Source: Blastocatellia bacterium (GTDB lineage Bacteria > Acidobacteriota > Blastocatellia > UBA7656). Taken from it: a stretch of 64,000 nucleotides of DNA. Where the stretch lies: positions 5,357 to 69,356 of the forward strand of contig DATFWY010000099.1 of NCBI GenBank assembly GCA_035258805.1, given 5' to 3'. This document shows, piece after piece, positions 1-64,000 of this stretch. Made by a program: the position numbers and the translations under genes. How positions within the stretch are numbered: position 1 is the first letter of the stretch; each line of letters opens with the position of its first letter. The notes beneath the pieces were generated by a model. The model was not told the DNA's origin and did no database searches. It worked only from the letters and a program-made list of their open reading frames with translations.

Positions 1-2697
1 CGTCGCCGCTCTCCCAAACACAAACCGATATGCTTTTTGTATGCGAGCTTCCGTCGTTGGCTCGCCTTCTATTCTTTTCACGATCAACTCTGCCTGCTGC
101 TGAACAAAATCGCTGTTCATGAAGAACAGGCGCTGTAGAGGCACGTTAGTCGTGTAGCGTTGTTCGGCTGAAATATTGGGACTCGGAAAATCAAACAACT
201 GGAGAAAGTCATCGAGCTTATAGCGGCTGACTTTACCGTAGAGGGTTCGGCGAGTGGACTGCGGCGTCAACGGTTCGCTTGGCCCACCCATCTTCTTGTC
301 GAGCGCTCCGGAGGTCGCCAGCAACGAATCGCGAATTTGTTCAACGTCCATCCGGCGTCGATTCGCTCGCCAGTAAAGCCGGTTCGCTGAGTCCTTATCA
401 TAATTAGCTTTGACCATTTCGTTGCCAAGCTGGTACACGGAACTGAGCATGATTTCGCGATGCAGTTTCTTGATAGACATGCCGTTCCGCTTGAAGAAAT
501 CGGCCAGGTATTCGAGCAGCTCGGGATGGACGGGACGCTCGCCGTTGAACCCAAAATTGCTCGGCGTATCCACGATTCCCGATCCAAAATGCCATTTCCA
601 GATCCGATTTACGATGACTCGCATCGCCAACGGCTGGGCCAGAATTGCGTCCGCCAGTTCGAGCCGACCGCTTCCTTTGCTGAAGCAGATTCGTTTGTCC
701 GGAGAAAGGATCGATAAGAACCCGCGTGGAACGACTTCTCCAAGGTTGTTGGGATTTCCGCGCAGGCTTACCGGCAGATCTACCGGCTTCTCCTGATCGG
801 CAACGCCGTGCACATACGGATACTGAGCCGGCATTGATTTTTTGAAGCTCTCGATATCGGCTTGTAGCGCTGCCAGATACGCGCGTCCCTCGGCGCTAAT
901 CTGACGCTCCAGGCCCCATCCTCGAAATGCGAGGAGCCCCGGTTTGTACTTTTGAATCACGCCCGGCAGCATCGGATCGTCGAGATCGCGGACGTAGACA
1001 TCCATCCACAGATTGGTTCTATCCAGAGTCATCGCCTTCGTTTCAACGGCGCAACTTGGACAAAAATCGTCGTTCGTTACGAATTCATTAGGCTTGAAGA
1101 GAGGTTCCTTCGGCTTGGTACCTGTCAGCGACTTCGCGATTATGATTTCGTTCTGTTCTTTCAAATCTCTGCGTTCGAAGAGGACATCCTGCAGCAGAGC
1201 CTGAAAATCATCGGCCAGCTTTTTAGCTTCCGCCGCAGTCCCGCCCTTAGCCATCATCGCCTGCCAATCCTTCAGGTATGGGTAGTAGCGCGGAGGCTTC
1301 GGCAGAAACCTGACCCATCGCTGCATAAGCTCGTAATCGAGCTTATTCTTTTCGATGACGTCGTTGAGATCTTCTTTGGGTTCACCCGCGACCCGCCAAA
1401 CCGCCTGCATATACTTCGATGCCTGCAGGGTAAGACTCTCTGAGAGCTGTCTTCCTTCATTTTGCAGAAACTCTCCAAGGGTCTTCTCTTTATTCTTAAG
1501 CTTCTTTTCCTGCTCTTTATATTGATCAACGACGCTGCTGGGAACCTGTGGGTACTCCTTGTAGGTTGTACTGGCGAAGACTCCGGCCATCGCGTAGTAG
1601 TCTTTCGTCGGAATCGGATCGTACTTGTGATCGTGACATCGTGCGCAACCTACGGTCAGTCCCAAAAACCCGCGACTGACAACATCGATTCGATCGTGTC
1701 GTTCATCGGCTCGTGTCACTTCCACCGCGCCGTTGTCATAAAACCATGGTCCCTGCCCGAGAAACCCCAGTGCTGGTATTGTTCTAACGCGAGACTTCTC
1801 GTCAATTTGATCACCAGCCAGTTGGTCGCGCACGAACTGGTCGTAAGGGAGATCGTCGTTGAATGCTTTCACGACCCAGTCGCGGTACAAGTAAGCGTGT
1901 TGATAAGGCGCGAACCCTCGGCCCATCGGATCGAGACTTCGGTAATCGTCCTCGCCGTAGCGTGCGACATCCAGCCACAATCTTCCCCACCGTTCTCCGT
2001 ACTGCGGGGAGGCAAGCAAACGATCCACAACCTTGGCAAAAGCGTCAGCCGATTTGTCATTTTCGAAGGCTTCAATTTCCTCTGCGGTGGGCGGAATTCC
2101 GGTTAGATCCAGCGTTGCTCGATGCAACAACGTACGGCGATCGGCTGGCGCAACCGGGGCGAGCCCTTCCTTCTCGAGTCGTGCCAGAATGAAGCTATCG
2201 ATTTCAGTTTTGCCCCAGTGGGTGTTTCGAACTGCCGGCGCGGGCGTCGGATGTAATTGTTGAAAGGACCAGAATGCGCGCCGCGCGGGATCGATCACCA
2301 TTTCGCCCTTCGACACCGCTGGGGCTTTCGCAGTATCCGGCCATACGGCACCATTGCGAATCCACTGCGAGATCGCTTCGATTTGATCGGAGGTGAGCTT
2401 GCCGCCTTTGGGCATTTTCAGGGAGCCGGTCTGTCGAATCGCGGTCACAAGCAGGCTCTTGTCCGGATCTCCCGGTACTATCGCCGGGCCCGATTTGCCG
2501 CCTTTCAGCAAAGCGTCGCGGGAATCGAGTCTCAGACCGCCCAATTGTGAATCGGTATGACAGGAGAAACACTCGGTGGCGAGGATAGGCCTGACTTTGG
2601 TCTCAAAGAAATCGTCCTTGTTCTGATTTTGGGACCAGACGGGCCAGGCTCCGGCTGCAAAAAGCGCGAGAAGAAAAACAAACCGTTGATAGGTCAT
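1..2697 (-). CDS. DUF1549/DUF1553 (PSCyt2/PSD1) protein with N-terminal cytochrome-c-like PSCyt1 motif. 5'-complete, but the 3' end runs off the window start.
   Basis: Manual minus-strand translation from the ATG at 2697 is one continuous frame to position 1, which is why the ORF track does not list it. It starts MTYQRFVFLLALFAAGAWPVWSQ (signal peptide), then CFSCH (CxxCH), then motifs typical of the Planctomycete/Acidobacteria DUF1549 and DUF1553 families (GCARCHDHKYDP). The plus-strand ORFs 952..1443 and 1462..2106 are antisense artefacts. Confidence 0.8.
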   Translation of the reverse strand, partial: MTYQRFVFLLALFAAGAWPVWSQNQNKDDFFETKVRPILATECFSCHTDSQLGGLRLDSRDALLKGGKSGPAIVPGDPDKSLLVTAIRQTGSLKMPKGGKLTSDQIEAISQWIRNGAVWPDTAKAPAVSKGEMVIDPARRAFWSFQQLHPTPAPAVRNTHWGKTEIDSFILARLEKEGLAPVAPADRRTLLHRATLDLTGIPPTAEEIEAFENDKSADAFAKVVDRLLASPQYGERWGRLWLDVARYGEDDYRSLDPMGRGFAPYQHAYLYRDWVVKAFNDDLPYDQFVRDQLAGDQIDEKSRVRTIPALGFLGQGPWFYDNGAVEVTRADERHDRIDVVSRGFLGLTVGCARCHDHKYDPIPTKDYYAMAGVFASTTYKEYPQVPSSVVDQYKEQEKKLKNKEKTLGEFLQNEGRQLSESLTLQASKYMQAVWRVAGEPKEDLNDVIEKNKLDYELMQRWVRFLPKPPRYYPYLKDWQAMMAKGGTAAEAKKLADDFQALLQDVLFERRDLKEQNEIIIAKSLTGTKPKEPLFKPNEFVTNDDFCPSCAVETKAMTLDRTNLWMDVYVRDLDDPMLPGVIQKYKPGLLAFRGWGLERQISAEGRAYLAALQADIESFKKSMPAQYPYVHGVADQEKPVDLPVSLRGNPNNLGEVVPRGFLSILSPDKRICFSKGSGRLELADAILAQPLAMRVIVNRIWKWHFGSGIVDTPSNFGFNGERPVHPELLEYLADFFKRNGMSIKKLHREIMLSSVYQLGNEMVKANYDKDSANRLYWRANRRRMDVEQIRDSLLATSGALDKKMGGPSEPLTPQSTRRTLYGKVSRYKLDDFLQLFDFPSPNISAEQRYTTNVPLQRLFFMNSDFVQQQAELIVKRIEGEPTTEARIQKAYRFVFGRAAT

Positions 2698-2983
2698 AGC
2701 AGCACGATAACGAGAACTGCTGGCGGGCATTCTTTCTTCACAACAGCCGATCATGAGGAGGCTTTCCTGCTCCCTTGAATTCGTAGCTCGTAAACTCTAG
2801 CGCAGCAGCGGCTTACGATCAATGTCAATGAACCGATTGCGCCTTTGCGGTTCTTTGCGACTTTGCGCGAAACAGCACATTCGAGGGCGAAGACTTTGCA
2901 ACGACGACCACAGGTATTCGGCTTGTGGGTGCACGTCTCACCTCTATACCTGACTAACCAACTTTTTGCTATGATGCCGTCCC

Positions 2984-3967
2984 ATGATTCGAATCCTTCT
3001 TGTCATTCCCATTCTCTTCTCCTCATTCTCGCAAACAACTAAGCGGCCTCCACGACCCGGCGTAAAGACCCCCGGCGTAAGGGTACCGATGACCGCTCTA
3101 AAACCTGACGCCGTGTTTGAAGTTCCCGGCGCACCCGACTGGATTGCCATCGATGAATCAGTTTGGGTTTCTAATTTCCCAAAGAATACCGTTGCCCGCC
3201 TCGATCCCAAAACTAACAAAGTGCTTGCCATGGTCGAGGTCGGCAACAAGCCTTGCTCCGGCCTGACCACCGGATTTGGGAGTCTCTGGGTTCCTCTCTG
3301 CGGCGATCAGGCCCTCGCTCGCGTCGATCTGAAGGAAGGGAAGGTGACCGCCACCATTCCTGTCAGCATCGGCGACTCCGAAGGCGGATTGACAGAAGGC
3401 GCCGGAAGCATCTGGCTGATGACCGACAAGAAGGGAACCCTCGCGCGAATCGATCCAGCCACAAACAAAGTTGTGGCTGAAATCCAGGTTCCTCCAGGCT
3501 CGTTCACCGTAGCCTTTGGGGAAGGCGCGATCTGGATTACAGGAACCGAGTCTAATGTGTTGACGCGAGTGAATCCCGAAACCAATCTCGTTGTCGAGAG
3601 CATTCCAGTTGGGAAAGCGCCACGTTTTTTGACGATCGGCGGCGGGTTTATCTGGACCCTCAATCAGATCAGCGGTGACGTATCCAAGGTGGACCCAAAA
3701 ACAAACAAGGTCGTCGAAACGGTCGAAGTCGGCGTGCCGGGTCCAGGAGGAGAGATAGCCTTTGGAGAGGGCGCGGTATGGGTTACGTCTTTCGAGTTTC
3801 CGATCTCGCGGATCGATCCGGTTGCCGGAAAAGTCGTGCAGCAATTTGCCGGCGAGGGAGGCGATGCCATCAGGGTTGGCTTGGGTTCTGTGTGGCTTTC
3901 TAATATTCGCGCCGGCAATGTCTGGCGCCTGGACCCGCGACGGATCGCCGCCACTGTAGCGCAGTAA
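2984..3967 (+). CDS. Secreted beta-propeller repeat protein (YVTN/Vgb-like repeats)
   Basis: N-terminal hydrophobic signal-like segment. About seven repeats of the form [ID]DPxTNKVVxxIxVGxxP....G.G.WV, typical of 40-residue YVTN-type propeller blades. Confidence 0.6.
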   Translation: MIRILLVIPILFSSFSQTTKRPPRPGVKTPGVRVPMTALKPDAVFEVPGAPDWIAIDESVWVSNFPKNTVARLDPKTNKVLAMVEVGNKPCSGLTTGFGSLWVPLCGDQALARVDLKEGKVTATIPVSIGDSEGGLTEGAGSIWLMTDKKGTLARIDPATNKVVAEIQVPPGSFTVAFGEGAIWITGTESNVLTRVNPETNLVVESIPVGKAPRFLTIGGGFIWTLNQISGDVSKVDPKTNKVVETVEVGVPGPGGEIAFGEGAVWVTSFEFPISRIDPVAGKVVQQFAGEGGDAIRVGLGSVWLSNIRAGNVWRLDPRRIAATVAQ

Positions 3968-4011
3968 GAAGCGTGGCCTCACCTAATCGTCTTCTTTTCC
4001 CAACTTTGTGC

Positions 4012-4085
4012 CTTTGCGACTTTGCGTGAACCTTTAAGTGAAGAGGATCGAGTTAGGTTCACTCAAAGACGCAAAGTTCGCAAAG
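4012..4085. repeat. Inverted pair of GCAAAG-N-GCAAAG motifs forming a hairpin. A member of a dispersed intergenic motif family.
   Basis: cctttgcgactttgcgtgaacct...aggttcactcaaagacgcaaagttcgcaaag. Related single-orientation copies at 2843..2867, 7727..7762, 9081..9098 and 57091..57125. A second inverted pair at 58426..58512. Confidence 0.7.
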
Positions 4086-4195
4086 AAGATTCCGCGCCTG
4101 ATTCTCTCTCTTCTCTACCCCAATCCTACAAGCCTTCCCCTTGCTTACCGAGAGGTGTGTCAAGTACTATATCTCGGTAAGCGAGGGGAGAAGAT

Positions 4196-4531
4196 ATGAG
4201 CAAACCATCTGATCTGGTTCAGGGCACGTTGGATTTACTGATTATGAAGATCCTGGCTTTGACGCCGCAACACGGGTGGGCGATTAGTCAACGATTAAAA
4301 CAGGTATCCGGCGACGTCCTGCAGGTCAGTGATGGATCGCTTTATCCGGCGCTACACAAACTGGAACAGGGGGGCTGGATTAAAGCTGAATGGAAACCCA
4401 GTGACAACAACCGCCGCGCGAAATACTACTCATTGACGCGCGCGGGGCGACGAGAGCTGAAAGCAGAGGCGGAAAACTGGCGGCGCTTATCCGCGGCCAT
4501 ATCTTTGGTGGTAGATCTGAAAGGAATTTAG
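4196..4531 (+). CDS. PadR family transcriptional regulator
   Basis: 111 aa with winged-helix PadR signature (ISQRL...GSLYPALHKLEQGGWI...RRAKYYSLT). Lies immediately upstream of the FtsX permease. Confidence 0.9.
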   Translation: MSKPSDLVQGTLDLLIMKILALTPQHGWAISQRLKQVSGDVLQVSDGSLYPALHKLEQGGWIKAEWKPSDNNRRAKYYSLTRAGRRELKAEAENWRRLSAAISLVVDLKGI

Positions 4532-4533
4532 AA

Positions 4534-7206
4534 GTGCAAATAGGAAGATTCCTGTACATGATTCCGCTTCGACTTAGATCGCTGTTACGTCGAGCACAAG
4601 TCGAGCGGGAATTGGACGAAGAACTTCAATATCATATTCAGCGACAAATTGAAGAGAATCTTGCGAAAGGACTTCCGGCACAACAAGCGCGTCTTGCAGC
4701 ACTGCAAGCAATGAATGGAATTGAACAGCAGAAGGAGAAGTGCCGCGACACGAGACGAGTGCATCTCATCGAAGACCTGGTTCAGGATTTACGCTACGGT
4801 CTTCGAATGCTGGCTCGCAATCCGGTTTTCACCGCAATAGCCGTGGTTACCCTGGCTTTGGGCATTGGCGCCAACACGGCTATTTTTTCGGTTGTCAACG
4901 AATTGCTTTTGCGGCCGCTTCCCTTTCGAAATGCAGATCGTCTGGTGATGCTGTGGGAGGTTAATCCCAGCGGTCGTCATCAGAATACGACATCGCGAGC
5001 AAATTTCCGAAGCTGGCGTGAACAGAGTACCGCCTTCGAGGAAATGGCGGCCTTTTCTGATCTACGACTAAATCTAACCGGTGATGGAGAACCTGAAGAG
5101 GTCTCGGTTCAAATGGCTACGCCAGAACTGTTTCAAGTCCTCGGTGTTAATGCATTGCTTGGGCGTACGCTGACACTTGATGACGGACGCGCAAAATCAG
5201 CCGGAGTGGTAATCAGCTACGGGCTCTGGCAACGTCGCTTCGGCGGAGATCCGCAGATCCTGGGCAGACGAGCCATACTCAACGGAACTCCCTTCGATGT
5301 AGTCGGAGTTATGCCGGCGCATTTTCAGTGGCATATCCGAAGCAGATCCGGCACCGGCAAGCCTGCGGAAATGTGGATCGTCCTACCGATGCCGAAGGAG
5401 GGGCCGGCGCTGCTGGGTCGATTTCTTTCAGTAGCAGCGACTCTCAAACCTGGCGTCTCGCTTGAACAGGCAACTTCTGAATTGAAAGTGATAGAGGCGC
5501 GGATTGAGCAAGAGGATCCGCAATATAATAAAGGCTGGGGTGTTGAGATACTGCCGGTGCGCGAACAGTTCGTTGGCAAGGTCCGAACGGGGTTAATGGT
5601 GCTTCTTGGCGCTGTTGGCTTCGTGCTGCTCATAGCCTGCGCGAATGTCGCTAATCTAATGTTGTCACGCGCCGCAGCGCGTCAGAAGGAAATGGCGCTA
5701 CGGGCGGCGCTTGGCGCTTCCCGCCTGCGAGTCATTCGTCAGCTACTAACTGAAAGTCTGTTGCTTGCCTTGTTAGGCGCCTGTCTAGGAGTTGGACTCG
5801 CACTGTGGGGCATTCGTGTCTTGGTGGCCGTAAGTCCGCGCGACCTTATCAATATTCAGGGTACCGGGTTAAATCTCCCGGTTCTGGCCTGGACACTGAC
5901 TCTTTCGCTCGCAACTGGAGTGTTTTTCGGTTTAGTTCCTGCTCTGGAATCATCGAGGCTTAACCTGAGCGACGCACTTAAAGAAGGCGGAAAAACCGAC
6001 GCCGGACAAGGAGCTCGCAGCAGCCGGCTTCGGAATATCCTGGTCGTCGCGGAAGTCGCATTGGCTGTGGTACTGCTCGTCAGCGCAGGGTTGCTGGTTA
6101 AGAGTTTTGCGCGTCTGCGAAACATTGATACCGGTTTCGATACAGACAACGTGCTTACGATGGTCGTGCCTCTGGCAGGTGCCAGATACCAGACTGATCC
6201 GCAAGTCATTGGTTTCTTCCGTCGTGCAACAGAACGTATACGCTCGTTTCCGGGTGTCACTGCAGTAGGTGCGGTGAATTATTTGCCTCTTTACGGAGGG
6301 TTGGGCTGTTCGACCGGTTTTAGCATAGAAGGGGAACCCCAACCACCTCCGGGTGAAGGTCCTTCAACCAACGTACGAGTTACCGACGAAGGCTACTTTG
6401 CTGCAATGGGAATTCCTTTCTTGCGAGGCCGGAACTTCAACGACGCGGAATGCAACGAGGCAAAGCATGTCATCATCGTTAGCGAATTGTTTGCGCGACA
6501 GTACTTCCCTAACGAGGATCCTTTGGGTAAGCGCATCAGCGTTGATATGTTCATAAACCCGAACCCCCCGACCGAGATCATTGGGATAGTCGGCGACGTA
6601 AGGTATGACAGTCTTACAGATCAGGCGGAACCGACGGTTTACTATCCGATGCCGGAACTCACCTATAGCGTTATGACACTTGCGATCCACACCTCAGGCA
6701 ATCCTGCTGTCATCGCTCCCTCAGTTCGCGGAGTATTGCGAGAGACGGATGCGGATCAGCCTGTCTCCGATGTAAGAACCATGGATCAGGTGATGGGCGA
6801 GACGTTGAGCCGGGCGCGCTTCAACACGCTTCTGCTGGGACTATTCGCAGGAATGGCGATGCTGCTGGCAGCGGTAGGGATTTTTGGTGTGATGAATTAC
6901 GCCGTAACTTTAAGGACTCGTGAAATCGGTATCAAAATGGCGCTCGGTGCACGTCCCGGCCAGGTTCTGTTATTCATAATGAGACAGGGACTGACGTTGA
7001 CTCTATTGGGAATTGGGCTCGGCGTGGCTGGGTCGCTGGCATTGACACGTCTGATGTCAGGGCTGCTGTTCGGAGTGAAAGCGACGGACCCGGTCACCTT
7101 TGTGAGCATCGTTGTGCTCCTAACACTGGTGTCGGCAATCGCATGTTATCTTCCAGCACGGCGGGCGATGAAGGTGGACCCGCTGGTCGCGCTTCGCTAT
7201 GAGTAG
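4534..7206 (+). CDS. ABC transporter permease, FtsX/MacB-like duplicated 'ADOP' family
   Basis: 890 aa with two FtsX-like four-TM modules plus MacB-type periplasmic domains. N-terminus LRSLLRRAQVERELDEELQYH is typical of PadR-linked ADOP permeases. The track uses GTG at 4534, and ATG at 4558 (MIPLRLRSLL) is an alternative start. Confidence 0.9.
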   Translation: MQIGRFLYMIPLRLRSLLRRAQVERELDEELQYHIQRQIEENLAKGLPAQQARLAALQAMNGIEQQKEKCRDTRRVHLIEDLVQDLRYGLRMLARNPVFTAIAVVTLALGIGANTAIFSVVNELLLRPLPFRNADRLVMLWEVNPSGRHQNTTSRANFRSWREQSTAFEEMAAFSDLRLNLTGDGEPEEVSVQMATPELFQVLGVNALLGRTLTLDDGRAKSAGVVISYGLWQRRFGGDPQILGRRAILNGTPFDVVGVMPAHFQWHIRSRSGTGKPAEMWIVLPMPKEGPALLGRFLSVAATLKPGVSLEQATSELKVIEARIEQEDPQYNKGWGVEILPVREQFVGKVRTGLMVLLGAVGFVLLIACANVANLMLSRAAARQKEMALRAALGASRLRVIRQLLTESLLLALLGACLGVGLALWGIRVLVAVSPRDLINIQGTGLNLPVLAWTLTLSLATGVFFGLVPALESSRLNLSDALKEGGKTDAGQGARSSRLRNILVVAEVALAVVLLVSAGLLVKSFARLRNIDTGFDTDNVLTMVVPLAGARYQTDPQVIGFFRRATERIRSFPGVTAVGAVNYLPLYGGLGCSTGFSIEGEPQPPPGEGPSTNVRVTDEGYFAAMGIPFLRGRNFNDAECNEAKHVIIVSELFARQYFPNEDPLGKRISVDMFINPNPPTEIIGIVGDVRYDSLTDQAEPTVYYPMPELTYSVMTLAIHTSGNPAVIAPSVRGVLRETDADQPVSDVRTMDQVMGETLSRARFNTLLLGLFAGMAMLLAAVGIFGVMNYAVTLRTREIGIKMALGARPGQVLLFIMRQGLTLTLLGIGLGVAGSLALTRLMSGLLFGVKATDPVTFVSIVVLLTLVSAIACYLPARRAMKVDPLVALRYE

Positions 7207-7348
7207 CGAGGCGGTGAGCATAATCTCCGGTTCGATCGAGCAAGCGGGCGTCGGGATTGGGTGAGTGATCCGAGAACGAAACTGCGAGGGGGGTTTTTTT
7301 ATTGTGAGGATTTCGTCGTGTTGAGAACTCCCTCGTACGGACGAATTC

Positions 7349-7481
7349 AGATTGCAATCCGAAATCTGCAATCTGCAATCCGAAATCTGCAATCTGCAAT
7401 CCGAAACCTGCAATCTGCAATCTGCAATCCGAAATCTGCAATCTGAATCTGAAATCTGCAATCTGAATCTGAAATCTGAAA
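7349..7481. repeat. Tandem 7-mer satellite (TCTGCAA/TCCGAAA units, 21-bp higher-order repeat), about 19 units
   Basis: Direct reading shows aatccgaaatctgcaatctgcaatccgaaatctgcaatctgcaatccgaaacctgcaatctgcaatctgcaatccgaaatctgcaatctgaatctgaaatctgcaatctgaatctgaaatctgaaa. The same family is at 42983..43210. Confidence 0.9.
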
Positions 7482-7797
7482 CGTAACCAGACGCTAAATT
7501 TGTTGCTGCCCACGCACAGCAGTGATTCTCACTCTCATTTTTCAAACTCCGATTCTCCAAATCTCATTCTCCAACTCTCCTCCGCATTGGCTTCTTTTTT
7601 GCACTAAGTAATTCTGGCTTTGTCGATGTAAACGAAACATACACTTCAGAGCCGAGATCAGTACAGATCTGCCATTGAAAGGCATTCTCTGAGTGCGAGG
7701 AAACCTGTATTAGAAGTCGAGTTTCTCGCAAAGACGCCAAGAACCGCAAAGACGCAAAGAACTGATACACCACACATTGATCTCCGTATGAACGGGT

Positions 7798-8280
7798 TTG
7801 AGGTCTTTGGACATGGCTGACCAAACGAACGATGAAATGCGCGAACGCGTGATCAAGTTAGTTTTTGGAGGCGACACTGCGAAGTTCGACGATTTTATTA
7901 ATGTGCTGCGCGAAGATCTGCCAAGTGGTACCGGAGTAGTTATCAGAGGCAGCGCAGTCACTGGAGAGCGCTGGGAAGATGGCGCGCCTTTTGATGCAGA
8001 AGGCGAAGGAACTAGCGACGTTGACCTGACTCTCATTGGCGATCAAGTGATAAACCTTTACAATTCGGACGGTTTTTATATTCCGCTAATACACACGAAA
8101 CCCCTTTGCGACGAAGATCATCACATTGCACCCGACCTAGTTCCATTGCGCGAAAGACTTCAGGGCATTGTTAAGCGGCCGGTCAACATACAAGCAACAC
8201 GTGATTTCGTGAGGTTTGTCAGAGAAGTATTGATCGGCCAGCCACAGCTGGCCATCATCGAGAGAAAGGAAGCGCTTTGA
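7798..8280 (+). CDS. Hypothetical protein with possible minimal nucleotidyltransferase (pol-beta-like) fold
   Basis: 160 aa. A GS...(x23)...SDVDLTLIG arrangement resembles the NTase hG[GS]...[DE]h[DE]h motif with an insertion. TTG start at 7798, or ATG at 7813 (MADQTNDEM). The stop (TGA 8278..8280) overlaps the TTG start of the next gene. Confidence 0.4.
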   Translation: MRSLDMADQTNDEMRERVIKLVFGGDTAKFDDFINVLREDLPSGTGVVIRGSAVTGERWEDGAPFDAEGEGTSDVDLTLIGDQVINLYNSDGFYIPLIHTKPLCDEDHHIAPDLVPLRERLQGIVKRPVNIQATRDFVRFVREVLIGQPQLAIIERKEAL

Positions 8281-9023
8281 GGGTTTCACTTCTCAGCTAC
8301 AACATCCGCTACGGCGGAGTGGGCCGAGAGGATTATTTGGCTTCAGCGATACGCGAGTCCCAGGCTGATGTAATAATTCTTCAAGAAGCTACTCAACCGC
8401 GTGTTGTCGAGCGCCTGGCGCATAACGCTGTGATGCCAATCTGGGCAGCGTGCGAAGGTCAGTCCATTGCTTTCATGAGTCGAATTGCTATCAGCCACTA
8501 TCAATGGCATCAGATTCCTTTTGCGGGACGTGCTTTCCTGGAAGTAGTCCTGGCCGGTACTGAAACTCGAGTCTTTGGCATTCATCTCAGGGCAATGCAC
8601 GCAAACTGGACTGAACGTCGCCGGGTGCGCGATCTTCGCGCATTGCTCGAAAGTATCAGACATTTCCAAAAGGGATTTCACATCCTCGCTGGTGACTTTA
8701 ATACACTCGCGCCTGGCGCCCTTCTGGAGGCAAGGCAGTTGCCCTTGCGACTTCGTCCGTTGTTGTGGCTGAGTGGCGGTCGGATCCGATGGGAAACCAT
8801 CCAAATCTTGTTAGACGCCGACTATGCGGACGGATTCAGAAGCATTCATCCTGATGAGCCTGGATTTACGTTTCCTTCATGGAATCCGCACATTCGACTT
8901 GATTATGTGTTTTTGCCAACTACATTCGCCGATCGGCTCAAATCGTGTGAGGTTCTTGATGATGGCGCTTTAACTAGACGCGCTTCTGATCATTTCCCGC
9001 TACGGGCTGTTTTTGACGGGTAG
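8277..9023 (+). CDS. Endonuclease/exonuclease/phosphatase (EEP) family protein
   Basis: 248 aa with EEP catalytic motifs in the expected order: DVIILQEA, LAGDFNTL and C-terminal SDHFPL. TTG start overlapped with the upstream stop (cTTTGAgg). Confidence 0.8.
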   Translation: MRVSLLSYNIRYGGVGREDYLASAIRESQADVIILQEATQPRVVERLAHNAVMPIWAACEGQSIAFMSRIAISHYQWHQIPFAGRAFLEVVLAGTETRVFGIHLRAMHANWTERRRVRDLRALLESIRHFQKGFHILAGDFNTLAPGALLEARQLPLRLRPLLWLSGGRIRWETIQILLDADYADGFRSIHPDEPGFTFPSWNPHIRLDYVFLPTTFADRLKSCEVLDDGALTRRASDHFPLRAVFDG

Positions 9024-9169
9024 AAGAGTACTCCCCAATCTCCAAACAATTAGAACCGGACATTTACAAAAAGGCGCCGAGAACGCAAAGACGCAAAGTT
9101 ATTGCCGATTTCCAATAGCTGCTCTAAATTTGTTGCCATTTGCACGGCTTTTGCTGAACAAGGGAAGAA

Positions 9170-10228
9170 TTGATGAGCGGCGAAAAAGTCCTAAAGATGG
9201 ACAGTCTGCTCGAGCCTCTCTTGCTTGTAACCAACGAGCAACAGGCCGATGAACTTCTCTTGCGTCTTATCTCAGAGCACGCTGAGCCTCTAATAAAAGG
9301 GATTATCCGTTACAAGCTGCACCTGAGTTTTCAACGAGCGCACCAGCGCGCCGAGGCCGACGATATTTATCAGGAAGTGCTGCTTCAGCTTCTCTCTGAG
9401 CTTGACAAACTGCGCAAGCGACCCGAGGAGAATCCCATTTCCGATGTCCGCGGCATCGCGGCGGTGATCGCTCATCGTACCTGTTCGAAATGGATGCGAC
9501 GGCAGTTTCCGGAGCGCCACGCGTTCAAGAACCGGCTCCAGTATCTGTTAACACGACAGCGAGGCTTAGCGCTGTGGCAGGATAAGGACGGGAGACTCGT
9601 GGCCGGTTTTGCGGTCTGGCAAGGAAACAAGCCCATAGCCAACGCATCCCTTGTGAGCGAGGTAGCGGTCGATGAAGGCCTTGCTTCCGAAGTTCAATCA
9701 CTGAAAGATGGCAAACAGCGCGAACTGGCTGACGCGGTTGCCGCCGTATTGAACCGTCTGGGTACTCCAATTGAATTCGATGAACTTGTTCGAATCCTGG
9801 CGCCGCATTTGGGAATCCGTGATCAGCCGCTCGAATCGCTCGACCAGGACAATGACACAGCAACTTTCCAGGCGACATCCGGAGACCCAGACCCTTCCTG
9901 GCAGGCAGAAAAAAGAATTTTCCTTCAGCGGCTTTGGGAGGAATTGCAGCAACTTCCTCGGAATCAGCGCTCGGCCTTGCTTTTGAATTTAAAGGATGCC
10001 GAAGGGCGCGGGTGCATTGCACTGTTTCCAACAACGCGGATCGCGTCAGTCCGCCAACTCGCGGAAACATTGGAGATAAGTGCCGAGGATCTTGCGGGGC
10101 TCTGGAACGAATTGCCGCTCGAGGATACAAGAATCGCCGAGCTACTCGGCCTGACGCGCCAACAGGTAATAAACGCGCGCAAATCGGGTCGCGAACGGTT
10201 GACGCGCCGGTTGAAAGGATTTATTTGA
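9170..10228 (+). CDS. Sigma-70 family (ECF-like) RNA polymerase sigma factor, atypically long
   Basis: The sigma-2-like region DDIYQEVLLQLLSELDKL..AHRTCSKWMRR and a C-terminal sigma-4-like HTH (IAELLGLTRQQVINARKSGRERLTRRL) are separated by a long insertion of about 150 aa. Confidence 0.55.
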   Translation: MMSGEKVLKMDSLLEPLLLVTNEQQADELLLRLISEHAEPLIKGIIRYKLHLSFQRAHQRAEADDIYQEVLLQLLSELDKLRKRPEENPISDVRGIAAVIAHRTCSKWMRRQFPERHAFKNRLQYLLTRQRGLALWQDKDGRLVAGFAVWQGNKPIANASLVSEVAVDEGLASEVQSLKDGKQRELADAVAAVLNRLGTPIEFDELVRILAPHLGIRDQPLESLDQDNDTATFQATSGDPDPSWQAEKRIFLQRLWEELQQLPRNQRSALLLNLKDAEGRGCIALFPTTRIASVRQLAETLEISAEDLAGLWNELPLEDTRIAELLGLTRQQVINARKSGRERLTRRLKGFI

Positions 10229-10310
10229 AGTGCGACGCCAATAAGTTGGACATTTCGTCAACTTATTAGACAAAGGGCAGTCGAAGTCCTGGCTGCGAGG
10301 ATTAATCAAA

Positions 10311-11606
10311 TTGATTGAACACCTGACCCAGAATCAGGTTGATGATTATCGTCGACAACAGCTGCGCCCTGCGGAACTGTTGTCCGTATCTGATCATCTC
10401 CACGAATGCGACGTCTGCCGCCGGCGGATCGAAATTGCCGTTGAACGCGACTCCACATTCTTCGCATTCAGATCCGAAATCTTTGGCGAATCAATTGATC
10501 TGCCCGAGCTCGATGGCCCTCATCTAACTAAATCACAGATCGAGTATGTTGATGGAAACCTTGTTGGTGAAGAGCATCAAATGGTCGTCGATCATTTGAG
10601 CCATTGTATTCAATGCTCCAGGGCGATTGACGATCTGCGCGTATTCAGGGAGCAGGTCGGATCGACACTGGATCGCGAATATGGTCCTGCCTCAACAGCC
10701 GCGAAAAGTCCAGGCTGGTGGGGTCAGGTGGTAGCGTCACTTCTCGCGCCATTTCGCGGCTATCCGATTGTCGCGTATGGCACTGCCCTAATGATCATCT
10801 TATTGGCGATTACTGGATGGTTATTGTGGCGAACAAAGCAAGCCGGGCCACCAAAAGAGGAGCTTGTCGTCGCACCATCCCCTTCCCCCTCGCCGCCTGA
10901 AGCGGTTCGACCAACAGCGCAAATTGTCGCCCGGCTGAATGACAACAATGGGGAATTGACGTTGGACCAGGAGGGCAATCTGTCAGGCGCCGGGGGCCTG
11001 CCGGAGTCTTATCAGAGCTTATTGAAACAAGCGCTAACTCGGCAAAAGCTGGAAGCCTCGGCGCAATTGAAAGGTCTTGCGCGTTCGCCCAGTTCCCTGA
11101 TGAGCTCAGATAAAGAACGACGAGAGTTTTCAGTAATTGAGCCTTTTGGAAAAGTACTAATGACCGATCGGCCCTCGTTCCGCTGGTCGCCAATGGAAGG
11201 AGCGACGAGCTATGTGGCGGAGGTCTATGACTCCGATTTCAACCTGATGGCCTCGAGTCCACAGCTCACGAATCCCAGTTGGACTGCTACGAAACCTCTC
11301 CCTCGAGGGCAGGTGTATTCCTGGCAGGTGAAAGCGATAAAGAGCGGCGAGGAATTTACATCGCCACGACCTCCTGCTCCACAAGCAAGATTTCGAGTTC
11401 TTGACCAGGCGAAAGCGAGCGAGCTTACAAAGGCGATGAAGAGCTACCCGTCATCTCATCTGATGTTGGGAATGCTGTACGCGGATGCTGGATTGCTGAC
11501 GGAGGCCGAGCAAGAATTGCGATTGTTACAAAAGACAAACCCTGATTCCGAGATAGCTCGCACTCTGCTAGGGCAAATTCAAGGACTTATGCGGAAAAGC
11601 AAGTAG
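10311..11606 (+). CDS. Putative anti-sigma factor: duplicated zf-HC2-like zinc finger, single TM, periplasmic C-terminal domain
   Basis: HLHECDVCRRRIE and HLSHCIQCSRAID each match the HxxxCxxC ChrR-type motif. One TM segment (IVAYGTALMIILLAITGWLLW). Lies directly downstream of the sigma factor. TTG start. Confidence 0.55.
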   Translation: MIEHLTQNQVDDYRRQQLRPAELLSVSDHLHECDVCRRRIEIAVERDSTFFAFRSEIFGESIDLPELDGPHLTKSQIEYVDGNLVGEEHQMVVDHLSHCIQCSRAIDDLRVFREQVGSTLDREYGPASTAAKSPGWWGQVVASLLAPFRGYPIVAYGTALMIILLAITGWLLWRTKQAGPPKEELVVAPSPSPSPPEAVRPTAQIVARLNDNNGELTLDQEGNLSGAGGLPESYQSLLKQALTRQKLEASAQLKGLARSPSSLMSSDKERREFSVIEPFGKVLMTDRPSFRWSPMEGATSYVAEVYDSDFNLMASSPQLTNPSWTATKPLPRGQVYSWQVKAIKSGEEFTSPRPPAPQARFRVLDQAKASELTKAMKSYPSSHLMLGMLYADAGLLTEAEQELRLLQKTNPDSEIARTLLGQIQGLMRKSK

Positions 11607-11880
11607 GCAGAAAGTAGCTGGCAGTAGGCAGTTGTACTTGTTGATTGCTTTTTGACGCTGGCGCCTATCCAAATACCGACTTCAAAACGAGATAACAATA
11701 AGACCCCTTCCTTCTCAGACGAAATATTAGCCTTCCCACAAGAAAATTTCTGCAGGCAGTAATATGCCCGTGCGTTCGGCAACTTGTTACAAAGTGGTTC
11801 TAATTTGGTTGGGTTTATTGGTTGTGGCTTGTGGCTCTTAGTTGTTGGTTCTGGTCTTTGAAGTTTGTGGTTCTTATCGG

Positions 11881-11932
11881 CTGCGTAATCTGCGGATTAT
11901 CGATTATCCGCATATTAAACGATTACGCATAA
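11881..11932. repeat. CTGCGTAATCTGCGGAT-family palindromic element upstream of the methyltransferase gene
   Basis: ctgcgtaatctgcggattatcgattatccgcatattaaacgattacgcataag has nested inverted repeats (tgcggataa/ttatccgca and gcgtaatc/gattacgc). It is flanked by GT-rich (11790-11875) and AC-rich (11933-11960) arms. Confidence 0.7.
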
Positions 11933-11984
11933 GAACTGAACCAACAACCAGAGACTGGAAACCTATTATGGAGGAGATATTTAA

Positions 11985-12764
11985 ATGCTTACTAGAATTG
12001 CGATCTTTATTTACGGTGTTTTGTGTTACGTGATCTTTTTCGGCACCTTTCTTTACGCTGCAGGGTTCATTGGCAATCTTGTGGTTCCGAAGTCTATTGA
12101 TTCAGGACCGACGGGTCCTCTTGGTGAGTCATTGTTGATCGATGCGGGCTTGCTTGCCCTTTTTGCGTTTCAGCACAGTCTGATGGCAAGACCCTGGTTT
12201 AAGCGTGCGTGGACACGACTGATTCCTGAACCAGCCGAGCGCAGCACCTACGTGCTTCTATCATCAGTGGCACTGATCTTACTGTTCTGGCAGTGGAGGC
12301 CGATCGGCGGCGTGGTATGGAACATCGAAGATTCGACGCTGCGTATGATCACTTACGGACTTTGGGCGAAAGGCTGGCTTCTTGTCCTGATCAGCACTTT
12401 TCTTTTGAATCATTTTGATCTGTTCGGACTCAGACAGGTTTATCTCTTCCTTCGTGGGAAAAAGTATGCGCAATTGGTATTCAACACTCCGGCGATCTAT
12501 CGTCACGTTCGTCACCCGCTTTATCTGGGATGGCTGTTTGCGTTCTGGGCAACGCCAACGATGAGAGTGCCGCATTTGGTCTTCTCGATAGCCACTACGC
12601 TTTACATTTTCATCGCTATCCAGTTTGAGGAGAGAGATCTTGTAAAGACATTTGGAGATGAGTACCGGCGATATCAAGAACGAGTACCGATGATCCTGCC
12701 GTTCAGATTTCGTAAACCTGTAGCCACCGGTTTGCTCCCGAATCAAAATGTAAAATCTGCCTAG
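11985..12764 (+). CDS. Membrane methyltransferase, isoprenylcysteine carboxyl methyltransferase (ICMT/MddA-like) family
   Basis: 259 aa polytopic membrane protein with the C-terminal conserved block HVRHPLYLGWLFAFWATP...EERDLVKTFGDEYRRYQ, characteristic of ICMT/PEMT-fold methyltransferases. Confidence 0.65.
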   Translation: MLTRIAIFIYGVLCYVIFFGTFLYAAGFIGNLVVPKSIDSGPTGPLGESLLIDAGLLALFAFQHSLMARPWFKRAWTRLIPEPAERSTYVLLSSVALILLFWQWRPIGGVVWNIEDSTLRMITYGLWAKGWLLVLISTFLLNHFDLFGLRQVYLFLRGKKYAQLVFNTPAIYRHVRHPLYLGWLFAFWATPTMRVPHLVFSIATTLYIFIAIQFEERDLVKTFGDEYRRYQERVPMILPFRFRKPVATGLLPNQNVKSA

Positions 12765-12965
12765 AAGGTCAGAGTGAGGCGTGAGGAGATGTTTTCTTGC
12801 GCCTCACTCTTGGCAGGGAGTTGCCAGCCAAACCGTCTTTAACTCTCTAAGCAACTTCGCGGAACTGATTTGTGCGAGATAAACCCTTTCGAAAAGTGGT
12901 CCTCGCATGGTCAACCGCCGCAAAGACTATTAATCGGCCATCATCTAAATCGAAGTAGGATTTCA

Positions 12966-13535
12966 ATGAGGAGAAAGTCAATGAATCATATGATTACCAA
13001 ACGTATAATCGGTCTAATCATTACGCTCGCAATTTTTGTAATAGCATCATCTGCCAGTCCTGCCGTTCCGGACGGCGAAACCATCACGGTGCCAACCTTG
13101 CCTTCCCCCCTGTGCGACGAGGTACGAGTACCCGCGGGGAACGAAGTGTTCTTCCACGTGTACGCCCGTGGCCTACAGATCTACAGATGGACCGGGACAG
13201 CATGGGTGGTGACGCCATCGGCGACTCTTTACGCGGACGCCGGCTATCACGGGCAGGTCGGAACTCACTACGCTGGTCCCACCTGGGAAAGCAACAGTGG
13301 TAGCTTTGTTAAAGCAACACGAAGGGAAGGCTGTTCACCAGATGCGTCTGCAATTCAATGGTTGAAACTCGAGGCGACATCTACCAGTGGTCCCGGAGTG
13401 TTCAGTGCGGTGACCTATATTCAAAGGGTCAACACCGTCGGTGGATTGGCGCCCACAGCTCAAGGCTCGTACATTAACGAATCGGTAGAGGTTCCTTACA
13501 CGGCAGAGTATTACTTCTATCGCGGCGGGCAGTGA
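12966..13535 (+). CDS. Secreted DUF3455-like protein
   Basis: Signal peptide MNHMITKRIIGLIITLAIFVIASSA, then FHVYARGLQIYRW, which resembles the DUF3455 core (A.G.Q.Y.C). The track extends the N-terminus to 12870, and an internal Met start is more likely. Confidence 0.45.
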   Translation: MRRKSMNHMITKRIIGLIITLAIFVIASSASPAVPDGETITVPTLPSPLCDEVRVPAGNEVFFHVYARGLQIYRWTGTAWVVTPSATLYADAGYHGQVGTHYAGPTWESNSGSFVKATRREGCSPDASAIQWLKLEATSTSGPGVFSAVTYIQRVNTVGGLAPTAQGSYINESVEVPYTAEYYFYRGGQ

Positions 13536-13579
13536 GACGAACTGTTCACGAACAAGCCACACGTAGTAACGAATGCTCA

Positions 13580-13616
13580 CGTAGTAACGAATGAATTCGT
13601 TACTACGTGAGCGTGA
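13580..13616. terminator. Near-perfect 17-bp-stem hairpin between convergent genes, a likely bidirectional terminator. It belongs to a dispersed repeat family.
   Basis: ctcacgtagtaacgaat-ga-attcgttactacgtgag is a perfect inverted repeat. It is preceded by a direct half-copy, cacgtagtaacgaatg at 13561. The core AATTCGTTACTACGTGA recurs at 48141 and 57137. Confidence 0.7.
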
Positions 13617-13637
13617 ATCAGAACGTATAGTTCACAC

Positions 13638-15050
13638 CTATGAGGGCCATTTTCTTAGAGCAGTCTGGGCCGCGTGATAGCCACAAAGCCCATGGACCCC
13701 GCCACCTGGCGGAGTCGATGACGAGCATAGGTAGAGATCCTGTCGAGGTGTCGAATACCACATTGAAGTTGGACGCACCAGCAACTGGCTAAGCTCTGCC
13801 GAGCCTCCGTTAATGTCACCCCCAACAAGATTTGCATTGTGAGCTTCCAAATCGGCCGTGGTCATAACACTCCGCGCGAGAATGCAGTCCCGAAACCCCG
13901 GAGCAAATCGTTCAATCTGTTTCTCGATGCGTTCGCTCATATCCACGGTTGAGCCGTTTGGAACGTGACAATATCCCCACAGCGTGTGTCGGCCACCGGG
14001 CGCTCGCGACGGATCGAAAAGAGTCGGCTGTGAGAGTATCGTGAATGGCCGCTCGGGATGTAACCCGTCGATTACCTGGCGCTCGGATAGCAAAATGTCG
14101 CTGAAAGATGAACCGAGGTGCACAGTCGCCGAGGTGAAACACTCTTTTGCTTTCCACGGAACCGGTTGGCTCAACGCCCAATCCATTTTGAAGACACCCG
14201 CACCGTACCGGTAGCTACTTAATTTCCGGCTAAAGTCTGCCGGCAATGAATTGCCCGCGATGCTGACGAGCTGCCGAGGCGTAAGGTCGCACAGGATAGC
14301 CTTGGCCTGTGGAAGTTCATCAACCGAAACAATACGACGTTCAGTTACAATTTCGCCCCCGAGAGCCTTCAGATGTGCTCCCAACGCGTTACTGATGCTC
14401 TGCGATCCGCAGGCCGCTACTGGCCACCCGATTGCGTGCGCCAATCCTGCTAGGATTAATCCAAACGCCGAAGTTCCCTGCTGATCCATTGCCAAGCCAG
14501 AGTGGGCCGCCAGACCCAAAAAGACAGCCCGGGCCCTATCACTACGAAATATGGCACTGGCAAGACTCTTCGCAGGCTTTAGTGCAGACCACCCAAAACG
14601 GGCAGTTCGTAAAGGGTGCCTCGGAAATCGTGGTGGTCCTAAGACGTCGACCGCTAACTCCGACCAATGCTCCGCAACCGGCGCTATCAGCTCCTTGTAT
14701 GCTTGACAATCATTTTCAAAGGAAGTGCCGGTTTCCTCGATAGACTTAGTCAAGACAATTGCGGAACCGTCTTCGAAAGGGTGAGCTAAAGCGGCGGGCG
14801 GATAAACATAGCGCAAGCCGTACCGATCCAACGGCAGCCGGGCGAAGCAGGTTGAGCTCGCGGCCATCGGATGAACTGCCGAACAGATATCGTGAACAAA
14901 TCCTGGCAGTGTAAGCTCGGCGGATCGGGCGCTGCCTCCAATTGTGGGATTTGCTTCGTAGATGCGGACGGATTTCCCCGCGCTCGCGAGTTCAATAGCC
15001 GCCATTAAGCCGTTCGGCCCTGCGCCGATTACAATCGCGTCATAGATCAT
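13638..15050 (-). CDS. FAD-dependent oxidoreductase, phytoene desaturase-like family (COG1233)
   Basis: N-terminal Rossmann dinucleotide motif MIYDAIVIGAGPNGLMAAIELASAGKSVRIYEA and the overall 470-aa CrtI-like layout. Confidence 0.8.
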   Translation of the reverse strand: MIYDAIVIGAGPNGLMAAIELASAGKSVRIYEANPTIGGSARSAELTLPGFVHDICSAVHPMAASSTCFARLPLDRYGLRYVYPPAALAHPFEDGSAIVLTKSIEETGTSFENDCQAYKELIAPVAEHWSELAVDVLGPPRFPRHPLRTARFGWSALKPAKSLASAIFRSDRARAVFLGLAAHSGLAMDQQGTSAFGLILAGLAHAIGWPVAACGSQSISNALGAHLKALGGEIVTERRIVSVDELPQAKAILCDLTPRQLVSIAGNSLPADFSRKLSSYRYGAGVFKMDWALSQPVPWKAKECFTSATVHLGSSFSDILLSERQVIDGLHPERPFTILSQPTLFDPSRAPGGRHTLWGYCHVPNGSTVDMSERIEKQIERFAPGFRDCILARSVMTTADLEAHNANLVGGDINGGSAELSQLLVRPTSMWYSTPRQDLYLCSSSTPPGGGVHGLCGYHAAQTALRKWPS

Positions 15051-15406
15051 CTTAGTTCGGAGTTCGGCGTTTAGCGTTCAGCGTTTGAGGTTTCGGTTAG
15101 CAACTTTTGCGTCGAATTCGAGTTTCTCTATCTCAAACTTTAGATTCTGATCACTGATTCTGAACAGTCAACTTTGAATCTCGACCCGAAATACTGAATG
15201 ACGACCCTGAACACTGAAAATGAACGTTGAGCTCTGAACTGTGAACTACTTCTTTCTGCCGGCTTTTTTACCCCTTTTTTGCCGCCTTTCTTGCCTCCCT
15301 TTCTGGAGAAAAAGTGAAGAGAGAGATATTTGGGCCTGTTGGCATTTCACTTGCAGGACTGTTGGCTTCGTTGCTAAGAAATTAGCTCTAAGAAAAAAGG
15401 ACAAAA

Positions 15407-16387
15407 ATGAACATACTCGTCACTGGCGGAGCCGGTTATATCGGCAGCGTAGTTGCTGAAGAACTCGTTAAAGTGGGGCACGCGGTCGTCGTCTACGACA
15501 GCCTCTACAAGGGTCATCGTGGGGCGGTGGTCAAAGACGCGAAATTGATAACCGGCGATCTCACGGATAGTGAGACGCTTGGTCAGACGCTAAAGGAGCA
15601 CAGAATTGACGGAGTCATCCATCTTGCCGCCGATTCGCTTGTAGGCGAGTCCGTTCTCAATCCGGGTAAGTACTACGGCAATAACGTAACAGCCGGTTTG
15701 GTGCTTCTCGAGGAAATGCGCAAGTATGAGGTCTCCAAAATCGTATTCTCATCTACCGCCGCGGTTTACGGTGAGCCTCAGAAACAGCCGATTCAGGAGT
15801 CGGATCCTCTAAATCCAACAAACCCTTATGGCGAGACCAAGATTGCCTTCGAACGCGCACTACACTGGTATGAAAAGGCTTATGGCATTCACTATTCGTC
15901 GCTGCGCTACTTTAATGCTGCAGGGGCGACCGAACAATGTGGAGAGCTTCATGAACCGGAAACTCATCTGATTCCACTAGTGCTTCAGGTGGCAGCTGGC
16001 AAGCGGCCATTCGTCGAAATTTATGGCGACGATTATGAAACGCCCGATGGCACATGCATCCGAGACTACATTCATGTTGCTGATCTGGCGCGTGCCCACG
16101 TTCTCGCACTCGGAATACTCGACTCCAGGAGCAGCATCTACAACCTCGGTTGCGGCGGCGCTGGCTACAGCGTTAGAGAGGTAATAAACGTCGGAAATGA
16201 GATTACCAGCCGCGAATGTCCCGTTCGAGTTGGCAAACGAAGGGCAGGAGACCCTGCGGTTCTAATAGCGGGTTCAGAAAAAATTAAAGAGGAACTTGGA
16301 TGGTCGCCCGAACAGCAGGACCTGCATTCAATAATTGAGTCGGCCTGGAGGTGGATGCGAACCCATCCGAATGGTTACGCCCAATAG
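15407..16387 (+). CDS. galE: UDP-glucose 4-epimerase
   Basis: MNILVTGGAGYIGS..., YxxxK (YGETKIAFE) and full-length similarity to GalE/SDR extended family. Length 326 aa. Confidence 0.9.
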   Translation: MNILVTGGAGYIGSVVAEELVKVGHAVVVYDSLYKGHRGAVVKDAKLITGDLTDSETLGQTLKEHRIDGVIHLAADSLVGESVLNPGKYYGNNVTAGLVLLEEMRKYEVSKIVFSSTAAVYGEPQKQPIQESDPLNPTNPYGETKIAFERALHWYEKAYGIHYSSLRYFNAAGATEQCGELHEPETHLIPLVLQVAAGKRPFVEIYGDDYETPDGTCIRDYIHVADLARAHVLALGILDSRSSIYNLGCGGAGYSVREVINVGNEITSRECPVRVGKRRAGDPAVLIAGSEKIKEELGWSPEQQDLHSIIESAWRWMRTHPNGYAQ

Positions 16388-16458
16388 TTTTATTCCGGAG
16401 TAGACGGCCAAGCTGATCCTGGAATGGGACATGTGTGATGTGTATGAACTCCGAACTG

Positions 16459-17679
16459 CTAAGCAGAGTGCGCCTTATTTGGGCACCGGTAATCAAGTTT
16501 TCTCCACTCCTGAAAATCGTCCTTCGTCTGCTGTGCCATAGCAATTGAGGCATCTAAAAGCCATTTAGACGAGGTGTAATTACTCGACTGTTTCCCCAGA
16601 TGCTGGAGCACACCAGCCGCCGCGTCCCGTGATGACAAATGTATATTGGCCGTTTCCTTCCCCATTGCACGCAGCAGTCTTTTTTGGAGCTCGTCTCCTT
16701 TATTTCCAAGGTCGAGATCTTCTATAGCAACTTTGAAAGTATCCGGCCCAATACGGCGCACAACCCAACTGCCCGCTATCATCAGCCAGGGATCGCTTGA
16801 CCGTACTGCCTGCGCGACTATCTGACGATAGTAGATGGTCCTTTTGGCTAATTCCGTGGCAGACGACTTGTCCTCCTCTTGATTCGCCCAGAGCCACGCA
16901 GAAGGTGCAAGCGCTTTTGCTTCCCGAACAATGACGCCCCCTCGCCAGTCCTCTGCAACTGCTGTCAGGCGCGGGCGACCCAGACTTCCCAAGCCGGCTT
17001 CCCGATGTCTGATCACGTAATCCGGGGTTGGTTGAGGAAAACAAGAGTTCAGTGCCGCCACTGCCTCGGCTGAAACTGTGCCTTTGACCTTTTCCAGATT
17101 TCTGTATTTCTTACAGAACTTTGCGAACAGATCGTCATGATCATCACTCTTCTTGTCGTTGGAAATGAGCTTACTCATGACTACGTCTCTCAGCCATTTA
17201 TGATCCTCCGCCAAAACAAAGGGCCGGGACTCCTGCATTCCCTTTACGTACCCCTCCTGGATTGATGCACACGCTTCCTTGATGTCCAGGTTGAGCGCGT
17301 TAGAGGAATCTTGTATGGCGAGGCAGGCGCTTGTCGCTAAGCGAACCAGATCGTTTGTATAGGGCAGAAAGCACGCTTCATCGAAATCATTCACTCCCCA
17401 GGTTAGACGCCCTTCAGCATCCCGCCAGGTCCCGAAGTTCTCAATATGCAGGTCCCCAACGCCCAGGACTCTCGGAGCAGCGCATAACTCCGGAAAGTGC
17501 TTCGGGAACAAGTGCGACCAGCGGTAAAAAGTGGCTCGAAGGAAAGGGAACTCGCTGCATGTCATCTTGTTGTGCTTGATGTTGAGTTCGTCTTCATCAA
17601 TCACCATTATCGAGCGCAGCCAGTTATCGTATTCGTTTGTGGCTTTGACGACACCCATTCTGATCCTCCCTGCTACCAA
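16459..17679 (-). CDS. DUF2252 domain protein
   Basis: The VLGVGDLHIENFG block is characteristic of DUF2252. Length 406 aa. Function unknown. Confidence 0.6.
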   Translation of the reverse strand: MVAGRIRMGVVKATNEYDNWLRSIMVIDEDELNIKHNKMTCSEFPFLRATFYRWSHLFPKHFPELCAAPRVLGVGDLHIENFGTWRDAEGRLTWGVNDFDEACFLPYTNDLVRLATSACLAIQDSSNALNLDIKEACASIQEGYVKGMQESRPFVLAEDHKWLRDVVMSKLISNDKKSDDHDDLFAKFCKKYRNLEKVKGTVSAEAVAALNSCFPQPTPDYVIRHREAGLGSLGRPRLTAVAEDWRGGVIVREAKALAPSAWLWANQEEDKSSATELAKRTIYYRQIVAQAVRSSDPWLMIAGSWVVRRIGPDTFKVAIEDLDLGNKGDELQKRLLRAMGKETANIHLSSRDAAAGVLQHLGKQSSNYTSSKWLLDASIAMAQQTKDDFQEWRKLDYRCPNKAHSA

Positions 17680-17768
17680 CTAACTTTGAAAAAATCACTA
17701 ACCTTCTTATGCCTTACGCATTGATTTGTTGATGAAACTGCGGCGTAAAAGCCCCCTATATTGAAGCG

Positions 17769-18521
17769 TCACAGCACATGCTCTGTGTGGTAGGCTCCAG
17801 TGATAGGCGACCGCTTCTGATCTTCATAGTATTGATGCCACCATTTTGCCGCCTGCCAGATCGCCTCTGGGCAGCTCGACCGGCTTTCGAGCCCTGGCGT
17901 CAAATCGAAGCCTGCAGCGCCAATCGCAATCTCCAGCATCGCTGCCGACGGGATACCCATTCCATCCAGCAGTGGATTGGCGCTCCGCGCAACACCCCAA
18001 ACATATTCCATCCAGCGGATAACCAGATGCACCGCGTCGAGAACGGCGCGCTGCCTCTGAAACCGGTCTAACGCGTTCAACACTGCTTTTTGAGTAATCG
18101 GCACCTTCAGCACTGCAATGTTCGGGTATTCCTCGGGGTCACGGTATTGACCAAGCTTCCCCTTTTGCATGCCGTTCGTCGGCGGTGGAAAACCAAATCC
18201 TTGTGTCGGCTCCAACGAAATCTCTGTGACTGGAGTTGATGCGGGATTCTTTGCAGCCTTACCCAATAACATCACGTGCGACCAGTGACTCGGCACCAGG
18301 TCGTGCCGAACGTGGGACTGCGCCACTCGCAGGCGGATAGCCGCCGGGCTTTTGCCGCCAACCATTACGAGTATGACTTCATCGTCTACGGTGGGAGCGT
18401 TGCGAGCTAGCCACTGGAGATTGTCTTCCGCTTTAAGCCGATCAACCTCTTTCAGTAAGTCGCTGGGCGCGGCGGCGTTGGAGCTGATGATGTTAATCAC
18501 TGATAAATCCTCCTTAGGCAA
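17769..18521 (-). CDS. Hypothetical protein
   Basis: 250-aa ORF with no recognisable motif. Its start overlaps the stop of the upstream PhoD-like gene by 8 bp, so co-transcription is likely. Confidence 0.5.
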   Translation of the reverse strand: MPKEDLSVINIISSNAAAPSDLLKEVDRLKAEDNLQWLARNAPTVDDEVILVMVGGKSPAAIRLRVAQSHVRHDLVPSHWSHVMLLGKAAKNPASTPVTEISLEPTQGFGFPPPTNGMQKGKLGQYRDPEEYPNIAVLKVPITQKAVLNALDRFQRQRAVLDAVHLVIRWMEYVWGVARSANPLLDGMGIPSAAMLEIAIGAAGFDLTPGLESRSSCPEAIWQAAKWWHQYYEDQKRSPITGAYHTEHVL

Positions 18522-19977
18522 CGCTCAGATCAATGGGGCCTACTTCTTCGGGTCTGCCTACGTTTTGATCGAGCGAGATCGGCCAGTACTTAATTCGCAA
18601 TTCGAGGCCACCCCCATTCTGACGGAACATCAACAGAACGACGTGATTGCCTTTTTGACCATGGATCTTTGAGCACGGAAAGCGACCTCCGAAAACATCA
18701 GAGGCCAGGAAGGTCGGCGGGTTGGCTGGCTCCGAATGCCGCGGCCAGGGATTTGTAGATCCGAACAGTCCCCCGAAGAATGCCCCTACCCTCCTTGCCT
18801 GATCATGGCCGATCGTGGTGACCAGCGAGGCGGGTGATGAGATGACCTCACTGAAGGCAATTCGGCCGGTGTGTATATCTATCGACGTGACTACTCGTCC
18901 CCAGTGGACGTCGCCCGTGAGCAAGAGCACTGGACGCCCCGCATCGGCCAATCTCTGAAGGCTCGCCATGATTTGGTTGTAGTCGCCGTAGTTCGCCAGT
19001 TCAAAGTCCCCGATGCCCCCGCTAAGTTCCCCGGCTGCCGGCGAAAGAAGCGATTGACCGGAGATAAATACGCCGAATTGTTGCCTCTCTATAACCTGAG
19101 ACACCCAATCATCAAGTTGCTGGTGAACTTCGTCGGTCATGGTAAAGCGCCGGTTGAAGTCCTTGTTGCTACGTGTATCGGCCACGAAGAACGAAAGAGG
19201 CTCGACTTCCACGATCGTCGGTTCACCCAACTTCGCTGGGTATGGCAGTTGAAAGCCCTCATAAACCGCCTGAGCTGCACTCCGCCACCTCGTTCTGCTT
19301 TCCTCCTTGAAGCTGTTTTGAATGAACGGACTCACGTGCGGATAGTTGTTCCAGTACTCGTGATCATCTGGTATCGAGACGCCAGGCGCCGCAGACAGGA
19401 CGCCCGTGTATCCCAGAGGCCCTCGCCAGTTCATCGTGTAGTCTTGCTCAAACTTCGCTGCCAGCCACGTTGCATTATCAGGAAAGTCCTTCAGAGTGGG
19501 GAGGTCCAGGTACACCTGATCTCCCGCCAGAAGCGTCATATGAGGTAACGATGTAGCTTTAAGTTGCGAGACGATTGTGCTGGCAAGGCCGCCACGATCC
19601 TCTGCCTGGTGAAAGCAGGAGACAAGCAACACGTTGAACGTCCGGTCGAGCTGCGACGGTACGACATCCGGCAACGTACGGGTTTCGAGCATTTTGGATT
19701 CGTTGTCGACTGTTACCTGAATTCTGTACAGCGTATCCGGTGTAAGCCCGGAAAACTCGTAGACTCCAGCGAAGGCTCGGGGCATATTCTCGGGAGCGGT
19801 ATCCGTCGGAAGTAAATTGTCGGGACGCACGCTGCTTAATTCTCTGAGCGCGATCGGAGCTGCGGGTGAATCATCAATAATCCACGTAATCAACGGCGGC
19901 GCCGTGACATCGAAGACACCAATCCAGACTCGCAAGCGATCAGCAGGGGCCACTCTCGGGTATAAGAGTATGTCCAT
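18514..19977 (-). CDS. PhoD-like metallophosphatase (phosphodiesterase/alkaline phosphatase D family), apparently cytoplasmic
   Basis: Calcineurin-like motifs in PhoD order: LAGDQVYLD, IPDDHEYWNNYP, LLLTGDVHWGRV. No signal or Tat peptide at the N-terminus. Confidence 0.6.
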   Translation of the reverse strand: MDILLYPRVAPADRLRVWIGVFDVTAPPLITWIIDDSPAAPIALRELSSVRPDNLLPTDTAPENMPRAFAGVYEFSGLTPDTLYRIQVTVDNESKMLETRTLPDVVPSQLDRTFNVLLVSCFHQAEDRGGLASTIVSQLKATSLPHMTLLAGDQVYLDLPTLKDFPDNATWLAAKFEQDYTMNWRGPLGYTGVLSAAPGVSIPDDHEYWNNYPHVSPFIQNSFKEESRTRWRSAAQAVYEGFQLPYPAKLGEPTIVEVEPLSFFVADTRSNKDFNRRFTMTDEVHQQLDDWVSQVIERQQFGVFISGQSLLSPAAGELSGGIGDFELANYGDYNQIMASLQRLADAGRPVLLLTGDVHWGRVVTSIDIHTGRIAFSEVISSPASLVTTIGHDQARRVGAFFGGLFGSTNPWPRHSEPANPPTFLASDVFGGRFPCSKIHGQKGNHVVLLMFRQNGGGLELRIKYWPISLDQNVGRPEEVGPIDLSVA

Positions 19978-20009
19978 TTACACTCGCCGGAAGGTTCTTC
20001 GATGCTGGA

Positions 20010-20969
20010 TCAGACGACAAAACTATATCCAGGGTCGATCGCCTGATGGGCAATCAAAATGTCGTGTACCGCATACGGATGGGTTTCGATTCCAGTGATC
20101 TTGTGCTCAATCACCTGGAATAGATGTTCCAGTCCCGAGACCGGATCTATGTCGATATCGACGACGCACTCATCCCCCTTCAGGAAGTAGGTGAGCTGAA
20201 GGTTGCCGAATTTGTCTGGCGTCTTAAAACTACCGGCATGTTCAAATCCAACGAATTGTGGGGGCAAATGGTGAAGTCCTTCCGGCGCAGATTTGAACAG
20301 CCCGGCTACTGCCGCGTTCTTGGTTTCTTCCCTCAACTCCCTGGGTACGAAAGCAAAGAAACGATCGCCGCGGATCTCAATGATGCTCTGGATGAATGGC
20401 AAGACCGTCTTTCCGCCTACAAGCGGAGTCGCCGCACATTTTGCGGTAAGGTTCAAAACATTTGACTTGCGAACGTCATCCAGGGCGTCATAAAGACCCG
20501 CTCCCTCTTTTCCCGCAAAAGAAAAAACGTTACTGCTGTTATTGAGGAGATTACTCGTGGCAGGCAGCAATTCCGCGAATGGCGGAAAGGTCACGTCGAT
20601 GACCTTCCCGGGGTCAATCGCGAAACTGATCTCTAAGTCAGTGATTCCACTTGCTTCGAGATTTACAAAACGACTGGTCGGCAGATACGCGGAGGGATCT
20701 ATCTCAATACGGTAAAGACCCTGAGGCGCGCCAAACAGTTCCTTAATCAGTATTCTTTTTGATGCATCCAGGCCATTAAACCTGGGTGCGTGGTTGAGAA
20801 CCTGGTGACGCAGGCTGATGTCTGTCTTTCCTCCAATTCGCTCGTCCTTAACGTTAACCAGGTCCAATCGCAGCTGCCCTTGTTTTTCGTCTGTGCTCAT
20901 CCTGGAGTTCTCCTTCTGAGTGCGGCGAGAGATGTCTGGAACTTTGTCGAGCCGCTGATATGTTCCCAA
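20010..20969 (-). CDS. Hypothetical protein
   Basis: 319-aa ORF with no recognised domain. An internal start at MSTDEKQ (about 20900) is possible. First gene of a co-directional four-gene cluster. Confidence 0.45.
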   Translation of the reverse strand: MGTYQRLDKVPDISRRTQKENSRMSTDEKQGQLRLDLVNVKDERIGGKTDISLRHQVLNHAPRFNGLDASKRILIKELFGAPQGLYRIEIDPSAYLPTSRFVNLEASGITDLEISFAIDPGKVIDVTFPPFAELLPATSNLLNNSSNVFSFAGKEGAGLYDALDDVRKSNVLNLTAKCAATPLVGGKTVLPFIQSIIEIRGDRFFAFVPRELREETKNAAVAGLFKSAPEGLHHLPPQFVGFEHAGSFKTPDKFGNLQLTYFLKGDECVVDIDIDPVSGLEHLFQVIEHKITGIETHPYAVHDILIAHQAIDPGYSFVV

Positions 20970-21197
20970 TGCTACAGACGAAAGTCACTCAACGAATGAT
21001 GCATAACTAGTAAAAGAATGCAAAAGGCTCAAGCCTGCTACAGGACACACCTGCGCTCTATCCTGAATTAGTTCCCACCGAGGTTGCGTCTATTAAATAA
21101 AAGGAGGAAACCAGCTCCGACGTATTTTTTGGCGCCGATATGTCTGACGAAGTCGCCAGCGGTTACGCGCCCACCGCGTTGACCAAGGAGGAAAACA

Positions 21198-22511
21198 ATG
21201 TGTGCGGACATCATATTCGAACCTTTGAAGTTCAAGAACCTGACCGTTAAGAATCGCATCTTTCGTTCTAATGTCTCCGGCCGCTTTGACAATTATGACG
21301 GCTCGGGGAATCAGGCGCGAATCAACTGGGAAGTCAAATTCGCGCGCGGGGGGGTTGGGGCGATCGTGTCATCATTCGTACCCGTGCAACTCCGGGGCCG
21401 GATCGTACCCAATTACGCGACAATAGATCGGGACGAGCGCATACCATTCTGGCGAGAGCTTGGGAAGAAAGTTCACGAATACGATTGCAAATACATTCTG
21501 CAGCTCAGCCACGGAGGCCGGCAGCGGGACATTCAGGGCATCGAGTATCCAAAGGGGTTGAGCTCGACTGACAAACCAGAGCCGATTCACGGTTTCGAGT
21601 GCGAGCGGATGACGGTCGAGCAAATCCACGACACCGTTAACGCGTTTGCCGAGGGCGCGCGACGCGCGAGAGAGGCCGGGCTCGACGGGGTCGAATTGCA
21701 CGGCGCGAACGGCTACTTGATAACACAATTCCTCAGTTCAGCGATCAATGACCGGAAGGATGACTACGGCGGCACGCTGGCCAATCGCGCCCGGTTTGTA
21801 CGCGAAATTGTGCGCGCGATTCGCGCTAAGGTCGGATCGGACTTTCATCTGCAGATGAAAATAAGCGCAACCGAATACAACGACGCGATGCTTCCGTTCG
21901 AAGGAAAGGGGAACACCATCGAAGACTCGATACAAGTGTGCAAGTGGCTCGAGGAAGATGGGGTCGATGCGATACACGTCTCAACAGGCAGTTCGTTTCC
22001 GCATCCGCGCAACCCGGCGGGTCCATTTCCGCTCGAAGATCTGATCAAGACTTACGACACTATGATTTCGAGCGGTCAGCACACCTATCGCAATTTCGTT
22101 CTGTTCCGCACATGGCCTGCGAACCAGTTGTTTAAAGCCCGATGGGACCGTGCCACCGGAGATCAAATCGAAGGGATAAACCTGCCGGACGCTCGTTCCA
22201 TCAAGAAGGCTGTTGGCGTGCCGGTCATTTGTACCGGGGGCTTCCAAACCGCTTCGGTGATTAGGGGCGCGATCAACGACGGGTCTTGTGATGCGGTGTC
22301 GATCGCCCGCCCGTTGATCGCCAATAACGACCTTGTGAAGATGTTTGAACAAGGAATGGACCGGGCGCCGCAGCCCTGCACCTATTGCAATAAGTGCCTG
22401 GTTAATGTGGTTGAGAATCCTCTGGGATGCTACGAAGAGTCCCGGTTTAAGTCACGGGATGAAATGATCCAGCAGATTATGTCGGTGTTCAGCCCGCCAC
22501 CATTTGCTTGA
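21198..22511 (+). CDS. NADH:flavin oxidoreductase, Old Yellow Enzyme family
   Basis: 437 aa with the OYE TIM-barrel signature (QLSHGGRQ, HGANGYLITQFLS) and a C-terminal Cys-rich tail (CTYCNKC). Confidence 0.85.
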   Translation: MCADIIFEPLKFKNLTVKNRIFRSNVSGRFDNYDGSGNQARINWEVKFARGGVGAIVSSFVPVQLRGRIVPNYATIDRDERIPFWRELGKKVHEYDCKYILQLSHGGRQRDIQGIEYPKGLSSTDKPEPIHGFECERMTVEQIHDTVNAFAEGARRAREAGLDGVELHGANGYLITQFLSSAINDRKDDYGGTLANRARFVREIVRAIRAKVGSDFHLQMKISATEYNDAMLPFEGKGNTIEDSIQVCKWLEEDGVDAIHVSTGSSFPHPRNPAGPFPLEDLIKTYDTMISSGQHTYRNFVLFRTWPANQLFKARWDRATGDQIEGINLPDARSIKKAVGVPVICTGGFQTASVIRGAINDGSCDAVSIARPLIANNDLVKMFEQGMDRAPQPCTYCNKCLVNVVENPLGCYEESRFKSRDEMIQQIMSVFSPPPFA

Positions 22512-22738
22512 ACGCTTCGAGGCGCCGTCGGAAGGCTTGCGGCTTAGCGTAAACCGCGCTTTTGCGCGAAGTTGTCTATCGAAAACTAGTGGGCTGTATA
22601 AGAGACTTCGCTAGTGATTGCTCAACGCCTCCACCGACACAGGGAGACTGTGCGAAAAGTCCAAATCCACCCACGGCAGGGTCGGTGGAGGCGTTAAAGC
22701 AGACACACTAGCGAAATCTCTGATACAGTCCACTGTTT

Positions 22739-23620
22739 TCAGATTTCGACACTTCGTTCGAGATGCGCAACATAGTTTACCGGTGCGTGATCGGCGATCG
22801 GTTCCGGTGCGTCGGTAAATAGCTTGTGCCAGTCAGGGAAAAATGCAAGGCGATCTCTCTTCAACCGATCTCGCGCCACTGTGTCGTCATCCGGATTGGT
22901 CAACACATCGCCATCGTGAGTTATATAGTGCAATTCGCCAATATGATGAAACGGTACCGGTGGAGGGACAACCGTGACCACGTCGCGATTGTTCACTACT
23001 CGATAGATGCTGATGCCGTTAAGCGACTGGGCAAATTCGCTATCCCCGACGCGCGGAGACCCAAAATCGTAAAGCACACGAGGCTTGAACAACGACGCTG
23101 CCAAGGTAGCCAAAGCAGCTCCAAGGCTGTGACCGGCGATGAAAAGAGGACAGCCCGACGGGACATTCTGTTTGAGCGATGCTGTAATTCTGCTCTGGAC
23201 CAGCTCAATCGCTTCGGCGAATCCCTCATGCACGAATCCTCCCGCGGGCCACGAGACTGGAAATGCTCTAAAGTCGGTCAGCCAGTCCATCAAATCGGTT
23301 GTTCCGCGAAAGATCAGCGCCGCGAAGCTGGACGAATTCATAGGTTTTATTAGCGCAGCTTCGGTATCACCTTCATTGAAAAACTCCACCTCCTGGAGAT
23401 TCACGGATTCAAGTATCTCCTGGCGCGACGGCCCGGTCGCGTCACCGGATTCATCGATGTCCTCTCGGTAGATCAGCCGGCACAGTTCAGCCAGCCACCA
23501 GGCATTGATCTTGCTGTACGAAGTAGCATCAGCCTCAAATTTCAAATCGCTCAGTTTGTCAAAATACAACGTTGCCTTGCCTGGTTTCAGCACCGCGTCC
23601 CAACTGTTGTCGAAATTCAT
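22739..23620 (-). CDS. Class 3 (fungal-type) lipase family alpha/beta hydrolase
   Basis: The nucleophile elbow GHSLGAALATLAA and the lipase_3 domain layout. 293 aa. Confidence 0.75.
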   Translation of the reverse strand: MNFDNSWDAVLKPGKATLYFDKLSDLKFEADATSYSKINAWWLAELCRLIYREDIDESGDATGPSRQEILESVNLQEVEFFNEGDTEAALIKPMNSSSFAALIFRGTTDLMDWLTDFRAFPVSWPAGGFVHEGFAEAIELVQSRITASLKQNVPSGCPLFIAGHSLGAALATLAASLFKPRVLYDFGSPRVGDSEFAQSLNGISIYRVVNNRDVVTVVPPPVPFHHIGELHYITHDGDVLTNPDDDTVARDRLKRDRLAFFPDWHKLFTDAPEPIADHAPVNYVAHLERSVEI

Positions 23621-23695
23621 AAGCCCTCTTTGACTGAATCATTCTGCAATTTGGACAGTGATACTTGCGCAGATTGGCAGTGCATCCCAGCTCGT

Positions 23696-25471
23696 TTACT
23701 TCTTAGGCCACGGCTTGAAAGCATTGTCCAGTTGTTCCACGACTGGACCAAGAGCAGGAATATGCCGTCTCAAAACGGTTCTCATGTTGTTATCCTCGAT
23801 CCACTTTAAGCCGGTTTTAGTGTAAGTCTTTTCGTTGTAGTCAGTAGTAAAGAAGCGATCGCTTTGCAATCGACGAGAGGCCATGAGGATGAAAATGCGA
23901 AACGCGGTTTCGCTGAAGCCAAAACCCTCAGGCGGATCTTCGGCATACATCCCGACCATCAGGTCCACTTTGTTGATGTCGCCGTTGTACACACGTCTGA
24001 TCTGTTCCACCCATTCTTTATTGCTCGACAAGTCCTCGAACTTCTCTACCGGCTCCTTGTCGATAAGTTTGAGGAACTCGTTGTAGCGGGGGACACCACG
24101 TTCACGATCACGAAGTATATCCACGGTCGCCAAATCGATCGTCGGAGCATCCGTACGTTCCAGACGCTGCAAAAACCGCGGGTAATTGTGCAACTTGATC
24201 GCGCCCGGGTGCATTTGCCCGAACGAATAAAACAGATCCGCCATCGAGAACTTAGTCATAAGCTCGCGAGCGCGCTTTTCTGCAACGTCGGGCAGCGTGC
24301 GCTGGTCAACTACCTGGCCCGTGGAGAACGACCGAAAGCTAAAGTCGTCGGGCATCAGCGGGTGCATCCGGTACACTGCCACAAATTCTTCGGTGATCGA
24401 ATAAGGCGCAGCGTGGTGCTCGGCCTTCGAGCGACGGATGGTCAGCCAATTTGCATTCATCCCCGCTTCGACCGTTGGGTGCGCGACTATGGCAGGTGTC
24501 CACTCAATCGTATGAATCTTAGCCATCAGCGCGGCGTTTATCAGCCGGGCGCGATCGAAGAGTTCCTGGTCGGTCCAGGAAGCAAATTCAGAGCGGAGGC
24601 GTTCGGCGATTGCATTGTGCTCCAGGGTGAACAGCGTATGGAGCATCGCAAGTCCAACCCACCAGTTTCCGGTAACGCCAGAAATATCGACTCCACTGTG
24701 TGGATCAAGCGGAAGAAGGTTGTCGCTTCCAAGCTTGAGCTTTCCGTCGACGCCCAGGCGCACTCTTGTCTGAGTCTCGGGGTCGCTCCCGTAGATTTGC
24801 GAGCCATCCCACCAGTGAGTCTCGGTGTTGGTGTAGGTCGGCACCGGACTGGTTGAGCTGGGCGGTCGGGTCGGATCGTGGCGAGTACGGCGCACCTGCA
24901 TCGGTCGTTCAGGCCACGGATCGTCCCCGCTGAGAGGGATCTCCATTGGATCGTTTCTTTCGTTGTTCCCGTGGCTTATCCAGTCGTGTACTTCAAACTG
25001 GATCCATGCCGCCGCCAATAGATTGAGCGAAGTCGCCGGCTGAAACTCTTTGCGAGTCATTAATTCGAGGCTCACTGTTCGGGGGCTCGGAGTAAGCAGC
25101 GCGTCTTGATCCGGAATCACCCGATCCAGCGGGACGTTTCGACCAAAGCGGGCCCCGGCGCATCCCATCCTTGGCTGGTCCAAATCGTTATAGGTTCCGT
25201 CAACGGTGCGCGACGTCCGCTGCGGGACACCGGGTTTGCCCAATGGAGGCTGCTCAATGGATTCAATCTTCCCTGCGTCGTAAAGGTTGTCCTTTCTCAG
25301 CTTTTCGCGGATGCGGAAGACGCGCGCCAATCCTAGAAATACCGGGAGTTTATACCAGGGGATCCAGCCGGTGAATAACCCGGTAACTCGTCCAAAAGTA
25401 TTTGAAAATATGTTGGCCATCACGAGGTCCTCTGAAATGGCATTTTCGACCTGGACACGATAATCCCACAA
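23696..25471 (-). CDS. Animal-haem-peroxidase family protein, fatty-acid alpha-dioxygenase / linoleate diol synthase-like
   Basis: 591 aa. AAWIQFEVHDWISH closely resembles the distal-His block of plant alpha-dioxygenases (WIQFMIHDW). The rest matches An_peroxidase architecture. Confidence 0.75.
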   Translation of the reverse strand: MWDYRVQVENAISEDLVMANIFSNTFGRVTGLFTGWIPWYKLPVFLGLARVFRIREKLRKDNLYDAGKIESIEQPPLGKPGVPQRTSRTVDGTYNDLDQPRMGCAGARFGRNVPLDRVIPDQDALLTPSPRTVSLELMTRKEFQPATSLNLLAAAWIQFEVHDWISHGNNERNDPMEIPLSGDDPWPERPMQVRRTRHDPTRPPSSTSPVPTYTNTETHWWDGSQIYGSDPETQTRVRLGVDGKLKLGSDNLLPLDPHSGVDISGVTGNWWVGLAMLHTLFTLEHNAIAERLRSEFASWTDQELFDRARLINAALMAKIHTIEWTPAIVAHPTVEAGMNANWLTIRRSKAEHHAAPYSITEEFVAVYRMHPLMPDDFSFRSFSTGQVVDQRTLPDVAEKRARELMTKFSMADLFYSFGQMHPGAIKLHNYPRFLQRLERTDAPTIDLATVDILRDRERGVPRYNEFLKLIDKEPVEKFEDLSSNKEWVEQIRRVYNGDINKVDLMVGMYAEDPPEGFGFSETAFRIFILMASRRLQSDRFFTTDYNEKTYTKTGLKWIEDNNMRTVLRRHIPALGPVVEQLDNAFKPWPKK

Positions 25472-25940
25472 TGTCGAGGCTTTTGCTCTCTTACTATGAC
25501 GTAATCGAGTTCCGTAGTTATTCTTTTATAAGGAGGTCCAGGTTAAACTGCGTTGGAAGCGGGATCGACCCTGCTTGATTGGACCGCCTAACAAGGGCAT
25601 TTCCCGGTATCAACTCGCGGCCCGGTGATGCCAGCCGTAAGGTGCTATGCTGGTGTTAGCCGATGAGGATCTGGAATGTGTCTTGTTATCACAGTTGAAC
25701 TTTTCGAGGACGGAGCGTCGACAACCCGATGGTGCGAGACCACCTTGCTACCAACGATGCCATCCAACCCAGCGGCCGGAGAATCATATCCGCAAGACAA
25801 TTTTTTTCCAAACAAAAATCGATGAATGGAAGTTTGGGAGACAAGGTGGATTCACTAGCATCGGACCGTCAAAGCTCAAATTATCTGAGTCCCAGCCGTG
25901 CAGGCTTGCAAAACAGTGGTGAGGGGCGTAAAAAATAATT

Positions 25941-26351
25941 GTGGGGAGAGGAAGGAAAGTCTTGCCACGTACAATATTAGTTATTGAAGACGACCCAGAC
26001 GCCAGATTACTTATCAACTCAGTTCTAAGCCAAGCCGGTTATTACGTAGTACTCGCCGCTGATGGTCAGGAGGGCCTCGAAAAAGTGCCTTCGGCGAGTC
26101 CCGACCTGATTGTCACGGATGTGGCGATGCCTCGTTTGAATGGTCTTGGTTTGATACAGGCGATAAGATCCACAGCGGACTACAAAAGCGTACCCATTCT
26201 TGCGATTACCTCGTTTGGAACTGAAAGGGCGGTGGAAGCCCTGAGAGCTGGAGCTAACAGAGCGCTTGCACGACCAGTTCGGAATGAGTTGATGCTTGAG
26301 TTTGTAAACGACTTGCTAAAGTCGAACAATGGGGCTGCGACCGTTACCTGA
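25941..26351 (+). CDS. Stand-alone response regulator receiver (CheY-like) protein
   Basis: ILVIEDDPD...(D)...LIVTDVAMP...K motifs give the D-D-D-T-K receiver layout. No output domain and no adjacent kinase. Confidence 0.8.
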   Translation: MGRGRKVLPRTILVIEDDPDARLLINSVLSQAGYYVVLAADGQEGLEKVPSASPDLIVTDVAMPRLNGLGLIQAIRSTADYKSVPILAITSFGTERAVEALRAGANRALARPVRNELMLEFVNDLLKSNNGAATVT

Positions 26352-26390
26352 GTTAAGTTCATCGCGTCGCGGCTGGGTAAAACCGAGTTT

Positions 26391-27212
26391 TCACCTACCA
26401 AAATAAAGCTTCAGCCAATCTGACCTCACCGCGGACCATCTGTACTTATCGCATTCCCGCTGCCCGCCAGCAGTTAGTTTTTGTGCGAGCAGTCCGTCTT
26501 CGAGCAACCTCGAAGCATTCTCCGCCAGCGCTCGGTAGTCCCTGCATCTAACAACGAGGCCACTTCTGCCGTGCTCCACGATGTAAGGAATCCCACCTGC
26601 ATCAGTGGTGACCACCGGCAAACCAGATGCAAACGCCTCAATTATAGAGCATGGCATATTGTCTATATCGGGACTGTTAAGATAAATGTCGGCAGAATCG
26701 TAGAGTGCATTCATCTGCGAGGGGGCGCCGCGATCGACACCCTTTAACGATTCTTTTGTTTCGGCGAATAAAACGAATGTCTCTGCGATAGAAGTTGATC
26801 GGAGTTGGTGTGTTCTCTCGAGCTGCGTCTTGCAGGGAAACTTCTCTTCGACTATCTGGCGGGCCGCGTTTGCCCATCTCTCGAGCTAGGGCGGGTTGAT
26901 TCAACAGGTAACTGATGCGCTGGGTCATTGCGTCATCGTCGTCCGATCGCACGAGATAACCCGTCTGACTATCCACGACGGCTTCACGCGCGCCGCCGAC
27001 GTCTGTTGCAACCACCGCCCGCGCTGCAGCCATGTATTCCAGAATCGAGTTGGAAAAACCTTCCGCCGTTGACGAAAACACGCATACACTGGAAACACCC
27101 AGGAGATCTCCAATTGACTTACATCGCCCACGAGAGGTAAGTAATCATCTTGATTTTGGTGGAAGTCGGGGCGGCCGTGGTCCGTGTCGAGAGGACCCGG
27201 ATAGCTCGACAT
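26391..27212 (-). pseudogene. Glycosyltransferase family 4 (GT4) C-terminal regions disrupted by frameshifts (at least two EX7E-containing segments)
   Basis: Three overlapping minus-strand ORFs (26391..26714, 26677..27081, 26925..27212) each carry GT4 C-domain sequence: LPLVGDVSQLE; FSSTAEGFSNSILEYMAAARAVVATDVGG; ARQIVEEKF; IAETFVLFAETKESLKGVDRG...SIIEAFASGLPVVTTDAGG. Apparent frame changes lie near 27180, 27085 and 26895. This is either genuine decay or homopolymer sequencing errors. Confidence 0.5.
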
Positions 27213-27981
27213 ATCTCAGTTCTTCTCCATTCTCTACGCACCTCAGCATAAGCCCACCCCTGCTCATATCGCCTCGACCAACAAAATCGATCGGAAAGCA
27301 AAGGCGATCAGAAAAAACATCGGCCAGTACGCTCGTATACTTGGATGTGGCGACGCTTCCGAGAAGCACGAGCTCGCAGCCTTCAGAAATTGATTTGGCG
27401 AGTTCTTGTGCATCGAGCTCGAGGGACTCACGGTACTTCGGATTCTGCTCATGAACTTCGACCTCTGCGATCTCCCTCAGCTGCTGAATCGTGAACATCT
27501 CTTCAGGCGGTAGAAGCCCTCTTCCCGGCGTCACAACCAGGGTACCAGGCAGCCCGGCCGGGGGCTGCGCGAACGCCTGTGAATACGCGAGCTTGCCACG
27601 AAAGTAAAGACCGCTCATAAACGTGAATATTGCTCCAAGACTAGCTCCATTATTTCGTAGCTCCATCGCCAGCGGAAACGCGCTGTGCTCTGACATGAGC
27701 ATCTGACCACGCTTGCCGCCGCAGAATGCCGGAGAAAGTATAAAAATACGATTTAGCATCTTTGATTTCAGGCTCTTCAGGTTAGCGGAAGTACTCCACA
27801 GGTAGTTTCGCGACTGTACCGTAGCTTGTCCAGTCTGCGGTACTTTATATCTGGTTTGACATTTGCACTGAGCAATTAACTCGGATGCAGGTCCTCCGAG
27901 CTGATTAGATGCGAGACGCGAGAGATGGGCCTTGTGTATCCGAAGCCTACAGAAGAGGAGACGCAAAGATGAAATCCGCAA
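27145..27981 (-). CDS. Hypothetical protein, possibly the N-terminal domain of the frameshifted GT4 gene
   Basis: The internal Met region MLNRIFILSPAFCGGKRGQ...FPLAMELRNNGA loosely resembles a GT4 N-terminal GG motif. No firm assignment. Confidence 0.3.
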   Translation of the reverse strand: MRISSLRLLFCRLRIHKAHLSRLASNQLGGPASELIAQCKCQTRYKVPQTGQATVQSRNYLWSTSANLKSLKSKMLNRIFILSPAFCGGKRGQMLMSEHSAFPLAMELRNNGASLGAIFTFMSGLYFRGKLAYSQAFAQPPAGLPGTLVVTPGRGLLPPEEMFTIQQLREIAEVEVHEQNPKYRESLELDAQELAKSISEGCELVLLGSVATSKYTSVLADVFSDRLCFPIDFVGRGDMSRGGLMLRCVENGEELRYVELSGSSRHGPRPPRLPPKSR

Positions 27982-28543
27982 AGAAAAAAAGAATTGCGAA
28001 AGGGCTTGTGGCAGGTCTCGTCGGCGGCTTGGCTGCGTCCTGGTTTATGAACAAATGCCAAACGATGTTGAGCAAGGCGATTCAACACGAGGAAAAGCCT
28101 CATGGCGGCCAATCAGTTCAGCCGGGCCCTGAGCACGGGGCCGCAGCTGAATTGGCAGAGCTCGGACTTGATGATCCCAGGGACAACGCCGCCGAACGAA
28201 CCGTCAACATCGTAGCCGCTAAGGTCTTCAATCACGAATTAACCAAGGACGAAAAGCACCTGGGTGGTGAGATTGCGCATTATGCGTTCGGGGCAACTAC
28301 CGGAGCGATTTATGGTGCGGCATCCGAGTTTATTCCAGAAGCAACCGTTGCGGCCGGATTACCGTTTGGCGCTGCGGTCTGGTTAATCGCCGATGAAATT
28401 TTGGTTCCGGCTCTTGGGCTGTCAAAGTTTCCGACGGAGTACCATTTATCGCAACATCGATATCATTCACGGCGCATTTGGTTTACGGCTTCACCACTGA
28501 TATGTTTCGAAGGGCAGTGCTTATCGCGCTGAGTGCCGCCTGA
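27969..28543 (+). CDS. DUF1440-like membrane protein with an apparent -1 frameshift near 28450
   Basis: Gly-zipper membrane segments (GLVAGLVGGLAAS; GATTGAIYGAASE). After KFPTEY the listed frame reads HLSQHRYHSRRIW. The alternative frame reads PFIATSISFTAHLVYGFTTDMFRRAVLIALSAA, which looks like the native C-terminus ending at TGA 28541..28543. The break falls at a CC/CCC homopolymer. Confidence 0.45.
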
Positions 28544-30317
28544 AGAACCTTTAGACGCACAACTCTTACACTCGGTGGGAGCATCAATATCAATGAATAA
28601 GTTTGAAGTTGCAGCTACGCTTAAAGAGATTGCAGCACTGATGCGAATTAAGGGCGAGGATCAGTTCCGCTGGCGAGCTTACGCAAGGGCCGCGCAGTCT
28701 GTTGCAGAAGTGAGCGGCGATTTCGGAGAGATCGTCGAAGAAAAGAAATTGACGCAGATCAAAGGCATCGGCGGCTCATTGGCCGGTCTGATTGAAGATC
28801 TCTATAAGACTGGACGATCATCGTTGCTCGAAAGGCTGCGAGAGGAATTACCCGAAGGCGTGTTGACTCTCTCTAAGATTCCAGGCCTGAACGTAAAGAA
28901 GATCCAGGCGCTTAATCGCGAACTGGGGATCAGCAGCATCAGCGATCTGAAGGCCGCGCTCGAAGCCGGCAAGTTGCGAAATGTGCCCGGTTTCGGCGCA
29001 AAGAGTGAAATCTCGCTTCGTGAAAAGATTGCTGGCTATGAAACCCGCGATGAACGGATTTTACTCCTGCACGCCCTTAGGACCGCCGATAGCATCCTTG
29101 AATATATGCGCAGCGCTGCAAACCTGCGGCGAGTCGATCTCGCGGGATCAGCACGACGCTGGAAGGAAACAGTCTCAAACATAAAACTCACCGGTAGTGT
29201 TGCGAGTGACCCTGAGAACGCTGTGAATCACTTCCTGAGCTTTCCTCCCATTACAAATATCGAGAAACATGAAAAGACCACCGCAACGGTAAAGTTAATG
29301 GAGGGGATCAGGGTTTCGTTTTCAGCAGTGACCTCGAACGAGTACTGGAATCTGCTCCATTCCGAAACCGGATCAAAAAGTCACGTAAGCCGAGTCCGCG
29401 AGCTCGCTCGGGAGAAGGGATTCGAGATCACGCCTACGAAGATGAAGGTGGCAGGCAAACGAACCCCACTAAGAATCACCAGCGAGACCGATATCTATAA
29501 GCATCTCGAAATGCAATACATTCCGCCCGAATTACGTGAAGATGAGGGTGAGATTGAGGACGCGTTAGCCGGCAGGATTCCCGACGATCTCGTACTTATC
29601 GACGACATCAAGGGTATGGTGCACTGTCATACAACGTTCTCAGACGGCCGAAACACAGTTGAGGAAATGGCCCTGGCCGCACAAGCAATGGGGATAAAAT
29701 ACATGACAATCACCGATCATTCACCGACGGCGCACTATGCAAGAGGCCTCGAGATTGATCGGCTAAAACTGCAATGGGACGAGATCAGCCGAGTCCAGGA
29801 AAAGGTTTCGATCAAGCTTCTGCGAGGAACCGAGTCGGACATTCTCCGGGATGGCGCACTCGACTATCCAGACAGCATCCTTGAAAAGTTCGACGTTATC
29901 ATCGCCAGCATTCACAACCGCTACAAACTCGACGAGGATGAAATGACCCGGCGGGTTATAAACGCCATGAAGAATCCAATGTTTAAGATTTGGGGACATC
30001 CGTTGGGAAGACTAGTCCAGCGGCGGCCTCCGATCGCGTGTCGCCTCGAAAAGATATTGGACGTCATTGCGGAGTCTGCAGCAGCAATCGAAATTAGTGG
30101 CGACCCCCACAGGCTCGATCTCGAGCCTAAATGGATTAAAGAAGCGCGCAAGCGATCACTCAAATTCGTAATCTCTACTGATGCCCATTCAACAGCAGAT
30201 CTGGAGAACTTAAGATTCGGAATCGGCATTGCGAGACGAGGCGGAGTCAGACGAGGCGAAGTCCTCAATACTCTGAGCTTCAAGTCGTTTCAGCAGTCGG
30301 TCAATCCGACAGTATGA
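28533..30317 (+). CDS. polX: DNA polymerase X family protein with C-terminal PHP phosphoesterase domain
   Basis: N-terminal HhH/pol-beta-like region (KIPGLNVKKIQAL, GFGAKSEIS). C-terminal PHP motif VHCHTTFSDGRNTVEEM...ITDHS. GTG start at 28533, and ATG MNKFEVA about 60 bp downstream is more likely. Confidence 0.85.
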   Translation: MPPEEPLDAQLLHSVGASISMNKFEVAATLKEIAALMRIKGEDQFRWRAYARAAQSVAEVSGDFGEIVEEKKLTQIKGIGGSLAGLIEDLYKTGRSSLLERLREELPEGVLTLSKIPGLNVKKIQALNRELGISSISDLKAALEAGKLRNVPGFGAKSEISLREKIAGYETRDERILLLHALRTADSILEYMRSAANLRRVDLAGSARRWKETVSNIKLTGSVASDPENAVNHFLSFPPITNIEKHEKTTATVKLMEGIRVSFSAVTSNEYWNLLHSETGSKSHVSRVRELAREKGFEITPTKMKVAGKRTPLRITSETDIYKHLEMQYIPPELREDEGEIEDALAGRIPDDLVLIDDIKGMVHCHTTFSDGRNTVEEMALAAQAMGIKYMTITDHSPTAHYARGLEIDRLKLQWDEISRVQEKVSIKLLRGTESDILRDGALDYPDSILEKFDVIIASIHNRYKLDEDEMTRRVINAMKNPMFKIWGHPLGRLVQRRPPIACRLEKILDVIAESAAAIEISGDPHRLDLEPKWIKEARKRSLKFVISTDAHSTADLENLRFGIGIARRGGVRRGEVLNTLSFKSFQQSVNPTV

Positions 30318-30350
30318 TTCTTAAATTCTTACGAACCATCGGTTGTTTTC

Positions 30351-31355
30351 ATGACTCATGTTGAACGACTTCAAAAAACAGGGATCCGGCGAGTCGGGAG
30401 AAAAGGCCACTTCCGATATGTTGCCGCCGACGGCAGTAAGGTAACTCAATCGGATCTTGCTCGAATCGATGCACTTCGGCTTCCTCCGGCCTGGGCTGAA
30501 GTAGCCATCAATAGAGCCGCTGGTGGGATGCTCCAGGCCATCGGCAAAGACTGGCAATATGTCTACCACCAAAACCATGTAAAGAAGCGCCAACAGAAAA
30601 AATTCAACCGTCTGCTGAACTTTGGTCAGGCCGTTCCGAAGATGCGCCGAGTCGTGCGGCAGGACTTGAGAAAAAAGGATCTGGGACGCGAGCGCGTCAT
30701 GGCCTGTATCCTCCGAATATTGTCGACCTGTTTTATGCGTCCAGGGAGCCAGGTTTACGCGAATGAGAACGGAAGCTACGGTTTGGCTACGCTGCGCCCG
30801 AAGCACGTGCGAGTGCGAGGCGACGTCGTTGAATTCAACTTTCCCGGTAAACGACAAATCTCCCAACATCGCGAGCTAAAGGATCCTACAGTCGCCCGCG
30901 TAATTCGACAGCTTCTAAGGCGGCGCAACCACAGAGTTTTCAATTACGAAAACGGCGACGGTTTCGTCGATGTACGAAGAAGGGGAATTAATCAATACAT
31001 TCGAGAAGTGATGGGCGGTCCTTTTACTTCTAAAGACTTTCGGACGTGGGCCGGAACATTGGTTTGCGCGTGTGCGCTTGCGCGCGCCGGCTGCGAACCC
31101 CGAGAGCCTGCTCGAAGCAAGAAGAATAAAGTTGTTAAGGCGATAAAGGAGACATCGCAAATTCTCGGAAATACGCCGGCAGTTTGCCGGTCTGCGTACA
31201 TTTCACCTGAGATTCTGACTAGCTTTGATCGCGGGCATGTAATCGACCAGCACTTTGAGACTCTCGATGATCTGGTCAACCACCGCGGTGTGCATTTGCA
31301 TAATGCTGAGCGCGCTTTGCTGCGTTTGCTTAAAAGGAATGGCAAGCGCGCCTAA
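30351..31355 (+). CDS. DNA topoisomerase IB (eukaryotic/poxvirus-type)
   Basis: 334 aa. The N-terminus GIRRVGRKGHFRYVAADGSKV and the overall length match bacterial TopIB. A C-terminal catalytic Tyr region is present. Confidence 0.8.
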   Translation: MTHVERLQKTGIRRVGRKGHFRYVAADGSKVTQSDLARIDALRLPPAWAEVAINRAAGGMLQAIGKDWQYVYHQNHVKKRQQKKFNRLLNFGQAVPKMRRVVRQDLRKKDLGRERVMACILRILSTCFMRPGSQVYANENGSYGLATLRPKHVRVRGDVVEFNFPGKRQISQHRELKDPTVARVIRQLLRRRNHRVFNYENGDGFVDVRRRGINQYIREVMGGPFTSKDFRTWAGTLVCACALARAGCEPREPARSKKNKVVKAIKETSQILGNTPAVCRSAYISPEILTSFDRGHVIDQHFETLDDLVNHRGVHLHNAERALLRLLKRNGKRA

Positions 31356-31693
31356 TGAATTTGGTTTGACATTTGCAGCAGCATTATTTGAGGAATATGG
31401 TGTTGAGTGTCTCGAATGCGGACAGCTTGGAAAGATCGAACAGTGGGTTTTCGGGCAATCAAGCCAAATCGAGCAAACGAGAACTCGTTGACACAGGAAG
31501 GGACAAACGTTTTTGTCCGTCGCGACGAGAAGGGCCGTTTCGACGAGGTCGTTGATGTAGGCCGATCTCTAGGGCAGGACACGAGGCGTGAAGCAAAAAC
31601 CAAAGTTCCGCCCGGCCAAGGGGACCGCGGAGATCAAAACCGCGAGGGAAGTCTTAAAAGAGAGGCAGAATCCACGCTAAATCGAGGAATCTC

Positions 31694-32101
31694 ATGAAAA
31701 AACGAATAGCAGCCTTAAGTTTTCTGGTTATGTCATCAATGATGCTCGGGGTGATACCGACGCTGGCTTTCACCGGCCAATCGAATGCAAACAAGTCCGC
31801 CAAGACTGAAATGAAGCAGGGCGGGAAGGAAGCGAAGAACGCCGGTAAGAGTCTCGGAACAGATGTGAAAAAAGGTGAGGTTGCCAAGGGTGGCAAGGAG
31901 TTTGGCAAACACACTGCCAACGCTGCCAAACATACCGCCAAAGGAACAGCGAAAGGCACAAAAAAGGCAGCTAAGACGACCGCGAACACGACCGAAAAGG
32001 CCGCAGGCGCGACTGCAAAGGGTACCGAAAAAGCTGCAAAGACCACCGGCAACGCTGCCAAGAAGACTGGGAAGACTGTAAAGAAGGCAGTAACGCCCTA
32101 G
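31694..32101 (+). CDS. Secreted Lys/Ala/Thr-rich low-complexity repeat protein
   Basis: Signal peptide MKKRIAALSFLVMSSMMLGVIPTLAFTG, followed by degenerate AKGT/KKAAKTT repeats. 135 aa. Confidence 0.5.
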   Translation: MKKRIAALSFLVMSSMMLGVIPTLAFTGQSNANKSAKTEMKQGGKEAKNAGKSLGTDVKKGEVAKGGKEFGKHTANAAKHTAKGTAKGTKKAAKTTANTTEKAAGATAKGTEKAAKTTGNAAKKTGKTVKKAVTP

Positions 32102-32369
32102 ACAAATGATCAGAAAAAAGCCGCCCCTGGATTTTGGGCGCTTCCGGAAAACGACGACCTTGGATTGCCCCATCTGGCGGCACAGAGGTTAGGTTCGCAT
32201 TCTGTTCGAGGTTCGCGTTATAAAATGTAGCTGAAAGATGTACTTCTAAGTCTTGTCTTTCCTTAAGAGCCAAGTCGTATTGAAGTACGAAAATAGAACT
32301 CTAGTTTCTGACTCCGTGTAGCCCGCAAACCTCCTTGCGTCCAAACTCGGATTTGCTTAATATGTCGCC

Positions 32370-32726
32370 ATGCGACATGTCAATAAACAATCTGTCGTTC
32401 CAGAACCTAAAACACTGACAGAGCCTGTTCTTCTCATCCTGATGAGCCTCGCAGATCAGCCCCGACATGGATATGCGCTCATAAAAGACATCGAAGCTCT
32501 TAGCAATGGTCGAGTTCGGCTCAGCACCGGCACCCTCTTCGGAGCGATTCGCAGGCTTCTTGAGAACGGTTGGATCCAGCGCTCAAAACAACTCGACCGG
32601 TCGCGAGGGAAACAGGATTACAAACTTACTGCTGAAGGACTCAGCCAGCTCAAGTCCGAATTGAATCGAATGAAACAATTGACGCGAACGGCAAACGCCC
32701 GGCTGAAAATAAGAGAGGCGATATAA
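32370..32726 (+). CDS. PadR family transcriptional regulator
   Basis: PadR wHTH motifs (HGYALIKDIEALSNGRVRLSTGTLFGAIRRLLENGWI...DYKLT). Confidence 0.85.
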   Translation: MRHVNKQSVVPEPKTLTEPVLLILMSLADQPRHGYALIKDIEALSNGRVRLSTGTLFGAIRRLLENGWIQRSKQLDRSRGKQDYKLTAEGLSQLKSELNRMKQLTRTANARLKIREAI

Positions 32727-32732
32727 GTCGAT

Positions 32733-33179
32733 ATGCTTCGCGCGTATAAAGCTCTGCTTCAAATCTACCCGCCAGAGTATTGCGAGATGTTTGCTCACGA
32801 GATGCTGGATACCGTTGAAGGAGTTTTGCTGGAACGCAGCCGGCGCGGCGCGTTAAGTCTCTTGTTATTTCTATTCTTGGAGCTGGTGAACATTCTCAAA
32901 GGAGCGTTGACAGAATGGATCGACAGATTCACATACTCGATCTATCACTCAAGCAGCTACCTAAGCAGAAGCTGCCTGCCTAATCGACTACTGATGCGGC
33001 CGGCCGGAGTCGCTCGAGAAGCATATTTTTTTGAGTCTACGCCCGACTCCGAGCAATCAGCGGGCGGAGACGACAGCGGAATGTGCTTGAACGTTTATCA
33101 ACGCTTCGTTTCGGCGTCGCCGATTAGAAGACTGCTGATGTTGACCTGTGCGATGCTCTTCCCCATGCACCGTTCGTAA
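32733..33179 (+). CDS. Hypothetical PadR-associated protein
   Basis: 148 aa, beginning 7 bp after the PadR stop. The N-terminus (LRAYKALLQIYPPEYCEMFAHEM) resembles the prefix region found in PadR-linked proteins of Acidobacteria. No permease domain follows. Confidence 0.4.
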   Translation: MLRAYKALLQIYPPEYCEMFAHEMLDTVEGVLLERSRRGALSLLLFLFLELVNILKGALTEWIDRFTYSIYHSSSYLSRSCLPNRLLMRPAGVAREAYFFESTPDSEQSAGGDDSGMCLNVYQRFVSASPIRRLLMLTCAMLFPMHRS

Positions 33180-33234
33180 GCGTCCAAAGACCGCTAAATC
33201 AACGAGCAGCCCCACATTAGCTCAGCGAGGGCGG

Positions 33235-34515
33235 ATGCAAAGGTTAAATTTACTTTTTCTCTTGCTTGCGATTGCTGTTACTTCGTCGGCGCAGTTGCGT
33301 TTTCAGGCCCCGCCACCTCCCTCGCCCAAGCTGATCCGGGCCGGCCGCATCCTCGACATAAAGAACGGACGGTACCCGCTCGATCAGGGGATTCTTACCG
33401 AGGGGGAAAGGATCAAAGAGCTCGGATCGTGGTCCGAAGTTCAGCGCCGAGCTCCGCAAGATGTTTCGATTATTGATCTAAGCGACGCAACACTGCTGCC
33501 TGGACTCATAGATTGTCACGCACACCTTCTCATTTCCGGTGATCTTGGCCGCCTTGACCCAGCTGAGCTTGTGGTAACCACGCTCACGCGGATGAGCGTT
33601 TCAAGCCGCGCGCTGTTGGGGGCGCGTAATGCCAAAGAGGTGCTTGATGCGGGTATCACTTCGGCACGCGTTCTGGGTCACTCCGGCATCGACGGCGACG
33701 TAGCATTGCGAGACGCGATTAATGCGGGTTGGATTCCGGGGCCGAGGCTCCAGGCGGCCGCCCGCAAGATTACAGCCCTCGGCGGAATGAGTTTGCCGCC
33801 AGGAGTAGGTACTCAACTCCTGTCTCAGGAATTTCTTATGGTAAGCGGGCCCGATCAGGCTCGCGCAGCGGTTCGGGAAAACCTCGCCAGCGGCGCTGAC
33901 GTGATAAAGATTGCGATTGATTCAGAACTCGGACGCAACGGAAAGACACTATATCTTGCTCCAGAAGACGCAAAAGCGATCGTCGATGACGCTCATCGCG
34001 CTGGAATGAAGGTAGCCGCTCATGCGGCGGACAATTTTGCGGTCCAGATCGCTATCGATGCCGGAGTCGATTCAATCGAGCACGCCTGGAGCGCAACCGA
34101 CGAGCAGCTGAAGCAGATGAAAGCCAAAGGAATCTTTCTCGTCGCAACCGAGATTTACACAAACAAGCCGCCAAAGGAACGACTGCAAAGAGCGATGAAG
34201 ATCGGGGTAAGAATTGCGATGGGCTCTGACGCGTGGGCCTTGATGCCCGGCAAGACACGCGGTGAAGCGAGTCTGTTCGATCTAAAGAAGCTTCAGGATG
34301 AGGGAATGCAAAACATCGACATCATTCGATGTTGCACTATAGATGCCGCGGACTTGATGGGTTGGAGCGATCGAGTTGGAGAGATAGCGGTTGGAAAATA
34401 CGCGGATTTCGTCGCGGTGCATGGTGACCCCGTTGCGGACATAGGATTGCTTCAACACGTGCAATTCGTGATGAAAGGCGCAACGGTTGTGAGAAATGAT
34501 TTCCGGAAACATTAG
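33235..34515 (+). CDS. Secreted metal-dependent amidohydrolase family protein
   Basis: Signal peptide MQRLNLLFLLLAIAVTSSAQ. Amidohydrolase metal-binding motif LLPGLIDCHAHL and C-terminal AHAADN...H. The track lists a longer ORF from 33148. Confidence 0.8.
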   Translation: MQRLNLLFLLLAIAVTSSAQLRFQAPPPPSPKLIRAGRILDIKNGRYPLDQGILTEGERIKELGSWSEVQRRAPQDVSIIDLSDATLLPGLIDCHAHLLISGDLGRLDPAELVVTTLTRMSVSSRALLGARNAKEVLDAGITSARVLGHSGIDGDVALRDAINAGWIPGPRLQAAARKITALGGMSLPPGVGTQLLSQEFLMVSGPDQARAAVRENLASGADVIKIAIDSELGRNGKTLYLAPEDAKAIVDDAHRAGMKVAAHAADNFAVQIAIDAGVDSIEHAWSATDEQLKQMKAKGIFLVATEIYTNKPPKERLQRAMKIGVRIAMGSDAWALMPGKTRGEASLFDLKKLQDEGMQNIDIIRCCTIDAADLMGWSDRVGEIAVGKYADFVAVHGDPVADIGLLQHVQFVMKGATVVRNDFRKH

Positions 34516-34600
34516 TACAAGCCTCACATCAGAGCTATATAGCGACGGGTTAATTGGCTCTTTTCGCGTTCGGAGAGCGATCCGTATTTCGTCCAGCCTA

Positions 34601-34686
34601 TCGTTCTGCGTAATCTACGTCATCTGCGGATGGATCAATCGATCATAGCCTTTCAAAAGCCTCCATACGCAGATTACGCAGAACGA
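34601..34686. repeat. 86-bp palindromic element with 16-bp terminal inverted repeats, a member of the CTGCGTAATCTGCGGAT family
   Basis: tcgttctgcgtaatct.........agattacgcagaacga. The internal sequence contains ctgcgtaatct[acgtcat]ctgcggatgg. Related copies at 11881..11932 and 63966..63997. Confidence 0.8.
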
Positions 34687-34799
34687 TAATCTGATTCCAG
34701 GCTCTCCGCATTCGTGGGATTAATGCGCGGCTCGAAGATCCACATGCTTCCAACGGAGAATGATTTGAACATCAGACGTTTACAAACTAGTATGCGTCG

Positions 34800-37700
34800 A
34801 TGATCAAGCTCCTGGTGCTGATCCTCACCATACTAACCTTTTCAGCGACCACCGCAGCTCAGGACCGCGGCTGGGTCATACAGCTCGAAGAACCCACCGG
34901 AATCGAACGACGCGATAATGAAATTGTCAGGATTTTAACCCGCTTCGCCGCCGGCGAAACCATCAGCCGCGATTTACGGATCCTGAACGAAAAGAACCTT
35001 GAACTACCGATTCAAGTAATTGTCCGTGAATCCCATCCGGATGGCTCAATCAAAGCAGCCGAACTTCTCTTCCCCGCCACGTTGATACCTGGTCAGCTTC
35101 CTCGGTATCGCCTTCTCTCATCGTCAAGCGCTTCTGACAAGCGGCAACTCCATGAAGGCGGCGGCAACTATCTGACTGACCTGATCGCTCGCCGGCTTGG
35201 GACGAGTCGCGTCGAACTGGGCAATAGCCGCTTCGGGGTCATCATCAATCTCGGCAACGACAACACGACCCCGGCCATCGTTGAGGCCTACAACCGCGCA
35301 TCTGGTGAGCATCGAATGCTCAACCTTGTCGAAACCACACCAGACGTGAAAGAGGATCTCCGGTTCGGAGTCCGAAGCGCCGGCTGGGGAACCGCCGTAA
35401 CCAATGTTCCTGACGCAACACGACTCTCAGGATTCACCAAAGTCGAAATCATCGAGTCCGGTCCGCTGCGCGCACGGGTGCGACTTGGCGCAGCACGTTT
35501 TGGCGCAAATGCAGAAACATGGGAATTTGAATATTACGCGGGAAGTCCGGTCCTGGTTTGGCGGACTCGCATTGAATCTAAAACGGGGAGCTACGGGTTC
35601 TTTTTCTCCTCGGTGTCCGCCTTTCCGTACGAACCCTTTACGCATTGGGCCGGCGGCGCGGAAGTGAGCTGGCCCGACGGCGATACCAACAACCCGCCGC
35701 ATAAGAAGATTCTCCCCCAGAATTTTTTAGTTCGCGCGCCAGATCTTGCGGACCTTCCGGGTGGGCACGTTCTTTACTACAACCCGCTATATGACTACGG
35801 TGCGCTCGACTTCATCGAGTTGGACACCACTTTGAAATGGTTAGGAGTAGGCTCACGACAATTCTACGCCACACGAGACCTCGGAGCCGGACCTCCACAG
35901 GTACAACAAGTTGGGATTTCAGCAATCAAGCGACCAGATATCCTCGAACAAATCTCGGACTGGTCTTCCCAGATCGCGATTGCTTTCCCAAAGTGGAACG
36001 GAAATGAAACGCTCCTCGACGCTCGTGCTTGTTACCGCAAATTCGCTCAGCCGATCGTGGGGCACATCTTAGAGGCTCAGTCGCTGAGAACGCTGCCAGC
36101 CTTCACCCCGGCTCAGAAAACAACGCGTTACGAAATAGAAACCACGAAGGCGGTGCGACAAGTCGGCAACGAACCAGCTGTCGGCGTTACGCTCTCGCTT
36201 GATGGGCTATGGAAGATACGATCTGCTGAAAAGGGCGAAGGCGCAAAGGAAGGTCTCTTTCAGATTGAAGCCGACGATTCCTCCTGGCAATCAGTCCCGG
36301 TCCCGGGATCCGTTCACACTCAGATCCTTAAATATCCCGTCTACTATTCGCACGAAGCCGAGTGGATCAGCTTTAAGGAGTGGTGGTACCGCAAGCACTT
36401 TCAAGTGCCTGCGGGAATGAAGGGCAAGCTATTGCGTTTGCAGTTCGGAGCGACGGACTACTATGCCGATATCTGGCTAAACGGGAAACCACTTGGTAGA
36501 CATGAGGGCTACATCGATCCTTACGAGTTTGAAATTACCGATCGAGTCAAACTGGAGCAGGACAACGTTATCGTGGTACGCGTTTGGACTCCGGTCGATT
36601 ATTACTGGCGACATCGCCCTTACACAATCAAGGGATCTTATGGAGCGGTTGATCAAAAACCCGACGACATAACCGCCGTGGGCATAACTCGGAGTGTTCG
36701 CCTTGTAGCCAATGATTCAATCATTATTGATGACGTCGTCACTCGTCCTTTGATTAATCCAGATGGCTCCGCGGATTTGGAAGTAGAAGTGACGTTGTCA
36801 ACGAACGTAATGACGGGGACACTGAAACTCACTCTCGAGCCGCGGAATTTCTCGGGCGGTGAACAATATGAGGCGAAAGTTGACCTTTCACGTCTCGCAG
36901 ATCAAAGCGAGCGGCACGTCCAGGTGCGATTTCATCTGGACAAACCCCAATTATGGTGGACGTGGGATCACGGTTCGCCCAATCTTTACACGCTCTTCAC
37001 TCGGGTATTAGTTAACGATAATTTGTCCGACTCTAGATCTCAGGCTGTCGGCATTAGAGAAATTGAGAAAGTTGGTTGGGTTTTCTATCTGAATGGGCGT
37101 CGAACATACATCCGGGGAACGAATTCATATTACCTGGAATTGTTCATGTCTGAGATGAATCGCGAGAAGTATGTTCGCGATCTGAAATTGATGAAAAGCA
37201 TGAACATCAACATGATTCGTCTGCACTGTCACTTTCAGAATCCTGAGTTCTACGATCTCTGCGACGAACTGGGCATCCTGGTCTGGCAGGATTTCCTGGA
37301 AGCCTGGTATCCACACGACACTGAGTTTGCTTTGAAGGCGTCGCGGCTATATGACGGGCATATTCGAATGGTTCGAAATCATCCGTCCATTGCGATCTGG
37401 GCCACCAGCGATGAAGAAGATCTGGAGAACTACCGCGTCATGACAAAACATCTGGCCGGCAGACTGTTTGTTTGGGACCAGGAACATCGGCCCGTAGTAC
37501 GCTCCACAGGAAGATTTGGCGATGGTCACATTTATTACGGATGGTACGGCGGCAATATCTGGCAGTACACAACAACCGAAGAGAAATTTATATCCGAACT
37601 TGGGGCTACCGCGCTGCCGAATTACGAAACCCTAATGAAATTTCTCCCAAATCACTGGCCGATCGCGGAACACAAAGACGAATGGATATTCCGAAAGCTG

Positions 37701-38267
37701 CAGATCGGCGAGGCAATGCGCGCGTGGGGCTCACCCGACGGCAAGTCGTTGAAGGAATACATCCCACAAACTCAGGCTTATGTAGCGCGCTTGCATCAGC
37801 TCGCGATAGAGCGCATGAGACGCCGTAAATATGAAGCGGGCGGGATCTTACATTTTCATGCAATCGATTTCTGGCCTTCTGTCACGATGGCTGCACTGGA
37901 TTACTTTCGGCAGCCGACTAAGTCCTATTTCGTTGTTCAACGGAGTTTTCAGATGGTCCTCGCGAGCCTGGAGTATGATCGCGACGTTTGGAAGGTGGGA
38001 GAAGATTTCCGATGTGGGCTCTGGTTAATCAATGATCATTGGTTCTCGCTACCTCGTGCACGGGTCGTGTGGAAGATAGTTGACTCGGCCGGCACATTAG
38101 CAACCGGTGGCGAGTTGAGTGTGAAGATCACCGAAGATTCGTCAGTCAAGCTGGACGAACTTCGATGGAAGACAGCTAAGTCTGGCCATTACGAACTGCG
38201 TGCGGCAGTAATCGATGGTTCAGGAAAAACCCTGTCTGAGAATATATATGAGTTTGATGTAAAGTGA
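34800..38267 (+). CDS. Secreted glycoside hydrolase family 2 protein with long N-terminal extension
   Basis: 1155 aa with a signal peptide. GH2 sugar-binding and TIM-barrel blocks (WLNGKPLGRHEGYIDPYEFEITD; NMIRLHCHFQNPEFYDLCDELGILVWQDF). The first 450 aa or so are not assignable. Confidence 0.8.
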   Translation: MIKLLVLILTILTFSATTAAQDRGWVIQLEEPTGIERRDNEIVRILTRFAAGETISRDLRILNEKNLELPIQVIVRESHPDGSIKAAELLFPATLIPGQLPRYRLLSSSSASDKRQLHEGGGNYLTDLIARRLGTSRVELGNSRFGVIINLGNDNTTPAIVEAYNRASGEHRMLNLVETTPDVKEDLRFGVRSAGWGTAVTNVPDATRLSGFTKVEIIESGPLRARVRLGAARFGANAETWEFEYYAGSPVLVWRTRIESKTGSYGFFFSSVSAFPYEPFTHWAGGAEVSWPDGDTNNPPHKKILPQNFLVRAPDLADLPGGHVLYYNPLYDYGALDFIELDTTLKWLGVGSRQFYATRDLGAGPPQVQQVGISAIKRPDILEQISDWSSQIAIAFPKWNGNETLLDARACYRKFAQPIVGHILEAQSLRTLPAFTPAQKTTRYEIETTKAVRQVGNEPAVGVTLSLDGLWKIRSAEKGEGAKEGLFQIEADDSSWQSVPVPGSVHTQILKYPVYYSHEAEWISFKEWWYRKHFQVPAGMKGKLLRLQFGATDYYADIWLNGKPLGRHEGYIDPYEFEITDRVKLEQDNVIVVRVWTPVDYYWRHRPYTIKGSYGAVDQKPDDITAVGITRSVRLVANDSIIIDDVVTRPLINPDGSADLEVEVTLSTNVMTGTLKLTLEPRNFSGGEQYEAKVDLSRLADQSERHVQVRFHLDKPQLWWTWDHGSPNLYTLFTRVLVNDNLSDSRSQAVGIREIEKVGWVFYLNGRRTYIRGTNSYYLELFMSEMNREKYVRDLKLMKSMNINMIRLHCHFQNPEFYDLCDELGILVWQDFLEAWYPHDTEFALKASRLYDGHIRMVRNHPSIAIWATSDEEDLENYRVMTKHLAGRLFVWDQEHRPVVRSTGRFGDGHIYYGWYGGNIWQYTTTEEKFISELGATALPNYETLMKFLPNHWPIAEHKDEWIFRKLQIGEAMRAWGSPDGKSLKEYIPQTQAYVARLHQLAIERMRRRKYEAGGILHFHAIDFWPSVTMAALDYFRQPTKSYFVVQRSFQMVLASLEYDRDVWKVGEDFRCGLWLINDHWFSLPRARVVWKIVDSAGTLATGGELSVKITEDSSVKLDELRWKTAKSGHYELRAAVIDGSGKTLSENIYEFDVK

Positions 38268-38329
38268 TTTGAGACCACTCAAACCCGCTCTCAGGTGCGG
38301 AGAATCACTCGCGAAACTCGAACCAAAAT

Positions 38330-39733
38330 ATGGAAGAGATACCATCAAAAGATCAGGAGCAGCCGTCGCATCTCCTTAGACGGTTCGGCCTTCTGCAGGC
38401 TACGGCTCTCAACATGTCGAATATGATCGGCATAGGGCCGTTTATCACGATCCCATTGCTGATGTCGGCGCTTGGGGGTCCGCAGGCGATGCTTGGGTGG
38501 TTCATCGCGGTTCTGATTGCCATACCTGACGGAATGATATGGAGCGAATTGGGCGCCAGCATGCCTGGATCGGGAGGAACTTATGTCTATTTGCGCGAAG
38601 GATACGGGCGCGAAACATACGGGCGATTGATGGCTTTCCTATTCATCTGGCAATTCGTCTTCAGCGGACCACTGGAGATCGCGTCAGGGTACATCGGTTT
38701 TGCAAAATACACCGGCTACGTCTGGCCGGCGGTCACACCGTTACAAACAGCACTAGTCGCTGCGGTCGTAGGAGTAATTAACATTGCGCTTCTGTATCGC
38801 AAGATTACCTCGATAGGCAAAATAACTGTCAGCCTCTGGGTAGGCACTCTGCTCGCAACCGGCGCGGTAATCGTGACCGGCGCGCTGCATTTCGACGCAA
38901 AACTGGCTTTCGACTTTCCGCCGGGCGCTTTTAATTTTTCTCTTGGTTTCTTGTTTGGATTAGGCGCGGCCGCCCGAGTGGGGGTCTATGATTACCTTGG
39001 TTACTACGACATCTGTTATATAGGCGATGAAGTGAAAGATCCTGGGCGGGTGATCCCGCGATCGATAATCATAAGCGTGTTGTCTGTAGCCGCAATTTAT
39101 TTTGCGATTAACCTGTCGATAATCGGAGTAGTCCCGTGGCGCGAATTTGTGCCTTATGATGTGCGTCCCGGTTCCGATTTTGTTGTCTCGACGTTTATGG
39201 AAAAAGTCTACGGTTCGAAGGTAGCGACTGTGTTCACGGCAATGGTGCTTTGGACCGCCTTCGGGTCGGTTTTTGCGCTGTTGCTCGGTTATTCTCGTAT
39301 ACCTTATGCCGCCGCCAAAGACGGCTATTTCTTCAAATTCTTCAGCTACATTCATCCGAAAAAGAACTTTCCTTACACATCGTTGATCGTCATTGGAATC
39401 ATCTCAATTGGCTGCAGCTTCTTCTCTCTCGGCATCGTCATTGATGCGTTGATAACGACTAGAATTCTTATTCAGTTCATTGGCCAAATATTCGCGGTGG
39501 CTTTGTTGAAGAAAACGAGGCCCGATATGTCGCGTCCATATCGGATCTGGTTATATCCTCTGCCAAGCATAATCGCACTGATTGGATGGGTATTTATCTT
39601 TGCCACGTCGGATCTCTACATAATTCTGTTCGGTCTCGGCACACTCGTGTTCGGGGTGGCATTTTTCTTTGTCTGGTCCTGGCGCACAACGCGCTGGCCG
39701 TTTGCCGCGCCGGTGTCCACCGCCGCTGACTGA
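38330..39733 (+). CDS. Amino acid permease (APC superfamily)
   Basis: 467 aa, 12-TM layout. N-terminal APC signature ALNMSNMIGIGPFITIPL...GPQAMLGWFIA. Confidence 0.85.
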   Translation: MEEIPSKDQEQPSHLLRRFGLLQATALNMSNMIGIGPFITIPLLMSALGGPQAMLGWFIAVLIAIPDGMIWSELGASMPGSGGTYVYLREGYGRETYGRLMAFLFIWQFVFSGPLEIASGYIGFAKYTGYVWPAVTPLQTALVAAVVGVINIALLYRKITSIGKITVSLWVGTLLATGAVIVTGALHFDAKLAFDFPPGAFNFSLGFLFGLGAAARVGVYDYLGYYDICYIGDEVKDPGRVIPRSIIISVLSVAAIYFAINLSIIGVVPWREFVPYDVRPGSDFVVSTFMEKVYGSKVATVFTAMVLWTAFGSVFALLLGYSRIPYAAAKDGYFFKFFSYIHPKKNFPYTSLIVIGIISIGCSFFSLGIVIDALITTRILIQFIGQIFAVALLKKTRPDMSRPYRIWLYPLPSIIALIGWVFIFATSDLYIILFGLGTLVFGVAFFFVWSWRTTRWPFAAPVSTAAD

Positions 39734-39744
39734 TCAACAGGCAC

Positions 39745-41037
39745 ATGGGAAAACTCGCAATTGCCGGCGCCGCGCCGCTCAGAACAAAACCATTTACTCA
39801 GTGGCCACAGTTTGACCATCGAGAGCGAGACGCCATCCTAGCGGTGCTCGAGAGCGGCAATTGGGGAGGCTATCCCTTCCCAAACGAAATCGCCTCGCGA
39901 TTTAGCCGGCAATTCGCCGCGCATCAAGATTCGAAACACGCTCTGTGCGCGGCCAATGGTACGGTGACGCTTGAAATTGCCTTGAAGGCAATCGGCATCG
40001 GGCCTGGCGACGAAGTGATCGTTCCGGCCTACACTTTCGAAGCCACCGTCGCACCAGTTCTAAGGCTCGGCGCAATTCCTGTATTTGTAGATGTCCTATC
40101 AGATACCTACTGCATCGATCCCGATGCAGCATCGGATGCAATCACATCCCGTACACGAGCGATAATCCCGGTTCACCTGGCAATGAGCATGGCGGATATG
40201 GATTCCCTTACTGAAGTTGCCCAGCGACACGGTTTGAAGCTGTTGGAGGATGGTGCGCACGCTCACGGAGCCAAGTGGCGAGGCAAAGGAGCGGGTTCAA
40301 TCGGAGATGCCGGCTCATTCAGCATGCAATCGAGTAAGCTGATGACTTCCGGTGAAGGCGGAGTAATCACGACTAACAGCGATGAAATCTTTGAGCTATG
40401 TGAGTCTTACGTGAATTGCGGACGGGCGAGTCAAACCGATAATTATGGTCATCGCATACTGGGGTTCAACTACCGAATGACTGAGTTTCAGGCTGCAATA
40501 CTTCTCGCTCAGCTGGAGCGATTGCCTGCACAAACTGAACTTCGCGCCGCCAGAGCAAAAAGGCTTTCGGATGGACTATCGGCCATTCCCGGGATTTCAC
40601 TTGTTGCAAGAGATGTTCGGCTTACCACTCAAGCGATTTACCAGTTCGTCTTCAAGTACAACGCCGAAGCATTTGGGGGCGCATCACGAGACCGATTCGT
40701 TGCAGCCCTCGAAGCTGAAGGTATTCCGGCCGAAGGCCGATTCTATGAACCGGTCTACCGTAGCCCGCTTTTTCGCGTCGACCCCGGAGACTTCCCTGCT
40801 CTATCAGTTCTCAGGACCTCGGACCTTCCCTGGGCCCGGACACAGTGTCCGGTGGCAGAGCGCGCGGCGTATTTCGAGTCTGTGTGGATACCTCATCAAT
40901 TGTTGCTTGGCAGCGAACAGGATGTAGATGAGATCGTGGAGGCTGTGCAGAAGATTCAAAGTAATGTCGACGAGTTGCTCAGTGCACAGCATCCACTTAT
41001 ACAAACTAAACAGCTAAACAGAGCAGACCGCAGATAA
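39745..41037 (+). CDS. DegT/DnrJ/EryC1/StrS family PLP-dependent aminotransferase
   Basis: 430 aa. The lysine-containing block SFSMQSSKLMTSGEGGVITTN is typical of sugar aminotransferases. Confidence 0.85.
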   Translation: MGKLAIAGAAPLRTKPFTQWPQFDHRERDAILAVLESGNWGGYPFPNEIASRFSRQFAAHQDSKHALCAANGTVTLEIALKAIGIGPGDEVIVPAYTFEATVAPVLRLGAIPVFVDVLSDTYCIDPDAASDAITSRTRAIIPVHLAMSMADMDSLTEVAQRHGLKLLEDGAHAHGAKWRGKGAGSIGDAGSFSMQSSKLMTSGEGGVITTNSDEIFELCESYVNCGRASQTDNYGHRILGFNYRMTEFQAAILLAQLERLPAQTELRAARAKRLSDGLSAIPGISLVARDVRLTTQAIYQFVFKYNAEAFGGASRDRFVAALEAEGIPAEGRFYEPVYRSPLFRVDPGDFPALSVLRTSDLPWARTQCPVAERAAYFESVWIPHQLLLGSEQDVDEIVEAVQKIQSNVDELLSAQHPLIQTKQLNRADRR

Positions 41038-41085
41038 TCAAACGACTGAAGTCGTTACTAAGGCTTAGTAGCGTTCGACACGTGA

Positions 41086-42972
41086 TCATTTGCCGACTAG
41101 AAATCCGTGATATCGCCCCATCCAATACGGTAACAAAAAGAACGAACCATCATCTTCGCCCCTCCCCTCGCTTTTATCATCAAGTTGAAACGGATTGCTG
41201 TTCCACTTCATTACTCGACGCTCATCGGGCGGCAGCAAGCGGGTCGTTTGCTGTTGATTGTGCCGCTCAGGAGAAGAATCGATCGGCAGATCGCGGCGGT
41301 GGGAATTCCTGATCGACCACTTGATGAGGTCCATCGGTATTCGGTAGAGGGTTCGCGCACCTGCTTCCAATGGTGCCGTCTTGCCCGGATTACAAACCTG
41401 ATAGATGAATATCCACAGTGGATTGTCTTCGCGCTTGATGTTCACCCACCACTGCTCCAAACCTTCTCGGTAAACTGACAAGAGCTCGGGATTCTGTTCA
41501 TAGCGAAACAACGGATAATAAGAGAGCATCGCGAGCTCTTCGTCCGAATAGTTTAGCTCCTGACGCAACTTCAAATAGGTAGTGGTGTTCTTGTGATAGC
41601 CTTTCTCTTTGATCAACTTGTTGTATTCGCGATCATAACGAGGATTGCCAGTCATGTGATAAGCAACCTTCAGATGCGAAAGCAGTTCGAGCGATCGCAG
41701 CGCCCGCTCTTCCCTTCCATCGTCGGTTTCAAAATACGCTTCATCGTAGCGTCCCCATCGAGTCGGTCCGTTGTGTAGATCTGTCAGGTTGTAACCGTGA
41801 TCAATGAGGTGATCCGCCATTCGAGAGACCGCTCCCCGCAACCGTTGCTTCAGATTTTCGTCAGCAGCAAGGTCGTAGAGAACCGAGAAGGCGAAAAAAT
41901 GACCGACAACTTCATCAGAACTTGTGTCTGCTTTCCATTCCCAGTCCTGGTCTGGCGTGAAATGCCAGATTCCGTCCTGATGACGGGGCTCCGATTTACT
42001 TCGGAATGACCTCGCCGGAAACCCTGACCGACCGGTGATCGCTTCCAAACGCAGCATTGCTTCGCAGGACTTTCGTGCAGCCTCAAGCGCCTGATTCTCC
42101 TTCGTCACTTTGTAGTGAAACGCTTGTGAAGCTACATAGATCGCGGTCCATAGGCCGTCATTGTCATTCGGATATTGATGACTTGTTGCAAGATTTCCGG
42201 GTTCGGCGAGCTGCGAATCTGCAACCAGGCCATATCGCTTGTGTCGCTCTGAGATCCGTTGTTCAAAGTAAGCAGCCTTGTCTGCCAGGCTGAGTGATCG
42301 AAACTCCAAATGAGATACGCCGGCAGTTGTTTGAACCCACATTGACCCTGCTTCACCGGCCGCTAACGCAGTAACCTGATCAGACGCTAAGTAACGCCAG
42401 CCACCAAAGTATTGCCACCTGTCCCAAGGCGGGAAGAAATTAGGCGATGCAGACTCTGCGTCAACATATCGCACCAGCCCCTGATCGCCGCCCGCCCAGA
42501 CTGCACCGTCAGTCGCGACAGCTATCACGCTAAGATCTCCAACGGGCAAGCCTTCAGCGTATGAGAGTCGTCTGACTCCGGTTGCTGGACGCTGTGTCAT
42601 ACCTTCAGCGTATGAGAGTCGTCCGACTCCGGTTGCTGGACGCGGTGACGGACCTTCAGCGGGAGACTGAACCAACGCGTCCGGCTCGACGGACCACTCC
42701 ACACCACGTCCTCGCGCTTTTTTAGACGGGTTTGCGAGTGAACGTAGGATGTTCTCTGGAATGAGCACGTTATTAGTTGAATAGAAAGTACGAAATTTCT
42801 GAGGCGTTGCTCGGAGGCGGACTGCGGCAGGCGTGACTCGCAGCCGGACTGCGCCCGGCGCTTGGAGCGTCCGGACTACGCCTGGCGCTTGGAGTGTCCG
42901 GCTTGGCGCTTGGAGCGTGATGTGAAGAACGAGGCAGAGGCACAATGTGGTGGAGATGACGAGCTTGAGCAT
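41086..42972 (-). CDS. Secreted hypothetical protein with internal tandem repeats and a possible alpha-helical hydrolase-like C-terminal domain
   Basis: Probable start MLKLVISTTLCLCLVLHITLQAP (signal peptide). The track extends the ORF into the satellite to 43008. Three copies of TLQAPGxVR, encoded by 27-bp DNA repeats at about 42852..42920. A 17-aa repeat ATGV[GR]RLSYAEG, encoded by a 51-bp tandem duplication at 42551..42669. Confidence 0.5.
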   Translation of the reverse strand: MLKLVISTTLCLCLVLHITLQAPSRTLQAPGVVRTLQAPGAVRLRVTPAAVRLRATPQKFRTFYSTNNVLIPENILRSLANPSKKARGRGVEWSVEPDALVQSPAEGPSPRPATGVGRLSYAEGMTQRPATGVRRLSYAEGLPVGDLSVIAVATDGAVWAGGDQGLVRYVDAESASPNFFPPWDRWQYFGGWRYLASDQVTALAAGEAGSMWVQTTAGVSHLEFRSLSLADKAAYFEQRISERHKRYGLVADSQLAEPGNLATSHQYPNDNDGLWTAIYVASQAFHYKVTKENQALEAARKSCEAMLRLEAITGRSGFPARSFRSKSEPRHQDGIWHFTPDQDWEWKADTSSDEVVGHFFAFSVLYDLAADENLKQRLRGAVSRMADHLIDHGYNLTDLHNGPTRWGRYDEAYFETDDGREERALRSLELLSHLKVAYHMTGNPRYDREYNKLIKEKGYHKNTTTYLKLRQELNYSDEELAMLSYYPLFRYEQNPELLSVYREGLEQWWVNIKREDNPLWIFIYQVCNPGKTAPLEAGARTLYRIPMDLIKWSIRNSHRRDLPIDSSPERHNQQQTTRLLPPDERRVMKWNSNPFQLDDKSEGRGEDDGSFFLLPYWMGRYHGFLVGK

Positions 42973-42982
42973 GGATGGCCGA

Positions 42983-43210
42983 ACTGAATCTGCAATATGA
43001 ATCTGCAATATGAATCTGCAATATGAATCTGCAGTCTGAATCTGCAGTCTGAATCTGCAATCTGAAATTTGAAATTTTTCGTATGCTATCTAAATCCGCA
43101 ATCTGAATCTGCAATCTAAATCCGCAATCTGAATCTGCAATCTGAAATTTGAAATTTTTCGTATGCTATCTGAACCTGCAATCTGAATCTGAAATCTGAA
43201 ATTTGAAATC
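42983..43210. repeat. Complex satellite of CTGAAT+CTGCAAT (13-mer) units, with an internal duplication of about 60 bp
   Basis: ...ctgaatctgcaatatgaatctgcaatatgaatctgcaatatgaatctgcagtctgaatctgcagtctgaatctgcaatctgaaatttgaaatttttcgtatgctatctaaatccgcaatctgaatctgcaatctaaatccgcaatctgaatctgcaatctgaaatttgaaatttttcgtatgctatctgaacctgcaatctgaatctgaaatctgaaatttgaaatc. Same family as 7349..7481. Confidence 0.9.
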
Positions 43211-43242
43211 TCCCTTCTGCCCTCTCAAAAAACCTCAAACCC

Positions 43243-44709
43243 TCACGCCAAAATCTCCCGCACCGCCTCCCCGTGCACGTCCGTCAGCCTAAAATGCCTC
43301 CCCTGAAACTTAAACGTGAGCCTCTTATGGTCCACGCCAAGACAATGCAGAATCGTAGCCTGCAAGTCATGCACGTGCACCGGATCCTTAACAATGTTGT
43401 ACGAGTAATCATCGGTCTCGCCGAATGTCAGACCTCGCTTGATCCCGCCTCCCGCGAGCCACATTGCAAAACATCGTGGGTGATGGTCGCGACCATAGTT
43501 GTTCTCAGTTAGCTTACCCTGACAGTAAACCGTTCGCCCAAACTCACCACCCCACACCACAAGCGTGCCATCCAGCATGCCGCGCTGCTTCAAATCAAGT
43601 ATCAGCGCCGCCGAAGCCTGATCTGTGCCTTTACACTGCAGAGCAATGTCGCGAGGCAAATCATTGTGTTGGTCCCAGCCTCGGTGGTACAGCTGGATGA
43701 ACCGAACGTTGCGCTCCGCCAGGCGCCGCGCAAGCAGGCAATTCGCGGCGTAAGTCCCCGGCTTCCGCGAATCTGGGCCGTACATCTCAAAGATATGTTC
43801 CGGCTCCTTCGAAAGATCCATCAAGTCTGGCACTGATGTCTGCATTCGATATGCCATCTCATATTGCTGGATTCGTGTATCGATCTCGGGGTCACCGTAT
43901 GATTCGGCTTTGATCTTATTCAAGCTCATCACTGCATCCAGCATCTGGCGTCTGGTCGTCTTGTTGATCCCGGGCGGATCGGCAAGATAAAGCACTGGCT
44001 CGCCGCTCCCGCGAAACCTGACTCCCTGATAGCTCGATGGCAGGAAACCTGCTCCCCATAAGCGCGAGAAAAGCGGTTGGTCCGTATTAATCGCATTGGC
44101 AACCGAGAGCAACACTACGAATGACGGCAGGTTTTGGTTTTCACTTCCTAACCCATAGCTCACCCACGATCCGAGACTTGGACGCCCGGGCTGTTGGCTC
44201 CCGGTTTGTATGAAGGTGATCGCCGGATCGTGATTGATCGCTTCGGTATTCATGCTTCTCACGATCGTAATTTCGTCGACGATTTTCGCGGTGTGAGGAA
44301 GAAGCTCACTGAGCCAGGATCCTGATTGCCCGTGCTGGCTGAATTTAAAAAGAGAGTTGACCACCGGCAGCGAGCTCTGCCCCGAAGTCATGCCCGTAAT
44401 TCGCTGACCCATCCGAACCGATGCTGGAAGCTCGGTACCGTGAAAGCGACTGAGCGCCGGCTTGTAATCGAACAGATCCATTTGTGAGGGCGCACCGGAC
44501 TGATGAAGGAAGATGACCCGTTTCGCCTTCGGGGCGAAGTGTGGAAGGCCGGTCAGTCCGCCAGTTTTCGGATCTCTGTCATTTTGAGTATCTGCAAACA
44601 CTGCCGGCTTAAGCAGTGAAGCGAATGCGGCGACACCAATGCCAGTGCTGGCAAGTCCAAAGAGTTGCCGCCGCGTCAGCGTGAGTTCGAGCTCCCGTTT
44701 GAGATCCAT
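43243..44709 (-). CDS. DUF1501 domain protein (sulfatase-like, Tat-exported)
   Basis: Tat motif TRRQLFGLASTGIGVAAFA. DUF1501 architecture. Sits 23 bp downstream of the DUF1553 gene, the usual pairing. Confidence 0.85.
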   Translation of the reverse strand: MDLKRELELTLTRRQLFGLASTGIGVAAFASLLKPAVFADTQNDRDPKTGGLTGLPHFAPKAKRVIFLHQSGAPSQMDLFDYKPALSRFHGTELPASVRMGQRITGMTSGQSSLPVVNSLFKFSQHGQSGSWLSELLPHTAKIVDEITIVRSMNTEAINHDPAITFIQTGSQQPGRPSLGSWVSYGLGSENQNLPSFVVLLSVANAINTDQPLFSRLWGAGFLPSSYQGVRFRGSGEPVLYLADPPGINKTTRRQMLDAVMSLNKIKAESYGDPEIDTRIQQYEMAYRMQTSVPDLMDLSKEPEHIFEMYGPDSRKPGTYAANCLLARRLAERNVRFIQLYHRGWDQHNDLPRDIALQCKGTDQASAALILDLKQRGMLDGTLVVWGGEFGRTVYCQGKLTENNYGRDHHPRCFAMWLAGGGIKRGLTFGETDDYSYNIVKDPVHVHDLQATILHCLGVDHKRLTFKFQGRHFRLTDVHGEAVREILA

Positions 44710-44732
44710 ATAAAGATAGATCAGTCCTTAGA

Positions 44733-47700
44733 TCACTCTCTGGTTATTGTCTCGTCCAGATTCAAGATGGCACTCGCTAAGATCGTCCAGGCAGCGAGCT
44801 CAGACGGGTTGAGACGTGCATCACATTTCGATTCGCCGACTGACAACAAATCCGACACGGCTTTCTTATCTCCACGGTAGCGGCTCAGTTGTTGGTCGAA
44901 CAAAACCTGGAGTACCTGGCGCTCCTTCGCGTTCGGAAGTCTTGATGTTGCTAGTCGAAAAGCAAAATTTATGCGGCTCTGAACATCTCTTCCGCCCTCA
45001 GTCATCGTGCGCTGCGCTAAGTGTCGTGCCGCTTCGATGTAAGTGGGGTCGTTCATCAGAACGAGAGCTTGTAATGGAGTATTGGTTACCGCTCGACGCG
45101 CGGTGCATTTCTCACGATCCGGTGCATCAAAGGTGACAAGCTGAGGTGGTGGAACCGTTCGCTTCCAGAATGTGTACATGCTCCGGCGGTACAGATCTCG
45201 GCCGGTGCTCTGCGTGAACGATTGAGCGGAGAACCCGTCGCCGAACGCCAGCTCATCCCATAATCCCTTCGGCTGGTAAGGAAATACGCCAGGTCCACCG
45301 ATATCCGTGTTAAGCAATCCGCTTATTGCTAAGGCGTTATCGCGAACGGTTTCCGCAGAGAGTCGCATTCGCGGTCCACGTGCGAGCAGCCGGTTCTCTG
45401 GATCCTTCGCCAACAAATCCGGACTGACGAGTGATGATTGCTGATAAGCTGCAGAAGTTACAATCAGGCGCTGCATCGATTTCACATCCCAGCCGTTGCG
45501 AATGAACTCCGTTGCGAGCCAATCCAGCAGTTCCGGATGGAACGGCGGCTCACCCTGCATGCCGAAGTTCTCAGAGGTCTTTACGATTCCGGTGCCAAAA
45601 TACATCTGCCAGTAACGGTTGACGGTGACGCGCGCCGTCAAAGGGTGATCTGGTGATACAAGCCACTTTGCCAGGCCTAGTCGATTGATGGGTGCGTTTT
45701 GCGGGTACGACGAAAGCACGGCGGGGACGCCAGGAGAGACCTTCTCATTCTGGTTGCGGTAATCGCCTCGACCAAGAACAAATGTCTCCCGCGGCTTCTC
45801 GAGTTCGGACATTATCATTACGGTTGGAATCGTCTTTTCCAGAGACTCTTTTTGTCGTCGCAGGTCCTTCAAATCTGCATAGGCTTCTCGGAATGCAGCC
45901 GGCGCTTCATACGTTAAGAAGTAGTCGCGGACCCGCGCATCGTCTTCCTTTGATCTCTTTCCAGACACGCCAGCAAGAATCGTCTGAATCGGGTACCGGA
46001 TCGCTAGCTCCTCAGTTTCGCTGTTATCGAGCGATCTCTTGTACAGCCGTAAATCATCAATGTTCCCGCGGAATGGTCCTCCTAAGTTCTTGTTGCCAAT
46101 CTGCAGCTCGGCATCGTTCACAATCGTGCCCGAGAGACTGTCCTGAGCCACATGGGTTTTCGCGAGCTTGCCGTTTAGGTAAAGGTGCAGACCGGCCGCT
46201 TTCCCGGAGCCGTCATAAGTCAAAGTAATGTGATACCAGTCTCCCAGCGTAAGCCGCTCAGTCGTTTTTATTTGGATGCTGTTATCGGGCCAGTTAGAGG
46301 TTAATCTGATAGTCAGATGCGCGGCGCGTTTTTGAATACCTACGAGCTCGTGATCATCCAAAAGAAACTCATAACCTCGCCGAGTTGAAGGGTTGTCAAT
46401 TTTCTGAAGAACTGCGATGGGAGTATTGCCGTTCCCCCGCATCCAAAACGCGATAGTAAATTGATCCTTCTCAGCAAAGTTTCCAACGCGGCCAAAACTT
46501 ATATGTGAGTAGCCATCGAAGCTGATGGACTTTCCGACTTGTCCGGCACCGAACGTCGGGTCGCCACTCAGAGTCCGGCCCTGCTGATAGCGGCCAGACA
46601 CGTCCGAGAGACTGCCGTCTAACTCGTAGTGGGCAGTGATTCCACTTACGAGTGACTTTGCCGATTTGTCAACAAATCCCTTCTCCCATTGTTCCTGAGA
46701 CGCCACAACTTCTTTTCCGTCCAGCGCAGTCTCCTTGCCTTTTATGGCTGAACTCAACTGGTCTGATTTGGTTTTCTGCTCGGATGTTGGAAGCGCCAAA
46801 AAGGGCTTTGCATTACCTGTTCTTCCATCGAGCCCCTCTTCGGAAATTGTGTTGAAGAATGCGAAGAATTGATAGAACTCTTTCTGCGTGATCGGATCGT
46901 ATTTGTGGCCATGACAACGCGCGCAACCCAAGGTCGTGGCCATCCATACGTTTGAGGTCGTTTCAACGCGATCGACAACATATTCGACCTGGTACTCTTC
47001 TGGTATAGCTCCGCCTTCAAAATTGATCATGTGATTTCTGTTGAACCCGGAAGCTATCTGTTGCTCGACAGTCGCATTCGGTAAGAGATCGCCTGCAAGC
47101 TGCTCGATTGTGAACTGATCGAATGGTAGATTTCGGTTGAATGCACTGATGACCCAATCGCGCCACCGCCACATATCACGATGACTGTCGATGTGATAGC
47201 CATGCGTATCGGCGTATCGCGCCAGATCAAGCCACTGCATGGCCATTCGCTCACCATAATGCGATGAGCTCAGCAGTCTATCGACCTGCTTCTCGTACGC
47301 GTCAGGCGCGGTGTCCTTCAAAAAAGAATCTATCTCTGCCGGCGTCGGCTGTAGGCCGGTCAAATCGAGGCTAACGCGGCGAAGCAGCGTCGCCATATCG
47401 GCTTGTGGTGACGGGTTCAGACCCTCGCGCTCAAGTCGTTCCAGGATGAAATTATCGATCGGGTTGCGAAGCCACGCGGTGTTTGCAACTCGTGGAGGCT
47501 CAACGCGCTTTGGAGGCAGGTAGGCCCAATGCGTTTCCCATTTAGCGCCTTCATCAATCCAGCGTCGGAGAAGCTCTATCTGATTGGCGGTGAGGCTTCG
47601 ATCAGAGCCTGGAGGCGGCATGCGCATCTCTGGTTGAGTTGCGGTGATACGTTTGATCAAACGGCTGTTCGAAGAATCGCCAGGACTTATTACGCCAGCC

Positions 47701-47909
47701 TTGGCGAATGCGCCCTGCTTGGTGTCAAAACGAAGGCCAGCCTTTCGCTGCCTGTCGTCGGGACCGTGGCATGCGAAACAGGTGTCAGAGAGGATCGGGC
47801 TGATATCGCGATTGAAGTCGACGGAAGGTTGTTTCTTATCCTGTGCGAGGACTGCACAGCAGATCGCCGTTACAACGATTCCAACCAGCGATATCTGTCG
47901 TCTCGGCAT
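44733..47909 (-). CDS. PSCyt1/DUF1549/DUF1553 (PSD1) protein with central concanavalin/LamG-like domain
   Basis: CFACHG (CxxCH) close to the N-terminus. DUF1549 and DUF1553 blocks (CARCHGHKYDP). Probable start MPRRQISLVGIVVTAICCAVLAQD at 47909. The track ORF extends to 48044. Confidence 0.85.
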   Translation of the reverse strand: MPRRQISLVGIVVTAICCAVLAQDKKQPSVDFNRDISPILSDTCFACHGPDDRQRKAGLRFDTKQGAFAKAGVISPGDSSNSRLIKRITATQPEMRMPPPGSDRSLTANQIELLRRWIDEGAKWETHWAYLPPKRVEPPRVANTAWLRNPIDNFILERLEREGLNPSPQADMATLLRRVSLDLTGLQPTPAEIDSFLKDTAPDAYEKQVDRLLSSSHYGERMAMQWLDLARYADTHGYHIDSHRDMWRWRDWVISAFNRNLPFDQFTIEQLAGDLLPNATVEQQIASGFNRNHMINFEGGAIPEEYQVEYVVDRVETTSNVWMATTLGCARCHGHKYDPITQKEFYQFFAFFNTISEEGLDGRTGNAKPFLALPTSEQKTKSDQLSSAIKGKETALDGKEVVASQEQWEKGFVDKSAKSLVSGITAHYELDGSLSDVSGRYQQGRTLSGDPTFGAGQVGKSISFDGYSHISFGRVGNFAEKDQFTIAFWMRGNGNTPIAVLQKIDNPSTRRGYEFLLDDHELVGIQKRAAHLTIRLTSNWPDNSIQIKTTERLTLGDWYHITLTYDGSGKAAGLHLYLNGKLAKTHVAQDSLSGTIVNDAELQIGNKNLGGPFRGNIDDLRLYKRSLDNSETEELAIRYPIQTILAGVSGKRSKEDDARVRDYFLTYEAPAAFREAYADLKDLRRQKESLEKTIPTVMIMSELEKPRETFVLGRGDYRNQNEKVSPGVPAVLSSYPQNAPINRLGLAKWLVSPDHPLTARVTVNRYWQMYFGTGIVKTSENFGMQGEPPFHPELLDWLATEFIRNGWDVKSMQRLIVTSAAYQQSSLVSPDLLAKDPENRLLARGPRMRLSAETVRDNALAISGLLNTDIGGPGVFPYQPKGLWDELAFGDGFSAQSFTQSTGRDLYRRSMYTFWKRTVPPPQLVTFDAPDREKCTARRAVTNTPLQALVLMNDPTYIEAARHLAQRTMTEGGRDVQSRINFAFRLATSRLPNAKERQVLQVLFDQQLSRYRGDKKAVSDLLSVGESKCDARLNPSELAAWTILASAILNLDETITRE

Positions 47910-48271
47910 GTCCTTTTCATGTCGGGAGAGTGCAGAAAAGGAAGGTCCCTCCCGGCCACGCAAGGTTACGCCACATATGAGCAGATCGCAATCGCACTGA
48001 TGATGCTTATAGTTTCTGTCTATATCCCTCATCGTGCCTGCCATTTCGGTTCATACACACCTAGTTAGTCTTGATGCGGTAGCCTGCAGGCGAGAGGGCC
48101 AAGCTGTTTTGTACGGCATGACGAGCGAGAACGAATAAATTCGTTACTACGTGACAGCACACGGCACTCGAATTTACCTGTCTTTAATCCTACAATGTCG
48201 CCGTCAAAGCCGGACAGTGCGGGCACAAGCAATAAAACTTATTCCGAGCTTGAGGACTAAACAGAACTACG

Positions 48272-49105
48272 ATGGAGTCGATGATGAAAAAGAGAGTGTT
48301 CCTCCTGCCGTTATTTTTTCTCATCATGAACCTGGAAGCTCAGGCTCAGGACCGCATCGAGCAGTGGAAAGGCAAAACGATAATGGTCTTTACTCCGCAT
48401 CCGGACGACGATCTGTTTGGCTGCGGAGGAACGCTGGCGTTGCTGGCTAAAAACGGCAACAAGATCATCATTGTGATTTATACCAACGATAATAAAGGTT
48501 CTTTTGATCTCGAGATGACCAGCGAACGCCTAGCCCGCATTCGCAAGGCCGAGGAAGAGGCTGCGATGGAAGTACTCGGAGTTCCGAAGGCGAACATCTA
48601 TTGGATGGGTTACGACGATGGTGAACTTGAATACGCTGAGCCCAAGGCATTGTGCGGACAGGCGACCAAGCTGATTCGACAACACCGCCCCGACGTAGTC
48701 TTCAGCATCGATCCAGGCGAATGGTTTGAGCGCTGGCACAAGACAGATCACCGAATGGCCGCGTTCAACACCGCTGATGCAATTCGTGCGGCGGAGTTTC
48801 ATCTTTATTATCCCGAGCATTTATTGGTGGACGGCTTGAAGCCTTACAAAGTACCTCTGATGATGTTTTATTATGCCGCCAACGATGCGAATTACTGGGT
48901 CGACATAACAGAAGTAGCCGAACAGAAGATCAAGGCGGTGACGAAGCACGTCAGTCAGTTCGAGCCGTCAATCAACAAGTATCGCGCTGATTGGGATTCG
49001 CAGGATCTGGCAAAGCTGGTTGAATACCTCAAGGGCCGCGCAACAAAGAAGGACGGCAAATACGTTGAGGCATTTCGTCGCGCGACCAGTTTCAATCCGC
49101 AATGA
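48272..49105 (+). CDS. PIG-L/LmbE family N-acetylglucosaminyl deacetylase
   Basis: MVFTPHPDDDLFGCGGTLA, the HPDDD zinc-binding motif of LmbE-like deacetylases. Signal-peptide-like N-terminus. Confidence 0.8.
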   Translation: MESMMKKRVFLLPLFFLIMNLEAQAQDRIEQWKGKTIMVFTPHPDDDLFGCGGTLALLAKNGNKIIIVIYTNDNKGSFDLEMTSERLARIRKAEEEAAMEVLGVPKANIYWMGYDDGELEYAEPKALCGQATKLIRQHRPDVVFSIDPGEWFERWHKTDHRMAAFNTADAIRAAEFHLYYPEHLLVDGLKPYKVPLMMFYYAANDANYWVDITEVAEQKIKAVTKHVSQFEPSINKYRADWDSQDLAKLVEYLKGRATKKDGKYVEAFRRATSFNPQ

Positions 49106-49162
49106 ATTGAATTCCTGAGCCAGGCCGAAGCGATTTCTTGCCAGGTTCACCCGGAACATCAG

Positions 49163-49951
49163 ATGGCTGAATTTGATCGAGCACATCGCATTTTCGTCAG
49201 CTATATCGACAAATCGCGCGAATACTATCTCGCTCGTGGCTATGCGAATCCTTACCAGTGGGCCCACTATGAGGATGCCCCGTTCGCTACGTTGATGAAA
49301 CCGCTCAGAGAATGCCGAGTAGGTCTGGTCACTACCGCAGCTTTAAACGAAGAGACTGCGAAGATAAAACGAGTTTACAGTTCTACCACAACTCCGCCGC
49401 CGGATGAGATGTACACAGAACACCGGTCCTGGGACAAGAAAGCGACACACACTCGCGACGTAGAGTCTTTCTTACCTGTTCGTCGGGTATCCGAGTTCGC
49501 TGCCGACGGACGAATCGCGAGCATTTCGCCTCGTTTTTACGGCGCGCCCACTGACTTTAGTCAGCGGCGCACGATCGAAGGGTATGCGCCGTCGATTCTC
49601 GATCTATGTCGCGCTGACTGTGTGGATGTTGTGCTCCTCGTTCCTTTGTGACCTGTTTGTCATCAGACCGTGAGTCTGGTATCTCGGCATCTTGAGACAA
49701 ACGGCATACCGACGGTGGTGATCGGGTCGGCGAAAGACATCGTCGAGCAATGTGGTGTGGCGCGATTTGTATTCAGCGACTTTCCGCTTGGCAATTCTTG
49801 CGGGAAACCGTACGACGCGACGATGCAAAGGGCGATTGTTGGAATGGCGCTTGACCTCGTGGAGACGGCCCGATTTCCACGGACTACAGTACAGACTCCG
49901 TTTGCGTGGGATTCCACGGGCGAGTGGCGGGTCGAATATATGAAGCTTTAA
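49163..49951 (+). CDS. Selenoprotein B homologue of the glycine/sarcosine/betaine/D-proline reductase family (GrdB/PrdB-like). In-frame UGA (Sec) at 49649..49651.
   Basis: The track ORFs 49163..49651 and 49670..49951 are in the same frame, separated only by TGA. Read-through gives ...VDVVLLVPL-U-PVCHQTVSLVSRHLETNGIPTVVIGS... As recalled, this parallels the PrdB active-site block ...VDAVLLTAG-U-GTCHRSAVIVQR.IEEAGIPTIIVA. An upstream RVGLVTTAAL block matches KVALVTAAG. A stem-loop follows the TGA. Confidence 0.7.
49655..49702 (+). promoter_or_regulatory. Putative bacterial SECIS stem-loop starting 4 nt downstream of the UGA codon
   Basis: gtttgtc(49655-61)...gacaaac(49696-702) is a perfect 7-bp outer stem. 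An inner hairpin cagac-cgtga-gtctg lies within a 48-nt structure. Confidence 0.5.
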
Positions 49952-50122
49952 TGGTCCAGATAGCATTCTGCTGAAAGTCACTGCCACAAAGTCTCAAAGA
50001 CTCGATAGGACACTGCTACGCGGTTAAGATTTGCGAGGCACCTAACGTGTAAACCATGGCAACACGCCTTTAGGACACTACACTCCCCTTGCAACAAACA
50101 AGAGAATGAGCGTATTAAGACG

Positions 50123-50632
50123 ATGATGAAACTGCAGCCGTTCACAAAATCCATTGCCACTTTAGCGGTGAGCATCACATTCCTTCTGTTATCCGTTGCT
50201 CTCGCTCAACAGGGTAACCATGATTTGCCCAATCCAAACCTAACGCCGGGTGCGACGCTCAAGCTTACTAAGGATGATTTGTGTGGACCAAACCGAAAGG
50301 AAGTTGAAGGAAATATACCTATCAGTCTAAAAACTAAAGTTTTCGAGCTATACAAAATCCGCACCGAAGCGACCGAACCTCACAATATCGATCACTTGAT
50401 TCCCGTCTCCTTAGGCGGTTCCAATGACATTGCGAATCTTTGGCCGCAACCTCTATCCGGCGAATGGAATTACAATAAGAAGAACGAGCTTGAACGGCGG
50501 CTTCGCAGGATGGTGTGCGGAGGTGAGCTCGAGCTGGCAACCGCACAACGAGAGATTTCTACTGACTGGGTGAGTGCGTATAAGAAGTATATAGGCGAGC
50601 CACGACGCCAAAAGATGAAGCAGCCACAATAG
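50123..50632 (+). CDS. Secreted small HNH-motif protein (putative nuclease)
   Basis: Signal peptide MMKLQPFTKSIATLAVSITFLLLSVALAQ. HNIDHLIPVSLGGSNDIANLWPQP matches an HNH/ENDO VII-type H-N-N motif. Confidence 0.5.
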   Translation: MMKLQPFTKSIATLAVSITFLLLSVALAQQGNHDLPNPNLTPGATLKLTKDDLCGPNRKEVEGNIPISLKTKVFELYKIRTEATEPHNIDHLIPVSLGGSNDIANLWPQPLSGEWNYNKKNELERRLRRMVCGGELELATAQREISTDWVSAYKKYIGEPRRQKMKQPQ

Positions 50633-50665
50633 TTGCTTCGATCATCCGCCAAGACTTCGAGCTAC

Positions 50666-52405
50666 TCACGCTTCATACAAATCCACCGCCGTCTGTCCCC
50701 TCGCAAAACGCTGCGCAGTCTGTGCCGCTGACTGACTACCCGCTCGCTTTCTCGCATCAGTCGCCCAACGGCTCAAACCGATCAACAGCTGGTTACGCGC
50801 CGGATGGCCCTCACACAATTTCCACTCGTCAAAAACAAACCTCAATGTGTGCACAAGATTCCAGCCGTTGTCGTCTTTGAGAATCGATTGGCCCATCTCC
50901 GACAACAGGCGATTGCCTGAATACCCGGAGTTCAAATACTCGCGTGTGTGCCTGCCAACTTCGCGTACCTGGACCGTCTCAATTGAATCAAGAACGGTCC
51001 GCAAAGCCGTGTCTTCATCTGGCGCATCCGATTTTGTGGCCGCTAGCGGATCGGTCAGAGAACGCGGAGTAATGTTGAGCCATCGATCGCTGAAAAATTG
51101 CCACGCAGCGTGATAGAGAGCCTTCGCGCCAATCTTGAACCCGCCGTACCGATATGCGGTTCGAACTGATGACGAGACTATCAACTCCTGACTAAGGCTG
51201 CCCCATCCCGGGTTGAGGTTCACTGGTGTCCGCGCCATTCGATCAGCGGCCAATAGAACCAACGTTGTTACAATCCGCTCAATCCCAACGCCTGCCTTGA
51301 GAGCATTCGAAATCGCATTGAACGTCTGGCTCAAATCCCCACTTACCAGACCTCTGGCGATGGCGTCCTCATCGTACGCAGTTCCGTCAGCGGCGGGAGC
51401 ATCGTCCAGCTCCTGGAGGAACGCGTCGATCGGTTCAAACATCTTCATCGCAGCTAGGCGGAGTTCTTCCGGAGCATCGCGACCTCTCCCGAGGATCTTT
51501 GCAGCAAGGTTGCAGACCAGTTCTTCCGAATTATCCCAGCCGAATTCCTCCAGCAATTCTGCCAGGAATTCGAAAAGCGGAAGGTTTTGAGTATGGCCTA
51601 AGAAAAAGGATTCGAGCGCACACTCATAGAGCAGCGGAAAAATCTCAGCATCGTGTCCACCAAGACGTCGAGCGGTGATCAAACATTTCTCGATCCCCTC
51701 CGGCGCCTTATCCGCAGTGAATACATGAATCCAATTTGCAAGCTTCTCCCAGGTAGTCGGAGGCGGCAACGGCTCAACTGCCGGGCGGTCTCCTGCAGTA
51801 CCGGAAGCACCGGTCGCCGCAATCATCAACGGAATCAGCCGGTCGTCAGGCGCGTAGTGACGCGCAACCTTGACCCCGTTAACCATCATCGCCAGCTCGC
51901 GCCCCGCTTCGTTTGGGCCACGTCCAGTGGCAACGTGTCTGCCGAGATGCCTAACAACAAGCTTCAGCGTGTCCTTCTCCGACACTCCTTTGGCCAGCAT
52001 GATGGCGATGGCTTTAGACAGCGTCCAGTTATCTGCGCTTAAAAGGCCTTCTTTTAGCAGGAGGAAATGCGCATCTTTGCGCCTGGATCCGCCGCTGCTC
52101 ACATCGATATAGATCGAGCCATCGCAAACCTCAACAGGAAATGTGTCGAGATCATCGCAGCCTCCGGTGAAGCAGCCGCCGCCTTTCATGTCGTAGCTCC
52201 ATCCGTGCCAGTCACAAGTAAGAACGCCGTTGCGGACTCGTCCACGTGTCAATGGATATCCCATATGCGGGCACTGGTTATCTGTGGCATAGATGTCGCC
52301 CTTGTGTTGAAAAAGCGCGATGCTGCGGCCGTCGACTTTGACGGCTTTTGGAGTGCCTTCGGGCACATCTTTGATTTCCGCTACCCTAACAAAATTATTC
52401 GACAT
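50666..52405 (-). CDS. Rieske [2Fe-2S] domain protein with large C-terminal helical domain of unknown function (paralogue 1)
   Basis: CPHMGYPLTRG...(17)...CDWHGWSYD is the CxH...CxxH Rieske motif. About 450 aa of unassigned all-alpha sequence follows. About 50% identical to the adjacent gene. Confidence 0.75.
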   Translation of the reverse strand: MSNNFVRVAEIKDVPEGTPKAVKVDGRSIALFQHKGDIYATDNQCPHMGYPLTRGRVRNGVLTCDWHGWSYDMKGGGCFTGGCDDLDTFPVEVCDGSIYIDVSSGGSRRKDAHFLLLKEGLLSADNWTLSKAIAIMLAKGVSEKDTLKLVVRHLGRHVATGRGPNEAGRELAMMVNGVKVARHYAPDDRLIPLMIAATGASGTAGDRPAVEPLPPPTTWEKLANWIHVFTADKAPEGIEKCLITARRLGGHDAEIFPLLYECALESFFLGHTQNLPLFEFLAELLEEFGWDNSEELVCNLAAKILGRGRDAPEELRLAAMKMFEPIDAFLQELDDAPAADGTAYDEDAIARGLVSGDLSQTFNAISNALKAGVGIERIVTTLVLLAADRMARTPVNLNPGWGSLSQELIVSSSVRTAYRYGGFKIGAKALYHAAWQFFSDRWLNITPRSLTDPLAATKSDAPDEDTALRTVLDSIETVQVREVGRHTREYLNSGYSGNRLLSEMGQSILKDDNGWNLVHTLRFVFDEWKLCEGHPARNQLLIGLSRWATDARKRAGSQSAAQTAQRFARGQTAVDLYEA

Positions 52406-52432
52406 TGCAGTCTCCTAAGAAAACCATTGTTG

Positions 52433-54184
52433 CTAATCTTCAAACGCCTCCACCGTTGTTCTTCCCTCCGCAAAGCGCATCGCGGTGTTAGTCGCAGATC
52501 CGCTGTTCTTGTTCGTTCGAATATCAGTAGCGTAACGCGCGAGCCCCACAAGCAACTGGTACCGCGCAGGATGAACGCTCTCTGACTTACTTAACAGCTC
52601 CCACTCCTCAAACACCGTGCGCAGCGTCGGTAAAACCTGGATGTTGGTGTCATCCCACAGCATCGATCGTCCAATTTCGTGCGCCAGGCGATCACCTGAG
52701 TATCCGGCATTCAGATAACCTAAGACCTGCGCGCCGATCTCCTGAACGTTAAGGGACGCGATTGATTTGAGAATTGTTCGCACCCCAGTATCTTCGTCGG
52801 CTACTTCGAGCCTGGTCGCATCGAGCGGTTCGGACAAAGGCCGAAGCGGTATATTAAGCCAGCGATCGGAGAACATCTGCCAGGCCGCCTGGAATGTCGC
52901 TTTTGCCGCCACCAAAACTCCGCCGTTTCGCTTAGCGGTACGCAGTGACGCTGCAAGGTTGAGTTCCATCGTCAGTGGTCCCCACCCCGCATCGACGTTC
53001 ACCGGCGTGCGAGCCATCCGATCCGCAGCAAGAAGTACAAAGCTAGTGATCAAGCGATCCAAACTCACGCCTTCTTTGAGAGCACCTGTAACAGCCTCAA
53101 ACGATTTCTGAATGTTTCCGCTAAGCAGCGCGCGAACCAAACCATCTTCGTCGTGATCGGGCTGGCCCGATGAGTAATCGCTGGACTCGATCGCCGGAAC
53201 AGAAGCCGCCATCAATTGAACGGCGTCTCGAAGAAAGCGTTCGGGCTCGCCTCGGCGACGGCCAATAAGTTTTGCGCCGAGATTGAAGACTACTTCGGAC
53301 GATCGCTCCCAGCCGAAGCTCTCGACGGCTTCAGCCAGGTAACCGAGCGCGAGCAGGTTATCTCCGTAACCCAGAAAGTGCGGTTCTACCGCACATTCGT
53401 ATAGCAATCGAAGAATCTTGTCTTGATAATGCAGATTGTGCGCTGTGAAGAGGCAGCGCTCTATCCTGCCCGACTGACCATCGTGAGAAAACATCCGCGT
53501 CCATTTATCTATGCTTTCCCAGGACACCGATCCAGGCATGGGCACCACGTTGAGGCGTTCAGCGGATTTCCCTGCAACCGAGCAGGCAGCCGTCGCCAAA
53601 ACCATCAGCCGATCGGCGTCTTGATAACGGCGCCCGACCTTGAGGCCGTTGATCAATCTTGAAAGCTCCGAGCCTCCTTCCGCATCTTCATCGCTTGCAA
53701 TGCGTCTGCCTAGGTGTCGGAGGATCATTTGCACGATCTCTTCCTCAGGAACATTGCCTCTGAGCAGCAGAGCGATGGCTTTTGAAATAGTCCAACGATC
53801 TTCGCTCAGCAGCCCCTCCCAGAGCAGGCGAAGGTGTTCGTCTCGGCGTTTGTACTGGAGATCACCGACATTAATCCAGACAGCACCATCGCGTACGTCC
53901 ACCGGAAAAATCTGAAGATCGTCACATTCCTTGTTGAAGCATCCGCCGCCTTCTAAATCGAAACTCCGTCCGTGCCAGTCGCAGGTGAGGATGCCATGAC
54001 GAATGGCGCCTCGGGTCAACGGGTAACCCATGTGAGGGCACTGGTTGTCGGTGGCGTGAATCCTGCCATCGACGTTGAAAAGCGCAATCGTGCGTCCCTG
54101 GTTGAGTTTTACTGCTTTAGCTTCACCTGGAGGAATCTCGCTCAGGCCTGCGACGCGTATCCATTCCGAGATAGGTTTGACCAC
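52433..54184 (-). CDS. Rieske [2Fe-2S] domain protein with large C-terminal helical domain of unknown function (paralogue 2)
   Basis: CPHMGYPLTRG...CDWHGRSFD Rieske motif, collinear with 50666..52405. Shared blocks include LLAADRMARTPVN and FSDRWLNI. Confidence 0.75.
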   Translation of the reverse strand: MVKPISEWIRVAGLSEIPPGEAKAVKLNQGRTIALFNVDGRIHATDNQCPHMGYPLTRGAIRHGILTCDWHGRSFDLEGGGCFNKECDDLQIFPVDVRDGAVWINVGDLQYKRRDEHLRLLWEGLLSEDRWTISKAIALLLRGNVPEEEIVQMILRHLGRRIASDEDAEGGSELSRLINGLKVGRRYQDADRLMVLATAACSVAGKSAERLNVVPMPGSVSWESIDKWTRMFSHDGQSGRIERCLFTAHNLHYQDKILRLLYECAVEPHFLGYGDNLLALGYLAEAVESFGWERSSEVVFNLGAKLIGRRRGEPERFLRDAVQLMAASVPAIESSDYSSGQPDHDEDGLVRALLSGNIQKSFEAVTGALKEGVSLDRLITSFVLLAADRMARTPVNVDAGWGPLTMELNLAASLRTAKRNGGVLVAAKATFQAAWQMFSDRWLNIPLRPLSEPLDATRLEVADEDTGVRTILKSIASLNVQEIGAQVLGYLNAGYSGDRLAHEIGRSMLWDDTNIQVLPTLRTVFEEWELLSKSESVHPARYQLLVGLARYATDIRTNKNSGSATNTAMRFAEGRTTVEAFED

Positions 54185-54348
54185 GGTTGTTACTCCTGAT
54201 CGGCTGTGGCGAATCTGCGATCGATGTCATCGCGCGGGCACACCAGACCAAGGTAGTGCCGAATGGGTTCGGAATTCAAATGATATTTGCGCAGGGCAAC
54301 CTCTTCTTACAGCTTGCATCTGAATGGCCCAGTAAGGAGGAGGTACAA

Positions 54349-56370
54349 ATGAAACGGAATTGGCGGTACGTCTGTCAGCTTCTCGTTGCAATCGCAACGA
54401 TCTCATTTCTCAGCTCTGCGAAGAGTCAGTCTGCCGGCGCCCAACAGAATCAACCTCCTGTTCAAGCGCTAACAGAAAAAGACAAAACTCTCTCACCCTA
54501 TTTCTTTGTTCAAGGGGATCCCAGCGTTGATCAATTGCCTCTGAAAGATACTAACGTGCAGATCGATGTTTCGGGAGTGATCGCGGATGTCGAGGTTCGG
54601 CAAACATACCGAAACGAGGGCTCGCGTCCGATTAACGCCCGCTATGTCTTCCCCGCCTCTACACGTGCCGCCGTTTATTCGATGCGGATGCGCATCGGCG
54701 ACCAGGTTGTAGTAGCCAAAATCAAAGAGCGAGAAAAAGCGCAGCAGGAATTCGAAAAAGCCAAACAAGAAGGCAAGAGCGCATCATTGCTCGAACAGAA
54801 CAGACCAAACGTGTTCTCGATGAGTCTCGCCAATATAATGCCCGGCGACCAGGTTGAAATAGAACTTCGTTATACCGAACTGCTGATACCCACGGATGGG
54901 ATTTATGAAGTGGTCTTTCCTACAGTTGTTGGGCCCCGCTATTCTTCGCAACCTGAATCCCCGGCGGCCCAAACAGATCAGTGGGTTAAAAATCCTTATC
55001 TCCGCGAGGGACAGAAGCCAACCAGTGCGTTACATATTTCCGCCAGGGTTTCCGCGGGAATTCCTATTCAGGAGTTGACCTGTCCATCGCATTCGATCGT
55101 TCCCCAATGGCAGGGCCCGACGATTGCGCAGCTGCAAACGGATGATAAGGATTCGTCGCAGGGAAACCGTGACTTTATTTTGAGATATCGCCTGACTGGC
55201 GATCAGATCGCGTCAGGGTTGATTCTTTACCAGGGTCAAGATGAAAACTTCTTTCTCTACATGGCACAACCGCCGCGACGAGTTGCGAGCACAGAGATAC
55301 CCACAAGAGAGTATATCTTTGTCGTCGACGTGTCAGGTTCGATGGAAGGGTTCCCCTTGAATACGTGTAAACGGTTACTGCGTGACCTGATCGGGCAACT
55401 GCGACCTACCGATTTGTTCAACGTGGTCTTGTTCGCCGGAGACTCCACCGTTCTGTCGCCAAAATCGCTGTATGCGAACCAGGAAAACATCTCGAGCGCA
55501 ATCCGATTACTCGAACAACAGCGAGGCAGCGGAGGAACCGAGTTGCTCGCCGCGGTAAAACAAGCAATGAGCATCCCACCTCATTCCAGCGTGTCGCGCA
55601 GTGTGGTGCTTGTCACCGATGGCTATATCTCGGGTGAACAGGGAGTCTTTGACTACATTCACGAGAATCTGAATGAATGCAATGTCTTCGCGTTTGGGAT
55701 CGGAACTGCAGTAAACCGCTATCTCATCGAGGGTGTTGCAAAAGCGGGATTGGGAGAACCTTTCATCGTCACAAGCGAGGCTGAGGCTCCTGCAATAGCG
55801 GCTAAGTTTCAGGAATACATCCAGACGCCGGTGTTGACGGACATTAACGTCAAAACCAGCGGCTTCGATGCTTATGACGTGAACCCCGCCCACACCCCTG
55901 ATCTGTTCGCTGAGCGGCCAATAATTGTTTTCGGCAAGTGGCGCGGTCAGGCTACAGGTACGTTCGAGTTGAAAGGAAAGAACGGAAATGGAGATTACGT
56001 AACTCGTGTCGATGTCAACGGTGTTCAACCAGACGATGCCAATAGAGCGCTGCGTGATCTTTGGGCCCGATCGCAGATTGCTGAGCTCTCAGACTACGGC
56101 GCAAGCCATGTCGAACCCGAGCGAGTCAAAACAATCACAAACCTCGGGCTGAAATACAATCTGCTGACGCAATACACATCATTCATTGCCGTGCTTGAAA
56201 GTGTCACAAATACAGGCAGGCCTGCGCAGGATGTGAATCAACCTCTTCCGCTTCCCCTCGGAGTGACTGATATGGCGGTAGGAAGTGAACCTGAGTTGAT
56301 CTGGCTGATAAGCGCTTCCCTCGTTCTAGCGTTGATTATGTTCCTTCGCTACCGGCGGCGTTTTGTATGA
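54349..56370 (+). CDS. VIT domain + von Willebrand factor A domain protein with C-terminal PEP-CTERM-like sorting signal
   Basis: Signal peptide MKRNWRYVCQLLVAIATISFLSSA. VIT block DVSGVIADVEVRQTYRNEG. vWA MIDAS FVVDVSGSM. C-terminus ...GSEPELIWLISASLVLALIMFLRYRRRFV, which is a Pro/Glu motif, a TM helix and then an Arg cluster. The track ORF from 54187 carries a 54-aa upstream extension that is not accepted. Confidence 0.8.
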   Translation: MKRNWRYVCQLLVAIATISFLSSAKSQSAGAQQNQPPVQALTEKDKTLSPYFFVQGDPSVDQLPLKDTNVQIDVSGVIADVEVRQTYRNEGSRPINARYVFPASTRAAVYSMRMRIGDQVVVAKIKEREKAQQEFEKAKQEGKSASLLEQNRPNVFSMSLANIMPGDQVEIELRYTELLIPTDGIYEVVFPTVVGPRYSSQPESPAAQTDQWVKNPYLREGQKPTSALHISARVSAGIPIQELTCPSHSIVPQWQGPTIAQLQTDDKDSSQGNRDFILRYRLTGDQIASGLILYQGQDENFFLYMAQPPRRVASTEIPTREYIFVVDVSGSMEGFPLNTCKRLLRDLIGQLRPTDLFNVVLFAGDSTVLSPKSLYANQENISSAIRLLEQQRGSGGTELLAAVKQAMSIPPHSSVSRSVVLVTDGYISGEQGVFDYIHENLNECNVFAFGIGTAVNRYLIEGVAKAGLGEPFIVTSEAEAPAIAAKFQEYIQTPVLTDINVKTSGFDAYDVNPAHTPDLFAERPIIVFGKWRGQATGTFELKGKNGNGDYVTRVDVNGVQPDDANRALRDLWARSQIAELSDYGASHVEPERVKTITNLGLKYNLLTQYTSFIAVLESVTNTGRPAQDVNQPLPLPLGVTDMAVGSEPELIWLISASLVLALIMFLRYRRRFV

Positions 56371-57155
56371 AACTGAAAATGAGTGCGCGCTGGGTCGCAC
56401 AGAGTGCGGCGGTGCTGATCTGCGTTTTCGCTTTGAAGCAATATTATTCAACCGCGAGCGCAGATCAGCTTAAATGGATCCTGACGCCTACGACCGCATG
56501 CGTTGAGCTGTTCAGCGGCGAGTCGTTCCGGTTTGAATCTCATGCGGGTTACATAAGCGCGGATCATCGATTCCTGATCGCGTCGTCATGTGCGGGAGTT
56601 AATTTTCTTATCACCGCTTTTCTGATGCTTTCAGCAAGGAGGCTGCTGTTTGAGCCGCCGACCAGCGCGACCTGGTCATTCATCCCGGTCTCATTATTCG
56701 CAGCCTATGTTGTAACTCTGATTGCAAACACGACTCGGATCTTGATCGCGCTGAAACTCCAGGGAATTTCTGCGATTGATTCGCTGGATTCGAACCAGCT
56801 ACATCGATTAGAGGGCATCTTCATCTATTTCCTGTTTCTGACATTGTTGTTCCTGGTGAGCGAACGGAACAGTTCAGATGGACTCTACAGTGTGTTGCGA
56901 CGGTGCTTCCTTCCGCTGCTCGTATATTATTCGACGATGTTGGGTATACCGTTGTTAAACGGGTCGTACCGAGCAGGAAGGAATTTCTGGGAGTACGCTA
57001 CAGTTGTTTTTCTTGTGCCGGTGCTTGTTCTTTGCGGGCTTTGCGGGTGTTTGAGTGCTTACGCGCAGCTCACACCGCAATTCAGGCTTCCCGCAAAATC
57101 GCAAAGAACCGCAAAGCTCGCAAGGGAAGAAACGAATAAATTCGTTACTACGTGA
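56367..57155 (+). CDS. Exosortase/archaeosortase family protein (small)
   Basis: 262 aa polytopic membrane protein. SSCAGVNF resembles the catalytic ACSGxRS block and IANTTRILI resembles the NxxR(I/V) block. ATGA start overlaps the stop of the VIT-vWA gene by 4 bp. Its 3' end is formed by the AACGAATAAATTCGTTACTACGTGA repeat. Confidence 0.6.
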   Translation: MKLKMSARWVAQSAAVLICVFALKQYYSTASADQLKWILTPTTACVELFSGESFRFESHAGYISADHRFLIASSCAGVNFLITAFLMLSARRLLFEPPTSATWSFIPVSLFAAYVVTLIANTTRILIALKLQGISAIDSLDSNQLHRLEGIFIYFLFLTLLFLVSERNSSDGLYSVLRRCFLPLLVYYSTMLGIPLLNGSYRAGRNFWEYATVVFLVPVLVLCGLCGCLSAYAQLTPQFRLPAKSQRTAKLAREETNKFVTT

Positions 57156-57188
57156 GGAGTTCACTCCTTTAGACTAATTCCAACTCCA

Positions 57189-58373
57189 TCAGACTAATTC
57201 CAACACCTTTCGGACTATGTCGCGCGCGGCGTGTGGCCGTCCAAGCGCGTACGCATTTCTTTTCATAGCAGCAAAACGCGCAGGGTCGGCCAGAAGTCGA
57301 TCAATTTTGTATGCCAGCGTCGGCATATTGTTGCAGCGAATTGCCGCTCCCGCTTCCAACAGGTGATCCGAATTACGTTCTTCTTGTCCCGGGATAGGAT
57401 TGGTAATCACCAGGACCAGGCCTTTTACCAACGCCTCCGAGGTTGTGAGACCGCCGGCTTTACCCACGATAAGATCGGACGCCGCCATGTATTCATCCAT
57501 TTCATTGGTGTATCCGACTGCCTTAATGTTTATTCTTCCTTCGCTGCTGATGGTTGTTGCCAGGTCGGAGACGCGTTTCTTCAGATTCTCATTGCGTCCG
57601 CAGATCGCGACGATCTGTGCATTGTGTTTCATACCCATTAGAGCGGCTAAGATCGGCTGAAACGCGCCCACACCAAATCCTCCAGCCGACAATAGAATAG
57701 TCGTGCGATCAGTATCGAGACCGTGTTTACGTCGCATTTCGTGCTTGTGTTTGGGCTGTGAGAAAACCGGATCGATCGGAATTCCACTGACCGTGATCTT
57801 GCTCTCAGGAATCGACAGAGCTTCAAGATAAGCACGCGCTTCGTCAACCGCCACAAAATACTGCTCGTAATGATGGCAGAGCCACATTGCGTGAACATCG
57901 AAGTCCGTTACTATTATTGCCTGGCGACTGCTAATGCGCTCCTTGGCTTTGGGCCACGAAACAATCTCCGCCGGCAGAAAGTGCGTGCAGATGATGACGT
58001 CAGGCCTGTAGTCTCGCAATAACTTGACGAACTTACGGGTGTTTAGTTTATCGAGAGCCAAACGTCGTCGTTCATTCTCCCAGGGCTTATCCAACCGGTC
58101 ATAAAACCATCCCGACACCTCGGGCATTTTGTTTACAACATCGATGTAGGCCTTTGAATAGAGATGTCGGAAAATTCGGTTGGTGAACTCGAGGGTGTCA
58201 ACGTGACGAACCTCACAGGCAGCGGCGGCTTCATTTTCTGACTCATGAAATGCTTTTTCTATGGCTTGAGCAGCTCGGACGTGACCCGCGCCGGATGTTG
58301 CCGATAGCAATAGGACTTTCTTAAGCATTGCGATCAAATTCTTGGAGTGCAGAGAGCTCGAAGGATATATCAT
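57189..58373 (-). CDS. Monoglycosyldiacylglycerol synthase-like glycosyltransferase (GT28, MGDG_synth N-domain)
   Basis: LLLSATSGAGHVRAAQAIEKA is the N-terminus of MGDG/UgtP-type synthases. The C-terminal GT28 region ends LIVGKAGGLTTSEAL. Start probably MLKKVLLL at 58328. Confidence 0.7.
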   Translation of the reverse strand: MIYPSSSLHSKNLIAMLKKVLLLSATSGAGHVRAAQAIEKAFHESENEAAAACEVRHVDTLEFTNRIFRHLYSKAYIDVVNKMPEVSGWFYDRLDKPWENERRRLALDKLNTRKFVKLLRDYRPDVIICTHFLPAEIVSWPKAKERISSRQAIIVTDFDVHAMWLCHHYEQYFVAVDEARAYLEALSIPESKITVSGIPIDPVFSQPKHKHEMRRKHGLDTDRTTILLSAGGFGVGAFQPILAALMGMKHNAQIVAICGRNENLKKRVSDLATTISSEGRINIKAVGYTNEMDEYMAASDLIVGKAGGLTTSEALVKGLVLVITNPIPGQEERNSDHLLEAGAAIRCNNMPTLAYKIDRLLADPARFAAMKRNAYALGRPHAARDIVRKVLELV

Positions 58374-58539
58374 ATTACGGTTGCTTCAGGCGAACTGACG
58401 TATCGTGTGAGTTATTGGCGTCTTAGCGGCTTTGCGTCTCTGCGTTATTATGACGTCTCGATATCCAAAGATCTTCGTGTAACGCAAAGCCGCTCAGACG
58501 CAAAGGCGCAGACAATTAATGAATATACAGGAGGAGATT

Positions 58540-59409
58540 ATGCGGATTGGCTTTATTGGGTTGGGCATCATGGGAAGACCAATGGCACTGAACCTGATAA
58601 AAGCGGGCTTTTCGCTAATGGTCTACAACCGCACTGCCGCGAAGTGCAAACCTCTGGTCGACGCGGGCGCAGTCGGTGTCAACTCGCCGCGTGAAGTCGC
58701 CGCATCCTCAGATGTCGTTATTACAATCGTCTCGGATACTCCTGACGTCGAATCGGTTCTGTTCGGTAATGATGGGATTTCTTCCGGCTTGAAAGAAGGA
58801 GAGATCGTCATCGATATGAGCTCTATTTCTCCCTCGGCCACTCAACGATACGCGGCGCGATTGCGGGAACAGAGAGTCGAGATGCTCGATGCTCCAGTTA
58901 CTGGAGGCGAGAAAGGCGCAATCGAAGGCACGCTTGCGATTATGGTTGGAGGCAGCCGAGAGATATTCGACAAAGGTCTTCCAATTCTTCAGGCAATGGG
59001 CGGAACGATTGTGTATACCGGCGAGAGTGGAACCGGACAGAGAACGAAGCTGGTCAACCAGATTCTGTGCGCACAGCATATCGTGGCAATGTCCGACGGA
59101 TTGCGTTTCGCTAGAGAATCGGGGCTCGATTTGGAGACGACACTGAAGGTTGTTTCTGGGGGAGCGGCCGGGTCATGGATGTTGACCAATATGGCGCCCA
59201 GGATTTTGCGCGACGACTTTGCACCCGGCTTCACGATCAAGCTTCAGCATAAAGATTTGAGGCTAGTGCGTGAGGCACTGCAGGAAATGGAAGGAAGATA
59301 CCCTGCGACGGAGCTTTCGTATTCGTTGTTCAGCGAAGCAGTAACGAGCGGTCTCGGCGAACTAGGCACTCAGGGACTCATAAAACTGTACGAAGGCAGA
59401 AAGCAGTAG
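58540..59409 (+). CDS. NAD(P)-dependent 3-hydroxyisobutyrate / tartronate semialdehyde reductase family oxidoreductase
   Basis: [24 protein letters not shown] is the beta-hydroxyacid dehydrogenase Rossmann motif. The catalytic-Lys region is conserved. The track start at 58519 adds 7 aa. Confidence 0.85.
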
Positions 59410-59535
59410 GCAGAAAGCAGAAGGCGGCGGTGCTTTCCTACTGCCGACTGCGTTCTGCCGACTGCCTACTGCCGACTGCCTCCTGCCTCCTACGTTCTGC
59501 CGACTGCCTTCTGCCTACTGCCTCCTGCCTTCTGC
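59399..59535. repeat. GCAGTAGGCAG / CTGCCGACTGCCT direct and inverted repeat cluster between the dehydrogenase and PadR genes (terminator-like)
   Basis: gcagaaagcagtaggcagaaagcagaaggcgg is followed by cctactgccgactgcgttctgccgactgcctactgccgactgcctcctgcc. The related motif aagcaagtaggcagaaagtagctggcagtaggcag lies immediately after the stop codon at 11597..11632. Confidence 0.7.
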
Positions 59536-59579
59536 ATTCCTCCTTGCCATCCCTAACTCGCTTCTGGCATAGTTTCCCT

Positions 59580-59930
59580 ATGCCAGTTCGACGAGAGATC
59601 AGTCAGCGAGACGAAATTCCTCCCGGGACCCTCTACATGCTCATCCTGAAGACTCTCTCGCGCAGCGGCGAACTCCACGGTTACGAAATCGCCAACTCCA
59701 TTCAACAAATGTCCGGCGACGTGCTTCAGGTCGAAGAAGGATCACTCTACCCCGCCCTGCAACGAATGCTCCTCAAGGGCTGGGTCCGGGCCGAATGGGG
59801 CGTCACACCCGAAAATCGGCGCGCTCGCTACTATCGACTGACCACACTCGGGCGAAAAGAGCTTGAACTCGAGGTCTCCCAATTTCAACGCGTATTCGAA
59901 GCCATACAGCAGGTTCTGCGTCCCGCATAG
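59580..59930 (+). CDS. PadR family transcriptional regulator
   Basis: HGYEIANSIQQMSGDVLQVEEGSLYPALQRMLLKGWVRAEWG...RRARYYRLT. The track ORF from 59430 is an extension encoded by the GCAGTAGGCAG repeat, and ATG 59580 is preferred. Confidence 0.8.
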   Translation: MPVRREISQRDEIPPGTLYMLILKTLSRSGELHGYEIANSIQQMSGDVLQVEEGSLYPALQRMLLKGWVRAEWGVTPENRRARYYRLTTLGRKELELEVSQFQRVFEAIQQVLRPA

Positions 59931-59941
59931 CGAGGTGCCCA

Positions 59942-62575
59942 ATGAATTGGTTAAGCGAACTGGGAAGACGCTTACAGATGTTGCTCCGGCGCGATGAGTT
60001 CGACAGCGATCTCGAAGAAGAGATGAAGTTGCATATCCAGATGCGCGTCGACCAGCAGATCAAAGAAGGCGTTTCTGAAAAAGCCGCTCAAGCTGCCGCT
60101 CGAAGGCAATTTGGGAACGTCTTGTCACTGCGCGAGCAAAGCCAAGATGCATGGGGCTGGAGATGGCTCGAACAGCTCGTGCAGGACGTTCGTTATGGCA
60201 TTCGTACAATCTTTCGCGCACCCGGTTTCGCCACTATCACCGTTCTGACGCTGGCGCTTGGCATCGGCGGGACAACCGCGATATTCAGCGCCGTCTATCC
60301 CATACTCTTTCAGCCGCTGCCGTACCCAAATTCAGATCGCATAACTATGATCTGGGAGATTGGCCGCGAGGGAAAGCGTGACGAGGGTACCTTTGGAATG
60401 TATCGCGAGCTCGCGGAGAGAAACCAATCATACGACTCCATTGCAGAGATTAAGCCGTGGCAACCTACTATGACCGGGGTCGACCAACCCGAGCGATTGG
60501 ATGGTCAGCGTGTAAGCGCTACTTATTTCAAGGTACTCGGAATTGCGCCGGCCCTCGGCCGTGACTTCCAACAAAGCGAAGATCAACTCAACGGCGCCTC
60601 GGTGGCGATCTTGAGCGATTCGCTTTGGCGACGGCGCTTTGGCGCCGATCCCGATGTTGTCGGGCGTAAGGCAAGACTTGATGATAAGAGTTTTACCATC
60701 ATCGGAGTGATGCCGAATCGTTTTGAAAACGTTTTAGATCCAACCGCGGAATTGTGGACGACGCTCCAATACGATATGTCTCAAGGTCGAGCGTGGGGTC
60801 ACCATTTGCGAGCTGTTGGCCGGCTTCGTCATGACGTAACGATGTCCCAGGCGATTGCGGAATTAAATGAAATAGGTCAGGCCGTTCTTGAAGAGCAACA
60901 CCCAGAAACCTATCGTCAGGAAGTCAAGTTCCTGGCGATATCATTGCACGATGATGTAATTCGCGGGGTCAAGCCGGCCCTAATGGCGATTATGGCAGCT
61001 GTTTTATTGGTCCTGGTGATCGCTTGCGTGAACGTAACAAACCTGCTGCTCGCTCGGGGAGTGCACAGGCGTGGCGAGTTCGCCTTGCGCGCCGCACTCG
61101 GCGCAGGACGAGGCCGCCTTTTGCGACAACTCCTGACCGAGAGCTTGCTGCTTGCTGCATTCGGCGGGTTAGTCGGAATAATCATCGCCGATTTTGGTGT
61201 GCACGCGTTGGTTTCTTTGAGCCCGCCCGGATTACCGCGAGTAAACGCTATAGCGATCAATTACGCGGTATTCGTATTTGGAATCGCGATTACAACTCTG
61301 ATTGGCGTCGCGTTCGGATTGATTCCTGCGCTGCACGCATCCCGACGTGATCCTAATGGCGATCTTCAGTACGGATCGCCACGTTCCGCCGGAGGACACA
61401 GGCGCACGCGCAACTCGCTGGTAATCGTGGAGGTTGCATTGGCGCTCGTACTGCTGGTCAGCTCAGGACTGTTGCTGCGAAGTCTCCAACGATTGTTTGC
61501 TGTTGATACAGGATTTGACTCTTCGCGGCTGCTCACCATGCTTGTTCAAACCTCAACCATCCGTTTCTCGGACAAGGATGCGATAAATCGATTTTTCGAA
61601 CAGTCGCTTGAGGCGGTTAAACGGGTTCCTGGTGTATCCGCCGCGGCGTTCACCAGCCAGTTACCCATGAGCGGTGACAGCGATCTGTATGGGGTTCAGT
61701 TCGACCCTGTCCCTTTAGATGATCCGGGAGAGATTCGCGGAACCTTTCGCTACGCGATTAGTCCCGACTATCTGGAACTGATGCGAATACCTTTAAAGAG
61801 CGGACGGTATCTGGAAGAGCACGATGGATCGGATGCTCCTCTTGTAGCGGTGATTAGTGAGTCGCTGGTCAAGAGGCGGCTGAAGGGACTGGACCCGCTT
61901 GGGCAGCGTCTTCGCATAGGCACCGGGCCGCTTTACACCGTTGTCGGTGTAGTAGGCGATGTAAGACAGGTATCCCTGGCGCTATCCGAACCAGACGCGG
62001 TGTACACAACCGCGAGCCAGTGGAGATCAACAGACAATTCGATGTCGCTGGTGGTGCGAGCACGGAACGAAGCTATGCCTTCGGTATCGGACCTCCGTCG
62101 CGCAATTTGGTCAGTCGACAAAGACCAGCCGGTCTTGCGCGTTCGTACGATGGACGATCTGCTTGCGGCGTCGGCTGAGGAGCGTCGATTCGCTCTGATA
62201 GTTTTTGAAGCCTTCGCGGCGGCGGCATTGGTGCTCGCGGCGGCGGGTCTATACGGTGTGCTTTCGGGCAGCGTGGCGGAGAGAACTCGCGAGTTCGGCG
62301 TGCGTCTCGCGCTCGGCGCATCACGCGAAAGCATTCTCTCTCTGGTTGTTCGACAAGGATTAATTCTTACCGGTTTGGGAATAGCAATAGGTCTCGCGGG
62401 AGCGGTTGCTTCCAGTCAGGCGCTCGTATCGATGCTGTACGGGATAACGAGTTTAGATCCAGTTACATATTTTGGTGTGGTTCTGGTTTTGACTGTCGTG
62501 TCGATATTAGCTTGCGCGGTGCCGGCGTGGCGCGCGGTGAATGTCGATCCTGCAATAACGCTTCGGGCCGAATAA
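59942..62575 (+). CDS. ABC transporter permease, FtsX/MacB-like duplicated 'ADOP' family
   Basis: 877 aa. Collinear with 4534..7206 (blocks LQDVRYGIRT, VNVTNLLLARG, TESLLLA and two FtsX modules). Follows a PadR gene. Confidence 0.9.
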   Translation: MNWLSELGRRLQMLLRRDEFDSDLEEEMKLHIQMRVDQQIKEGVSEKAAQAAARRQFGNVLSLREQSQDAWGWRWLEQLVQDVRYGIRTIFRAPGFATITVLTLALGIGGTTAIFSAVYPILFQPLPYPNSDRITMIWEIGREGKRDEGTFGMYRELAERNQSYDSIAEIKPWQPTMTGVDQPERLDGQRVSATYFKVLGIAPALGRDFQQSEDQLNGASVAILSDSLWRRRFGADPDVVGRKARLDDKSFTIIGVMPNRFENVLDPTAELWTTLQYDMSQGRAWGHHLRAVGRLRHDVTMSQAIAELNEIGQAVLEEQHPETYRQEVKFLAISLHDDVIRGVKPALMAIMAAVLLVLVIACVNVTNLLLARGVHRRGEFALRAALGAGRGRLLRQLLTESLLLAAFGGLVGIIIADFGVHALVSLSPPGLPRVNAIAINYAVFVFGIAITTLIGVAFGLIPALHASRRDPNGDLQYGSPRSAGGHRRTRNSLVIVEVALALVLLVSSGLLLRSLQRLFAVDTGFDSSRLLTMLVQTSTIRFSDKDAINRFFEQSLEAVKRVPGVSAAAFTSQLPMSGDSDLYGVQFDPVPLDDPGEIRGTFRYAISPDYLELMRIPLKSGRYLEEHDGSDAPLVAVISESLVKRRLKGLDPLGQRLRIGTGPLYTVVGVVGDVRQVSLALSEPDAVYTTASQWRSTDNSMSLVVRARNEAMPSVSDLRRAIWSVDKDQPVLRVRTMDDLLAASAEERRFALIVFEAFAAAALVLAAAGLYGVLSGSVAERTREFGVRLALGASRESILSLVVRQGLILTGLGIAIGLAGAVASSQALVSMLYGITSLDPVTYFGVVLVLTVVSILACAVPAWRAVNVDPAITLRAE

Positions 62576-62616
62576 CTGATTAGGCTACTTCTAACACGGA
62601 CCATCAAAGTCGGAGT

Positions 62617-62943
62617 TTAGCGGATCTTTTTCGGTTTGATTTGTGCCGCATTAGGGCCGCGTCCGCCCCGACGACGACCGCTTGCATCATGTCCGTTTAC
62701 GAATTTCGTTGACTTCTTACTTAAACCGCCGCGCCGAGTGCGCACGACACTCGTGCGAGGGCCCCGCCCGTCAAACCTGCCATTGCGCGCATCGTGGCCG
62801 TTTACAAATTTTGTTGACTTCTTATTTAGTCCTCGTCCGTGACCACGTCCTTGTGCTGAGACATACAGAGGAATTGACAGCAACAATATCAGAGTCAACC
62901 AAACCACGCGTGCAGCAGCAAATTTTAAGAATTGATGTTTCAT
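62617..62943 (-). CDS. Small secreted Arg/Gly/Lys-rich protein with two tandem repeats of about 25 aa
   Basis: Probable start MKHQFLKFAAARVVWLTLILLLSIPLYVSAQ (signal peptide). Repeats GLNKKSTKFVNGHDARNGRFDGRGP and GLSKKSTKFVNGHDASGRRRGGRGP, encoded by a DNA tandem duplication at about 62650..62830. Confidence 0.45.
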   Translation of the reverse strand: MKHQFLKFAAARVVWLTLILLLSIPLYVSAQGRGHGRGLNKKSTKFVNGHDARNGRFDGRGPRTSVVRTRRGGLSKKSTKFVNGHDASGRRRGGRGPNAAQIKPKKIR

Positions 62944-63492
62944 AGCCTCCTCCTCCTTAATTAATTCGTAGTAAAAGTGAGGCGCCGGAGCCAACTCAGG
63001 TCGTTGTCGAATTGGCATTGGGCGGGGGAATATCACTCGGGACCGGCTTATACCACCAGGGTAGTACAACATAACTGATGATCAAATAGAAGAGTATTGC
63101 GATGAGCAGCCATGCGATCCAACCCAAAATCGACGCCGGTCGTCGCCGGCGGACTGATCGCAATCCGCGGTTGGCGTCGAATGCATCAGATTTGTGTATT
63201 GTCGCACTTCTATTTGACATATTAATTCAGTTGATTGAACGCAAAACATGTACCTCATCATTTATCTTAGCGACATAATCCTCGTTACTTAGAAGCCGCA
63301 GATTACGACGGTAATCCTCAAAAAATAACCATTCTTAATGCATTGTGCTGATACACTCCAGGCGTCCGACTCCTGTACATCTCAGAATAGTTAAGGAGTC
63401 CTTAACGCTATTCTTAAGAATCACGATTGGCCCGATTCTTGACTACATCAAACTGGCAAACGAACTAGTCTTTTAGATTCAAGAGGATCTTA

Positions 63493-63942
63493 GTGATGAC
63501 GCGACGAAAATCAGGAACAGCCACCAAGCGACAAAGGAATGGCAGAGTAACGAAAAAAAAGAAGGATGATGAGATTCCCCCACGTCCAAATGACGGTTTA
63601 ACGATTCCGGACCAGGAGGAGCTTGTTCTGGAAAACCTTGCCGAAATCGGTGCACGGCGAACCCAGCAAACGCTGGAACAACACAAGCCTACCGGCCCGG
63701 AGTTGACCGGTGGCGATCTGGATGCTGACTGGCAGGCTGCGGAAGCGGTAGGTGACGAAGCGGTCGGCGGTCACGCTCCAACTCCGGATCAAAGCGTGGT
63801 TGATGAGCTTGGACATGCCATTGGTTTCGACGAAAAAGATGGTGAATTGCACTCATTGGAGGAACGCGCGGTGAAGCGGGATCACGATCGATGGGAACTG
63901 GATCGGCGATCTGCGGATACTGAACCCCGATCTGAGGAATAA
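63493..63942 (+). CDS. Hypothetical acidic protein
   Basis: 149 aa, with a basic N-terminus and an acidic remainder (GGDLDADWQAAEAVGDEAVGGHAPTPDQ). No domain assigned. Confidence 0.45.
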   Translation: MMTRRKSGTATKRQRNGRVTKKKKDDEIPPRPNDGLTIPDQEELVLENLAEIGARRTQQTLEQHKPTGPELTGGDLDADWQAAEAVGDEAVGGHAPTPDQSVVDELGHAIGFDEKDGELHSLEERAVKRDHDRWELDRRSADTEPRSEE

Positions 63943-64000
63943 TCAGGATTTCAGGTTCAATCTTACTCTGCGTAATCTGCGGATGAGTTGGTTGGCCTAA

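Follow-up and report, generated by a model that had tools for sequence, protein, structure and literature searches.

A predicted alpha-dioxygenase of a Blastocatellia bacterium encoded beside class-3 lipase and OYE-family reductase genes: a possible bacterial fatty-acid-oxidation module

A haem protein (DOX) encoded in a Blastocatellia bacterium, a soil acidobacterium (GCA_035258805.1, contig DATFWY010000099.1), belongs by sequence similarity to the alpha-dioxygenase (alpha-DOX) clade and not to the generic secreted peroxidases, and its gene is clustered with those of a class-3 lipase and an OYE-family FMN oxidoreductase. The locus could be the form taken in Blastocatellia by a recurrent bacterial module for fatty-acid oxidation, leading from lipase through alpha-DOX to OYE, a reading to which roughly even chances are given. 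The analysis covered a stretch of 64,000 nt (the window) and a comparison set of 80 species-level DOX loci; genome hits to DOX numbered at least 600.

The features of the locus are collected in Table 1. An earlier reading of the DNA from its letters alone (the sequence-only reading) had described co-directional genes for an alpha-dioxygenase-like haem peroxidase and a class-3 lipase 75 bp apart, and this was borne out by the ORF coordinates, which put both genes on the minus strand; the two motifs on which it relied were located as well, AAAWIQFEVHDWISH in the 591-aa ORF and GHSLG in the 293-aa ORF. The genome had been called 'Acidobacteriota-like', which holds since the closest homologues of DOX and of the lipase come from Blastocatellia/Acidobacteriota MAGs. 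An Rfam scan of the entire window gave no match.

Table 1. Position, strand and basis of assignment of the features at the DOX locus (window coordinates).
Feature	Position	Strand	Basis
Alpha-dioxygenase-like haem protein (PF03098)	23696..25471	-	ORF 591 aa; Pfam, PDB matches, cross-phylum alignment
Sigma-70-like promoter match, TTGGAA-17-TATGAT, 5' of DOX gene	25783..25811	-	Consensus match only
DOX-lipase spacer, 75 bp, AAGAGGG motif	23621..23695	-	Sequence, terminator scan
Class-3 lipase (PF01764), cytoplasmic, 293 aa	22739..23620	-	Pfam, PDB matches, orthologue alignment
Nested inverted repeat between OYE and lipase genes	22578..22744	.	Repeat search, RNA fold
OYE-family FMN oxidoreductase (PF00724), 437 aa	21198..22511	+	Pfam, NCBIfam, PDB matches, motif alignment
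hyp319, conserved protein without assigned family	20010..20969	-	Neighbourhood in relatives, AF2 model, Foldseek
PhoD-like metallophosphatase-related protein, 487 aa	18514..19977	-	Sub-threshold Pfam match
250-aa protein without Pfam/PDB match; 8-bp overlap with PhoD-like gene	17769..18521	-	ORF call

The Pfam search assigned DOX to An_peroxidase (E 9.7e-110), with residues 88-574 matching profile positions 2-522 of 530, i.e., a full-length animal-haem-peroxidase domain. Translation probably begins not at the TTG at 25471 but 17 codons further in, at an ATG at 25420 (Met18) that gives 574 aa, because most of the close homologues are 574-576 aa long and cover 97% of the query. The best PDB matches were the alpha-DOXs of rice (E 3e-114, 385 bits) and Arabidopsis (E 5e-111, 375 bits), with ∼41% identity to the plant enzyme (218/536), far ahead of the next PF03098 structure, annotated as lactoperoxidase (E 8e-21, 77 bits), and of the PGHS structures (E 6e-13, ∼51 bits); this subfamily comparison is one of solved structures and leaves out fungal LDS, which has none. 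The order of the matches is in agreement with the alpha-DOX-like peroxidase proposed in the sequence-only reading.

Alignment placed the distal His162 of DOX in AAAWIQFEVHDW and the catalytic Tyr367 and proximal His370 in AVYRMH, aligned to H157, Y379, and H382 of the rice enzyme, respectively. The catalytic Tyr and the proximal His, for which such an alignment had been suggested as a check, are thus both present, and the column assigned to the Tyr holds F in 4KVL, the chain of the Y379F mutant. The carboxylate-site residues, whose roles are taken from PMC8720084, correspond to His320 and Thr325 (KIHTIEWT) and Arg533/Arg534 (ASRRLQSDRFF), with rice equivalents H311, T316, and R559. His162, His320, Thr325, Tyr367, His370, and Arg533/534 were invariant across 12 aligned cross-phylum sequences. 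The likeness to rice OsDOX (4KVK/4KVJ) and Arabidopsis alpha-DOX1 (4HHR/4HHS) is full-length, over residues 38-588, and takes in the distal His, the catalytic Tyr, the proximal His (VYRMH), the carboxylate-binding His/Thr/Arg-Arg and an N-terminal amphipathic segment; unlike the plant enzymes, the window DOX is bacterial and clustered with lipase and OYE genes. By homology with the characterised plant and cyanobacterial enzymes, it would be expected to carry out the alpha-DOX reaction, the 2(R)-hydroperoxidation of free fatty acids.

Three cyanobacterial alpha-DOXs, CsDOX, CalDOX, and LepDOX, have been characterised; from C10-C16 fatty acids they produce Cn-1 aldehydes, and Acidobacteria are represented in the published alpha-DOX tree (PMC8720084; PMC9305512). 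Since bacterial alpha-DOXs, acidobacterial ones included, have been described before, the enzyme by itself is not unusual, and DOX is a further member of a known bacterial type. The cyanobacterial enzymes share one prokaryotic family branch with the window DOX, to which the DOX proteins of cyanobacterial loci in the comparison set showed 50-55% identity. Genomic context is not discussed in these two papers ('gene cluster' and 'operon' have no occurrence in either), and a literature search on bacterial alpha-DOX with OYE, gene cluster, or operon returned no relevant report in the library searched. Another bacterial fatty-acid dioxygenase of the PF03098 superfamily with an adjacent partner gene is the linoleate 10S-DOX of Nostoc punctiforme, paired with a catalase-related lyase (Brash, 2014, PMC4036322; review PMC13049297). 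This pair was considered as the family of the window DOX and rejected, as the Nostoc enzyme falls in another, COX-like clade (∼31% identity to COX) and carries the catalytic Tyr in an FxxxY motif, and DOX scores ∼50 bits against PGHS versus 385 against alpha-DOX. No partner of the catalase-related-lyase type was identified in the window.

The lipase was assigned by Pfam to Lipase_3 (E 8.2e-25), and its nearest PDB matches were Rhizomucor-type lipases (E 1.5e-17); feruloyl esterases are found in this family as well. Ser165 of GHSLG aligns to the nucleophile of Rhizomucor lipase, and Asp213 (NNRDVV) to NERDIV of the same enzyme, while His278 (ADHAP) was put in the triad by conservation only because the PDB alignment ends at residue 237; all three residues were invariant in the orthologue alignment. 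No signal-like segment was visible at the N-terminus of the lipase sequence. In the DOX-lipase gap, a consensus scan detected no terminator-like site, and a Shine-Dalgarno-like AAGAGGG motif is present 4 nt before the lipase ATG. The two genes are probably co-transcribed, as judged from their spacing and sequence. Sigma-70-like matches around the locus were no more numerous than in shuffled sequence, and the promoter evidence is therefore weak.

The DOX-lipase link is shallow. An orthologous lipase was found beside DOX in one of the 80 species-level DOX loci, in close Blastocatellia relatives only, where 15 related loci, their DOX ∼79-85% identical, keep the order of the two genes; these are immediate neighbours separated by 71-175 bp or have a single gene inserted between them. 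Neither DOX nor OYE was present within the flanks, which vary in length, of the lipase orthologues of ≤60% identity (∼50 loci), and adjacency of an orthologous lipase beyond close relatives was thus not found among the 80 DOX loci and these lipase loci. Apart from the identical cluster P0121, the closest relative of the window lipase (82% identity, locus L088) is preceded by a regulator and has no DOX. The conservation pattern of the lipase is therefore different from that of DOX, which the sequence-only reading had named as counting against its proposal.

These data bear on the reading that the locus reflects local synteny only, that is, a genuine alpha-dioxygenase and an unrelated cytoplasmic esterase with no substrate-product relationship in one Blastocatellia lineage. 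Besides the confinement of the link to a shallow clade and the lipase of L088 that lacks DOX, it is favored by the sister genomes, in which a lysozyme-like/SH3 gene, VanY or other unrelated genes lie between DOX and lipase, and by the extent of the synteny, for the entire region is syntenic in the clade, with the functionally unrelated PALP, ROK, and HD genes and an FA-desaturase gene equally retained, so that retention of the lipase is not above background. Against it stand the common strand, the short gap with no terminator match and the position and orientation of the lipase 3' of DOX, which survive insertions and loss of OYE, as well as the recurrence of non-orthologous acyl hydrolases beside DOX in other phyla. 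Overall, a purely syntenic origin is considered possible, though rather unlikely.

The hydrolases of other lineages make irrelevance of such neighbours hard to uphold because, with no orthology among them, they recur beside DOX across phyla. Pfam-verified patatin-like phospholipase genes were present within ∼5 kb of DOX in at least 13 of the 80 loci, in Actinomycetota and Chloroflexota (raw count). In a cyanobacterial locus (L020), a Lipase_3 gene, a 4-bp gap, OYE and then DOX follow each other on one strand; this distant lipase shares only 38% identity with the window lipase over 87 residues. Two loci (L055 and L073) contain cNMP-binding-patatin fusions divergent to DOX. Hence, DOX appears to be recurrently associated with some predicted lipid acyl hydrolase across lineages. 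Of the logic put forward in the sequence-only reading, in which a hydrolase feeds the dioxygenase, the general part is retained, as it recurs with patatins and in the cyanobacterial row, whereas its specific form with an orthologous lipase is confined to close relatives.

The OYE-family gene, convergent with DOX and lipase, had been overlooked in the sequence-only reading. Its product matched PF00724 (E 1.6e-62) with no NAD(P)H/FAD domain, and the PDB matches were YqjM-type OYEs and the N-terminal domain of FadH (E ∼1e-37 to 1e-38 over the FMN TIM barrel). The barrel of E. coli FadH (2,4-dienoyl-CoA reductase, 1PS9) and of the YqjM-type enzymes aligns with the window protein, but unlike FadH (671 aa), the shorter window OYE is without the FAD/NADPH domains. 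The active-site motif LHGANGY, comprising the His/Asn pair and the Tyr proton donor, was conserved in all DOX-linked orthologues. At the C-terminus, CTYCNKC-x11-C (CxxCxxCx11C) was invariant in 15 orthologues, in a region before which the PDB alignment to FadH ends; the spacing of these four Cys residues resembles that of the [4Fe-4S] site of FadH/TMADH.

OYE is a more widely conserved partner of DOX than the class-3 lipase. An OYE orthologue (53-93% identity) adjoined or was near DOX in 17 of the 80 loci, in five phyla and in several gene orders, and an An_peroxidase gene was present in two of five OYE-seeded loci. DOX loci without OYE within 10 kb made up ∼80% of the set, which counts against the module. 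The OYE subfamily is large (>6,000 homologues at E ≤ 1e-60) and was also found without DOX, beside genes for an esterase/GDSL lipase, a RoxA-like dihaem protein and a GMC oxidoreductase. Correlation of pairwise identities yielded no usable signal of DOX-OYE co-evolution (Spearman 0.01), since between phyla the DOX identities level off near 50-55%. A RoxA-like dihaem cytochrome accompanies DOX in 12 of the 80 loci, and P450 and GMC oxidoreductase genes do so in some others; none of these companions, nor the FA-desaturase and DyP-like genes that accompany DOX elsewhere, was found in the window.

In the proposed module, the cytoplasmic class-3 lipase would first cleave an acyl ester to a free fatty acid. 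The membrane-associated alpha-DOX would then add O2 at C-2 by way of a Tyr367 radical, and the resulting 2-hydroperoxy fatty acid would yield either CO2 and an aldehyde one carbon shorter or a 2-hydroxy acid. In the third and weakest step, the FMN/[4Fe-4S]-type OYE might reduce a reactive downstream product, e.g., an enal, enone, or hydroperoxide. Of the two partners of DOX, OYE would be the older, with the class-3 lipase as a lineage-specific addition, patatin-like phospholipases possibly taking the hydrolase role in other phyla. We know of no established ene-reductase chemistry acting on alpha-DOX products, which counts against the module, as does the lack of an aldehyde dehydrogenase or acyl-CoA gene in the flanks of the locus.

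The same genes could instead serve detoxification or stress, with the lipase excising damaged acyl chains, and DOX (or its peroxidase activity) together with OYE clearing the free fatty acids, lipid hydroperoxides and reactive enals that follow damage to the membrane. The retained OYE-type His/Asn/Tyr motif, in a family whose members often reduce electrophilic enals, and the DOX-free members of the OYE subfamily beside esterase/GDSL lipase, RoxA-like and GMC genes agree with such a role, as does the stress induction of plant alpha-DOX genes (PMC9305512), whereas the flanks contain no peroxiredoxin, thiol or regulator genes of the stress-regulon type. The chemistry overlaps with that of the lipase-to-OYE module, so the two cannot be separated by sequence alone, and the stress role is regarded as improbable.

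Between the OYE and lipase genes lies a long nested inverted repeat, with arms of 39 and 15 nt, that extends over the stop codon of the lipase gene. Only one copy occurs in the window, its RNA fold reaches -94.5 kcal/mol (z = -11.5), and an Rfam scan around it gave no match; it may be a bidirectional terminator or an inserted element. Beyond OYE, hyp319 likely starts at Met24 (20900), giving 296 aa. In its AF2 model (pLDDT 94.8), only the transthyretin-like sandwich at the N-terminus had matches in a Foldseek search of the PDB, the C-terminal domain having none, and no significant match came from PDB sequence searches with hyp319 (single sequence and profile), the PhoD-like protein, or the 250-aa protein. 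A hyp319 homologue follows OYE in close relatives and is placed within the DOX operon of another locus (L002). The same operon contains homologues of the PhoD-like protein, which is also found directly 3' of the lipase in L088, and of the 250-aa protein, for which Pfam likewise gave no match; both proteins are tentatively included in the module.

Elsewhere, nSTAND1 NTPases and TIR proteins carry hyp319-family members as their C-terminal domain. This raises the reading of a conflict or signalling system, in which the hydrolase and DOX would make an oxylipin signal and hyp319 would act as sensor or effector domain; the divergent cNMP-binding-patatin fusions of L055 and L073 and the varying cell-wall hydrolase genes in the slot next to DOX point in the same direction. 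Yet hyp319 is stand-alone here and the fusion elsewhere is indirect evidence, none of the PADLOC defence models matched any of the seven locus proteins, and a phage or mobile-element context is absent, and such a system is considered very improbable. The lipase, alpha-DOX and OYE module remains the preferred reading.

The module has parallels in eukaryotic oxylipin cascades, in which cPLA2 supplies COX, and plant DAD1-type class-3 PLA1 supplies LOX/AOS/AOC and then OPR3, an OYE. The enzyme types are those of the locus and its relatives, namely class-3 lipase or patatin phospholipase, haem dioxygenase of the peroxidase-cyclooxygenase superfamily and OYE-family reductase. Unlike in these cascades, the window dioxygenase is alpha-specific by homology and not a LOX or COX, and the window OYE is no orthologue of OPR and differs from it by its Fe-S-like Cys motif; what is shared is the logic alone. 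More broadly, and only tentatively, bacterial alpha-DOX genes might be the signature of an oxylipin pathway that is widespread in bacteria but has so far gone undescribed, with a core of alpha-DOX and an FMN/[4Fe-4S] OYE-type reductase, RoxA-like, P450 or GMC additions, and interchangeable, sometimes signal-regulated hydrolases, such as the class-3 lipase here and the cNMP-regulated patatin in Actinomycetota. If this is true, prokaryotes would possess an equivalent of the phospholipase-to-COX/LOX-to-OPR cascades, one that might act in signalling.

To our knowledge, work on prokaryotic alpha-dioxygenases has until now been limited to their use as biocatalysts. The locus and its relatives offer a concrete candidate pathway for them, from a hydrolase through alpha-DOX to a flavin/Fe-S reductase, and, on the practical side, they point to enzyme sets from nature with which lipids might be turned straight into odd-chain aldehydes. 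If the pathway is true, a very large, highly conserved OYE subfamily would receive its first functional assignment, and bacteria would have arrived repeatedly at the 'release then oxygenate' logic of eukaryotic oxylipin synthesis by way of non-homologous hydrolases.

The sequence-only reading had described co-directional genes for an alpha-dioxygenase-like haem protein (DOX) and a class-3 lipase, and both ORFs, their Pfam domains, the two quoted motifs and the 75-bp gap on the minus strand were confirmed. The spacer carries a ribosome-binding-like motif, AAGAGGG, and no terminator-like hairpin was found in it. The best-matching homologues of both proteins come from MAGs of Blastocatellia and other Acidobacteriota. 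Because close DOX homologues are mostly of 574-576 aa and span 97% of the query, the extra 17 N-terminal residues missing in most, the ORF as called from TTG at 25471 is probably too long, and Met18 (25420) is the likely start. Two neighbouring short ORFs (107 and 134 aa) resemble, by eye, C-terminal pieces of group-1 glycosyltransferases, suggesting gene remnants or a frameshift.

Coordinates of the features discussed (window positions, or positions within the relatives' loci labelled L)
Feature	Location	Strand	Remarks
DOX ORF, 591 aa	23696..25471	-	An_peroxidase PF03098, Pfam E 9.7e-110
Lipase ORF, 293 aa	22739..23620	-	Lipase_3 PF01764, Pfam E 8.2e-25
Old-Yellow-Enzyme-family (OYE) FMN oxidoreductase	21198..22511	+	Convergent with lipase; Pfam
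Nested inverted repeat, 167 nt	22578-22744		Fills gap between convergent OYE and lipase; overlaps lipase stop codon
hyp319	20010..20969	-	
PhoD-like protein	18514..19977	-	
hyp250	17769..18521	-	
Two short ORFs	26391-27081	-	
DOX operon of a more distant acidobacterial MAG	L002 5290-16204		
Lysozyme-like inserted protein, 320 aa	L001 11789-12751		Slot entries also L089, L090, L098, L086
VanY/Peptidase_M15 gene	L081 9790-10398		Pfam
4HBT-family thioesterase gene	L087 7354-7782		
Cyclic-nucleotide-binding domain-patatin phospholipase fusions	L055 8049-9983, L073 8008-9810	-	Actinomycetota MAGs
Three no-Pfam neighbour families	L039 3812-4741, L050 4774-5973 and relatives		Clusters c21, c8, c19
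DOX loci with RoxA-like gene and OYE	L011, L016, L017, L031, L038, L039, L043, L049, L052, L059, L061, L074		

Among solved structures, the rice and Arabidopsis fatty-acid alpha-dioxygenases (alpha-DOX) matched DOX over nearly its full length (E 3e-114 and 5e-111), followed by the next PF03098 structure at 8e-21 and the prostaglandin H synthases at ~6e-13; identity to the rice enzyme is ~41% (218/536 aligned positions). His162 of DOX aligned with the distal His, and Tyr367 and His370 (AVYRMH) with the catalytic Tyr379 and proximal His382, a Y379F mutant chain showing Phe in the column of Tyr367. His320, Thr325 and Arg533/534 aligned with the fatty-acid carboxylate site, whose residue roles in alpha-DOX have been described (PMC8720084). 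All these DOX residues were invariant in an alignment of Acidobacteriota, Chloroflexota and Armatimonadota-like sequences. The DOX N-terminus aligned with the amphipathic segment at the plant N-terminus and is unlike a signal peptide. From the structure matches, the aligned invariant residues and the N-terminus, DOX is an enzyme of the alpha-DOX clade with its catalytic residues intact, as had been proposed; a generic secreted peroxidase was rejected, as the alpha-DOX structures match far better and the catalytic set is intact. The family is large: homologues at E <= 1e-20 number more than 8,000, and genomes gave at least 600 hits. Three cyanobacterial alpha-DOXs giving Cn-1 aldehydes have been characterised, and acidobacterial members already stand on the published alpha-DOX tree (PMC8720084, PMC9305512). 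The window DOX is not new in kind but adds one more member to a known enzyme type. In the lipase, Ser165 (GHSLG) and Asp213 (NNRDVV) aligned with the nucleophile and acid of Rhizomucor lipase, and His278 was invariant across orthologues; no signal peptide was apparent in its sequence.

The conservation of the pair was evaluated in 80 species-level genome loci (DOX homologues), 79 metagenome loci (lipase homologues) and contigs of close relatives. Of the 80 genome loci, a single one, that of the closest relative, has an orthologous lipase near DOX, and neither DOX nor OYE was found near lipase orthologues at <=60% identity (0 of ~50 loci, flanks often of 6 kb). In a shallow clade with DOX ~79-85% identical (15 related loci), the lipase regularly follows DOX on the same strand, the genes being separated by 71-175 bp or by one inserted gene, whose product, judging by eye, resembles lysozyme and ends in an SH3-like tail. 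A VanY/Peptidase_M15 gene replaces the lipase in a relative with 83% DOX identity, and an unrelated 168-aa gene occupies the slot in one with 71%. The slot directly downstream of DOX was likewise seen to hold unrelated genes in sister genomes. In the closest lipase relative besides the identical cluster (L088, 82%), a regulator lies upstream and there is no DOX. PALP, ROK, HD-domain and fatty-acid desaturase genes have been retained as well, and the whole region is syntenic in the close clade; lipase retention is therefore not above background synteny, and plain synteny without functional coupling is a rival explanation of the pairing. The lipase thus differs from DOX in its conservation pattern, a point that the sequence-only reading had itself named among its grounds for refutation. 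Directly upstream of DOX, one close relative carries a 4HBT-family thioesterase gene, a possible further source of free fatty acid.

Hydrolases other than the orthologous lipase recur near DOX. When the 122 genes immediately flanking the 80 DOX genes were profiled with Pfam, Patatin was among the commonest families (raw count), and patatin-like phospholipases were verified within ~5 kb of DOX in at least 13 of the 80 loci (Actinomycetota, Chloroflexota; raw count). In two of these, fusions of patatin to a cyclic-nucleotide-binding domain are adjacent and divergent to DOX, which suggests signal-regulated fatty-acid release. In Cyanobacteria bacterium RI_101 (L020), a 417-aa class-3 lipase, recovered with an HMM of the aligned lipases, OYE (4-bp gap) and DOX follow one another on a single strand; because this lipase shares only 38% identity with the window lipase, over an 87-residue core, it is a separate recruitment. 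The proposed logic of a hydrolase feeding a dioxygenase is thus favoured by recurring non-orthologous hydrolases, but the window's own lipase link is clade-restricted. Three actinobacterial loci (L037, L042, L046) combine DOX with P450, GMC oxidoreductase, fatty-acid desaturase and a patatin protein, of ~1,100-1,250 aa with DUF3376 in the first two and 595 aa without it in L046. Giant GMC-like genes flank DOX in seven loci. Three conserved families of DOX neighbours lack Pfam domains: a 309-aa protein that in cyanobacteria separates DOX from OYE (6 loci), and families of ~400 aa (10 loci) and ~420 aa (6 loci), both often with a DyP-like peroxidase.

The sequence-only reading saw the DOX-lipase pair but missed the convergent, more deeply linked OYE. 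No NAD(P)H/FAD domain is present in this protein, whose active-site motif reads LHGANGY and whose C-terminus holds an invariant CxxCxxCx11C motif. Of the 80 loci, 17, spanning Acidobacteriota, Chloroflexota, Cyanobacteriota, Verrucomicrobiota and Actinomycetota, have an orthologue (53-77% identity across phyla, 85-93% within the close clade) adjoining or near DOX, placed directly upstream, directly downstream or one gene apart. From this multi-phylum linkage, OYE is therefore a deeper partner of DOX than the lipase. A RoxA-like cytochrome c gene occurs in 12 of the 80 DOX loci, all with OYE. Among five sampled OYE-seeded loci, a RoxA-like dihaem cytochrome adjoins OYE in four (L167, L169-L171), An_peroxidase and P450 genes stand side by side in two (L170, L171), giant GMC oxidoreductases occur in two, and an esterase and GDSL lipase in one; even without DOX, the RoxA-like gene is the commonest neighbour of this OYE subfamily in the sampled loci.

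Downstream of OYE, on the DOX strand, lie genes for hyp319, a PhoD-like protein and hyp250; hyp319 also comes after OYE in close relatives. In L002, their homologues share an operon with DOX in the order giant GMC oxidoreductase (1,527 aa), DOX, purple-acid-phosphatase-like metallophosphoesterase, PhoD-like, hyp258 and hyp293, all on one strand, the last two being homologous to hyp250 and hyp319. The protein hyp319 probably starts at Met24 (20900), and its confident model (pLDDT 94.8) comprises a transthyretin-like sandwich and a further C-terminal domain for which Foldseek gave no PDB fold match. The invariant residues Asn150, Lys154, His210, Lys226, Asp250, Asp252 and His259 may mark a site of catalysis or binding. 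Members of the family (595 representatives at E <= 0.001) also serve as the C-terminal domain of ~1,000-aa nSTAND1 NTPases and TIR-domain proteins (P0364, P0371, P0420, P0392, P0370, P0384). Such fusions are typical of conflict systems, and a signalling or conflict role of the locus is a rival reading; PADLOC matched no locus protein. The repeat between OYE and lipase has 39-nt arms that are 82% complementary and perfect 15-nt arms; it folds as RNA at -94.5 kcal/mol (z = -11.5), with no second copy in the window and no Rfam match; the gap is far shorter in relatives, at 142 bp (L084) and 52 bp (L087).

In the proposed route, the lipase would free a fatty acid and DOX, by homology to characterised enzymes, would turn it into a 2-hydroperoxy acid decaying to a Cn-1 aldehyde. 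In the weakest step, OYE may reduce a reactive downstream product; lipid-damage detoxification is a rival role for the locus. The oxylipin-module interpretation is thus supported in part, by the alpha-DOX identity and the recurring hydrolases, but not by lipase conservation or novelty of the enzyme. Within the literature searched, the clustering of DOX with a lipase and with an OYE of putative Fe-S type appears to be an undescribed variant, and this arrangement merits modest experimental follow-up.

Follow-up and report, generated by a model that had tools for sequence, protein, structure and literature searches.

The window, a 64-kb stretch of DNA, carries a complete stand-alone PrdB-like gene at 49163..49951 (+), which on the basis of its translation, the TIGR04483 profile and its homologues is predicted to encode a selenoprotein. 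The gene comprises 262 codons, including that of the putative selenocysteine Sec163, and ends with a TAA stop. It appears as two open reading frames, 49163..49651 (162 aa, with an ATG start) and 49670..49951, which lie in one frame and are separated by a single TGA at 49649-49651, exactly as described in an earlier note made from the sequence alone. The junction between them translates as VDVVLLVPL-*-PVCHQTVSLVSRHLETNGIPTVVIGS or, as a read-through, VDVVLLVPL-U-PVCHQTVSLVSRHLETNGIPTVVIGS, and the Sec-bearing peptide of the joined product would be VVLLVPL-U-PVCHQTVSLVSR. The UGA codon itself (49649..49651, +), predicted to be read as Sec at residue 163, is followed by a C (UGA-C context) and aligns with TGA, TGC or TGT codons in related loci. 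Two cysteine codons lie downstream on the same strand. The first (49658..49660, +) encodes Cys166, the putative resolving cysteine of the motif U-P-V-C, which is invariant in an alignment of 51 sequences and was located on the AlphaFold2 (AF2) model of a homologue. The second (49799..49801, +) encodes Cys213, which stands in the loop D-F-P-L-G-N-x-C-G and is the third nearly invariant cysteine position of the same alignment. Immediately upstream, on the same strand and 57 nt from the selenoprotein gene, a PIG-L/LmbE-family deacetylase is encoded at 48272..49105 (+) (Pfam PF02585, E 4.9e-28). Promoter and terminator scans around the selenoprotein gene were uninformative. The best explanation of the locus, and one in which we have high confidence, is that it represents one gene for a 262-residue selenoprotein of a widespread stand-alone PrdB-like family, with Sec recoding via the inner hairpin of a stem-loop that follows the UGA.

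The joined sequence was searched against 5.8 billion proteins, and 6979 relatives were recovered. The full-length relatives (~290 aa) are 51-68% identical to the query and cover it entirely, and every one of them harbors a cysteine at the TGA column (LVPL-C-PVCHQT). The nearest protein relatives, at 80-99% identity, are without exception 162 aa long and terminate at this column, and independent assemblies concur on the TGA (e.g., P0007, 99% identity). We also read the codon directly in 84 loci, namely, 80 reference-genome loci, 3 soil metagenome contigs and the window. TGA was found in 48 of them, distributed over about five phyla, and TGC or TGT in the other 36. The TGA form is carried by Blastocatellia, by two metagenome-assembled genomes (MAGs) labelled Clostridia, by many Syntrophaceae, Smithella and Thermodesulfobacteriota, and by Acidimicrobiia, Dehalococcoidia and Gammaproteobacteria. 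The Cys form is carried by Bradyrhizobium, Belnapia, Afipia, Nitrobacter, Chloroflexia, Burkholderiales and others; it accounts for most database entries of the family and is abundant in aerobes such as Bradyrhizobium. These abundant natural Cys forms suggest that a cysteine suffices in this family. Matches in tblastn span residues 1-262 straight across the TGA, and conservation continues past it in all loci. Indeed, P164, V165, C166, H167 and Q168 are invariant in the 51 aligned sequences, giving the motif (U/C)-P-V-C-H-Q, and R175, L177, E178, P183, T184 and other residues downstream of the UGA are conserved as well. Judged from these alignments, the pattern of TGA and Cys codons at the Sec column is far beyond chance. 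This is in good agreement with the earlier note, which had proposed a single selenoprotein gene and had pointed to Cys or Sec at the aligned position of homologues as a check.

The same note had anticipated that gene callers would split the gene. Public databases indeed hold 162-aa and ~120-aa pieces of the family. Among the best 150 cluster representatives, about 50 comprise only an N- or C-terminal part that ends or starts at the Sec column, so mis-annotation is common. For annotation, the locus should be called as a single gene encoding a 262-residue selenoprotein.

We next compared the joined protein with curated profiles. TIGR04483 (D-proline reductase PrdB) was matched with an E value of 6.4e-28 over residues 41-247 (model positions 20-232 of 238), which supports the homology to PrdB/GrdB that had been claimed from the sequence alone. 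However, the score of 97.8 bits lies below the equivalog cutoff of 300. The GrdH, GrdF, GrdB and TIGR01918 models gave E values of 1e-7 to 1e-5, each below its cutoff (NF040795, E 1e-7; TIGR01918, E 3.5e-6 and 26.3 bits versus 65.45), the match corresponding to the C-terminal half, and Pfam PF07355 (GRDB) scored 13.2 bits against a gathering cutoff of 22. The comparison with PF07355 and the TIGR models suggested in the note was thus positive for similarity to TIGR04483 and negative with respect to all curated cutoffs. Because the cutoffs for PrdB, GrdB and TIGR01918 all failed, we describe the joined protein as PrdB-like and not as PrdB. According to these profiles, it is homologous to PrdB/GrdB yet a member of no curated PrdB or GrdB family.

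The predicted active site, U163-P-V-C166, corresponds to the UxxC motif that had been noted at the junction. The third cysteine at position +6 of the GrdB-type motif UxxCxxC is absent, the sequence here being U-P-V-C-H-Q-T. Modelled by AF2, a Cys homologue with 65% identity (P0001; pLDDT, 88.9) has its CxxC motif at the N terminus of a helix, after a beta-strand. A PDB sequence search found no relative. Cys213 is replaced by alanine in proteins fused to an acyl-CoA synthetase (see below) and is thus probably not essential. The suggestion that the gene may be a Cys-free, ancestor-like form did not hold, as the protein retains both Cys166 and Cys213; forms with Cys in place of Sec are versions found in other lineages.

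Among the window ORFs scanned (those of at least 150 aa, over 64 kb) there were no prd, grd or sel genes, no proline racemase gene was found near the gene, and when 67 upstream and 69 downstream neighbors of family loci were classified with Pfam, no PrdA, GrdE, GrdA, GrdC, PrdC or PrdH appeared among them. The earlier statement that grd/prd partners are missing nearby therefore applies to the window and to the family loci alike. No conserved neighbor was found family-wide either, none being kept in more than 14 of 82 loci, and since these neighborhoods lack a conserved partner, the stand-alone state is a property of the whole family. The upstream deacetylase recurs at 84-98% identity in four related loci (L001, L003, L006 and L033) and was not found in L004, L005 or other phyla; it is thus a possible operon partner in the window clade only. 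If the enzyme works without a pyruvoyl PrdA/GrdE partner, it would not be a subunit of D-proline or glycine reductase.

The protein could still be a genuine B subunit of D-proline (or glycine/betaine) reductase if the genes for PrdA/GrdE and for the electron-transfer proteins lie at another site of the genome. Its homology to PrdB, which is full length by TIGR04483, would fit such a role, homologues go under the names "D-proline reductase (dithiol) PrdB" or "glycine reductase" in the JGI and NCBI pipelines, and the literature files the family under PrdB. Nevertheless, we regard this as improbable, given the failed TIGR04483, TIGR01918 and PF07355 cutoffs and the lack of PrdA, PrdC, PrdH, GrdA, GrdC and GrdE in the neighbor census and in the window. 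Moreover, PrdB functions solely when complexed with PrdA, whose gene belongs to the same cluster, and exchange of its Sec for Cys (U151C) abolishes activity (PMC11229817), whereas Cys forms are abundant in aerobes here. The presence of Cys forms in aerobes argues for a chemistry different from, or less demanding than, that of PrdB. As the curated cutoffs failed and the pyruvoyl partner was never present, the customary names "PrdB", "D-proline reductase" and "glycine reductase" are probably wrong for this family.

Turning to the recoding signal, the putative SECIS core is a 19-nt hairpin at 49662..49680 (+) with a 7-bp stem (AUCAGAC/GUCUGGU) and the apical loop CGUGA at 49669-49673, which begins 17 nt after the UGA; it was delineated by folding, covariation and synonymous entropy. 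Single-sequence folding extends it to a 48-nt stem-loop at 49655..49702 (+), in which an outer stem (GUUUGUC/GACAAAC) that is not conserved in the family starts 4 nt past the TGA and pairs GTTTGTC (49655-49661) with GACAAAC (49696-49702) around the inner cagac/gtctg hairpin. The minimal core folds alone at -7.3 kcal/mol (25-nt core, z -2.15), the 48-mer folds at -14.8 kcal/mol (z -2.3, with 6 of 200 shuffles equally stable), and an arbitrary 81-nt stretch was unremarkable (z -0.35). Because single-sequence folding energy was not decisive, we used comparative analysis instead. Of the 48-nt SECIS-like stem-loop described in the earlier note, only the inner hairpin at 49662-49680 turned out to be conserved. 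The outer stem was seen intact in the window only; in the nearest relative (L001) it recurs imperfectly, as one position is mismatched and another forms a G-U pair. It may stabilize the element, and other Sec forms lengthen the core hairpin differently (pairs 11-35 and 12-34).

Nearly all TGA forms share the hairpin consensus (A/G)YCAGAC-CGUGA-GUCUGRU. Across 40 distinct Sec-form sequences, 93.6% of the core was paired, with compensatory changes at two pairs: pair 15-31 occurs as CG, UG or UA, and pair 18-28 is AU instead of GC in three sequences from Dehalococcoidia and Pseudomonadota. The covariation of the core comes from these two pairs only. In 34 Cys forms encoding the same peptide, pairing was 79.7%, with pair 19-27 broken in 28 of the 34 and pair 16-30 in 14. 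Much of the hairpin is thus already dictated by the protein sequence. In four Thermodesulfobacteriota loci the hairpin is shifted in register (CCGUSA-GUC-USACGG); it shows a compensatory G/C swap and, again, has GU in the loop.

The cleanest test came from codon usage. Sec forms use ACC (46/46), GTG (45/47), AGT (47/47) and CTG (43/48) at codons +6 to +9, despite GC3 values ranging from 0.09 to 0.94. Accordingly, mean synonymous entropy in the 48 Sec forms was 0.51 bits in the hairpin codons versus 1.47 outside, while the 36 Cys forms showed no dip (1.07 versus 1.01) and favored GTC and AGC. As the synonymous dip is confined to Sec forms, selection at the RNA level acts only where the codon is UGA. 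No match was obtained in the whole window with Rfam at gathering thresholds, a result that says little because the hairpin is short and family specific. Taken together, strong comparative support indicates that the hairpin at 49662-49680 is a SECIS element. We thus propose that UGA 49649-49651 would be read as Sec during translation, with the mRNA hairpin recruiting SelB carrying Sec-tRNA(Sec). The hairpin sits in the codons for H-Q-T-V-S-L-V, and its shape would be held by codon choice.

Genes for selA, selB, selD and tRNA-Sec were not found, either in the 64-kb window or among the loci retrieved; ARAGORN, run on the window and on 43 related Sec-form loci, detected no tRNA-Sec. Acidobacteria have been reported, as a phylum, to possess selenoproteins (PMC1794560). 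As a proxy for Sec use, the window was also scanned for other frames split by TGA. Of the two that emerged, both were rejected: the one at 868-2106(+) resembles a non-coding shadow, and the one at 26680-28044(-) is a relic of an unrelated glycosyltransferase.

The UGA might also be recoded as Cys, through a selC*-type tRNA(Cys) or an acidobacterial allo-tRNA suppressor, possibly together with the hairpin and SelB. Such tRNAs do exist, since selC* tRNA(Cys) occurs in deltaproteobacteria and other anaerobes and the allo-tRNAs of Acidobacteria can be nonsense suppressors (Mukai et al. 2017, PMC5389517), and the common natural Cys forms imply that a cysteine at position 163 gives a working protein. 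However, TGC or TGT would be the simpler choice if Cys were intended, and 36 loci do exactly that. In addition, the SECIS-type constraint is shared by about five phyla, the majority of them with no known selC*, every selenoproteome survey treats the family as a Sec family, and the window contains no such tRNA. We therefore give Cys insertion only a slight chance. Least probable, to the point of being nearly negligible, is a true stop leaving a pseudogene or a split pair (a 162-aa N-terminal protein and a 93-aa C-terminal one starting at GTG 49670): gene callers yield exactly these two products and no Sec machinery was seen in the window, but a restart at GTG 49670 would discard P-V-C-H-Q-T, of which the first five residues are invariant and the sixth nearly so, the TGA recurs at an identical alignment position in 48 loci of about five phyla and is flanked on both sides by sequence under purifying selection, the RNA-level constraint exists in TGA forms only and independent assemblies agree on the codon (P0007). 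In our view, the invariance of P-V-C-H-Q after the TGA therefore rules out a split gene as well as a pseudogene or a sequencing error.

Given a single selenoprotein gene, what its product acts on was approached through the wider family. A profile search of 1.84 billion representatives returned 2304, 1068 and 176 matches at E values of 1e-3, 1e-10 and 1e-30, respectively, corresponding to a family of ~2,300 cluster representatives at 50% identity. Fusion proteins of ~810 aa also emerged from this search, consisting of an AMP-forming acyl-CoA synthetase and a PrdB-like domain. Two such fusions from different sources (P0124 and P0272) are 34% identical and collinear, and both retain NCPVCHQ. Family III CoA-transferase genes lie near family loci in 11 cases from at least 5 phyla, ADP-forming CoA-ligase-like genes are directly downstream in eight Syntrophaceae loci, and AMP-binding neighbors occur in two loci. 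The fusions and the neighboring CoA enzymes point to a carboxylic acid, handled in the form of its CoA thioester, as a possible substrate. For the window gene, this idea is borrowed from other lineages, since its own neighbors are not CoA enzymes. In any case, these recurrent links to CoA-activating enzymes offer a tangible lead towards what this very common enzyme acts on.

By extension, one could hypothesize that the "PrdB" family is a self-sufficient, Sec- or Cys-dependent reductase of a CoA-activated carboxylic acid rather than a D-proline reductase subunit. A thioester supplied by a fused or neighboring acyl-CoA synthetase or CoA-transferase would then replace the activation by pyruvoyl PrdA/GrdE, and the window gene would represent the form of this reductase in soil Acidobacteria, where it is linked to an LmbE-type deacetylase. 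We offer this proposal tentatively and consider it possible rather than likely. If true, the "proline reductase PrdB" label, in use for twenty years, misnames one of the most abundant selenoprotein families of the surface ocean. As to the chemistry, Sec163 and Cys166 would form a U-x-x-C redox pair at the N-terminal end of a helix that is part of a Rossmann-like alpha/beta domain. After attack of the selenolate on the substrate or a disulfide, Cys166 would resolve the adduct, and the resulting selenenylsulfide would be reduced again by a thiol system.

[quoted passage not shown] Unlike them, it is family specific, short (7 bp, -7.3 kcal/mol) and largely located within a conserved peptide, and its role in SelB binding is a predicted one.

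The relationship to GrdB, GrdF and GrdH (PF07355, TIGR01918) is more limited. Homology is distant and involves the C-terminal half, with Sec at the equivalent position starting a UxxC. However, the proteins of the window family have ~260-290 aa instead of ~430 aa, they lack the third cysteine of the UxxCxxC motif given for GrdB (PMC13188914), and they are not accompanied by GrdA, GrdC or GrdE. Clostridial PrdB (C. sticklandii, C. difficile) is closer. It is homologous over nearly its full length, has a similar size (~26-29 kDa) and carries Sec in UxxC, the motif given for PrdB (PMC2398784, PMC13188914). The two proteins probably share a nucleophilic selenolate and a resolving cysteine. Nevertheless, the window protein scores far below the PrdB equivalog cutoff (97.8 bits versus 300), has no PrdA, PrdC, PrdH or proline racemase encoded nearby and has an additional conserved segment at its N terminus (SYIDKSREYY...NPYxWA). 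Within its family, Cys variants occur naturally and often, in contrast to the inactive U151C variant of PrdB. Finally, clostridial PrdB comes from Stickland fermenters, whereas the window family occurs in aerobic soil and ocean bacteria.

Our literature search found nothing relevant on a stand-alone family named "PrdB-like" or "GrdB-like", and no paper separating the stand-alone family from clostridial PrdB or testing its function. The family itself has nevertheless been published, and the gene is not the newly found orphan envisaged in the earlier note. In the Sargasso Sea selenoproteome (Zhang, Fomenko & Gladyshev 2005), "Proline reductase PrdB" (UxxC) ranked third in abundance among the selenoprotein families (42 Sec sequences), and the GOS selenoproteome (Zhang & Gladyshev 2008) listed 235 Sec and 110 Cys sequences under the same name; the "PrdB" label has also been applied in the literature to Anaeromyxobacter, Geobacter and Olavius symbionts. 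One entry of the 2005 supplement, AACY01093821, reads "...DAALLVPLuPVCHQTVGLVARHLESNGIPTV..." and is 57% identical to the window protein (E 1e-72, 164 aa), and UPVCH(Q) occurs 86-93 times in the GOS supplement. The active site LLVPL-U-PVCHQT...RHLExNGIPTV, the UxxC motif and the Sec/Cys dichotomy are all found in the window protein too. Based on this sequence agreement, the window protein belongs to the same family as the Sargasso/GOS "Proline reductase PrdB", and its gene is a new member of an already catalogued family, not the first of a new one. However, the published sequences are from marine plankton and the window gene is from a soil Acidobacteriota-like bacterium, the closest named MAGs being Blastocatellia. 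Its clade furthermore lacks a C-terminal helix of ~30 residues and is paired with an LmbE-type deacetylase, and the D-proline reductase function that the Sargasso/GOS label implies is not supported for the window protein. Overall, these data extend this PrdB-like selenoprotein family, abundant in oceans and soils in both Sec and Cys forms, into soil Acidobacteriota-like bacteria.

A complete SECIS-type hairpin still folds in some of the PrdB-like genes that carry cysteine at the selenocysteine position, namely those of Bradyrhizobium and of one Pseudomonadota MAG (loci L043:10451-10495, L056:10451-10495 and L063:10490-10534). Nearly all Cys forms also retain the AGY serine codon at +8. Judging from these sequences, the hairpin in the Cys forms may be a "fossil" SECIS element and, if so, it would suggest that the Cys forms descend from Sec ancestors.

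The standard hairpin, the SECIS core seen in the window gene, was absent from four Thermodesulfobacteriota Sec forms (L007, L009, L012 and L022). All four harbor a register-shifted hairpin at columns 20-34 after the TGA (L007:10503-10517), which reads either CCGUCA-GUC-UGACGG or CCGUGA-GUC-UCACGG. The G/C swap between the two versions is compensatory, and the apical loop again holds GU, as in the standard hairpin.

Among the protein homologues, the PrdB-like domain was found in conserved fusions with an AMP-forming acyl-CoA synthetase (P0124, 805 aa; P0272, 813 aa; P0123; P0270). In these fusions the domain is a Cys form with the motif NCPVCHQ, and the third conserved cysteine, in the GNPCG loop, is replaced by alanine. 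In P0136 (480 aa; MEM7376707.1, from a Pseudomonadota MAG), the C-terminal two-thirds of the PrdB-like domain appear to be joined to a Ser/Thr protein kinase domain; this fusion was seen in one sequence only and might have arisen as an artefact of assembly or gene calling.

Elsewhere in the window, a minus-strand gene (23696-25471) encodes a 591-aa bacterial protein homologous to the haem peroxidases of animals (PF03098, E 1e-109). On the plus strand, a PolX-type DNA polymerase with HHH, pol-beta thumb and PHP domains (28533-30317) is directly followed by a eukaryotic-type topoisomerase IB (30351-31355). A DUF1440 gene and these two genes follow one another in one shared frame with TGA stops as the sole separators, which looks like a coincidence. 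On the minus strand, a stretch resembling the C-terminal portion of a glycosyltransferase of family 1 (EGFSNSILEYMAAARAVVATDVGGAREAV...; 26680-27144) lies downstream of a 278-aa ORF (27145-27981), in frame past its TGA, and is probably a gene remnant.

Close to the selenoprotein gene lie two tandem paralogues of about 580 aa, 48% identical to each other (50666-52405 and 52433-54184, minus strand), each with an N-terminal Rieske [2Fe-2S] domain followed by about 480 residues without a Pfam match. This pair also adjoins the selenoprotein gene in the close relative L001, an 85%-identical soil contig. In L001, about 265 nt (345-609) separate the selenoprotein gene from the LmbE-type deacetylase gene, versus only 57 nt in the window (49106-49162), so that one of the two carries an intergenic insertion or deletion. 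Finally, a 1103-aa protein with PSCyt1/PSCyt2/PSD1 (DUF1549/DUF1553) domains is encoded beside a DUF1501 protein (43243-48044, minus strand). Such gene pairs are typical of Planctomycetes and Acidobacteria, which is consistent with the inferred taxonomy.

Follow-up and report, generated by a model that had tools for sequence, protein, structure and literature searches.

Rieske domains and their partners

Few electron-transfer modules have been studied as closely as Rieske proteins. The fusion partners known for them are START-like oxygenase domains, flavoprotein reductases, and membrane anchors. Oxygenase Rieske ferredoxins (BphA3/BphF, CarAc, NdoA-type, and T4moC; PDB 2E4Q, 1FQT, 1VCK, and 1VM9) are free-standing proteins of ∼105–115 amino acids (aa), and their genes sit beside those of a reductase and an oxygenase. 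The alpha subunits of Rieske non-heme iron oxygenases (e.g., NdoB, KshA, CarAa, and SxtT/GxtA) place a Rieske domain at the N-terminus, followed by a larger START/Bet v1-like domain with a 2-His-1-carboxylate iron site. The small subunit of assimilatory nitrite reductase, NirD, has a Rieske-like fold of ∼105 aa and no C-terminal domain.

Here, we describe two adjacent Rieske fusion genes, rieA and rieB, in a 64,000-nucleotide stretch of a Blastocatellia bacterium contig (the window). RieA and RieB share the Rieske-like fold with NirD, the fold of their N-terminal 105 residues with the oxygenase ferredoxins (rmsd ∼2 Å), and both a similar Rieske domain and the domain order with the oxygenase alpha subunits. 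They differ from the ferredoxins in their fusion to a 470-aa helical domain, their tandem duplication, their lack of a linked reductase or oxygenase, and an extra CxxxxC pair (C78/C83 in RieB), and from the alpha subunits in lacking the START/Bet v1-like domain and its iron site. We found no description of the pair in the literature searched, nor anything relevant on a link between Rieske proteins and ECF sigma factors, on Rieske proteins in Poribacteria, or on all-helical Rieske fusions.

A tandem gene pair

The upstream gene, rieA (52433..54184, minus strand; stop codon 52433–52435), encodes 583 aa from a GTG start, and its downstream paralog rieB (50666..52405, minus strand; stop codon 50666–50668) encodes 579 aa from an ATG. 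A preliminary description, made from the sequence of the window, had reported two such genes with about 50% identity over their full length; the open reading frames are as described, and in a BLASTP alignment of 582 columns the two products share 48% identical and 68% positive positions (E = 0). Public data hold proteins 100% identical to RieA (P0121) and RieB (P0001). The 27-bp spacer between the genes (52406..52432, minus strand) contains a ribosome-binding site for rieB (TTAGGAGA), and a Shine-Dalgarno-like AGGAG lies 8 nt 5′ of the rieA GTG. Signal peptides and transmembrane segments are absent from both proteins (KD19 maxima 1.06 and 1.48). The genes are most likely co-transcribed ancient paralogs, and their products are most likely soluble cytoplasmic proteins.

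Upstream, rieA diverges from a VIT-vWA gene across a spacer (54185..54348) that presumably holds the rieAB promoter. The divergent arrangement is as first described; the spacer, previously given as 165 bp, comes to 164 bp with the VIT-vWA start placed at ATG 54349, a start supported by the sequence and by an independent gene call (673 aa) on an identical contig. A sigma-70 consensus scan of the spacer gave no match, and k-mer counts over 72 upstream regions returned no shared motif beyond close relatives. Regulation shared with the VIT-vWA operon had been raised as well. The divergent VIT-vWA/exosortase adjacency recurs in none of 81 other loci of the pair; because it is unique to this genome, the arrangement provides no evidence for shared regulation, and the adjacency is incidental. 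A functional link to the VIT-vWA/exosortase genes was likewise rejected, as, of eight window neighbors, only PadR-MacB turned up again beside the A/B genes, and in a single locus. PADLOC assigned neither RieA, RieB, nor four neighbors to a defense system.

The N-terminal Rieske domain

The Rieske domain spans ∼aa 7–108 of RieA (53861..54166, minus strand; ligands C49, H51, C68, and H71) and ∼aa 4–104 of RieB (52094..52396, minus strand; ligands C45, H47, C64, and H67). Both proteins carry CPHMGYPLTRG...CDWHG with a complete CxH...CxxH ligand set, and Pfam PF00355 confirms the motif noticed at the outset (RieB 74.4 bits, E 7e-21; RieA 61.2 bits, E 9e-17; gathering score 20.3), matching residues ∼5–92 only. 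RieA also matches PF13806 (E 2.5e-13). All four ligands reach 95% conservation or more in 76 A-type and 80 B-type sequences, as does the CxxxxC pair beside the cluster (C82/C87 in RieA). A [2Fe-2S] cluster is predicted in both proteins.

Matches to PDB sequences are confined to residues 1–105 of RieA and RieB. The best of these are Rieske ferredoxins (E 1e-10 to 1e-12), which have the CxH-x16-CxxH pattern in common with the pair. The RieB model superposes on BphA3, CarAc, and T4moC with TM scores of 0.77–0.89, normalized to the target. In sequence and modeled fold, the domain is closest to the Rieske ferredoxins, i.e., ferredoxin-type and low-potential-like, and by analogy it would act as a one-electron carrier.

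Other Rieske assignments were rejected. NirD model TIGR02378 scores 51.2 bits, below its cut-off of 74.65, and NirB is absent from the window and from the other loci. AioB and PetC give marginal matches in the PDB sequence search; a cytochrome bc1/b6f or arsenite-oxidase Rieske protein is further contradicted by the lack of a hydrophobic segment, CPHMG/CDWHG motifs without the extra cysteines, and the lack of partner genes in the window. The JGI name ‘nitrite reductase/ring-hydroxylating ferredoxin subunit’ reflects the N-terminal domain only; like ‘Rieske (2Fe-2S) protein’, it covers just one sixth of the protein.

The helical domain defines a large family

The remainder of each protein, ∼aa 114–583 of RieA (52436..53845, minus strand) and aa 110–579 of RieB (50669..52078, minus strand), had been read as all-alpha, and the AlphaFold2 model of RieB (m9661dab9b592; pLDDT 86, pTM 0.87) agrees, with 22 helices over ∼470 aa. 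No Pfam or NCBIfam model matches residues ∼110–580 of either protein, and no PDB fold matches the RieB domain at E<0.001; together with PDB sequence and profile searches, these comparisons gave no confident match to a characterized family. The Pfam, NCBIfam, and PDB searches and the window neighbors also uphold the earlier observation that the proteins have no recognizable oxygenase catalytic domain or bc-type partner. Oxygenase alpha-subunit models match the Rieske part alone, far below cut-off, and the C-terminal domain is entirely helical; alpha-subunit identity was rejected.

The helical domain was initially thought to be shared only between the two proteins. This is true inside the window, where HMMs of the family's C-terminal domain match RieA and detect no further members in the 64 kb, but not elsewhere. 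A phmmer search of 1.84e9 representatives found 254 clusters matching the RieB domain, and the Rieske-helical family comprises thousands of 90% clusters with a fixed architecture and no annotation. Nine of ten distant members scanned contain the Rieske domain; P0388 gave only a 3keto-disac_hyd match. Those of the checked distant matches that were full-length all have it at the N-terminus. RieA and RieB have the family layout, an N-terminal Rieske domain and then a ∼470-aa helical domain with the family-wide core residues (K131, E239, R389, W401, R441, N444, D512, and R546), each conserved at 95% or more across A, B, and main-clade sequences. By profile alignment, the domain is homologous to that of the main clade (hhalign probability 100%, E 1e-41 for RieB). 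The tandem A/B pair forms one clade of this family, and main-clade genes are always single-copy.

Main-clade sequences (220 sequences, median identity 47%) share a set of invariant polar residues. Conservation is 100% at H165, D168, E406, H411, and Q414, 99% at K172 and E131, and 90–92% at H301, H448, and H158. An internal repeat in the main-clade profile pairs H165 with H411 and D168 with Q414. The helical domain, that of RieB included, therefore probably arose by internal duplication, with the invariant residues placed pseudo-symmetrically. By its conservation, the His, Asp, Lys, Glu, and Gln set is a candidate metal site. We propose that the fused Rieske cluster would feed this site, making the main-clade protein a self-contained Rieske-dependent oxidoreductase or oxygenase.

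RieA and RieB are strictly paired

In each of the 77 other loci whose upstream DNA is long enough to tell, a B-type gene is preceded by a co-oriented A-type gene; none of these informative loci has one type without the other. The four apparent exceptions among the 81 other loci are contigs cut at the B gene. These loci span Acidobacteriota, Poribacteria, Latescibacterota, and Gemmatimonadota, and B-type orthologs are 61–83% identical across the four phyla. A and B form reciprocally monophyletic sister clades, and the same lineage groups recur within each. Strict A-then-B co-occurrence and reciprocal monophyly strengthen the idea, already put forward in the preliminary description, of a probable heteromeric redox protein. 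Tandem pairing is a rule for the A/B clade; it does not extend to the single-copy main clade.

The two proteins could instead be independent isozymes, i.e., homo-oligomers with different substrates that are neighbors through shared regulation only. In favor of this, specificity often drifts apart between tandem paralogs, a lone gene suffices in the main clade, and tight translational coupling is evidently not required: A and B are 13–200 bp apart in 52 of 75 loci, but gaps extend to 6.4 kb, and an ankyrin-repeat gene lies between them in ∼20 Poribacteria. We nonetheless consider independent isozymes quite unlikely, as these are usually lost or shuffled differentially, whereas the A-then-B order is fixed over phylum-level distances and neither type is found alone. 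The lineage groupings of A and B also match, and the two are under equal constraint, with a mean top-residue frequency of 0.74 in both C-terminal domains.

Several positions are fixed differently in the two paralogs. One of them is a charge swap, with Glu314 in B corresponding to Arg in A (at least 95% each). His432 (RieB numbering) is invariant in 80 B sequences and kept by nearly all family A and B members, with Gln in one A sub-lineage that includes the RieA of the window. This asymmetry is consistent with a heteromer.

No gene is a conserved partner of the pair. Neighbor clustering at the 81 loci found none across phyla, and the same analysis of 80 main-clade loci found no conserved partner, regulator, DNA-binding protein, or output domain. 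Synteny is confined to the lineage level in both sets (PolA, PDH E1, acyl-CoA dehydrogenase, PhyH, a sulfite-oxidase-like gene, and ankyrin). A reductase, oxygenase, or other electron partner is not linked to the pair in any of the 81 loci, nor within the window, and an oxygenase system was rejected on linkage because neither a reductase nor a beta subunit is conserved there. The lack of a neighbor conserved across phyla points to self-sufficiency of RieA-RieB.

The same neighborhoods would also suit a dedicated two-cluster electron carrier, in effect an outsized ferredoxin that supplies a terminal enzyme encoded elsewhere and uses its helical domains for docking only. The Rieske domains most resemble the ferredoxins of multicomponent oxygenases, and the putative metal site is gone from the A and B helical domains (see next section). 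However, for docking alone, 470 aa and ∼30 invariant polar residues peculiar to the A/B clade far exceed the needs of known ferredoxins, and no locus links the pair to an oxygenase or reductase. We therefore consider a carrier very unlikely.

A proposed remodeled pocket in the A/B clade

RieA and RieB have non-equivalent residues at most positions that are invariant in the main clade. Where the main clade has H158, H165, H301, H411, H448, and K172, the pair has P, D/N/E, T/R, E/N/D, I/V, and Y, respectively. The A/B clade has its own invariants at these alignment positions or directly beside them: Cys241, Cys262, Asp388, Glu407, Arg415, and several Trp. As the alignments show, both paralogs in the window have lost the main-clade set and replaced it with different invariant residues. 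A non-catalytic role, as sensor, scaffold, or carrier, would account for this shared loss of putative metal ligands just as well as a remodeled enzyme.

Our preferred reading, which we hold with even confidence, sees RieA-RieB as a cytoplasmic redox protein with a remodeled pocket. The two would assemble into an obligate A-B heteromer that needs no further linked gene, each subunit contributing a ferredoxin-type Rieske domain and a 470-aa, 22-helix domain. The two Rieske clusters would pass single electrons to or from a remodeled pocket in the helical domains, as in a heteromeric oxidoreductase, and the role would be enzymatic rather than sensory. In the branch of the window, the original main-clade set would have given way to Cys241, Cys262, Asp388, Glu407, Arg415, His432, and several Trp, with the family-wide core kept.

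Two main-clade proteins point in another direction. P0321 fuses the whole Rieske-helical module to an ECF sigma-70 factor, and P0347 fuses it to a guanylate/adenylate cyclase domain. Rare as they are, these fusions point towards signaling and count against our preferred reading. RieA-RieB might accordingly be a redox or oxygen sensor or regulator, in which the Rieske clusters would report the redox state and catalytically dead helical domains would pass it on to a partner encoded elsewhere (a sigma factor, an anti-sigma factor, or another signaling protein) by binding it. Loss of the His/Lys/Asp set from both paralogs is typical of pseudo-enzymes recruited for regulation, the C78/C83 pair beside the cluster could act as a thiol switch, and in the sigma-fused copy, too, H165 has given way to Glu, while its operon also encodes a canonical paralog and a SnoaL protein. 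Yet, clustered at 90%, each fusion is a singleton, both fall in the main clade and not in that of the pair, and no regulator, DNA-binding, or output domain is conserved beside the pair or the main-clade genes. Moreover, 60–80% cross-phylum identity over 580 residues, together with many invariant polar motifs of buried type (e.g., AADRMARTP), would more usually mark an enzyme or a tight complex. On balance, we think a sensor unlikely, and return to a heteromeric oxidoreductase as our working model.

Comparison with DUF4243 dioxygenases and Rieske oxygenases

DUF4243/questin-oxidase-like atypical non-heme iron dioxygenases (BTG13 7Y3W, BruN 8YXS, PaD 8Z4Q, and GedK) are the only fold-level lead for the helical domain, and a weak one. 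At ∼450 aa, they too are all-alpha, and PaD has 22 helices (PMC11371914), the same count as the RieB model. BruN (8YXS) is the only PDB chain with a TM score of ∼0.4 over the whole domain (461 columns, probability 0.60), though the match is weak (Foldseek E 0.75, rmsd 8.8 Å), BTG13 and PaD are absent from the top 50 Foldseek matches, and uncharacterized giant-virus proteins give comparable fold scores. At the sequence level, the link was rejected. PF14027 matches neither RieA nor RieB (E up to 1) nor 15 main-clade C-terminal domains (E up to 10), a PDB profile search returned none of BTG13, BruN, or PaD, and weak DUF4243 HMM matches among 6,426 ORFs in the loci were to a transposase, a PhyH-HEAT protein, and an amidase. 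DUF4243 enzymes lack a Rieske domain. Their iron ligands are H63, H166, H308/317, H386/394, and Kcx389/397 (PMC11575538, PMC11371914), at chain positions similar to those of the main-clade invariants H165, H301 (with Thr at +3), and H411. RieA and RieB lack this entire four-His-one-Kcx set, whereas the main clade has candidate ligands.

A broader proposal, possible but clearly less likely than not, is that the family represents a new class of Rieske-coupled all-alpha metalloenzymes, with a pseudo-symmetric His/Lys/carboxylate site and a distant relationship to DUF4243. RieA-RieB would then be a heteromeric offshoot, either with a new Cys/His/Glu-based cofactor or metal site or as a redox-sensing pseudo-enzyme, and rieAB would be a core gene pair of sponge-symbiont Poribacteria and soil Acidobacteriota. 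The confidently modeled domain, ∼470 aa without an annotated relative, is fused to Rieske domains in thousands of proteins of abundant, poorly cultured soil and sponge bacteria. By analogy, the main clade may follow the same logic as the Rieske oxygenases, in which the cluster feeds a metal site. If the main clade is indeed a metallo-oxygenase, Rieske-dependent oxidation chemistry would gain a new architecture. The A/B pair would offer a clean natural case in which an enzyme fold underwent duplication, became heteromeric, and lost its original ligands.

A co-oriented pair of ferredoxin-type Rieske proteins

Two consecutive genes on the minus strand, the upstream rieA (52433..54184; 583 aa, GTG start) and the downstream rieB (50666..52405; 579 aa, ATG start), encode paralogs that align end to end with 48% identity and 68% positives. 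Both ORFs had been reported in the preliminary description and are present as reported; they are separated by 27 bp, and each is preceded by a Shine-Dalgarno-like sequence. The spacer between rieA and the VIT-vWA gene is divergent, as described, and measures 164 bp rather than 165 bp, given the most likely VIT-vWA start at 54349.

RieA and RieB contain the Rieske motifs CPHMGYPLTRG and CDWHG and exceed the Pfam gathering score of PF00355, over residues ∼5–92 only. NCBIfam models of Rieske ferredoxins and NirD match the same residues, all below threshold, and a PDB sequence search returned Rieske ferredoxins, the Rieske part of oxygenases, and nothing else. Each paralog carries an intact, bona fide ferredoxin-type Rieske module at its N-terminus. 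Neither has a hydrophobic segment or signal peptide, and both are cytoplasmic, soluble proteins.

The helical domain belongs to a widespread family

The all-alpha domain of ∼470 aa that follows the Rieske domain (residues 110–579 of RieB) had been thought to be shared only between the two paralogs. It also occurs elsewhere: a phmmer search with this region against 1.84 billion representatives recovered 254 clusters at 50% identity, and a profile of 15 distant C-domains, scored against 8,000 candidates, recovered 4,859 clusters at 90% identity from them. The latter come from Chloroflexota, Poribacteria, Latescibacterota, and other hosts, and are annotated just as ‘Rieske (2Fe-2S) protein’ or ‘nitrite reductase/ring-hydroxylating ferredoxin subunit’. 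Full-length distant members, 22–28% identical to the RieB C-domain, are likewise ∼580–600 aa long, and nine of the ten scanned have an N-terminal Rieske domain. An hhalign comparison between the A/B profile and that of the main clade, the large single-copy branch of the family, gave a probability of 100% (E 1e-41, 457 columns). Together, these searches show that the Rieske-plus-helical architecture is fixed and widespread. No Pfam or NCBIfam model matches the helical domain; with the PDB sequence search, this agrees with the earlier view that it resembles no characterised family. A full-text literature search found no description of the architecture.

An AlphaFold2 model of the full-length protein, built from a 28-sequence alignment, had a pLDDT of 82 and a pTM of 0.77; its PDB matches were confined to Rieske ferredoxins and the Rieske domains of oxygenases (TM 0.77–0.89 on the target). 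The C-domain-only model (pLDDT 86, pTM 0.87) contains 22 helices and no strands, and had no PDB match at E<0.001. When the main-clade profile is compared with itself, residues 8–198 align with residues 241–447 (probability 57%, E 1e-4), which indicates that the helical domain arose by internal duplication. The superposed repeats place H165 on H411, D168 on Q414, and H83 on H327. The A/B profile retains just a faint echo of the repeat in the same register. Part of the helical-domain model also matches two uncharacterised giant-virus proteins of ∼280–310 aa in BFVD (Pithovirus LCPAC202 A0A481Z919, and A0A6B9SX76) with Foldseek probabilities of 0.89–0.97 and poor rmsd. They may be relatives with a single repeat, or all-alpha proteins that match by chance.

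The A/B pair is inherited as a unit

Scanning at one genome per species identified 215 relatives, from which we kept the best 80 loci; one 4-Mb contig was added to these. In all 77 loci with enough upstream sequence, the A-type gene (the rieA orthologue) lies upstream of, and co-oriented with, the B-type gene (the rieB orthologue); the four apparent exceptions are contigs that begin in or at the B gene. The main-clade gene is single copy in 80 of 80 metagenome loci and in three long contigs; the tandem arrangement, raised earlier as a possible rule for all homologues, belongs to one clade, A/B. A-type proteins are 55–78% identical to RieA, and B-type proteins 61–83% identical to RieB. The hosts are MAGs of Acidobacteriota (Blastocatellia, Bryobacteraceae, Solibacteraceae), Poribacteria, Latescibacterota, and Gemmatimonadota; among the best 80 of the 215 relatives, the closest pair orthologues are from Acidobacteriota and Blastocatellia genomes.

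The A–B gap is 13–200 bp in 52 of 75 loci. About 20 Poribacteria genomes carry a same-strand ankyrin-repeat gene (∼420 aa) between rieA and rieB (loci L016, L019, L020, L027, L050, L053, L054, L057, L060–L067, L069, L074, L077, and L078). Ankyrin proteins are typical of sponge symbionts.

A neighbor-joining tree resolves A and B as sister groups, each monophyletic with respect to the other. The same lineage groups recur within both, and a small clade of three proteins (P0288, P0289, and P0339) is sister to A and B together. By this topology the duplication is ancient, and the two copies have been kept together since. A and B are strictly co-inherited in fixed order; that they serve as independent isozymes is the less likely reading.

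Genomic neighbourhood

Clustering of flanking ORFs across the A/B loci revealed lineage-level synteny only (DNA polymerase I, pyruvate dehydrogenase E1, acyl-CoA dehydrogenase, PhyH, and a sulfite-oxidase-like gene), and no reductase, oxygenase, or regulator is linked to the pair. The main-clade gene likewise has no conserved neighbour; the best cluster turns up in 7 of the 80 loci, and its position differs among them. In the window, rieA faces a VIT and von Willebrand A protein gene (54349..56370, +), which overlaps by 4 bp a gene for a short exosortase-like membrane protein with a weak PF09721 match (56367..57155, +). These two may form a sorting-system pair. None of the window’s VIT-vWA, exosortase-like, HNH, PIG-L, or MGDG synthase genes lies beside the pair in the 81 other loci, and the A/B loci share no upstream motif. 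The shared regulation with VIT-vWA raised earlier for inspection is thus not borne out: the unit is the A/B pair alone, and the VIT-vWA link is incidental.

The sole recurring window neighbour, in one acidobacterial locus, is a PadR-family regulator with a MacB/FtsX-type permease (59430..62575, +), ∼5 kb from the Rieske pair. In that acidobacterial contig (L001, 4501..7449) the two directly adjoin the Rieske pair, so the VIT-vWA/exosortase/glycosyltransferase block looks like an insertion that separates them in the window genome. Convergent with the 3′ end of rieB, with 33 bp between stop codons, is a gene for a 169-aa protein with weak HNH endonuclease matches (50123..50632, +), and a 162-aa ORF that matches no family lies upstream of this gene (49163..49651, +); neither is beside the pair in other loci.

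In its gene content the window looks like ordinary chromosomal DNA of Acidobacteriota type, with PSCyt/DUF1501 pairs, a PolX polymerase, a topoisomerase IB, a GH2 glycosidase, and transporters of the MacB type. At 44733..48044 (−; 1103 aa), a PSCyt1/PSCyt2/PSD1 protein of planctomycete type carries a Laminin_G_3 insert; a DUF1501 protein (43243..44709, −; 488 aa) follows, and together they are the common, still uncharacterised DUF1549/DUF1553-DUF1501 pair. The PolX-type polymerase (HHH, pol-beta thumb, and PHP domains; 28533..30317, +) directly adjoins a bacterial type IB topoisomerase (30351..31355, +), and they may constitute a repair gene pair. A 591-aa protein (23696..25471, −) strongly matches PF03098, the animal haem peroxidase family (E 1e-110); it places a eukaryote-type member of the peroxidase-cyclooxygenase superfamily in an apparently acidobacterial chromosome. 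Two long ORFs (41086..43008, −, 640 aa; 18514..19977, −, 487 aa) have no Pfam matches at E up to 1e-5.

Possible remodelling of a putative metal site

We compared main-clade conservation (220 sequences, median pairwise identity 47%) with the same positions in A and B. Five main-clade residues are 100% conserved and altered in A/B: H165 (D/N/E), D168 (L/I), E406 (D), H411 (E/N/D), and Q414 (P/S/H). K172 (99%) becomes Y, H301 (92%, with Thr at +3) T/R, H448 (92%) I/V, and H158 (90%) P; E131 and K24 (99% each) are kept. Judged by its conservation, the set resembles a metal site, putatively at the pseudo-dyad, and this putative site is dismantled in both paralogs, save for E131, K24, and the acidic position E406. 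RieA and RieB are homologous to a family in which the main branch carries a signature like that of a metal site, and the pair has lost this signature.

A core common to A, B, and the main clade persists (RieB numbering: K131, D188, W225, E239, W290, R389, W401, R441, N444, Y490, D512, R546, and R566). Residues gained by A and B, each at least 95% conserved in both, comprise D125, W127, T128, S130, W219, C241, C262, D388, M390, E407, R415, W435, E527, W528, Q539, and T549 in the helical domain, H113, H153, H534, D345, and D550 in helical-domain columns unaligned to the main-clade model, and the C78/C83 pair in the Rieske domain. Several sit at or beside former putative ligand columns: E407 adjoins the H301 column, R415 falls in the H310 column, C262 precedes the H158 column by four residues, and C241 follows E131 by two. 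Such placement is more in keeping with a region that was remodelled than with one that was abandoned.

A and B are equally constrained. They differ at fixed positions: 69 (W in B, R in A), 71 (Y, F), 82 (G, E), 237 (G, R), 240 (K, R), 314 (E, R), and 513 (N, T). The E314/Arg swap is suggestive of the complementary change expected where a homodimer interface has turned heteromeric. His432 is invariant across 80 B sequences and is Gln in an acidobacterial A sub-lineage that includes the window RieA, so B may hold the more constrained copy at this position.

We propose that RieA and RieB form a heteromeric oxidoreductase, within which electrons would move between the Rieske clusters and a remodelled helical-domain pocket; taken whole, this proposal is evenly balanced between right and wrong. 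An oxidoreductase is favoured because cross-phylum conservation is very high, invariant polar motifs are many, and signalling partners are never linked. A mere electron carrier is less likely.

In one metagenome operon (L167, 1519..6885), an 843-aa protein joins an ECF sigma-70 factor to a complete Rieske-helical module in which the invariant His165 is replaced by Glu. The genes after it encode a SnoaL-like protein, an unknown protein of 196 aa, and a Rieske-helical paralog of canonical type (592 aa). This makes a second, independent instance in which a degenerate copy has another family member as its partner.

The main rival, that the pair is a redox sensor built from a dead enzyme, seems unlikely to us. 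It draws on rare proteins that join the module to a cyclase or to an ECF sigma factor, and on the sigma-fused copy, which has an altered H165 and shares its operon with SnoaL and a canonical paralog; however, both fusions are singletons and belong to the main clade rather than the A/B clade.

Comparison with known systems

RieA and RieB are not a Rieske oxygenase alpha subunit, a bc-type Rieske subunit, or NirD, because the defining features of each were tested and are absent; this upholds the preliminary description, which saw no oxygenase catalytic domain or bc-type partner, and no oxygenase is linked. The sole whole-domain match of the C-domain model at TM ∼0.4 is 8yxs_A, and it is weak (prob 0.60, E 0.75, rmsd 8.8 Å). 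The protein in 8YXS, BruN, belongs with BTG13, GedK, and PaD to the DUF4243 family of atypical non-heme iron dioxygenases; it is all-alpha and binds its iron through four His and a carboxylated Lys (PMC11575538, PMC12173810). Its relative PaD has 22 helices (PMC11371914), the same number as our C-domain model. By profile and by ligands, RieA and RieB are not members of DUF4243 either: they give no match to the family profile and lack its ligand set. A tentative and rather doubtful idea is that the Rieske-helical family represents a novel class of all-alpha metalloenzymes, coupled to Rieske clusters and related to DUF4243, from which the pair branched off as a re-tooled, heteromeric form. We class RieA/RieB among the Rieske proteins, set apart by an undescribed partner domain and by a conserved, proposed heteromeric form.

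Follow-up and report, generated by a model that had tools for sequence, protein, structure and literature searches.

Two overlapping genes on the forward strand make up the locus examined here, which forms part of a stretch of Blastocatellia DNA of 64,000 nucleotides (hereafter, the window); all coordinates are those of the window, and all features lie on its + strand. The upstream gene, the cargo gene (54349..56370), encodes a 673-aa protein predicted to be secreted, with a VIT domain, a vWA domain, and a C-terminal sorting tag. The downstream gene (56367..57155) encodes a polytopic protein of 262 aa that belongs to the exosortase K (XrtK) family. The stop codon of the first gene and the start of the second coincide within 4 nt (ATGA, 56367..56370), an overlap reported in a preliminary description of the locus, whose overall interpretation we find to be essentially right. 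Both products are present in GenBank as exact sequences from a Blastocatellia MAG, the first as a "VIT domain-containing protein" and the second as "exosortase K" (HKA18644.1). The XrtK family is already curated, GenBank already annotates the exact gene, and the system is nothing new in kind.

The cargo reading frame opens with the ATG at 54349 and closes with the stop codon at 56368-56370. This start is favored over the TTG at 54187 because a Shine-Dalgarno-like sequence, AAGGAGGAGG (54334..54343), ends 5 nt before the ATG; the resulting 673-aa form is that of GenBank and of most cluster members. The N-terminus, MKRNWRYVCQLLVAIATISFLSSAKSQSAGA, resembles a Sec signal peptide when judged by eye (54349..54441, aa 1 to ~31): it presents a basic n-region (K2, R3, and R6), a hydrophobic core (CQLLVAIATISFL), and small residues (SSA/AGA). 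The VIT domain (54541..54873, aa 65-175) is matched by Pfam PF08487 over its full length (positions 1-111 of 111; 125.5 bits, 1.4e-36). The vWA domain (55315..55785, aa 323-479) is matched by PF00092, PF13519, and PF13768 (VWA, VWA_2, and VWA_3) and carries a full MIDAS motif: D327-x-S329-x-S331, T397, and D424. A signal peptide, a VIT domain, and a vWA domain with a MIDAS motif had all been proposed for this protein; the domains and the motif are borne out, and the signal peptide stays putative. The cargo is also homologous to VIT-vWA modules of known structure in the PDB, namely those of PARP4 (6.7e-33) and ITIH4 (1e-18).

At the family level, the cargo scores 411.3 bits against TIGR03788 over aa 67-641 (model positions 2-594 of 629), a value that does not reach the equivalog cut-off of 551.65 bits. 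The alignment stops short of the model's end (594 of 629), and LPXTG is absent from the cargo tail. The extreme C-terminus instead carries an acidic/Pro motif, one transmembrane (TM) helix, and an Arg cluster, as had been noticed earlier. These are the signature G645-S-E-P-E649 (56281..56295), a predicted hydrophobic helix of 17 residues (L650-L666, LIWLISASLVLALIMFL, 56296..56346), and R667-Y-R-R-R671 followed by F-V (56347..56367, aa 667-673), the predicted cytoplasmic stop-transfer end. Combined with a signal-peptide-like N-terminus, this tripartite layout is that of PEP-CTERM proteins, and so far the preliminary description holds; its reading of the motif as EPE replacing PEP does not, as the register given by the aligned tails is S-E-P against P-E-P, the first Pro being replaced. 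The motif directly abuts the TM helix without a spacer, as has been reported for tags that membrane-embedded enzymes cleave (doi 10.1101/2023.06.07.544157).

The signature is conserved among aligned tails. The E-P dipeptide is invariant in 64/64 tails (60 aligned tails and 4 from further loci, the latter all reading S-E-P), and the residue that precedes it is Ser in 56, Thr, Asp, or Asn in 7, and Pro in 1. Around this dipeptide, the 60 aligned tails keep G at -2 in 59 cases, S at -1 in 52, and E at +2 in 54. In 50/60 tails, the first basic residue lies 18 residues from E-P, and an R/K cluster is kept in every tail compared. The sequence of the helix drifts among tails, whereas the E-P just outside it does not.

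HMM searches of the tail against PEP-CTERM and related sorting-signal models, as proposed in the preliminary description, gave no match. The PEP-CTERM model TIGR02595 (cut-off 16 bits) gives no match to the cargo tail at E <= 10, either in isolation or within the whole protein, and its Pro-Glu-Pro signature reads Ser-Glu-Pro in the cargo. The best TIGR02595 score among related tails is 12.8 bits (locus L057), below the cut-off. More broadly, no NCBIfam sorting-signal model matches the cargo tail at E <= 10 when isolated tails are scanned; among the related tails, one from Lachnospiraceae shows a sub-threshold PEP-CTERM match, and a single tail shows a sub-threshold MYXO-CTERM match that we take as chance. 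Since these signal models leave the cargo tail unmatched, it is co-occurrence, and co-occurrence only, that ties tag to enzyme. We presume that a curated "MSEP-CTERM" signal exists with an accession number adjoining that of XrtK; a possible link to XrtK is a lead only.

These observations bear on a reading in which the two genes are functionally linked other than as enzyme and substrate: the polytopic protein would assist the VIT-vWA protein as a membrane partner or chaperone, and the C-terminal helix would stay as a permanent anchor. Failure of the tag in the PEP-CTERM HMM speaks for it, as does the purely comparative nature of the evidence for processing, but an E-P dipeptide that stays invariant in 64/64 tails while the adjoining helix drifts is typical of a cleavage signature and not of a simple anchor. 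The catalytic-type Cys, Arg, and His positions of the neighboring protein are, in addition, invariant across phyla, and we consider this reading highly improbable.

The 262-aa protein matches the XrtK model TIGR04287 at 125.6 bits (curated cut-off 55; E 1.3e-36), with aa 14-166 aligned to positions 7-156 of the 163 in the model, and it also exceeds the thresholds of the exosortase/archaeosortase signature TIGR04178 (26.4 bits, cut-off 23) and of Pfam Exosortase_EpsH (PF09721; 28.7 bits, cut-off 25.7). Its homologs are labelled exosortase K by NCBI and JGI. The less characterized Xrt subfamily anticipated in the preliminary description is thus XrtK, which is not new, as GenBank already names it. 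A CAAX or other membrane-protease identity is ruled out by the NCBIfam and Pfam results, in which no different membrane family was detected: the significant matches are exclusively to exosortase models (XrtK, the exosortase/archaeosortase signature, XrtA, and EpsH). Together with the labels of its homologs, these matches make it next to impossible that the protein is a CAAX/Rce1-like or rhomboid protease whose likeness to exosortases is superficial. A sequence search of the PDB with XrtK gave no match, a Foldseek search with its AlphaFold model (pLDDT 75.6) gave no meaningful match (best E 0.97), and a literature search found no publication or experiment on any XrtK.

The two blocks singled out earlier as exosortase-like contain the residues expected of such an enzyme. 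SSCAGVNF holds Cys75 (56589..56591), the predicted catalytic nucleophile; IANTTRI holds Arg124 (56736..56738), the predicted catalytic Arg; and a further block, LHRLEG, holds His146-Arg147 (56802..56807), with the predicted third catalytic residue. In an alignment of 24 XrtK homologs (A1), C75, N121, T122, R124, H146, and R147 are invariant. Distant XrtK sequences also have the Cys, keep the Arg within N[TGA][LFA]RI, and keep the His in all cases, followed by R or T. C75, R124, and H146 correspond to the catalytic triad that a preprint (Haft 2023, doi 10.1101/2023.06.07.544157) proposes for exosortases and archaeosortases. The hydropathy profile and the placement of K and R fit an N-in/C-in topology with six TM helices, under which C75, R124, and H146 would, from hydropathy alone, lie towards the outside.

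The window protein is thus a XrtK that scores above the cut-off of TIGR04287 and keeps the Cys, Arg, and His positions; it differs from the model, which has ~163 positions (aa 14-166 here), in adding a conserved two-helix extension at its C-terminus. This extension (56898..57071, ~aa 178-235) lies beyond the end of the TIGR04287 match at aa 166. Eleven of its residues are invariant in A1: P183, L184, Y187, Y188, P195, G199, G204, F207, W208, E209, and P218. It is present in XrtK from Blastocatellia, Firmicutes, and Desulfobacterales and missing from the 173-180-aa forms of Myxococcota.

The pairing of the two genes is strict. The XrtK loci that could be tested number 63 and span Acidobacteriota, Myxococcota, Desulfobacterota, Firmicutes, and Gastranaerophilales; a VIT-vWA gene lies directly upstream, on the same strand, in 63/63 (59/59, plus 4/4 divergent members belonging to other phyla). 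Across these loci, the upstream VIT-vWA partners end in an xEP-TM-basic tail. The ATGA overlap of 4 nt recurs in 28/59 related loci, and the gap between cargo and XrtK is <= 25 nt in 37/59. Related loci of 6-12 kb, amounting to 661 kb in total, contain exactly one tagged ORF each, and the 64-kb window likewise contains one only; a lone tagged ORF is what is expected of a one-to-one system, and it therefore does not refute a dedicated pair. When all flanking ORFs were clustered, no third conserved gene emerged beside the pair, only antisense shadow ORFs. The neighbors in the window (Rieske proteins, an MGDG-synthase-like GT, a dehydrogenase, PadR, and MacB/FtsX) were considered as a third component and set aside, as they are not conserved beside the pair.

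We read the locus as a dedicated one-enzyme/one-substrate XrtK sorting cassette, with a probability of roughly 0.85; a dedicated sortase-substrate pair is also what the preliminary description had proposed. The domains, the family assignment, the invariant residues, the strict pairing, and the conserved tag are observed here; the topology, the cleavage and its site, the acceptor, and where the product ends up are inferred from archaeosortase A and from what is generally assumed of exosortases. Sec would export the VIT-vWA protein via its N-terminal signal peptide, and the C-terminal helix would tether it in the cytoplasmic membrane with the Arg cluster facing the cytoplasm. XrtK, small and polytopic, would act in the membrane as a cysteine protease or transpeptidase, and its Cys75, Arg124, and His146 are predicted to lie at the outward-facing side of that membrane. 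It may recognize the signature next to the helix, G-S-E-P-E-L-x-W-L, and cut there, so that the helix and the basic tail would be removed. XrtK would then either free the protein or move its new C-terminus onto an envelope acceptor, and the MIDAS-containing vWA/VIT ectodomain would be displayed for metal-dependent binding.

If XrtK were a pure release protease, the VIT-vWA protein would be shed to the periplasm or the medium and its new C-terminus left bare. No acceptor-synthesis or glycosyl/lipid-transfer gene is conserved beside the pair, and the enzyme is far smaller than those of the XrtA type and without extra domains, both of which would suit simple release; moreover, the status of exosortases and archaeosortases as one-step transpeptidases is unsettled in the literature (doi 10.1101/2023.06.07.544157). 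However, archaeosortase A, the only characterized homolog, couples cleavage to lipid attachment, and true anchoring occurs elsewhere in the cargo family, for example through LPXTG and a sortase (PMC3237569). A simple signal-anchor or soluble version of the protein would also give release without a dedicated enzyme. On balance, we regard pure release as possible but unlikely.

To our knowledge, no one has yet shown where exosortases cut their substrates or what, if anything, they attach to them. At the other end of the range lies the proposal that the S-E-P tag is not a drifted PEP-CTERM but a distinct signal class missed by every public model, and that XrtK joins the VIT-vWA protein by a covalent bond at its new C-terminus to a lipid or polymer of the envelope; we hold it as an outside chance. 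If true, the attachment would echo that of the homologous VIT-vWA proteins of eukaryotes: in ITIH heavy chains, a C-terminal propeptide is lost and an ester bond to glycan is formed, a parallel to the cargo that is suggestive only. The two-gene cassette would then also offer the simplest route to learning what exosortases attach their substrates to.

The XrtK cassette, as we read it, can be set against several known systems. Most exosortase systems handle dozens of substrates and are associated with large polysaccharide loci. With XrtA/XrtB and PEP-CTERM (the EpsH system; Haft et al. 2006, PMC1569441), it shares the enzyme superfamily, the motif-TM-basic layout, the E-P dipeptide, and a motif that abuts the helix. 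The classical PEP-CTERM system is many-to-one, often with at least 20 targets per genome, and the classical exosortase has ~8 TM helices, resides in EPS loci, and serves the motif P-E-P. In contrast, the XrtK pair is, within the loci covered, one-to-one, with a smaller enzyme, an S-E-P motif, and no conserved EPS genes nearby, and the tail of the cargo fails TIGR02595. Archaeosortase A (ArtA), which acts on PGF-CTERM proteins in Haloferax volcanii, belongs to a homologous family, has the same proposed catalytic residues, and removes a C-terminal helix; it differs from XrtK in being archaeal and in having many substrates and a PGF motif, and it couples cleavage to lipid attachment, which XrtK may or may not do.

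Other systems resemble the cassette through its cargo. The marine proteobacterial sortase TIGR03784 and its target TIGR03788 share the cargo family and form a two-gene dedicated cassette, but there the tail is LPXTG and the enzyme has a sortase fold unrelated to exosortases, whereas the adjacent gene in the window encodes XrtK. Rhombosortase and GlyGly-CTERM (Haft & Varghese 2011, PMC3237569) include VIT/vWA members with a tripartite tag and place a dedicated enzyme gene and its target gene side by side; they differ in relying on a rhomboid serine protease and a Gly-Gly motif. Eukaryotic ITIH heavy chains and PARP4 have a VIT and vWA core homologous to that of the cargo and lack a TM tag. Within the VIT-vWA cargo family, tails swap among LPXTG (with a dedicated sortase), GlyGly-CTERM, and PEP-CTERM (PMC3237569), and because this swapping is published, the XrtK system is of a known kind. 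The pair is the fourth case in which this cargo family has been handed over to a different sorting tag; at least 3 unrelated kinds of enzyme (sortase, rhombosortase, and exosortase) serve these tags. Such swapping of tags suggests that being processed at the C-terminus is an inherent part of the way VIT-vWA proteins work. In practical terms, XrtK and its apparently single VIT-vWA cargo form a self-contained two-gene unit with a sharply defined motif (G-S-E-P-E-L-x-W-L), and the pair therefore lends itself, as a minimal system, to reconstitution and mutagenesis.

The distribution of the pair includes XrtK in Firmicutes MAGs (loci L057-L059 and L062). Exosortases are usually viewed as a Gram-negative system related to the outer membrane, and the Firmicutes carriers sit awkwardly with this view. 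If these MAG assignments are real, an exosortase would be at work without an outer membrane.

The 3' end of the exosortase gene is formed by a dispersed repeat, as the preliminary description had pointed out: a copy of AATTCGTTACTACGTGA at 57139..57155 supplies the last codons of XrtK (FVTT) and its stop codon. A strong intrinsic terminator at this repeat is unsupported, as the RNA fold around it is no more stable than that of shuffled sequence (z -0.09). The window holds 3 exact and 2 near copies of AATTCGTTACTACGTGA against 0.02 expected by chance, and the full palindrome of the repeat lies at 13577-13610. The repeat element is found at the same position in two relatives.

The window encodes an exosortase and, directly upstream, its predicted substrate; sequence comparison shows a real system of striking consistency, which is already catalogued. 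The upstream ORF (54349..56370, plus strand) encodes the predicted substrate, or cargo, of 673 aa and has a strong Shine-Dalgarno-like AAGGAGGAGG 5 nt upstream of its ATG. A longer mechanical version of 727 aa, read from a TTG at 54187, is adopted by some JGI gene calls; GenBank and most members of the protein's 90% cluster have the 673-aa form. The cargo N-terminus resembles a Sec signal peptide. Pfam places a full-length VIT domain at residues 65-175 (1.4e-36) and a vWA domain at residues 323-479, with complete MIDAS residues (D327-x-S329-x-S331, T397, and D424). The C-terminal end reads G645-S-E-P-E649, followed by LIWLISASLVLALIMFL (650-666) and R-Y-R-R-R-F-V. The downstream ORF (56367..57155, plus strand) starts within the ATGA that holds the cargo stop codon and encodes a hydrophobic 262-aa protein with the motifs SSCAGVNF (C75) and IANTTRI (R124). 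The two ORFs are as the preliminary description had them in coordinates, VIT and vWA domains with MIDAS, ATGA overlap, and Cys and Arg blocks.

Assignment of the 262-aa protein to the exosortase family, proposed from sequence alone, is borne out by profile searches. The protein matches TIGR04287 (exosortase K) of NCBIfam at 125.6 bits (E 1.3e-36; curated cut-off 55) and exceeds the cut-offs of the exosortase/archaeosortase family signature TIGR04178 (26.4 vs 23) and of Pfam Exosortase_EpsH (28.7 vs 25.7). It lies far under the cut-offs of the XrtA, EpsH, and XrtN models, and no other membrane family appears in the NCBIfam and Pfam scans. The window enzyme belongs to the curated family XrtK, and its gene is already annotated as exosortase K: an identical sequence, from a MAG contig of 72 kb, is deposited in GenBank as HKA18644.1, “exosortase K [Blastocatellia bacterium].” A homolog search returned 1,762 relatives, many of them placed in Blastocatellia and bearing the JGI or NCBI label “exosortase K.”

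Conserved parts of the enzyme include catalytic-type residues and a C-terminal extension. Invariant columns in a 24-sequence alignment (51-78% identity) include C75, N121, T122, R124, H146, and R147; at the sequence level, the C75/R124/H146-type residues correspond to the Cys, Arg, and His suggested to form the superfamily's catalytic triad (Haft 2023 preprint, doi 10.1101/2023.06.07.544157). Hydropathy and K/R distribution fit a predicted N-in/C-in topology with six membrane helices, which would place C75, R124, and H146 near the outer face. An AlphaFold model built from the alignment has moderate confidence (pLDDT 75.6, pTM 0.69). A PDB search with XrtK gave no sequence or fold resemblance; the superfamily is therefore still without an experimental structure in the PDB copy searched. 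A conserved two-helix extension (window 56898-57071, residues about 178-235) lies outside the 163-position TIGR04287 model. Its invariant residues are P183, L184, Y187, Y188, P195, G199, G204, F207, W208, E209, and P218; the extension occurs in forms from Acidobacteriota, Firmicutes, and Desulfobacterales, and the 173-180-aa Myxococcota forms lack it.

The suggestion of a dedicated exosortase-substrate pair is supported across genomes. We scanned one genome per species and collected 60 loci encoding a relative of XrtK, chiefly from Blastocatellia and Pyrinomonadaceae and also from Myxococcota, Lachnospiraceae, and Desulfobacterales; the enzymes of these last three groups pass the XrtK cut-off at 99-137 bits. 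A cargo homolog (49-81% identity) lies directly upstream on the same strand in 59 loci, and the 60th cannot be judged because its contig begins inside the exosortase gene. A second homolog search, with a Myxococcota-form query, recovered members labelled Deltaproteobacteria, Desulfobacterales, Eubacteriales, and Gastranaerophilales; all 4 divergent members inspected in their contigs have a VIT-vWA gene directly upstream. The pairing therefore holds in 63 of 63 testable loci. The ATGA stop/start overlap occurs in 28/59 loci, and the gap is at most 25 nt in 37/59. None of the other window neighbours of the cassette is conserved beside the pair in related loci, and clustering of every flanking ORF of the loci returned the two genes, antisense shadows of the pair, and no third conserved gene. 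The cassette is thus self-contained and travels between genomic contexts as a unit. In three loci, L004 (about 4964-4986), L013 (about 5786), and L030 (about 4584-4739), the cargo gene matches the query in 2-3 frames, a sign of frameshifts that reflect either pseudogenes or errors of assembly; these cassettes are otherwise intact.

Exosortase systems are usually described as confined to Gram-negative bacteria. The cassette with an S-E-P tail is also found in MAGs assigned to Firmicutes and Melainabacteria (loci L057, L058, and L059, Lachnospiraceae; L062, Eubacteriales; L061, Gastranaerophilales). This occurrence rests on MAG assignment and may reflect binning error.

For the sorting tag, we aligned 60 tails, from the window and 59 loci, on the motif and numbered positions from the Glu. 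Glu (position 0) and Pro (+1) are present in 60/60; around them stand Gly at -2 (59/60), Ser at -1 (52/60; Thr in 3, Asp in 3, Asn in 1, Pro in 1), Glu at +2 (54/60), Leu at +3 (48/60), Trp at +5 (53/60), and Leu at +6 (56/60). The distance from E-P to the first basic residue is 18 residues in 50 of the 60 tails. Four additional divergent loci carry YSEPSD, GSEPGS, GSEPHL, and GSEPTG, and the single Desulfobacterales locus carries V-P-E-P, the canonical PEP. The tail had been described as PEP-CTERM-like with EPE instead of PEP: the tripartite architecture stands, but EPE is a register shift, and the real motif is S-E-P. The wider cargo family numbers 22,165 representatives at E <= 1e-3. Many of them share the “PLPLPxGVSxLAVG” linker of the window cargo, and after it have x-P-E-P, then a helix and basic residues in a cluster; the C-terminal modules of others are quite different. 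The window motif is therefore homologous to PEP-CTERM, with Ser in place of the first Pro.

The signal was originally called non-canonical. Neither TIGR02595 (PEP-CTERM) nor any other NCBIfam signal model matches the window tail, even at E <= 10. An “MSEP-CTERM” signal linked to XrtK may have been curated as well; an NCBIfam scan gave no match of such a model to the tail. The tag is missed by automated annotation in practice, and the GenBank neighbour of HKA18644.1, the cargo HKA18643.1, is named only “VIT domain-containing protein.” The 64-kb window holds 1 tagged ORF. A regex scan of 66 loci (661 kb in total) found exactly one tagged ORF per locus in 63; L036 is truncated, and the tags of L058 and L062 were missed by the regex and read directly. 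Among the closest cargo relatives (P0121-P0270, identity of 43-56% across the VIT-vWA core), the C-terminal additions differ greatly; they include TonB-C-like ends (...VSYPFVF), PEP-type tags, and long forms of about 1,500-1,700 aa whose last residue is aromatic, as in outer-membrane beta-barrels. It seems that the VIT-vWA core is a module brought to the envelope by many routes.

The comparative pattern is that expected for a cleavage signature read by the adjacent enzyme: E-P never varies even as the sequence of the helix drifts, and the catalytic-type residues stay the same in every phylum compared. Under the mechanism we propose as most likely, Sec would export the cargo, and the C-terminal helix would tether it to the cytoplasmic membrane, with the Arg cluster on the cytoplasmic side. 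XrtK would read the GSEPELxWL signature at the membrane surface, where Cys75 would attack the chain and the helix and basic tail would be removed. Water (release) or an envelope acceptor (anchoring) would resolve the acyl-enzyme, leaving the VIT/vWA ectodomain, its MIDAS site intact, as a putative metal-dependent binding module outside the cell. The steps after export are modelled on general features of tripartite C-terminal tags and on the homologous archaeosortase A, in which cleavage is coupled to lipid attachment.

The underlying idea is already published: “dedicated systems” were defined as one enzyme with one adjacent target (Haft & Varghese 2011, PMC3237569). The same work shows members of this very VIT/vWA family with GlyGly-CTERM in some species, with LPXTG and a dedicated Gram-negative sortase next door elsewhere (TIGR03784, target TIGR03788), and with a PEP-CTERM tail in Verrucomicrobium. 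The window cargo scores 411 bits against TIGR03788 (model positions 2-594 of 629), under the equivalog cut-off of 551.65, and the alignment ends where the LPXTG tail would start. Our literature search found no paper mentioning XrtK, which appears to be known only via its model and the annotations derived from it. Slightly beyond the catalogue are the explicit consensus of the cognate tag and its non-detection by any public model, the XrtK extension outside the curated model, and the cassette in Firmicutes and Gastranaerophilales MAGs.

The 3′ end of the exosortase gene is, as first noticed, formed by a dispersed repeat: its final 17 nt, through the stop codon, match AATTCGTTACTACGTGA exactly, and the window has 3 exact and 2 near copies of this sequence (0.02 expected). 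The 17-mer forms the right arm of a palindromic, REP-like element. The element is complete, as TCACGTAGTAACGAAT-G-AATTCGTTACTACGTGA, at 13577-13610, and another half copy is found at 13559-13575. At 48130-48154 and 57130-57155 it is truncated (GAACGAATAAATTCGTTACTACGTGA), with a left arm of only 7 nt. All three sites (13559-13610, 48130-48154, and 57130-57161) are gene ends or intergenic. RNA folding around the 3′ repeat is not more stable than that of shuffled sequence. Two relatives (L065 and L066) with XrtK proteins only 75-78% identical carry GGAAGAAACGAATAAA(T/G)TCGTTACTACGTGAGGAGT nearly unaltered at the equivalent position, so the repeat is inherited and better conserved than the adjacent coding sequence. 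Past about residue 235 the XrtK tail is otherwise unconserved in length and sequence (24-sequence alignment), and the repeat-supplied stop codon is thus without obvious consequence for the enzyme.

Other features surround the cassette. Two paralogs of about 580 aa each are encoded side by side on the minus strand (50666-52405 and 52433-54184); both begin with a Rieske [2Fe-2S] domain and have no Pfam match in the roughly 480 residues that follow; they are not conserved next to the cassette in other genomes. Downstream, a 20-nt tandem duplication of ACTCCATCAGACTAATTCCA (2.1 copies, 57163-57204) spans the stop codon of a convergent MGDG-synthase-like glycosyltransferase gene (57189..58373, minus strand), duplicating its last codons and stop just downstream; in the relative L066 the unit is present three times. 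Two short-period tandem arrays, with a 7/14-nt unit (59392-59425) and a 7/14/42-nt unit (59437-59535; about 14 CCTACTG-like copies), lie between a dehydrogenase gene and a PadR-family regulator gene. In the mechanical PadR ORF (59430..59930), the second array is translated into a repeated 15-letter peptide, and the Pfam PadR match begins at residue 72; the true start of the ORF is therefore probably downstream.
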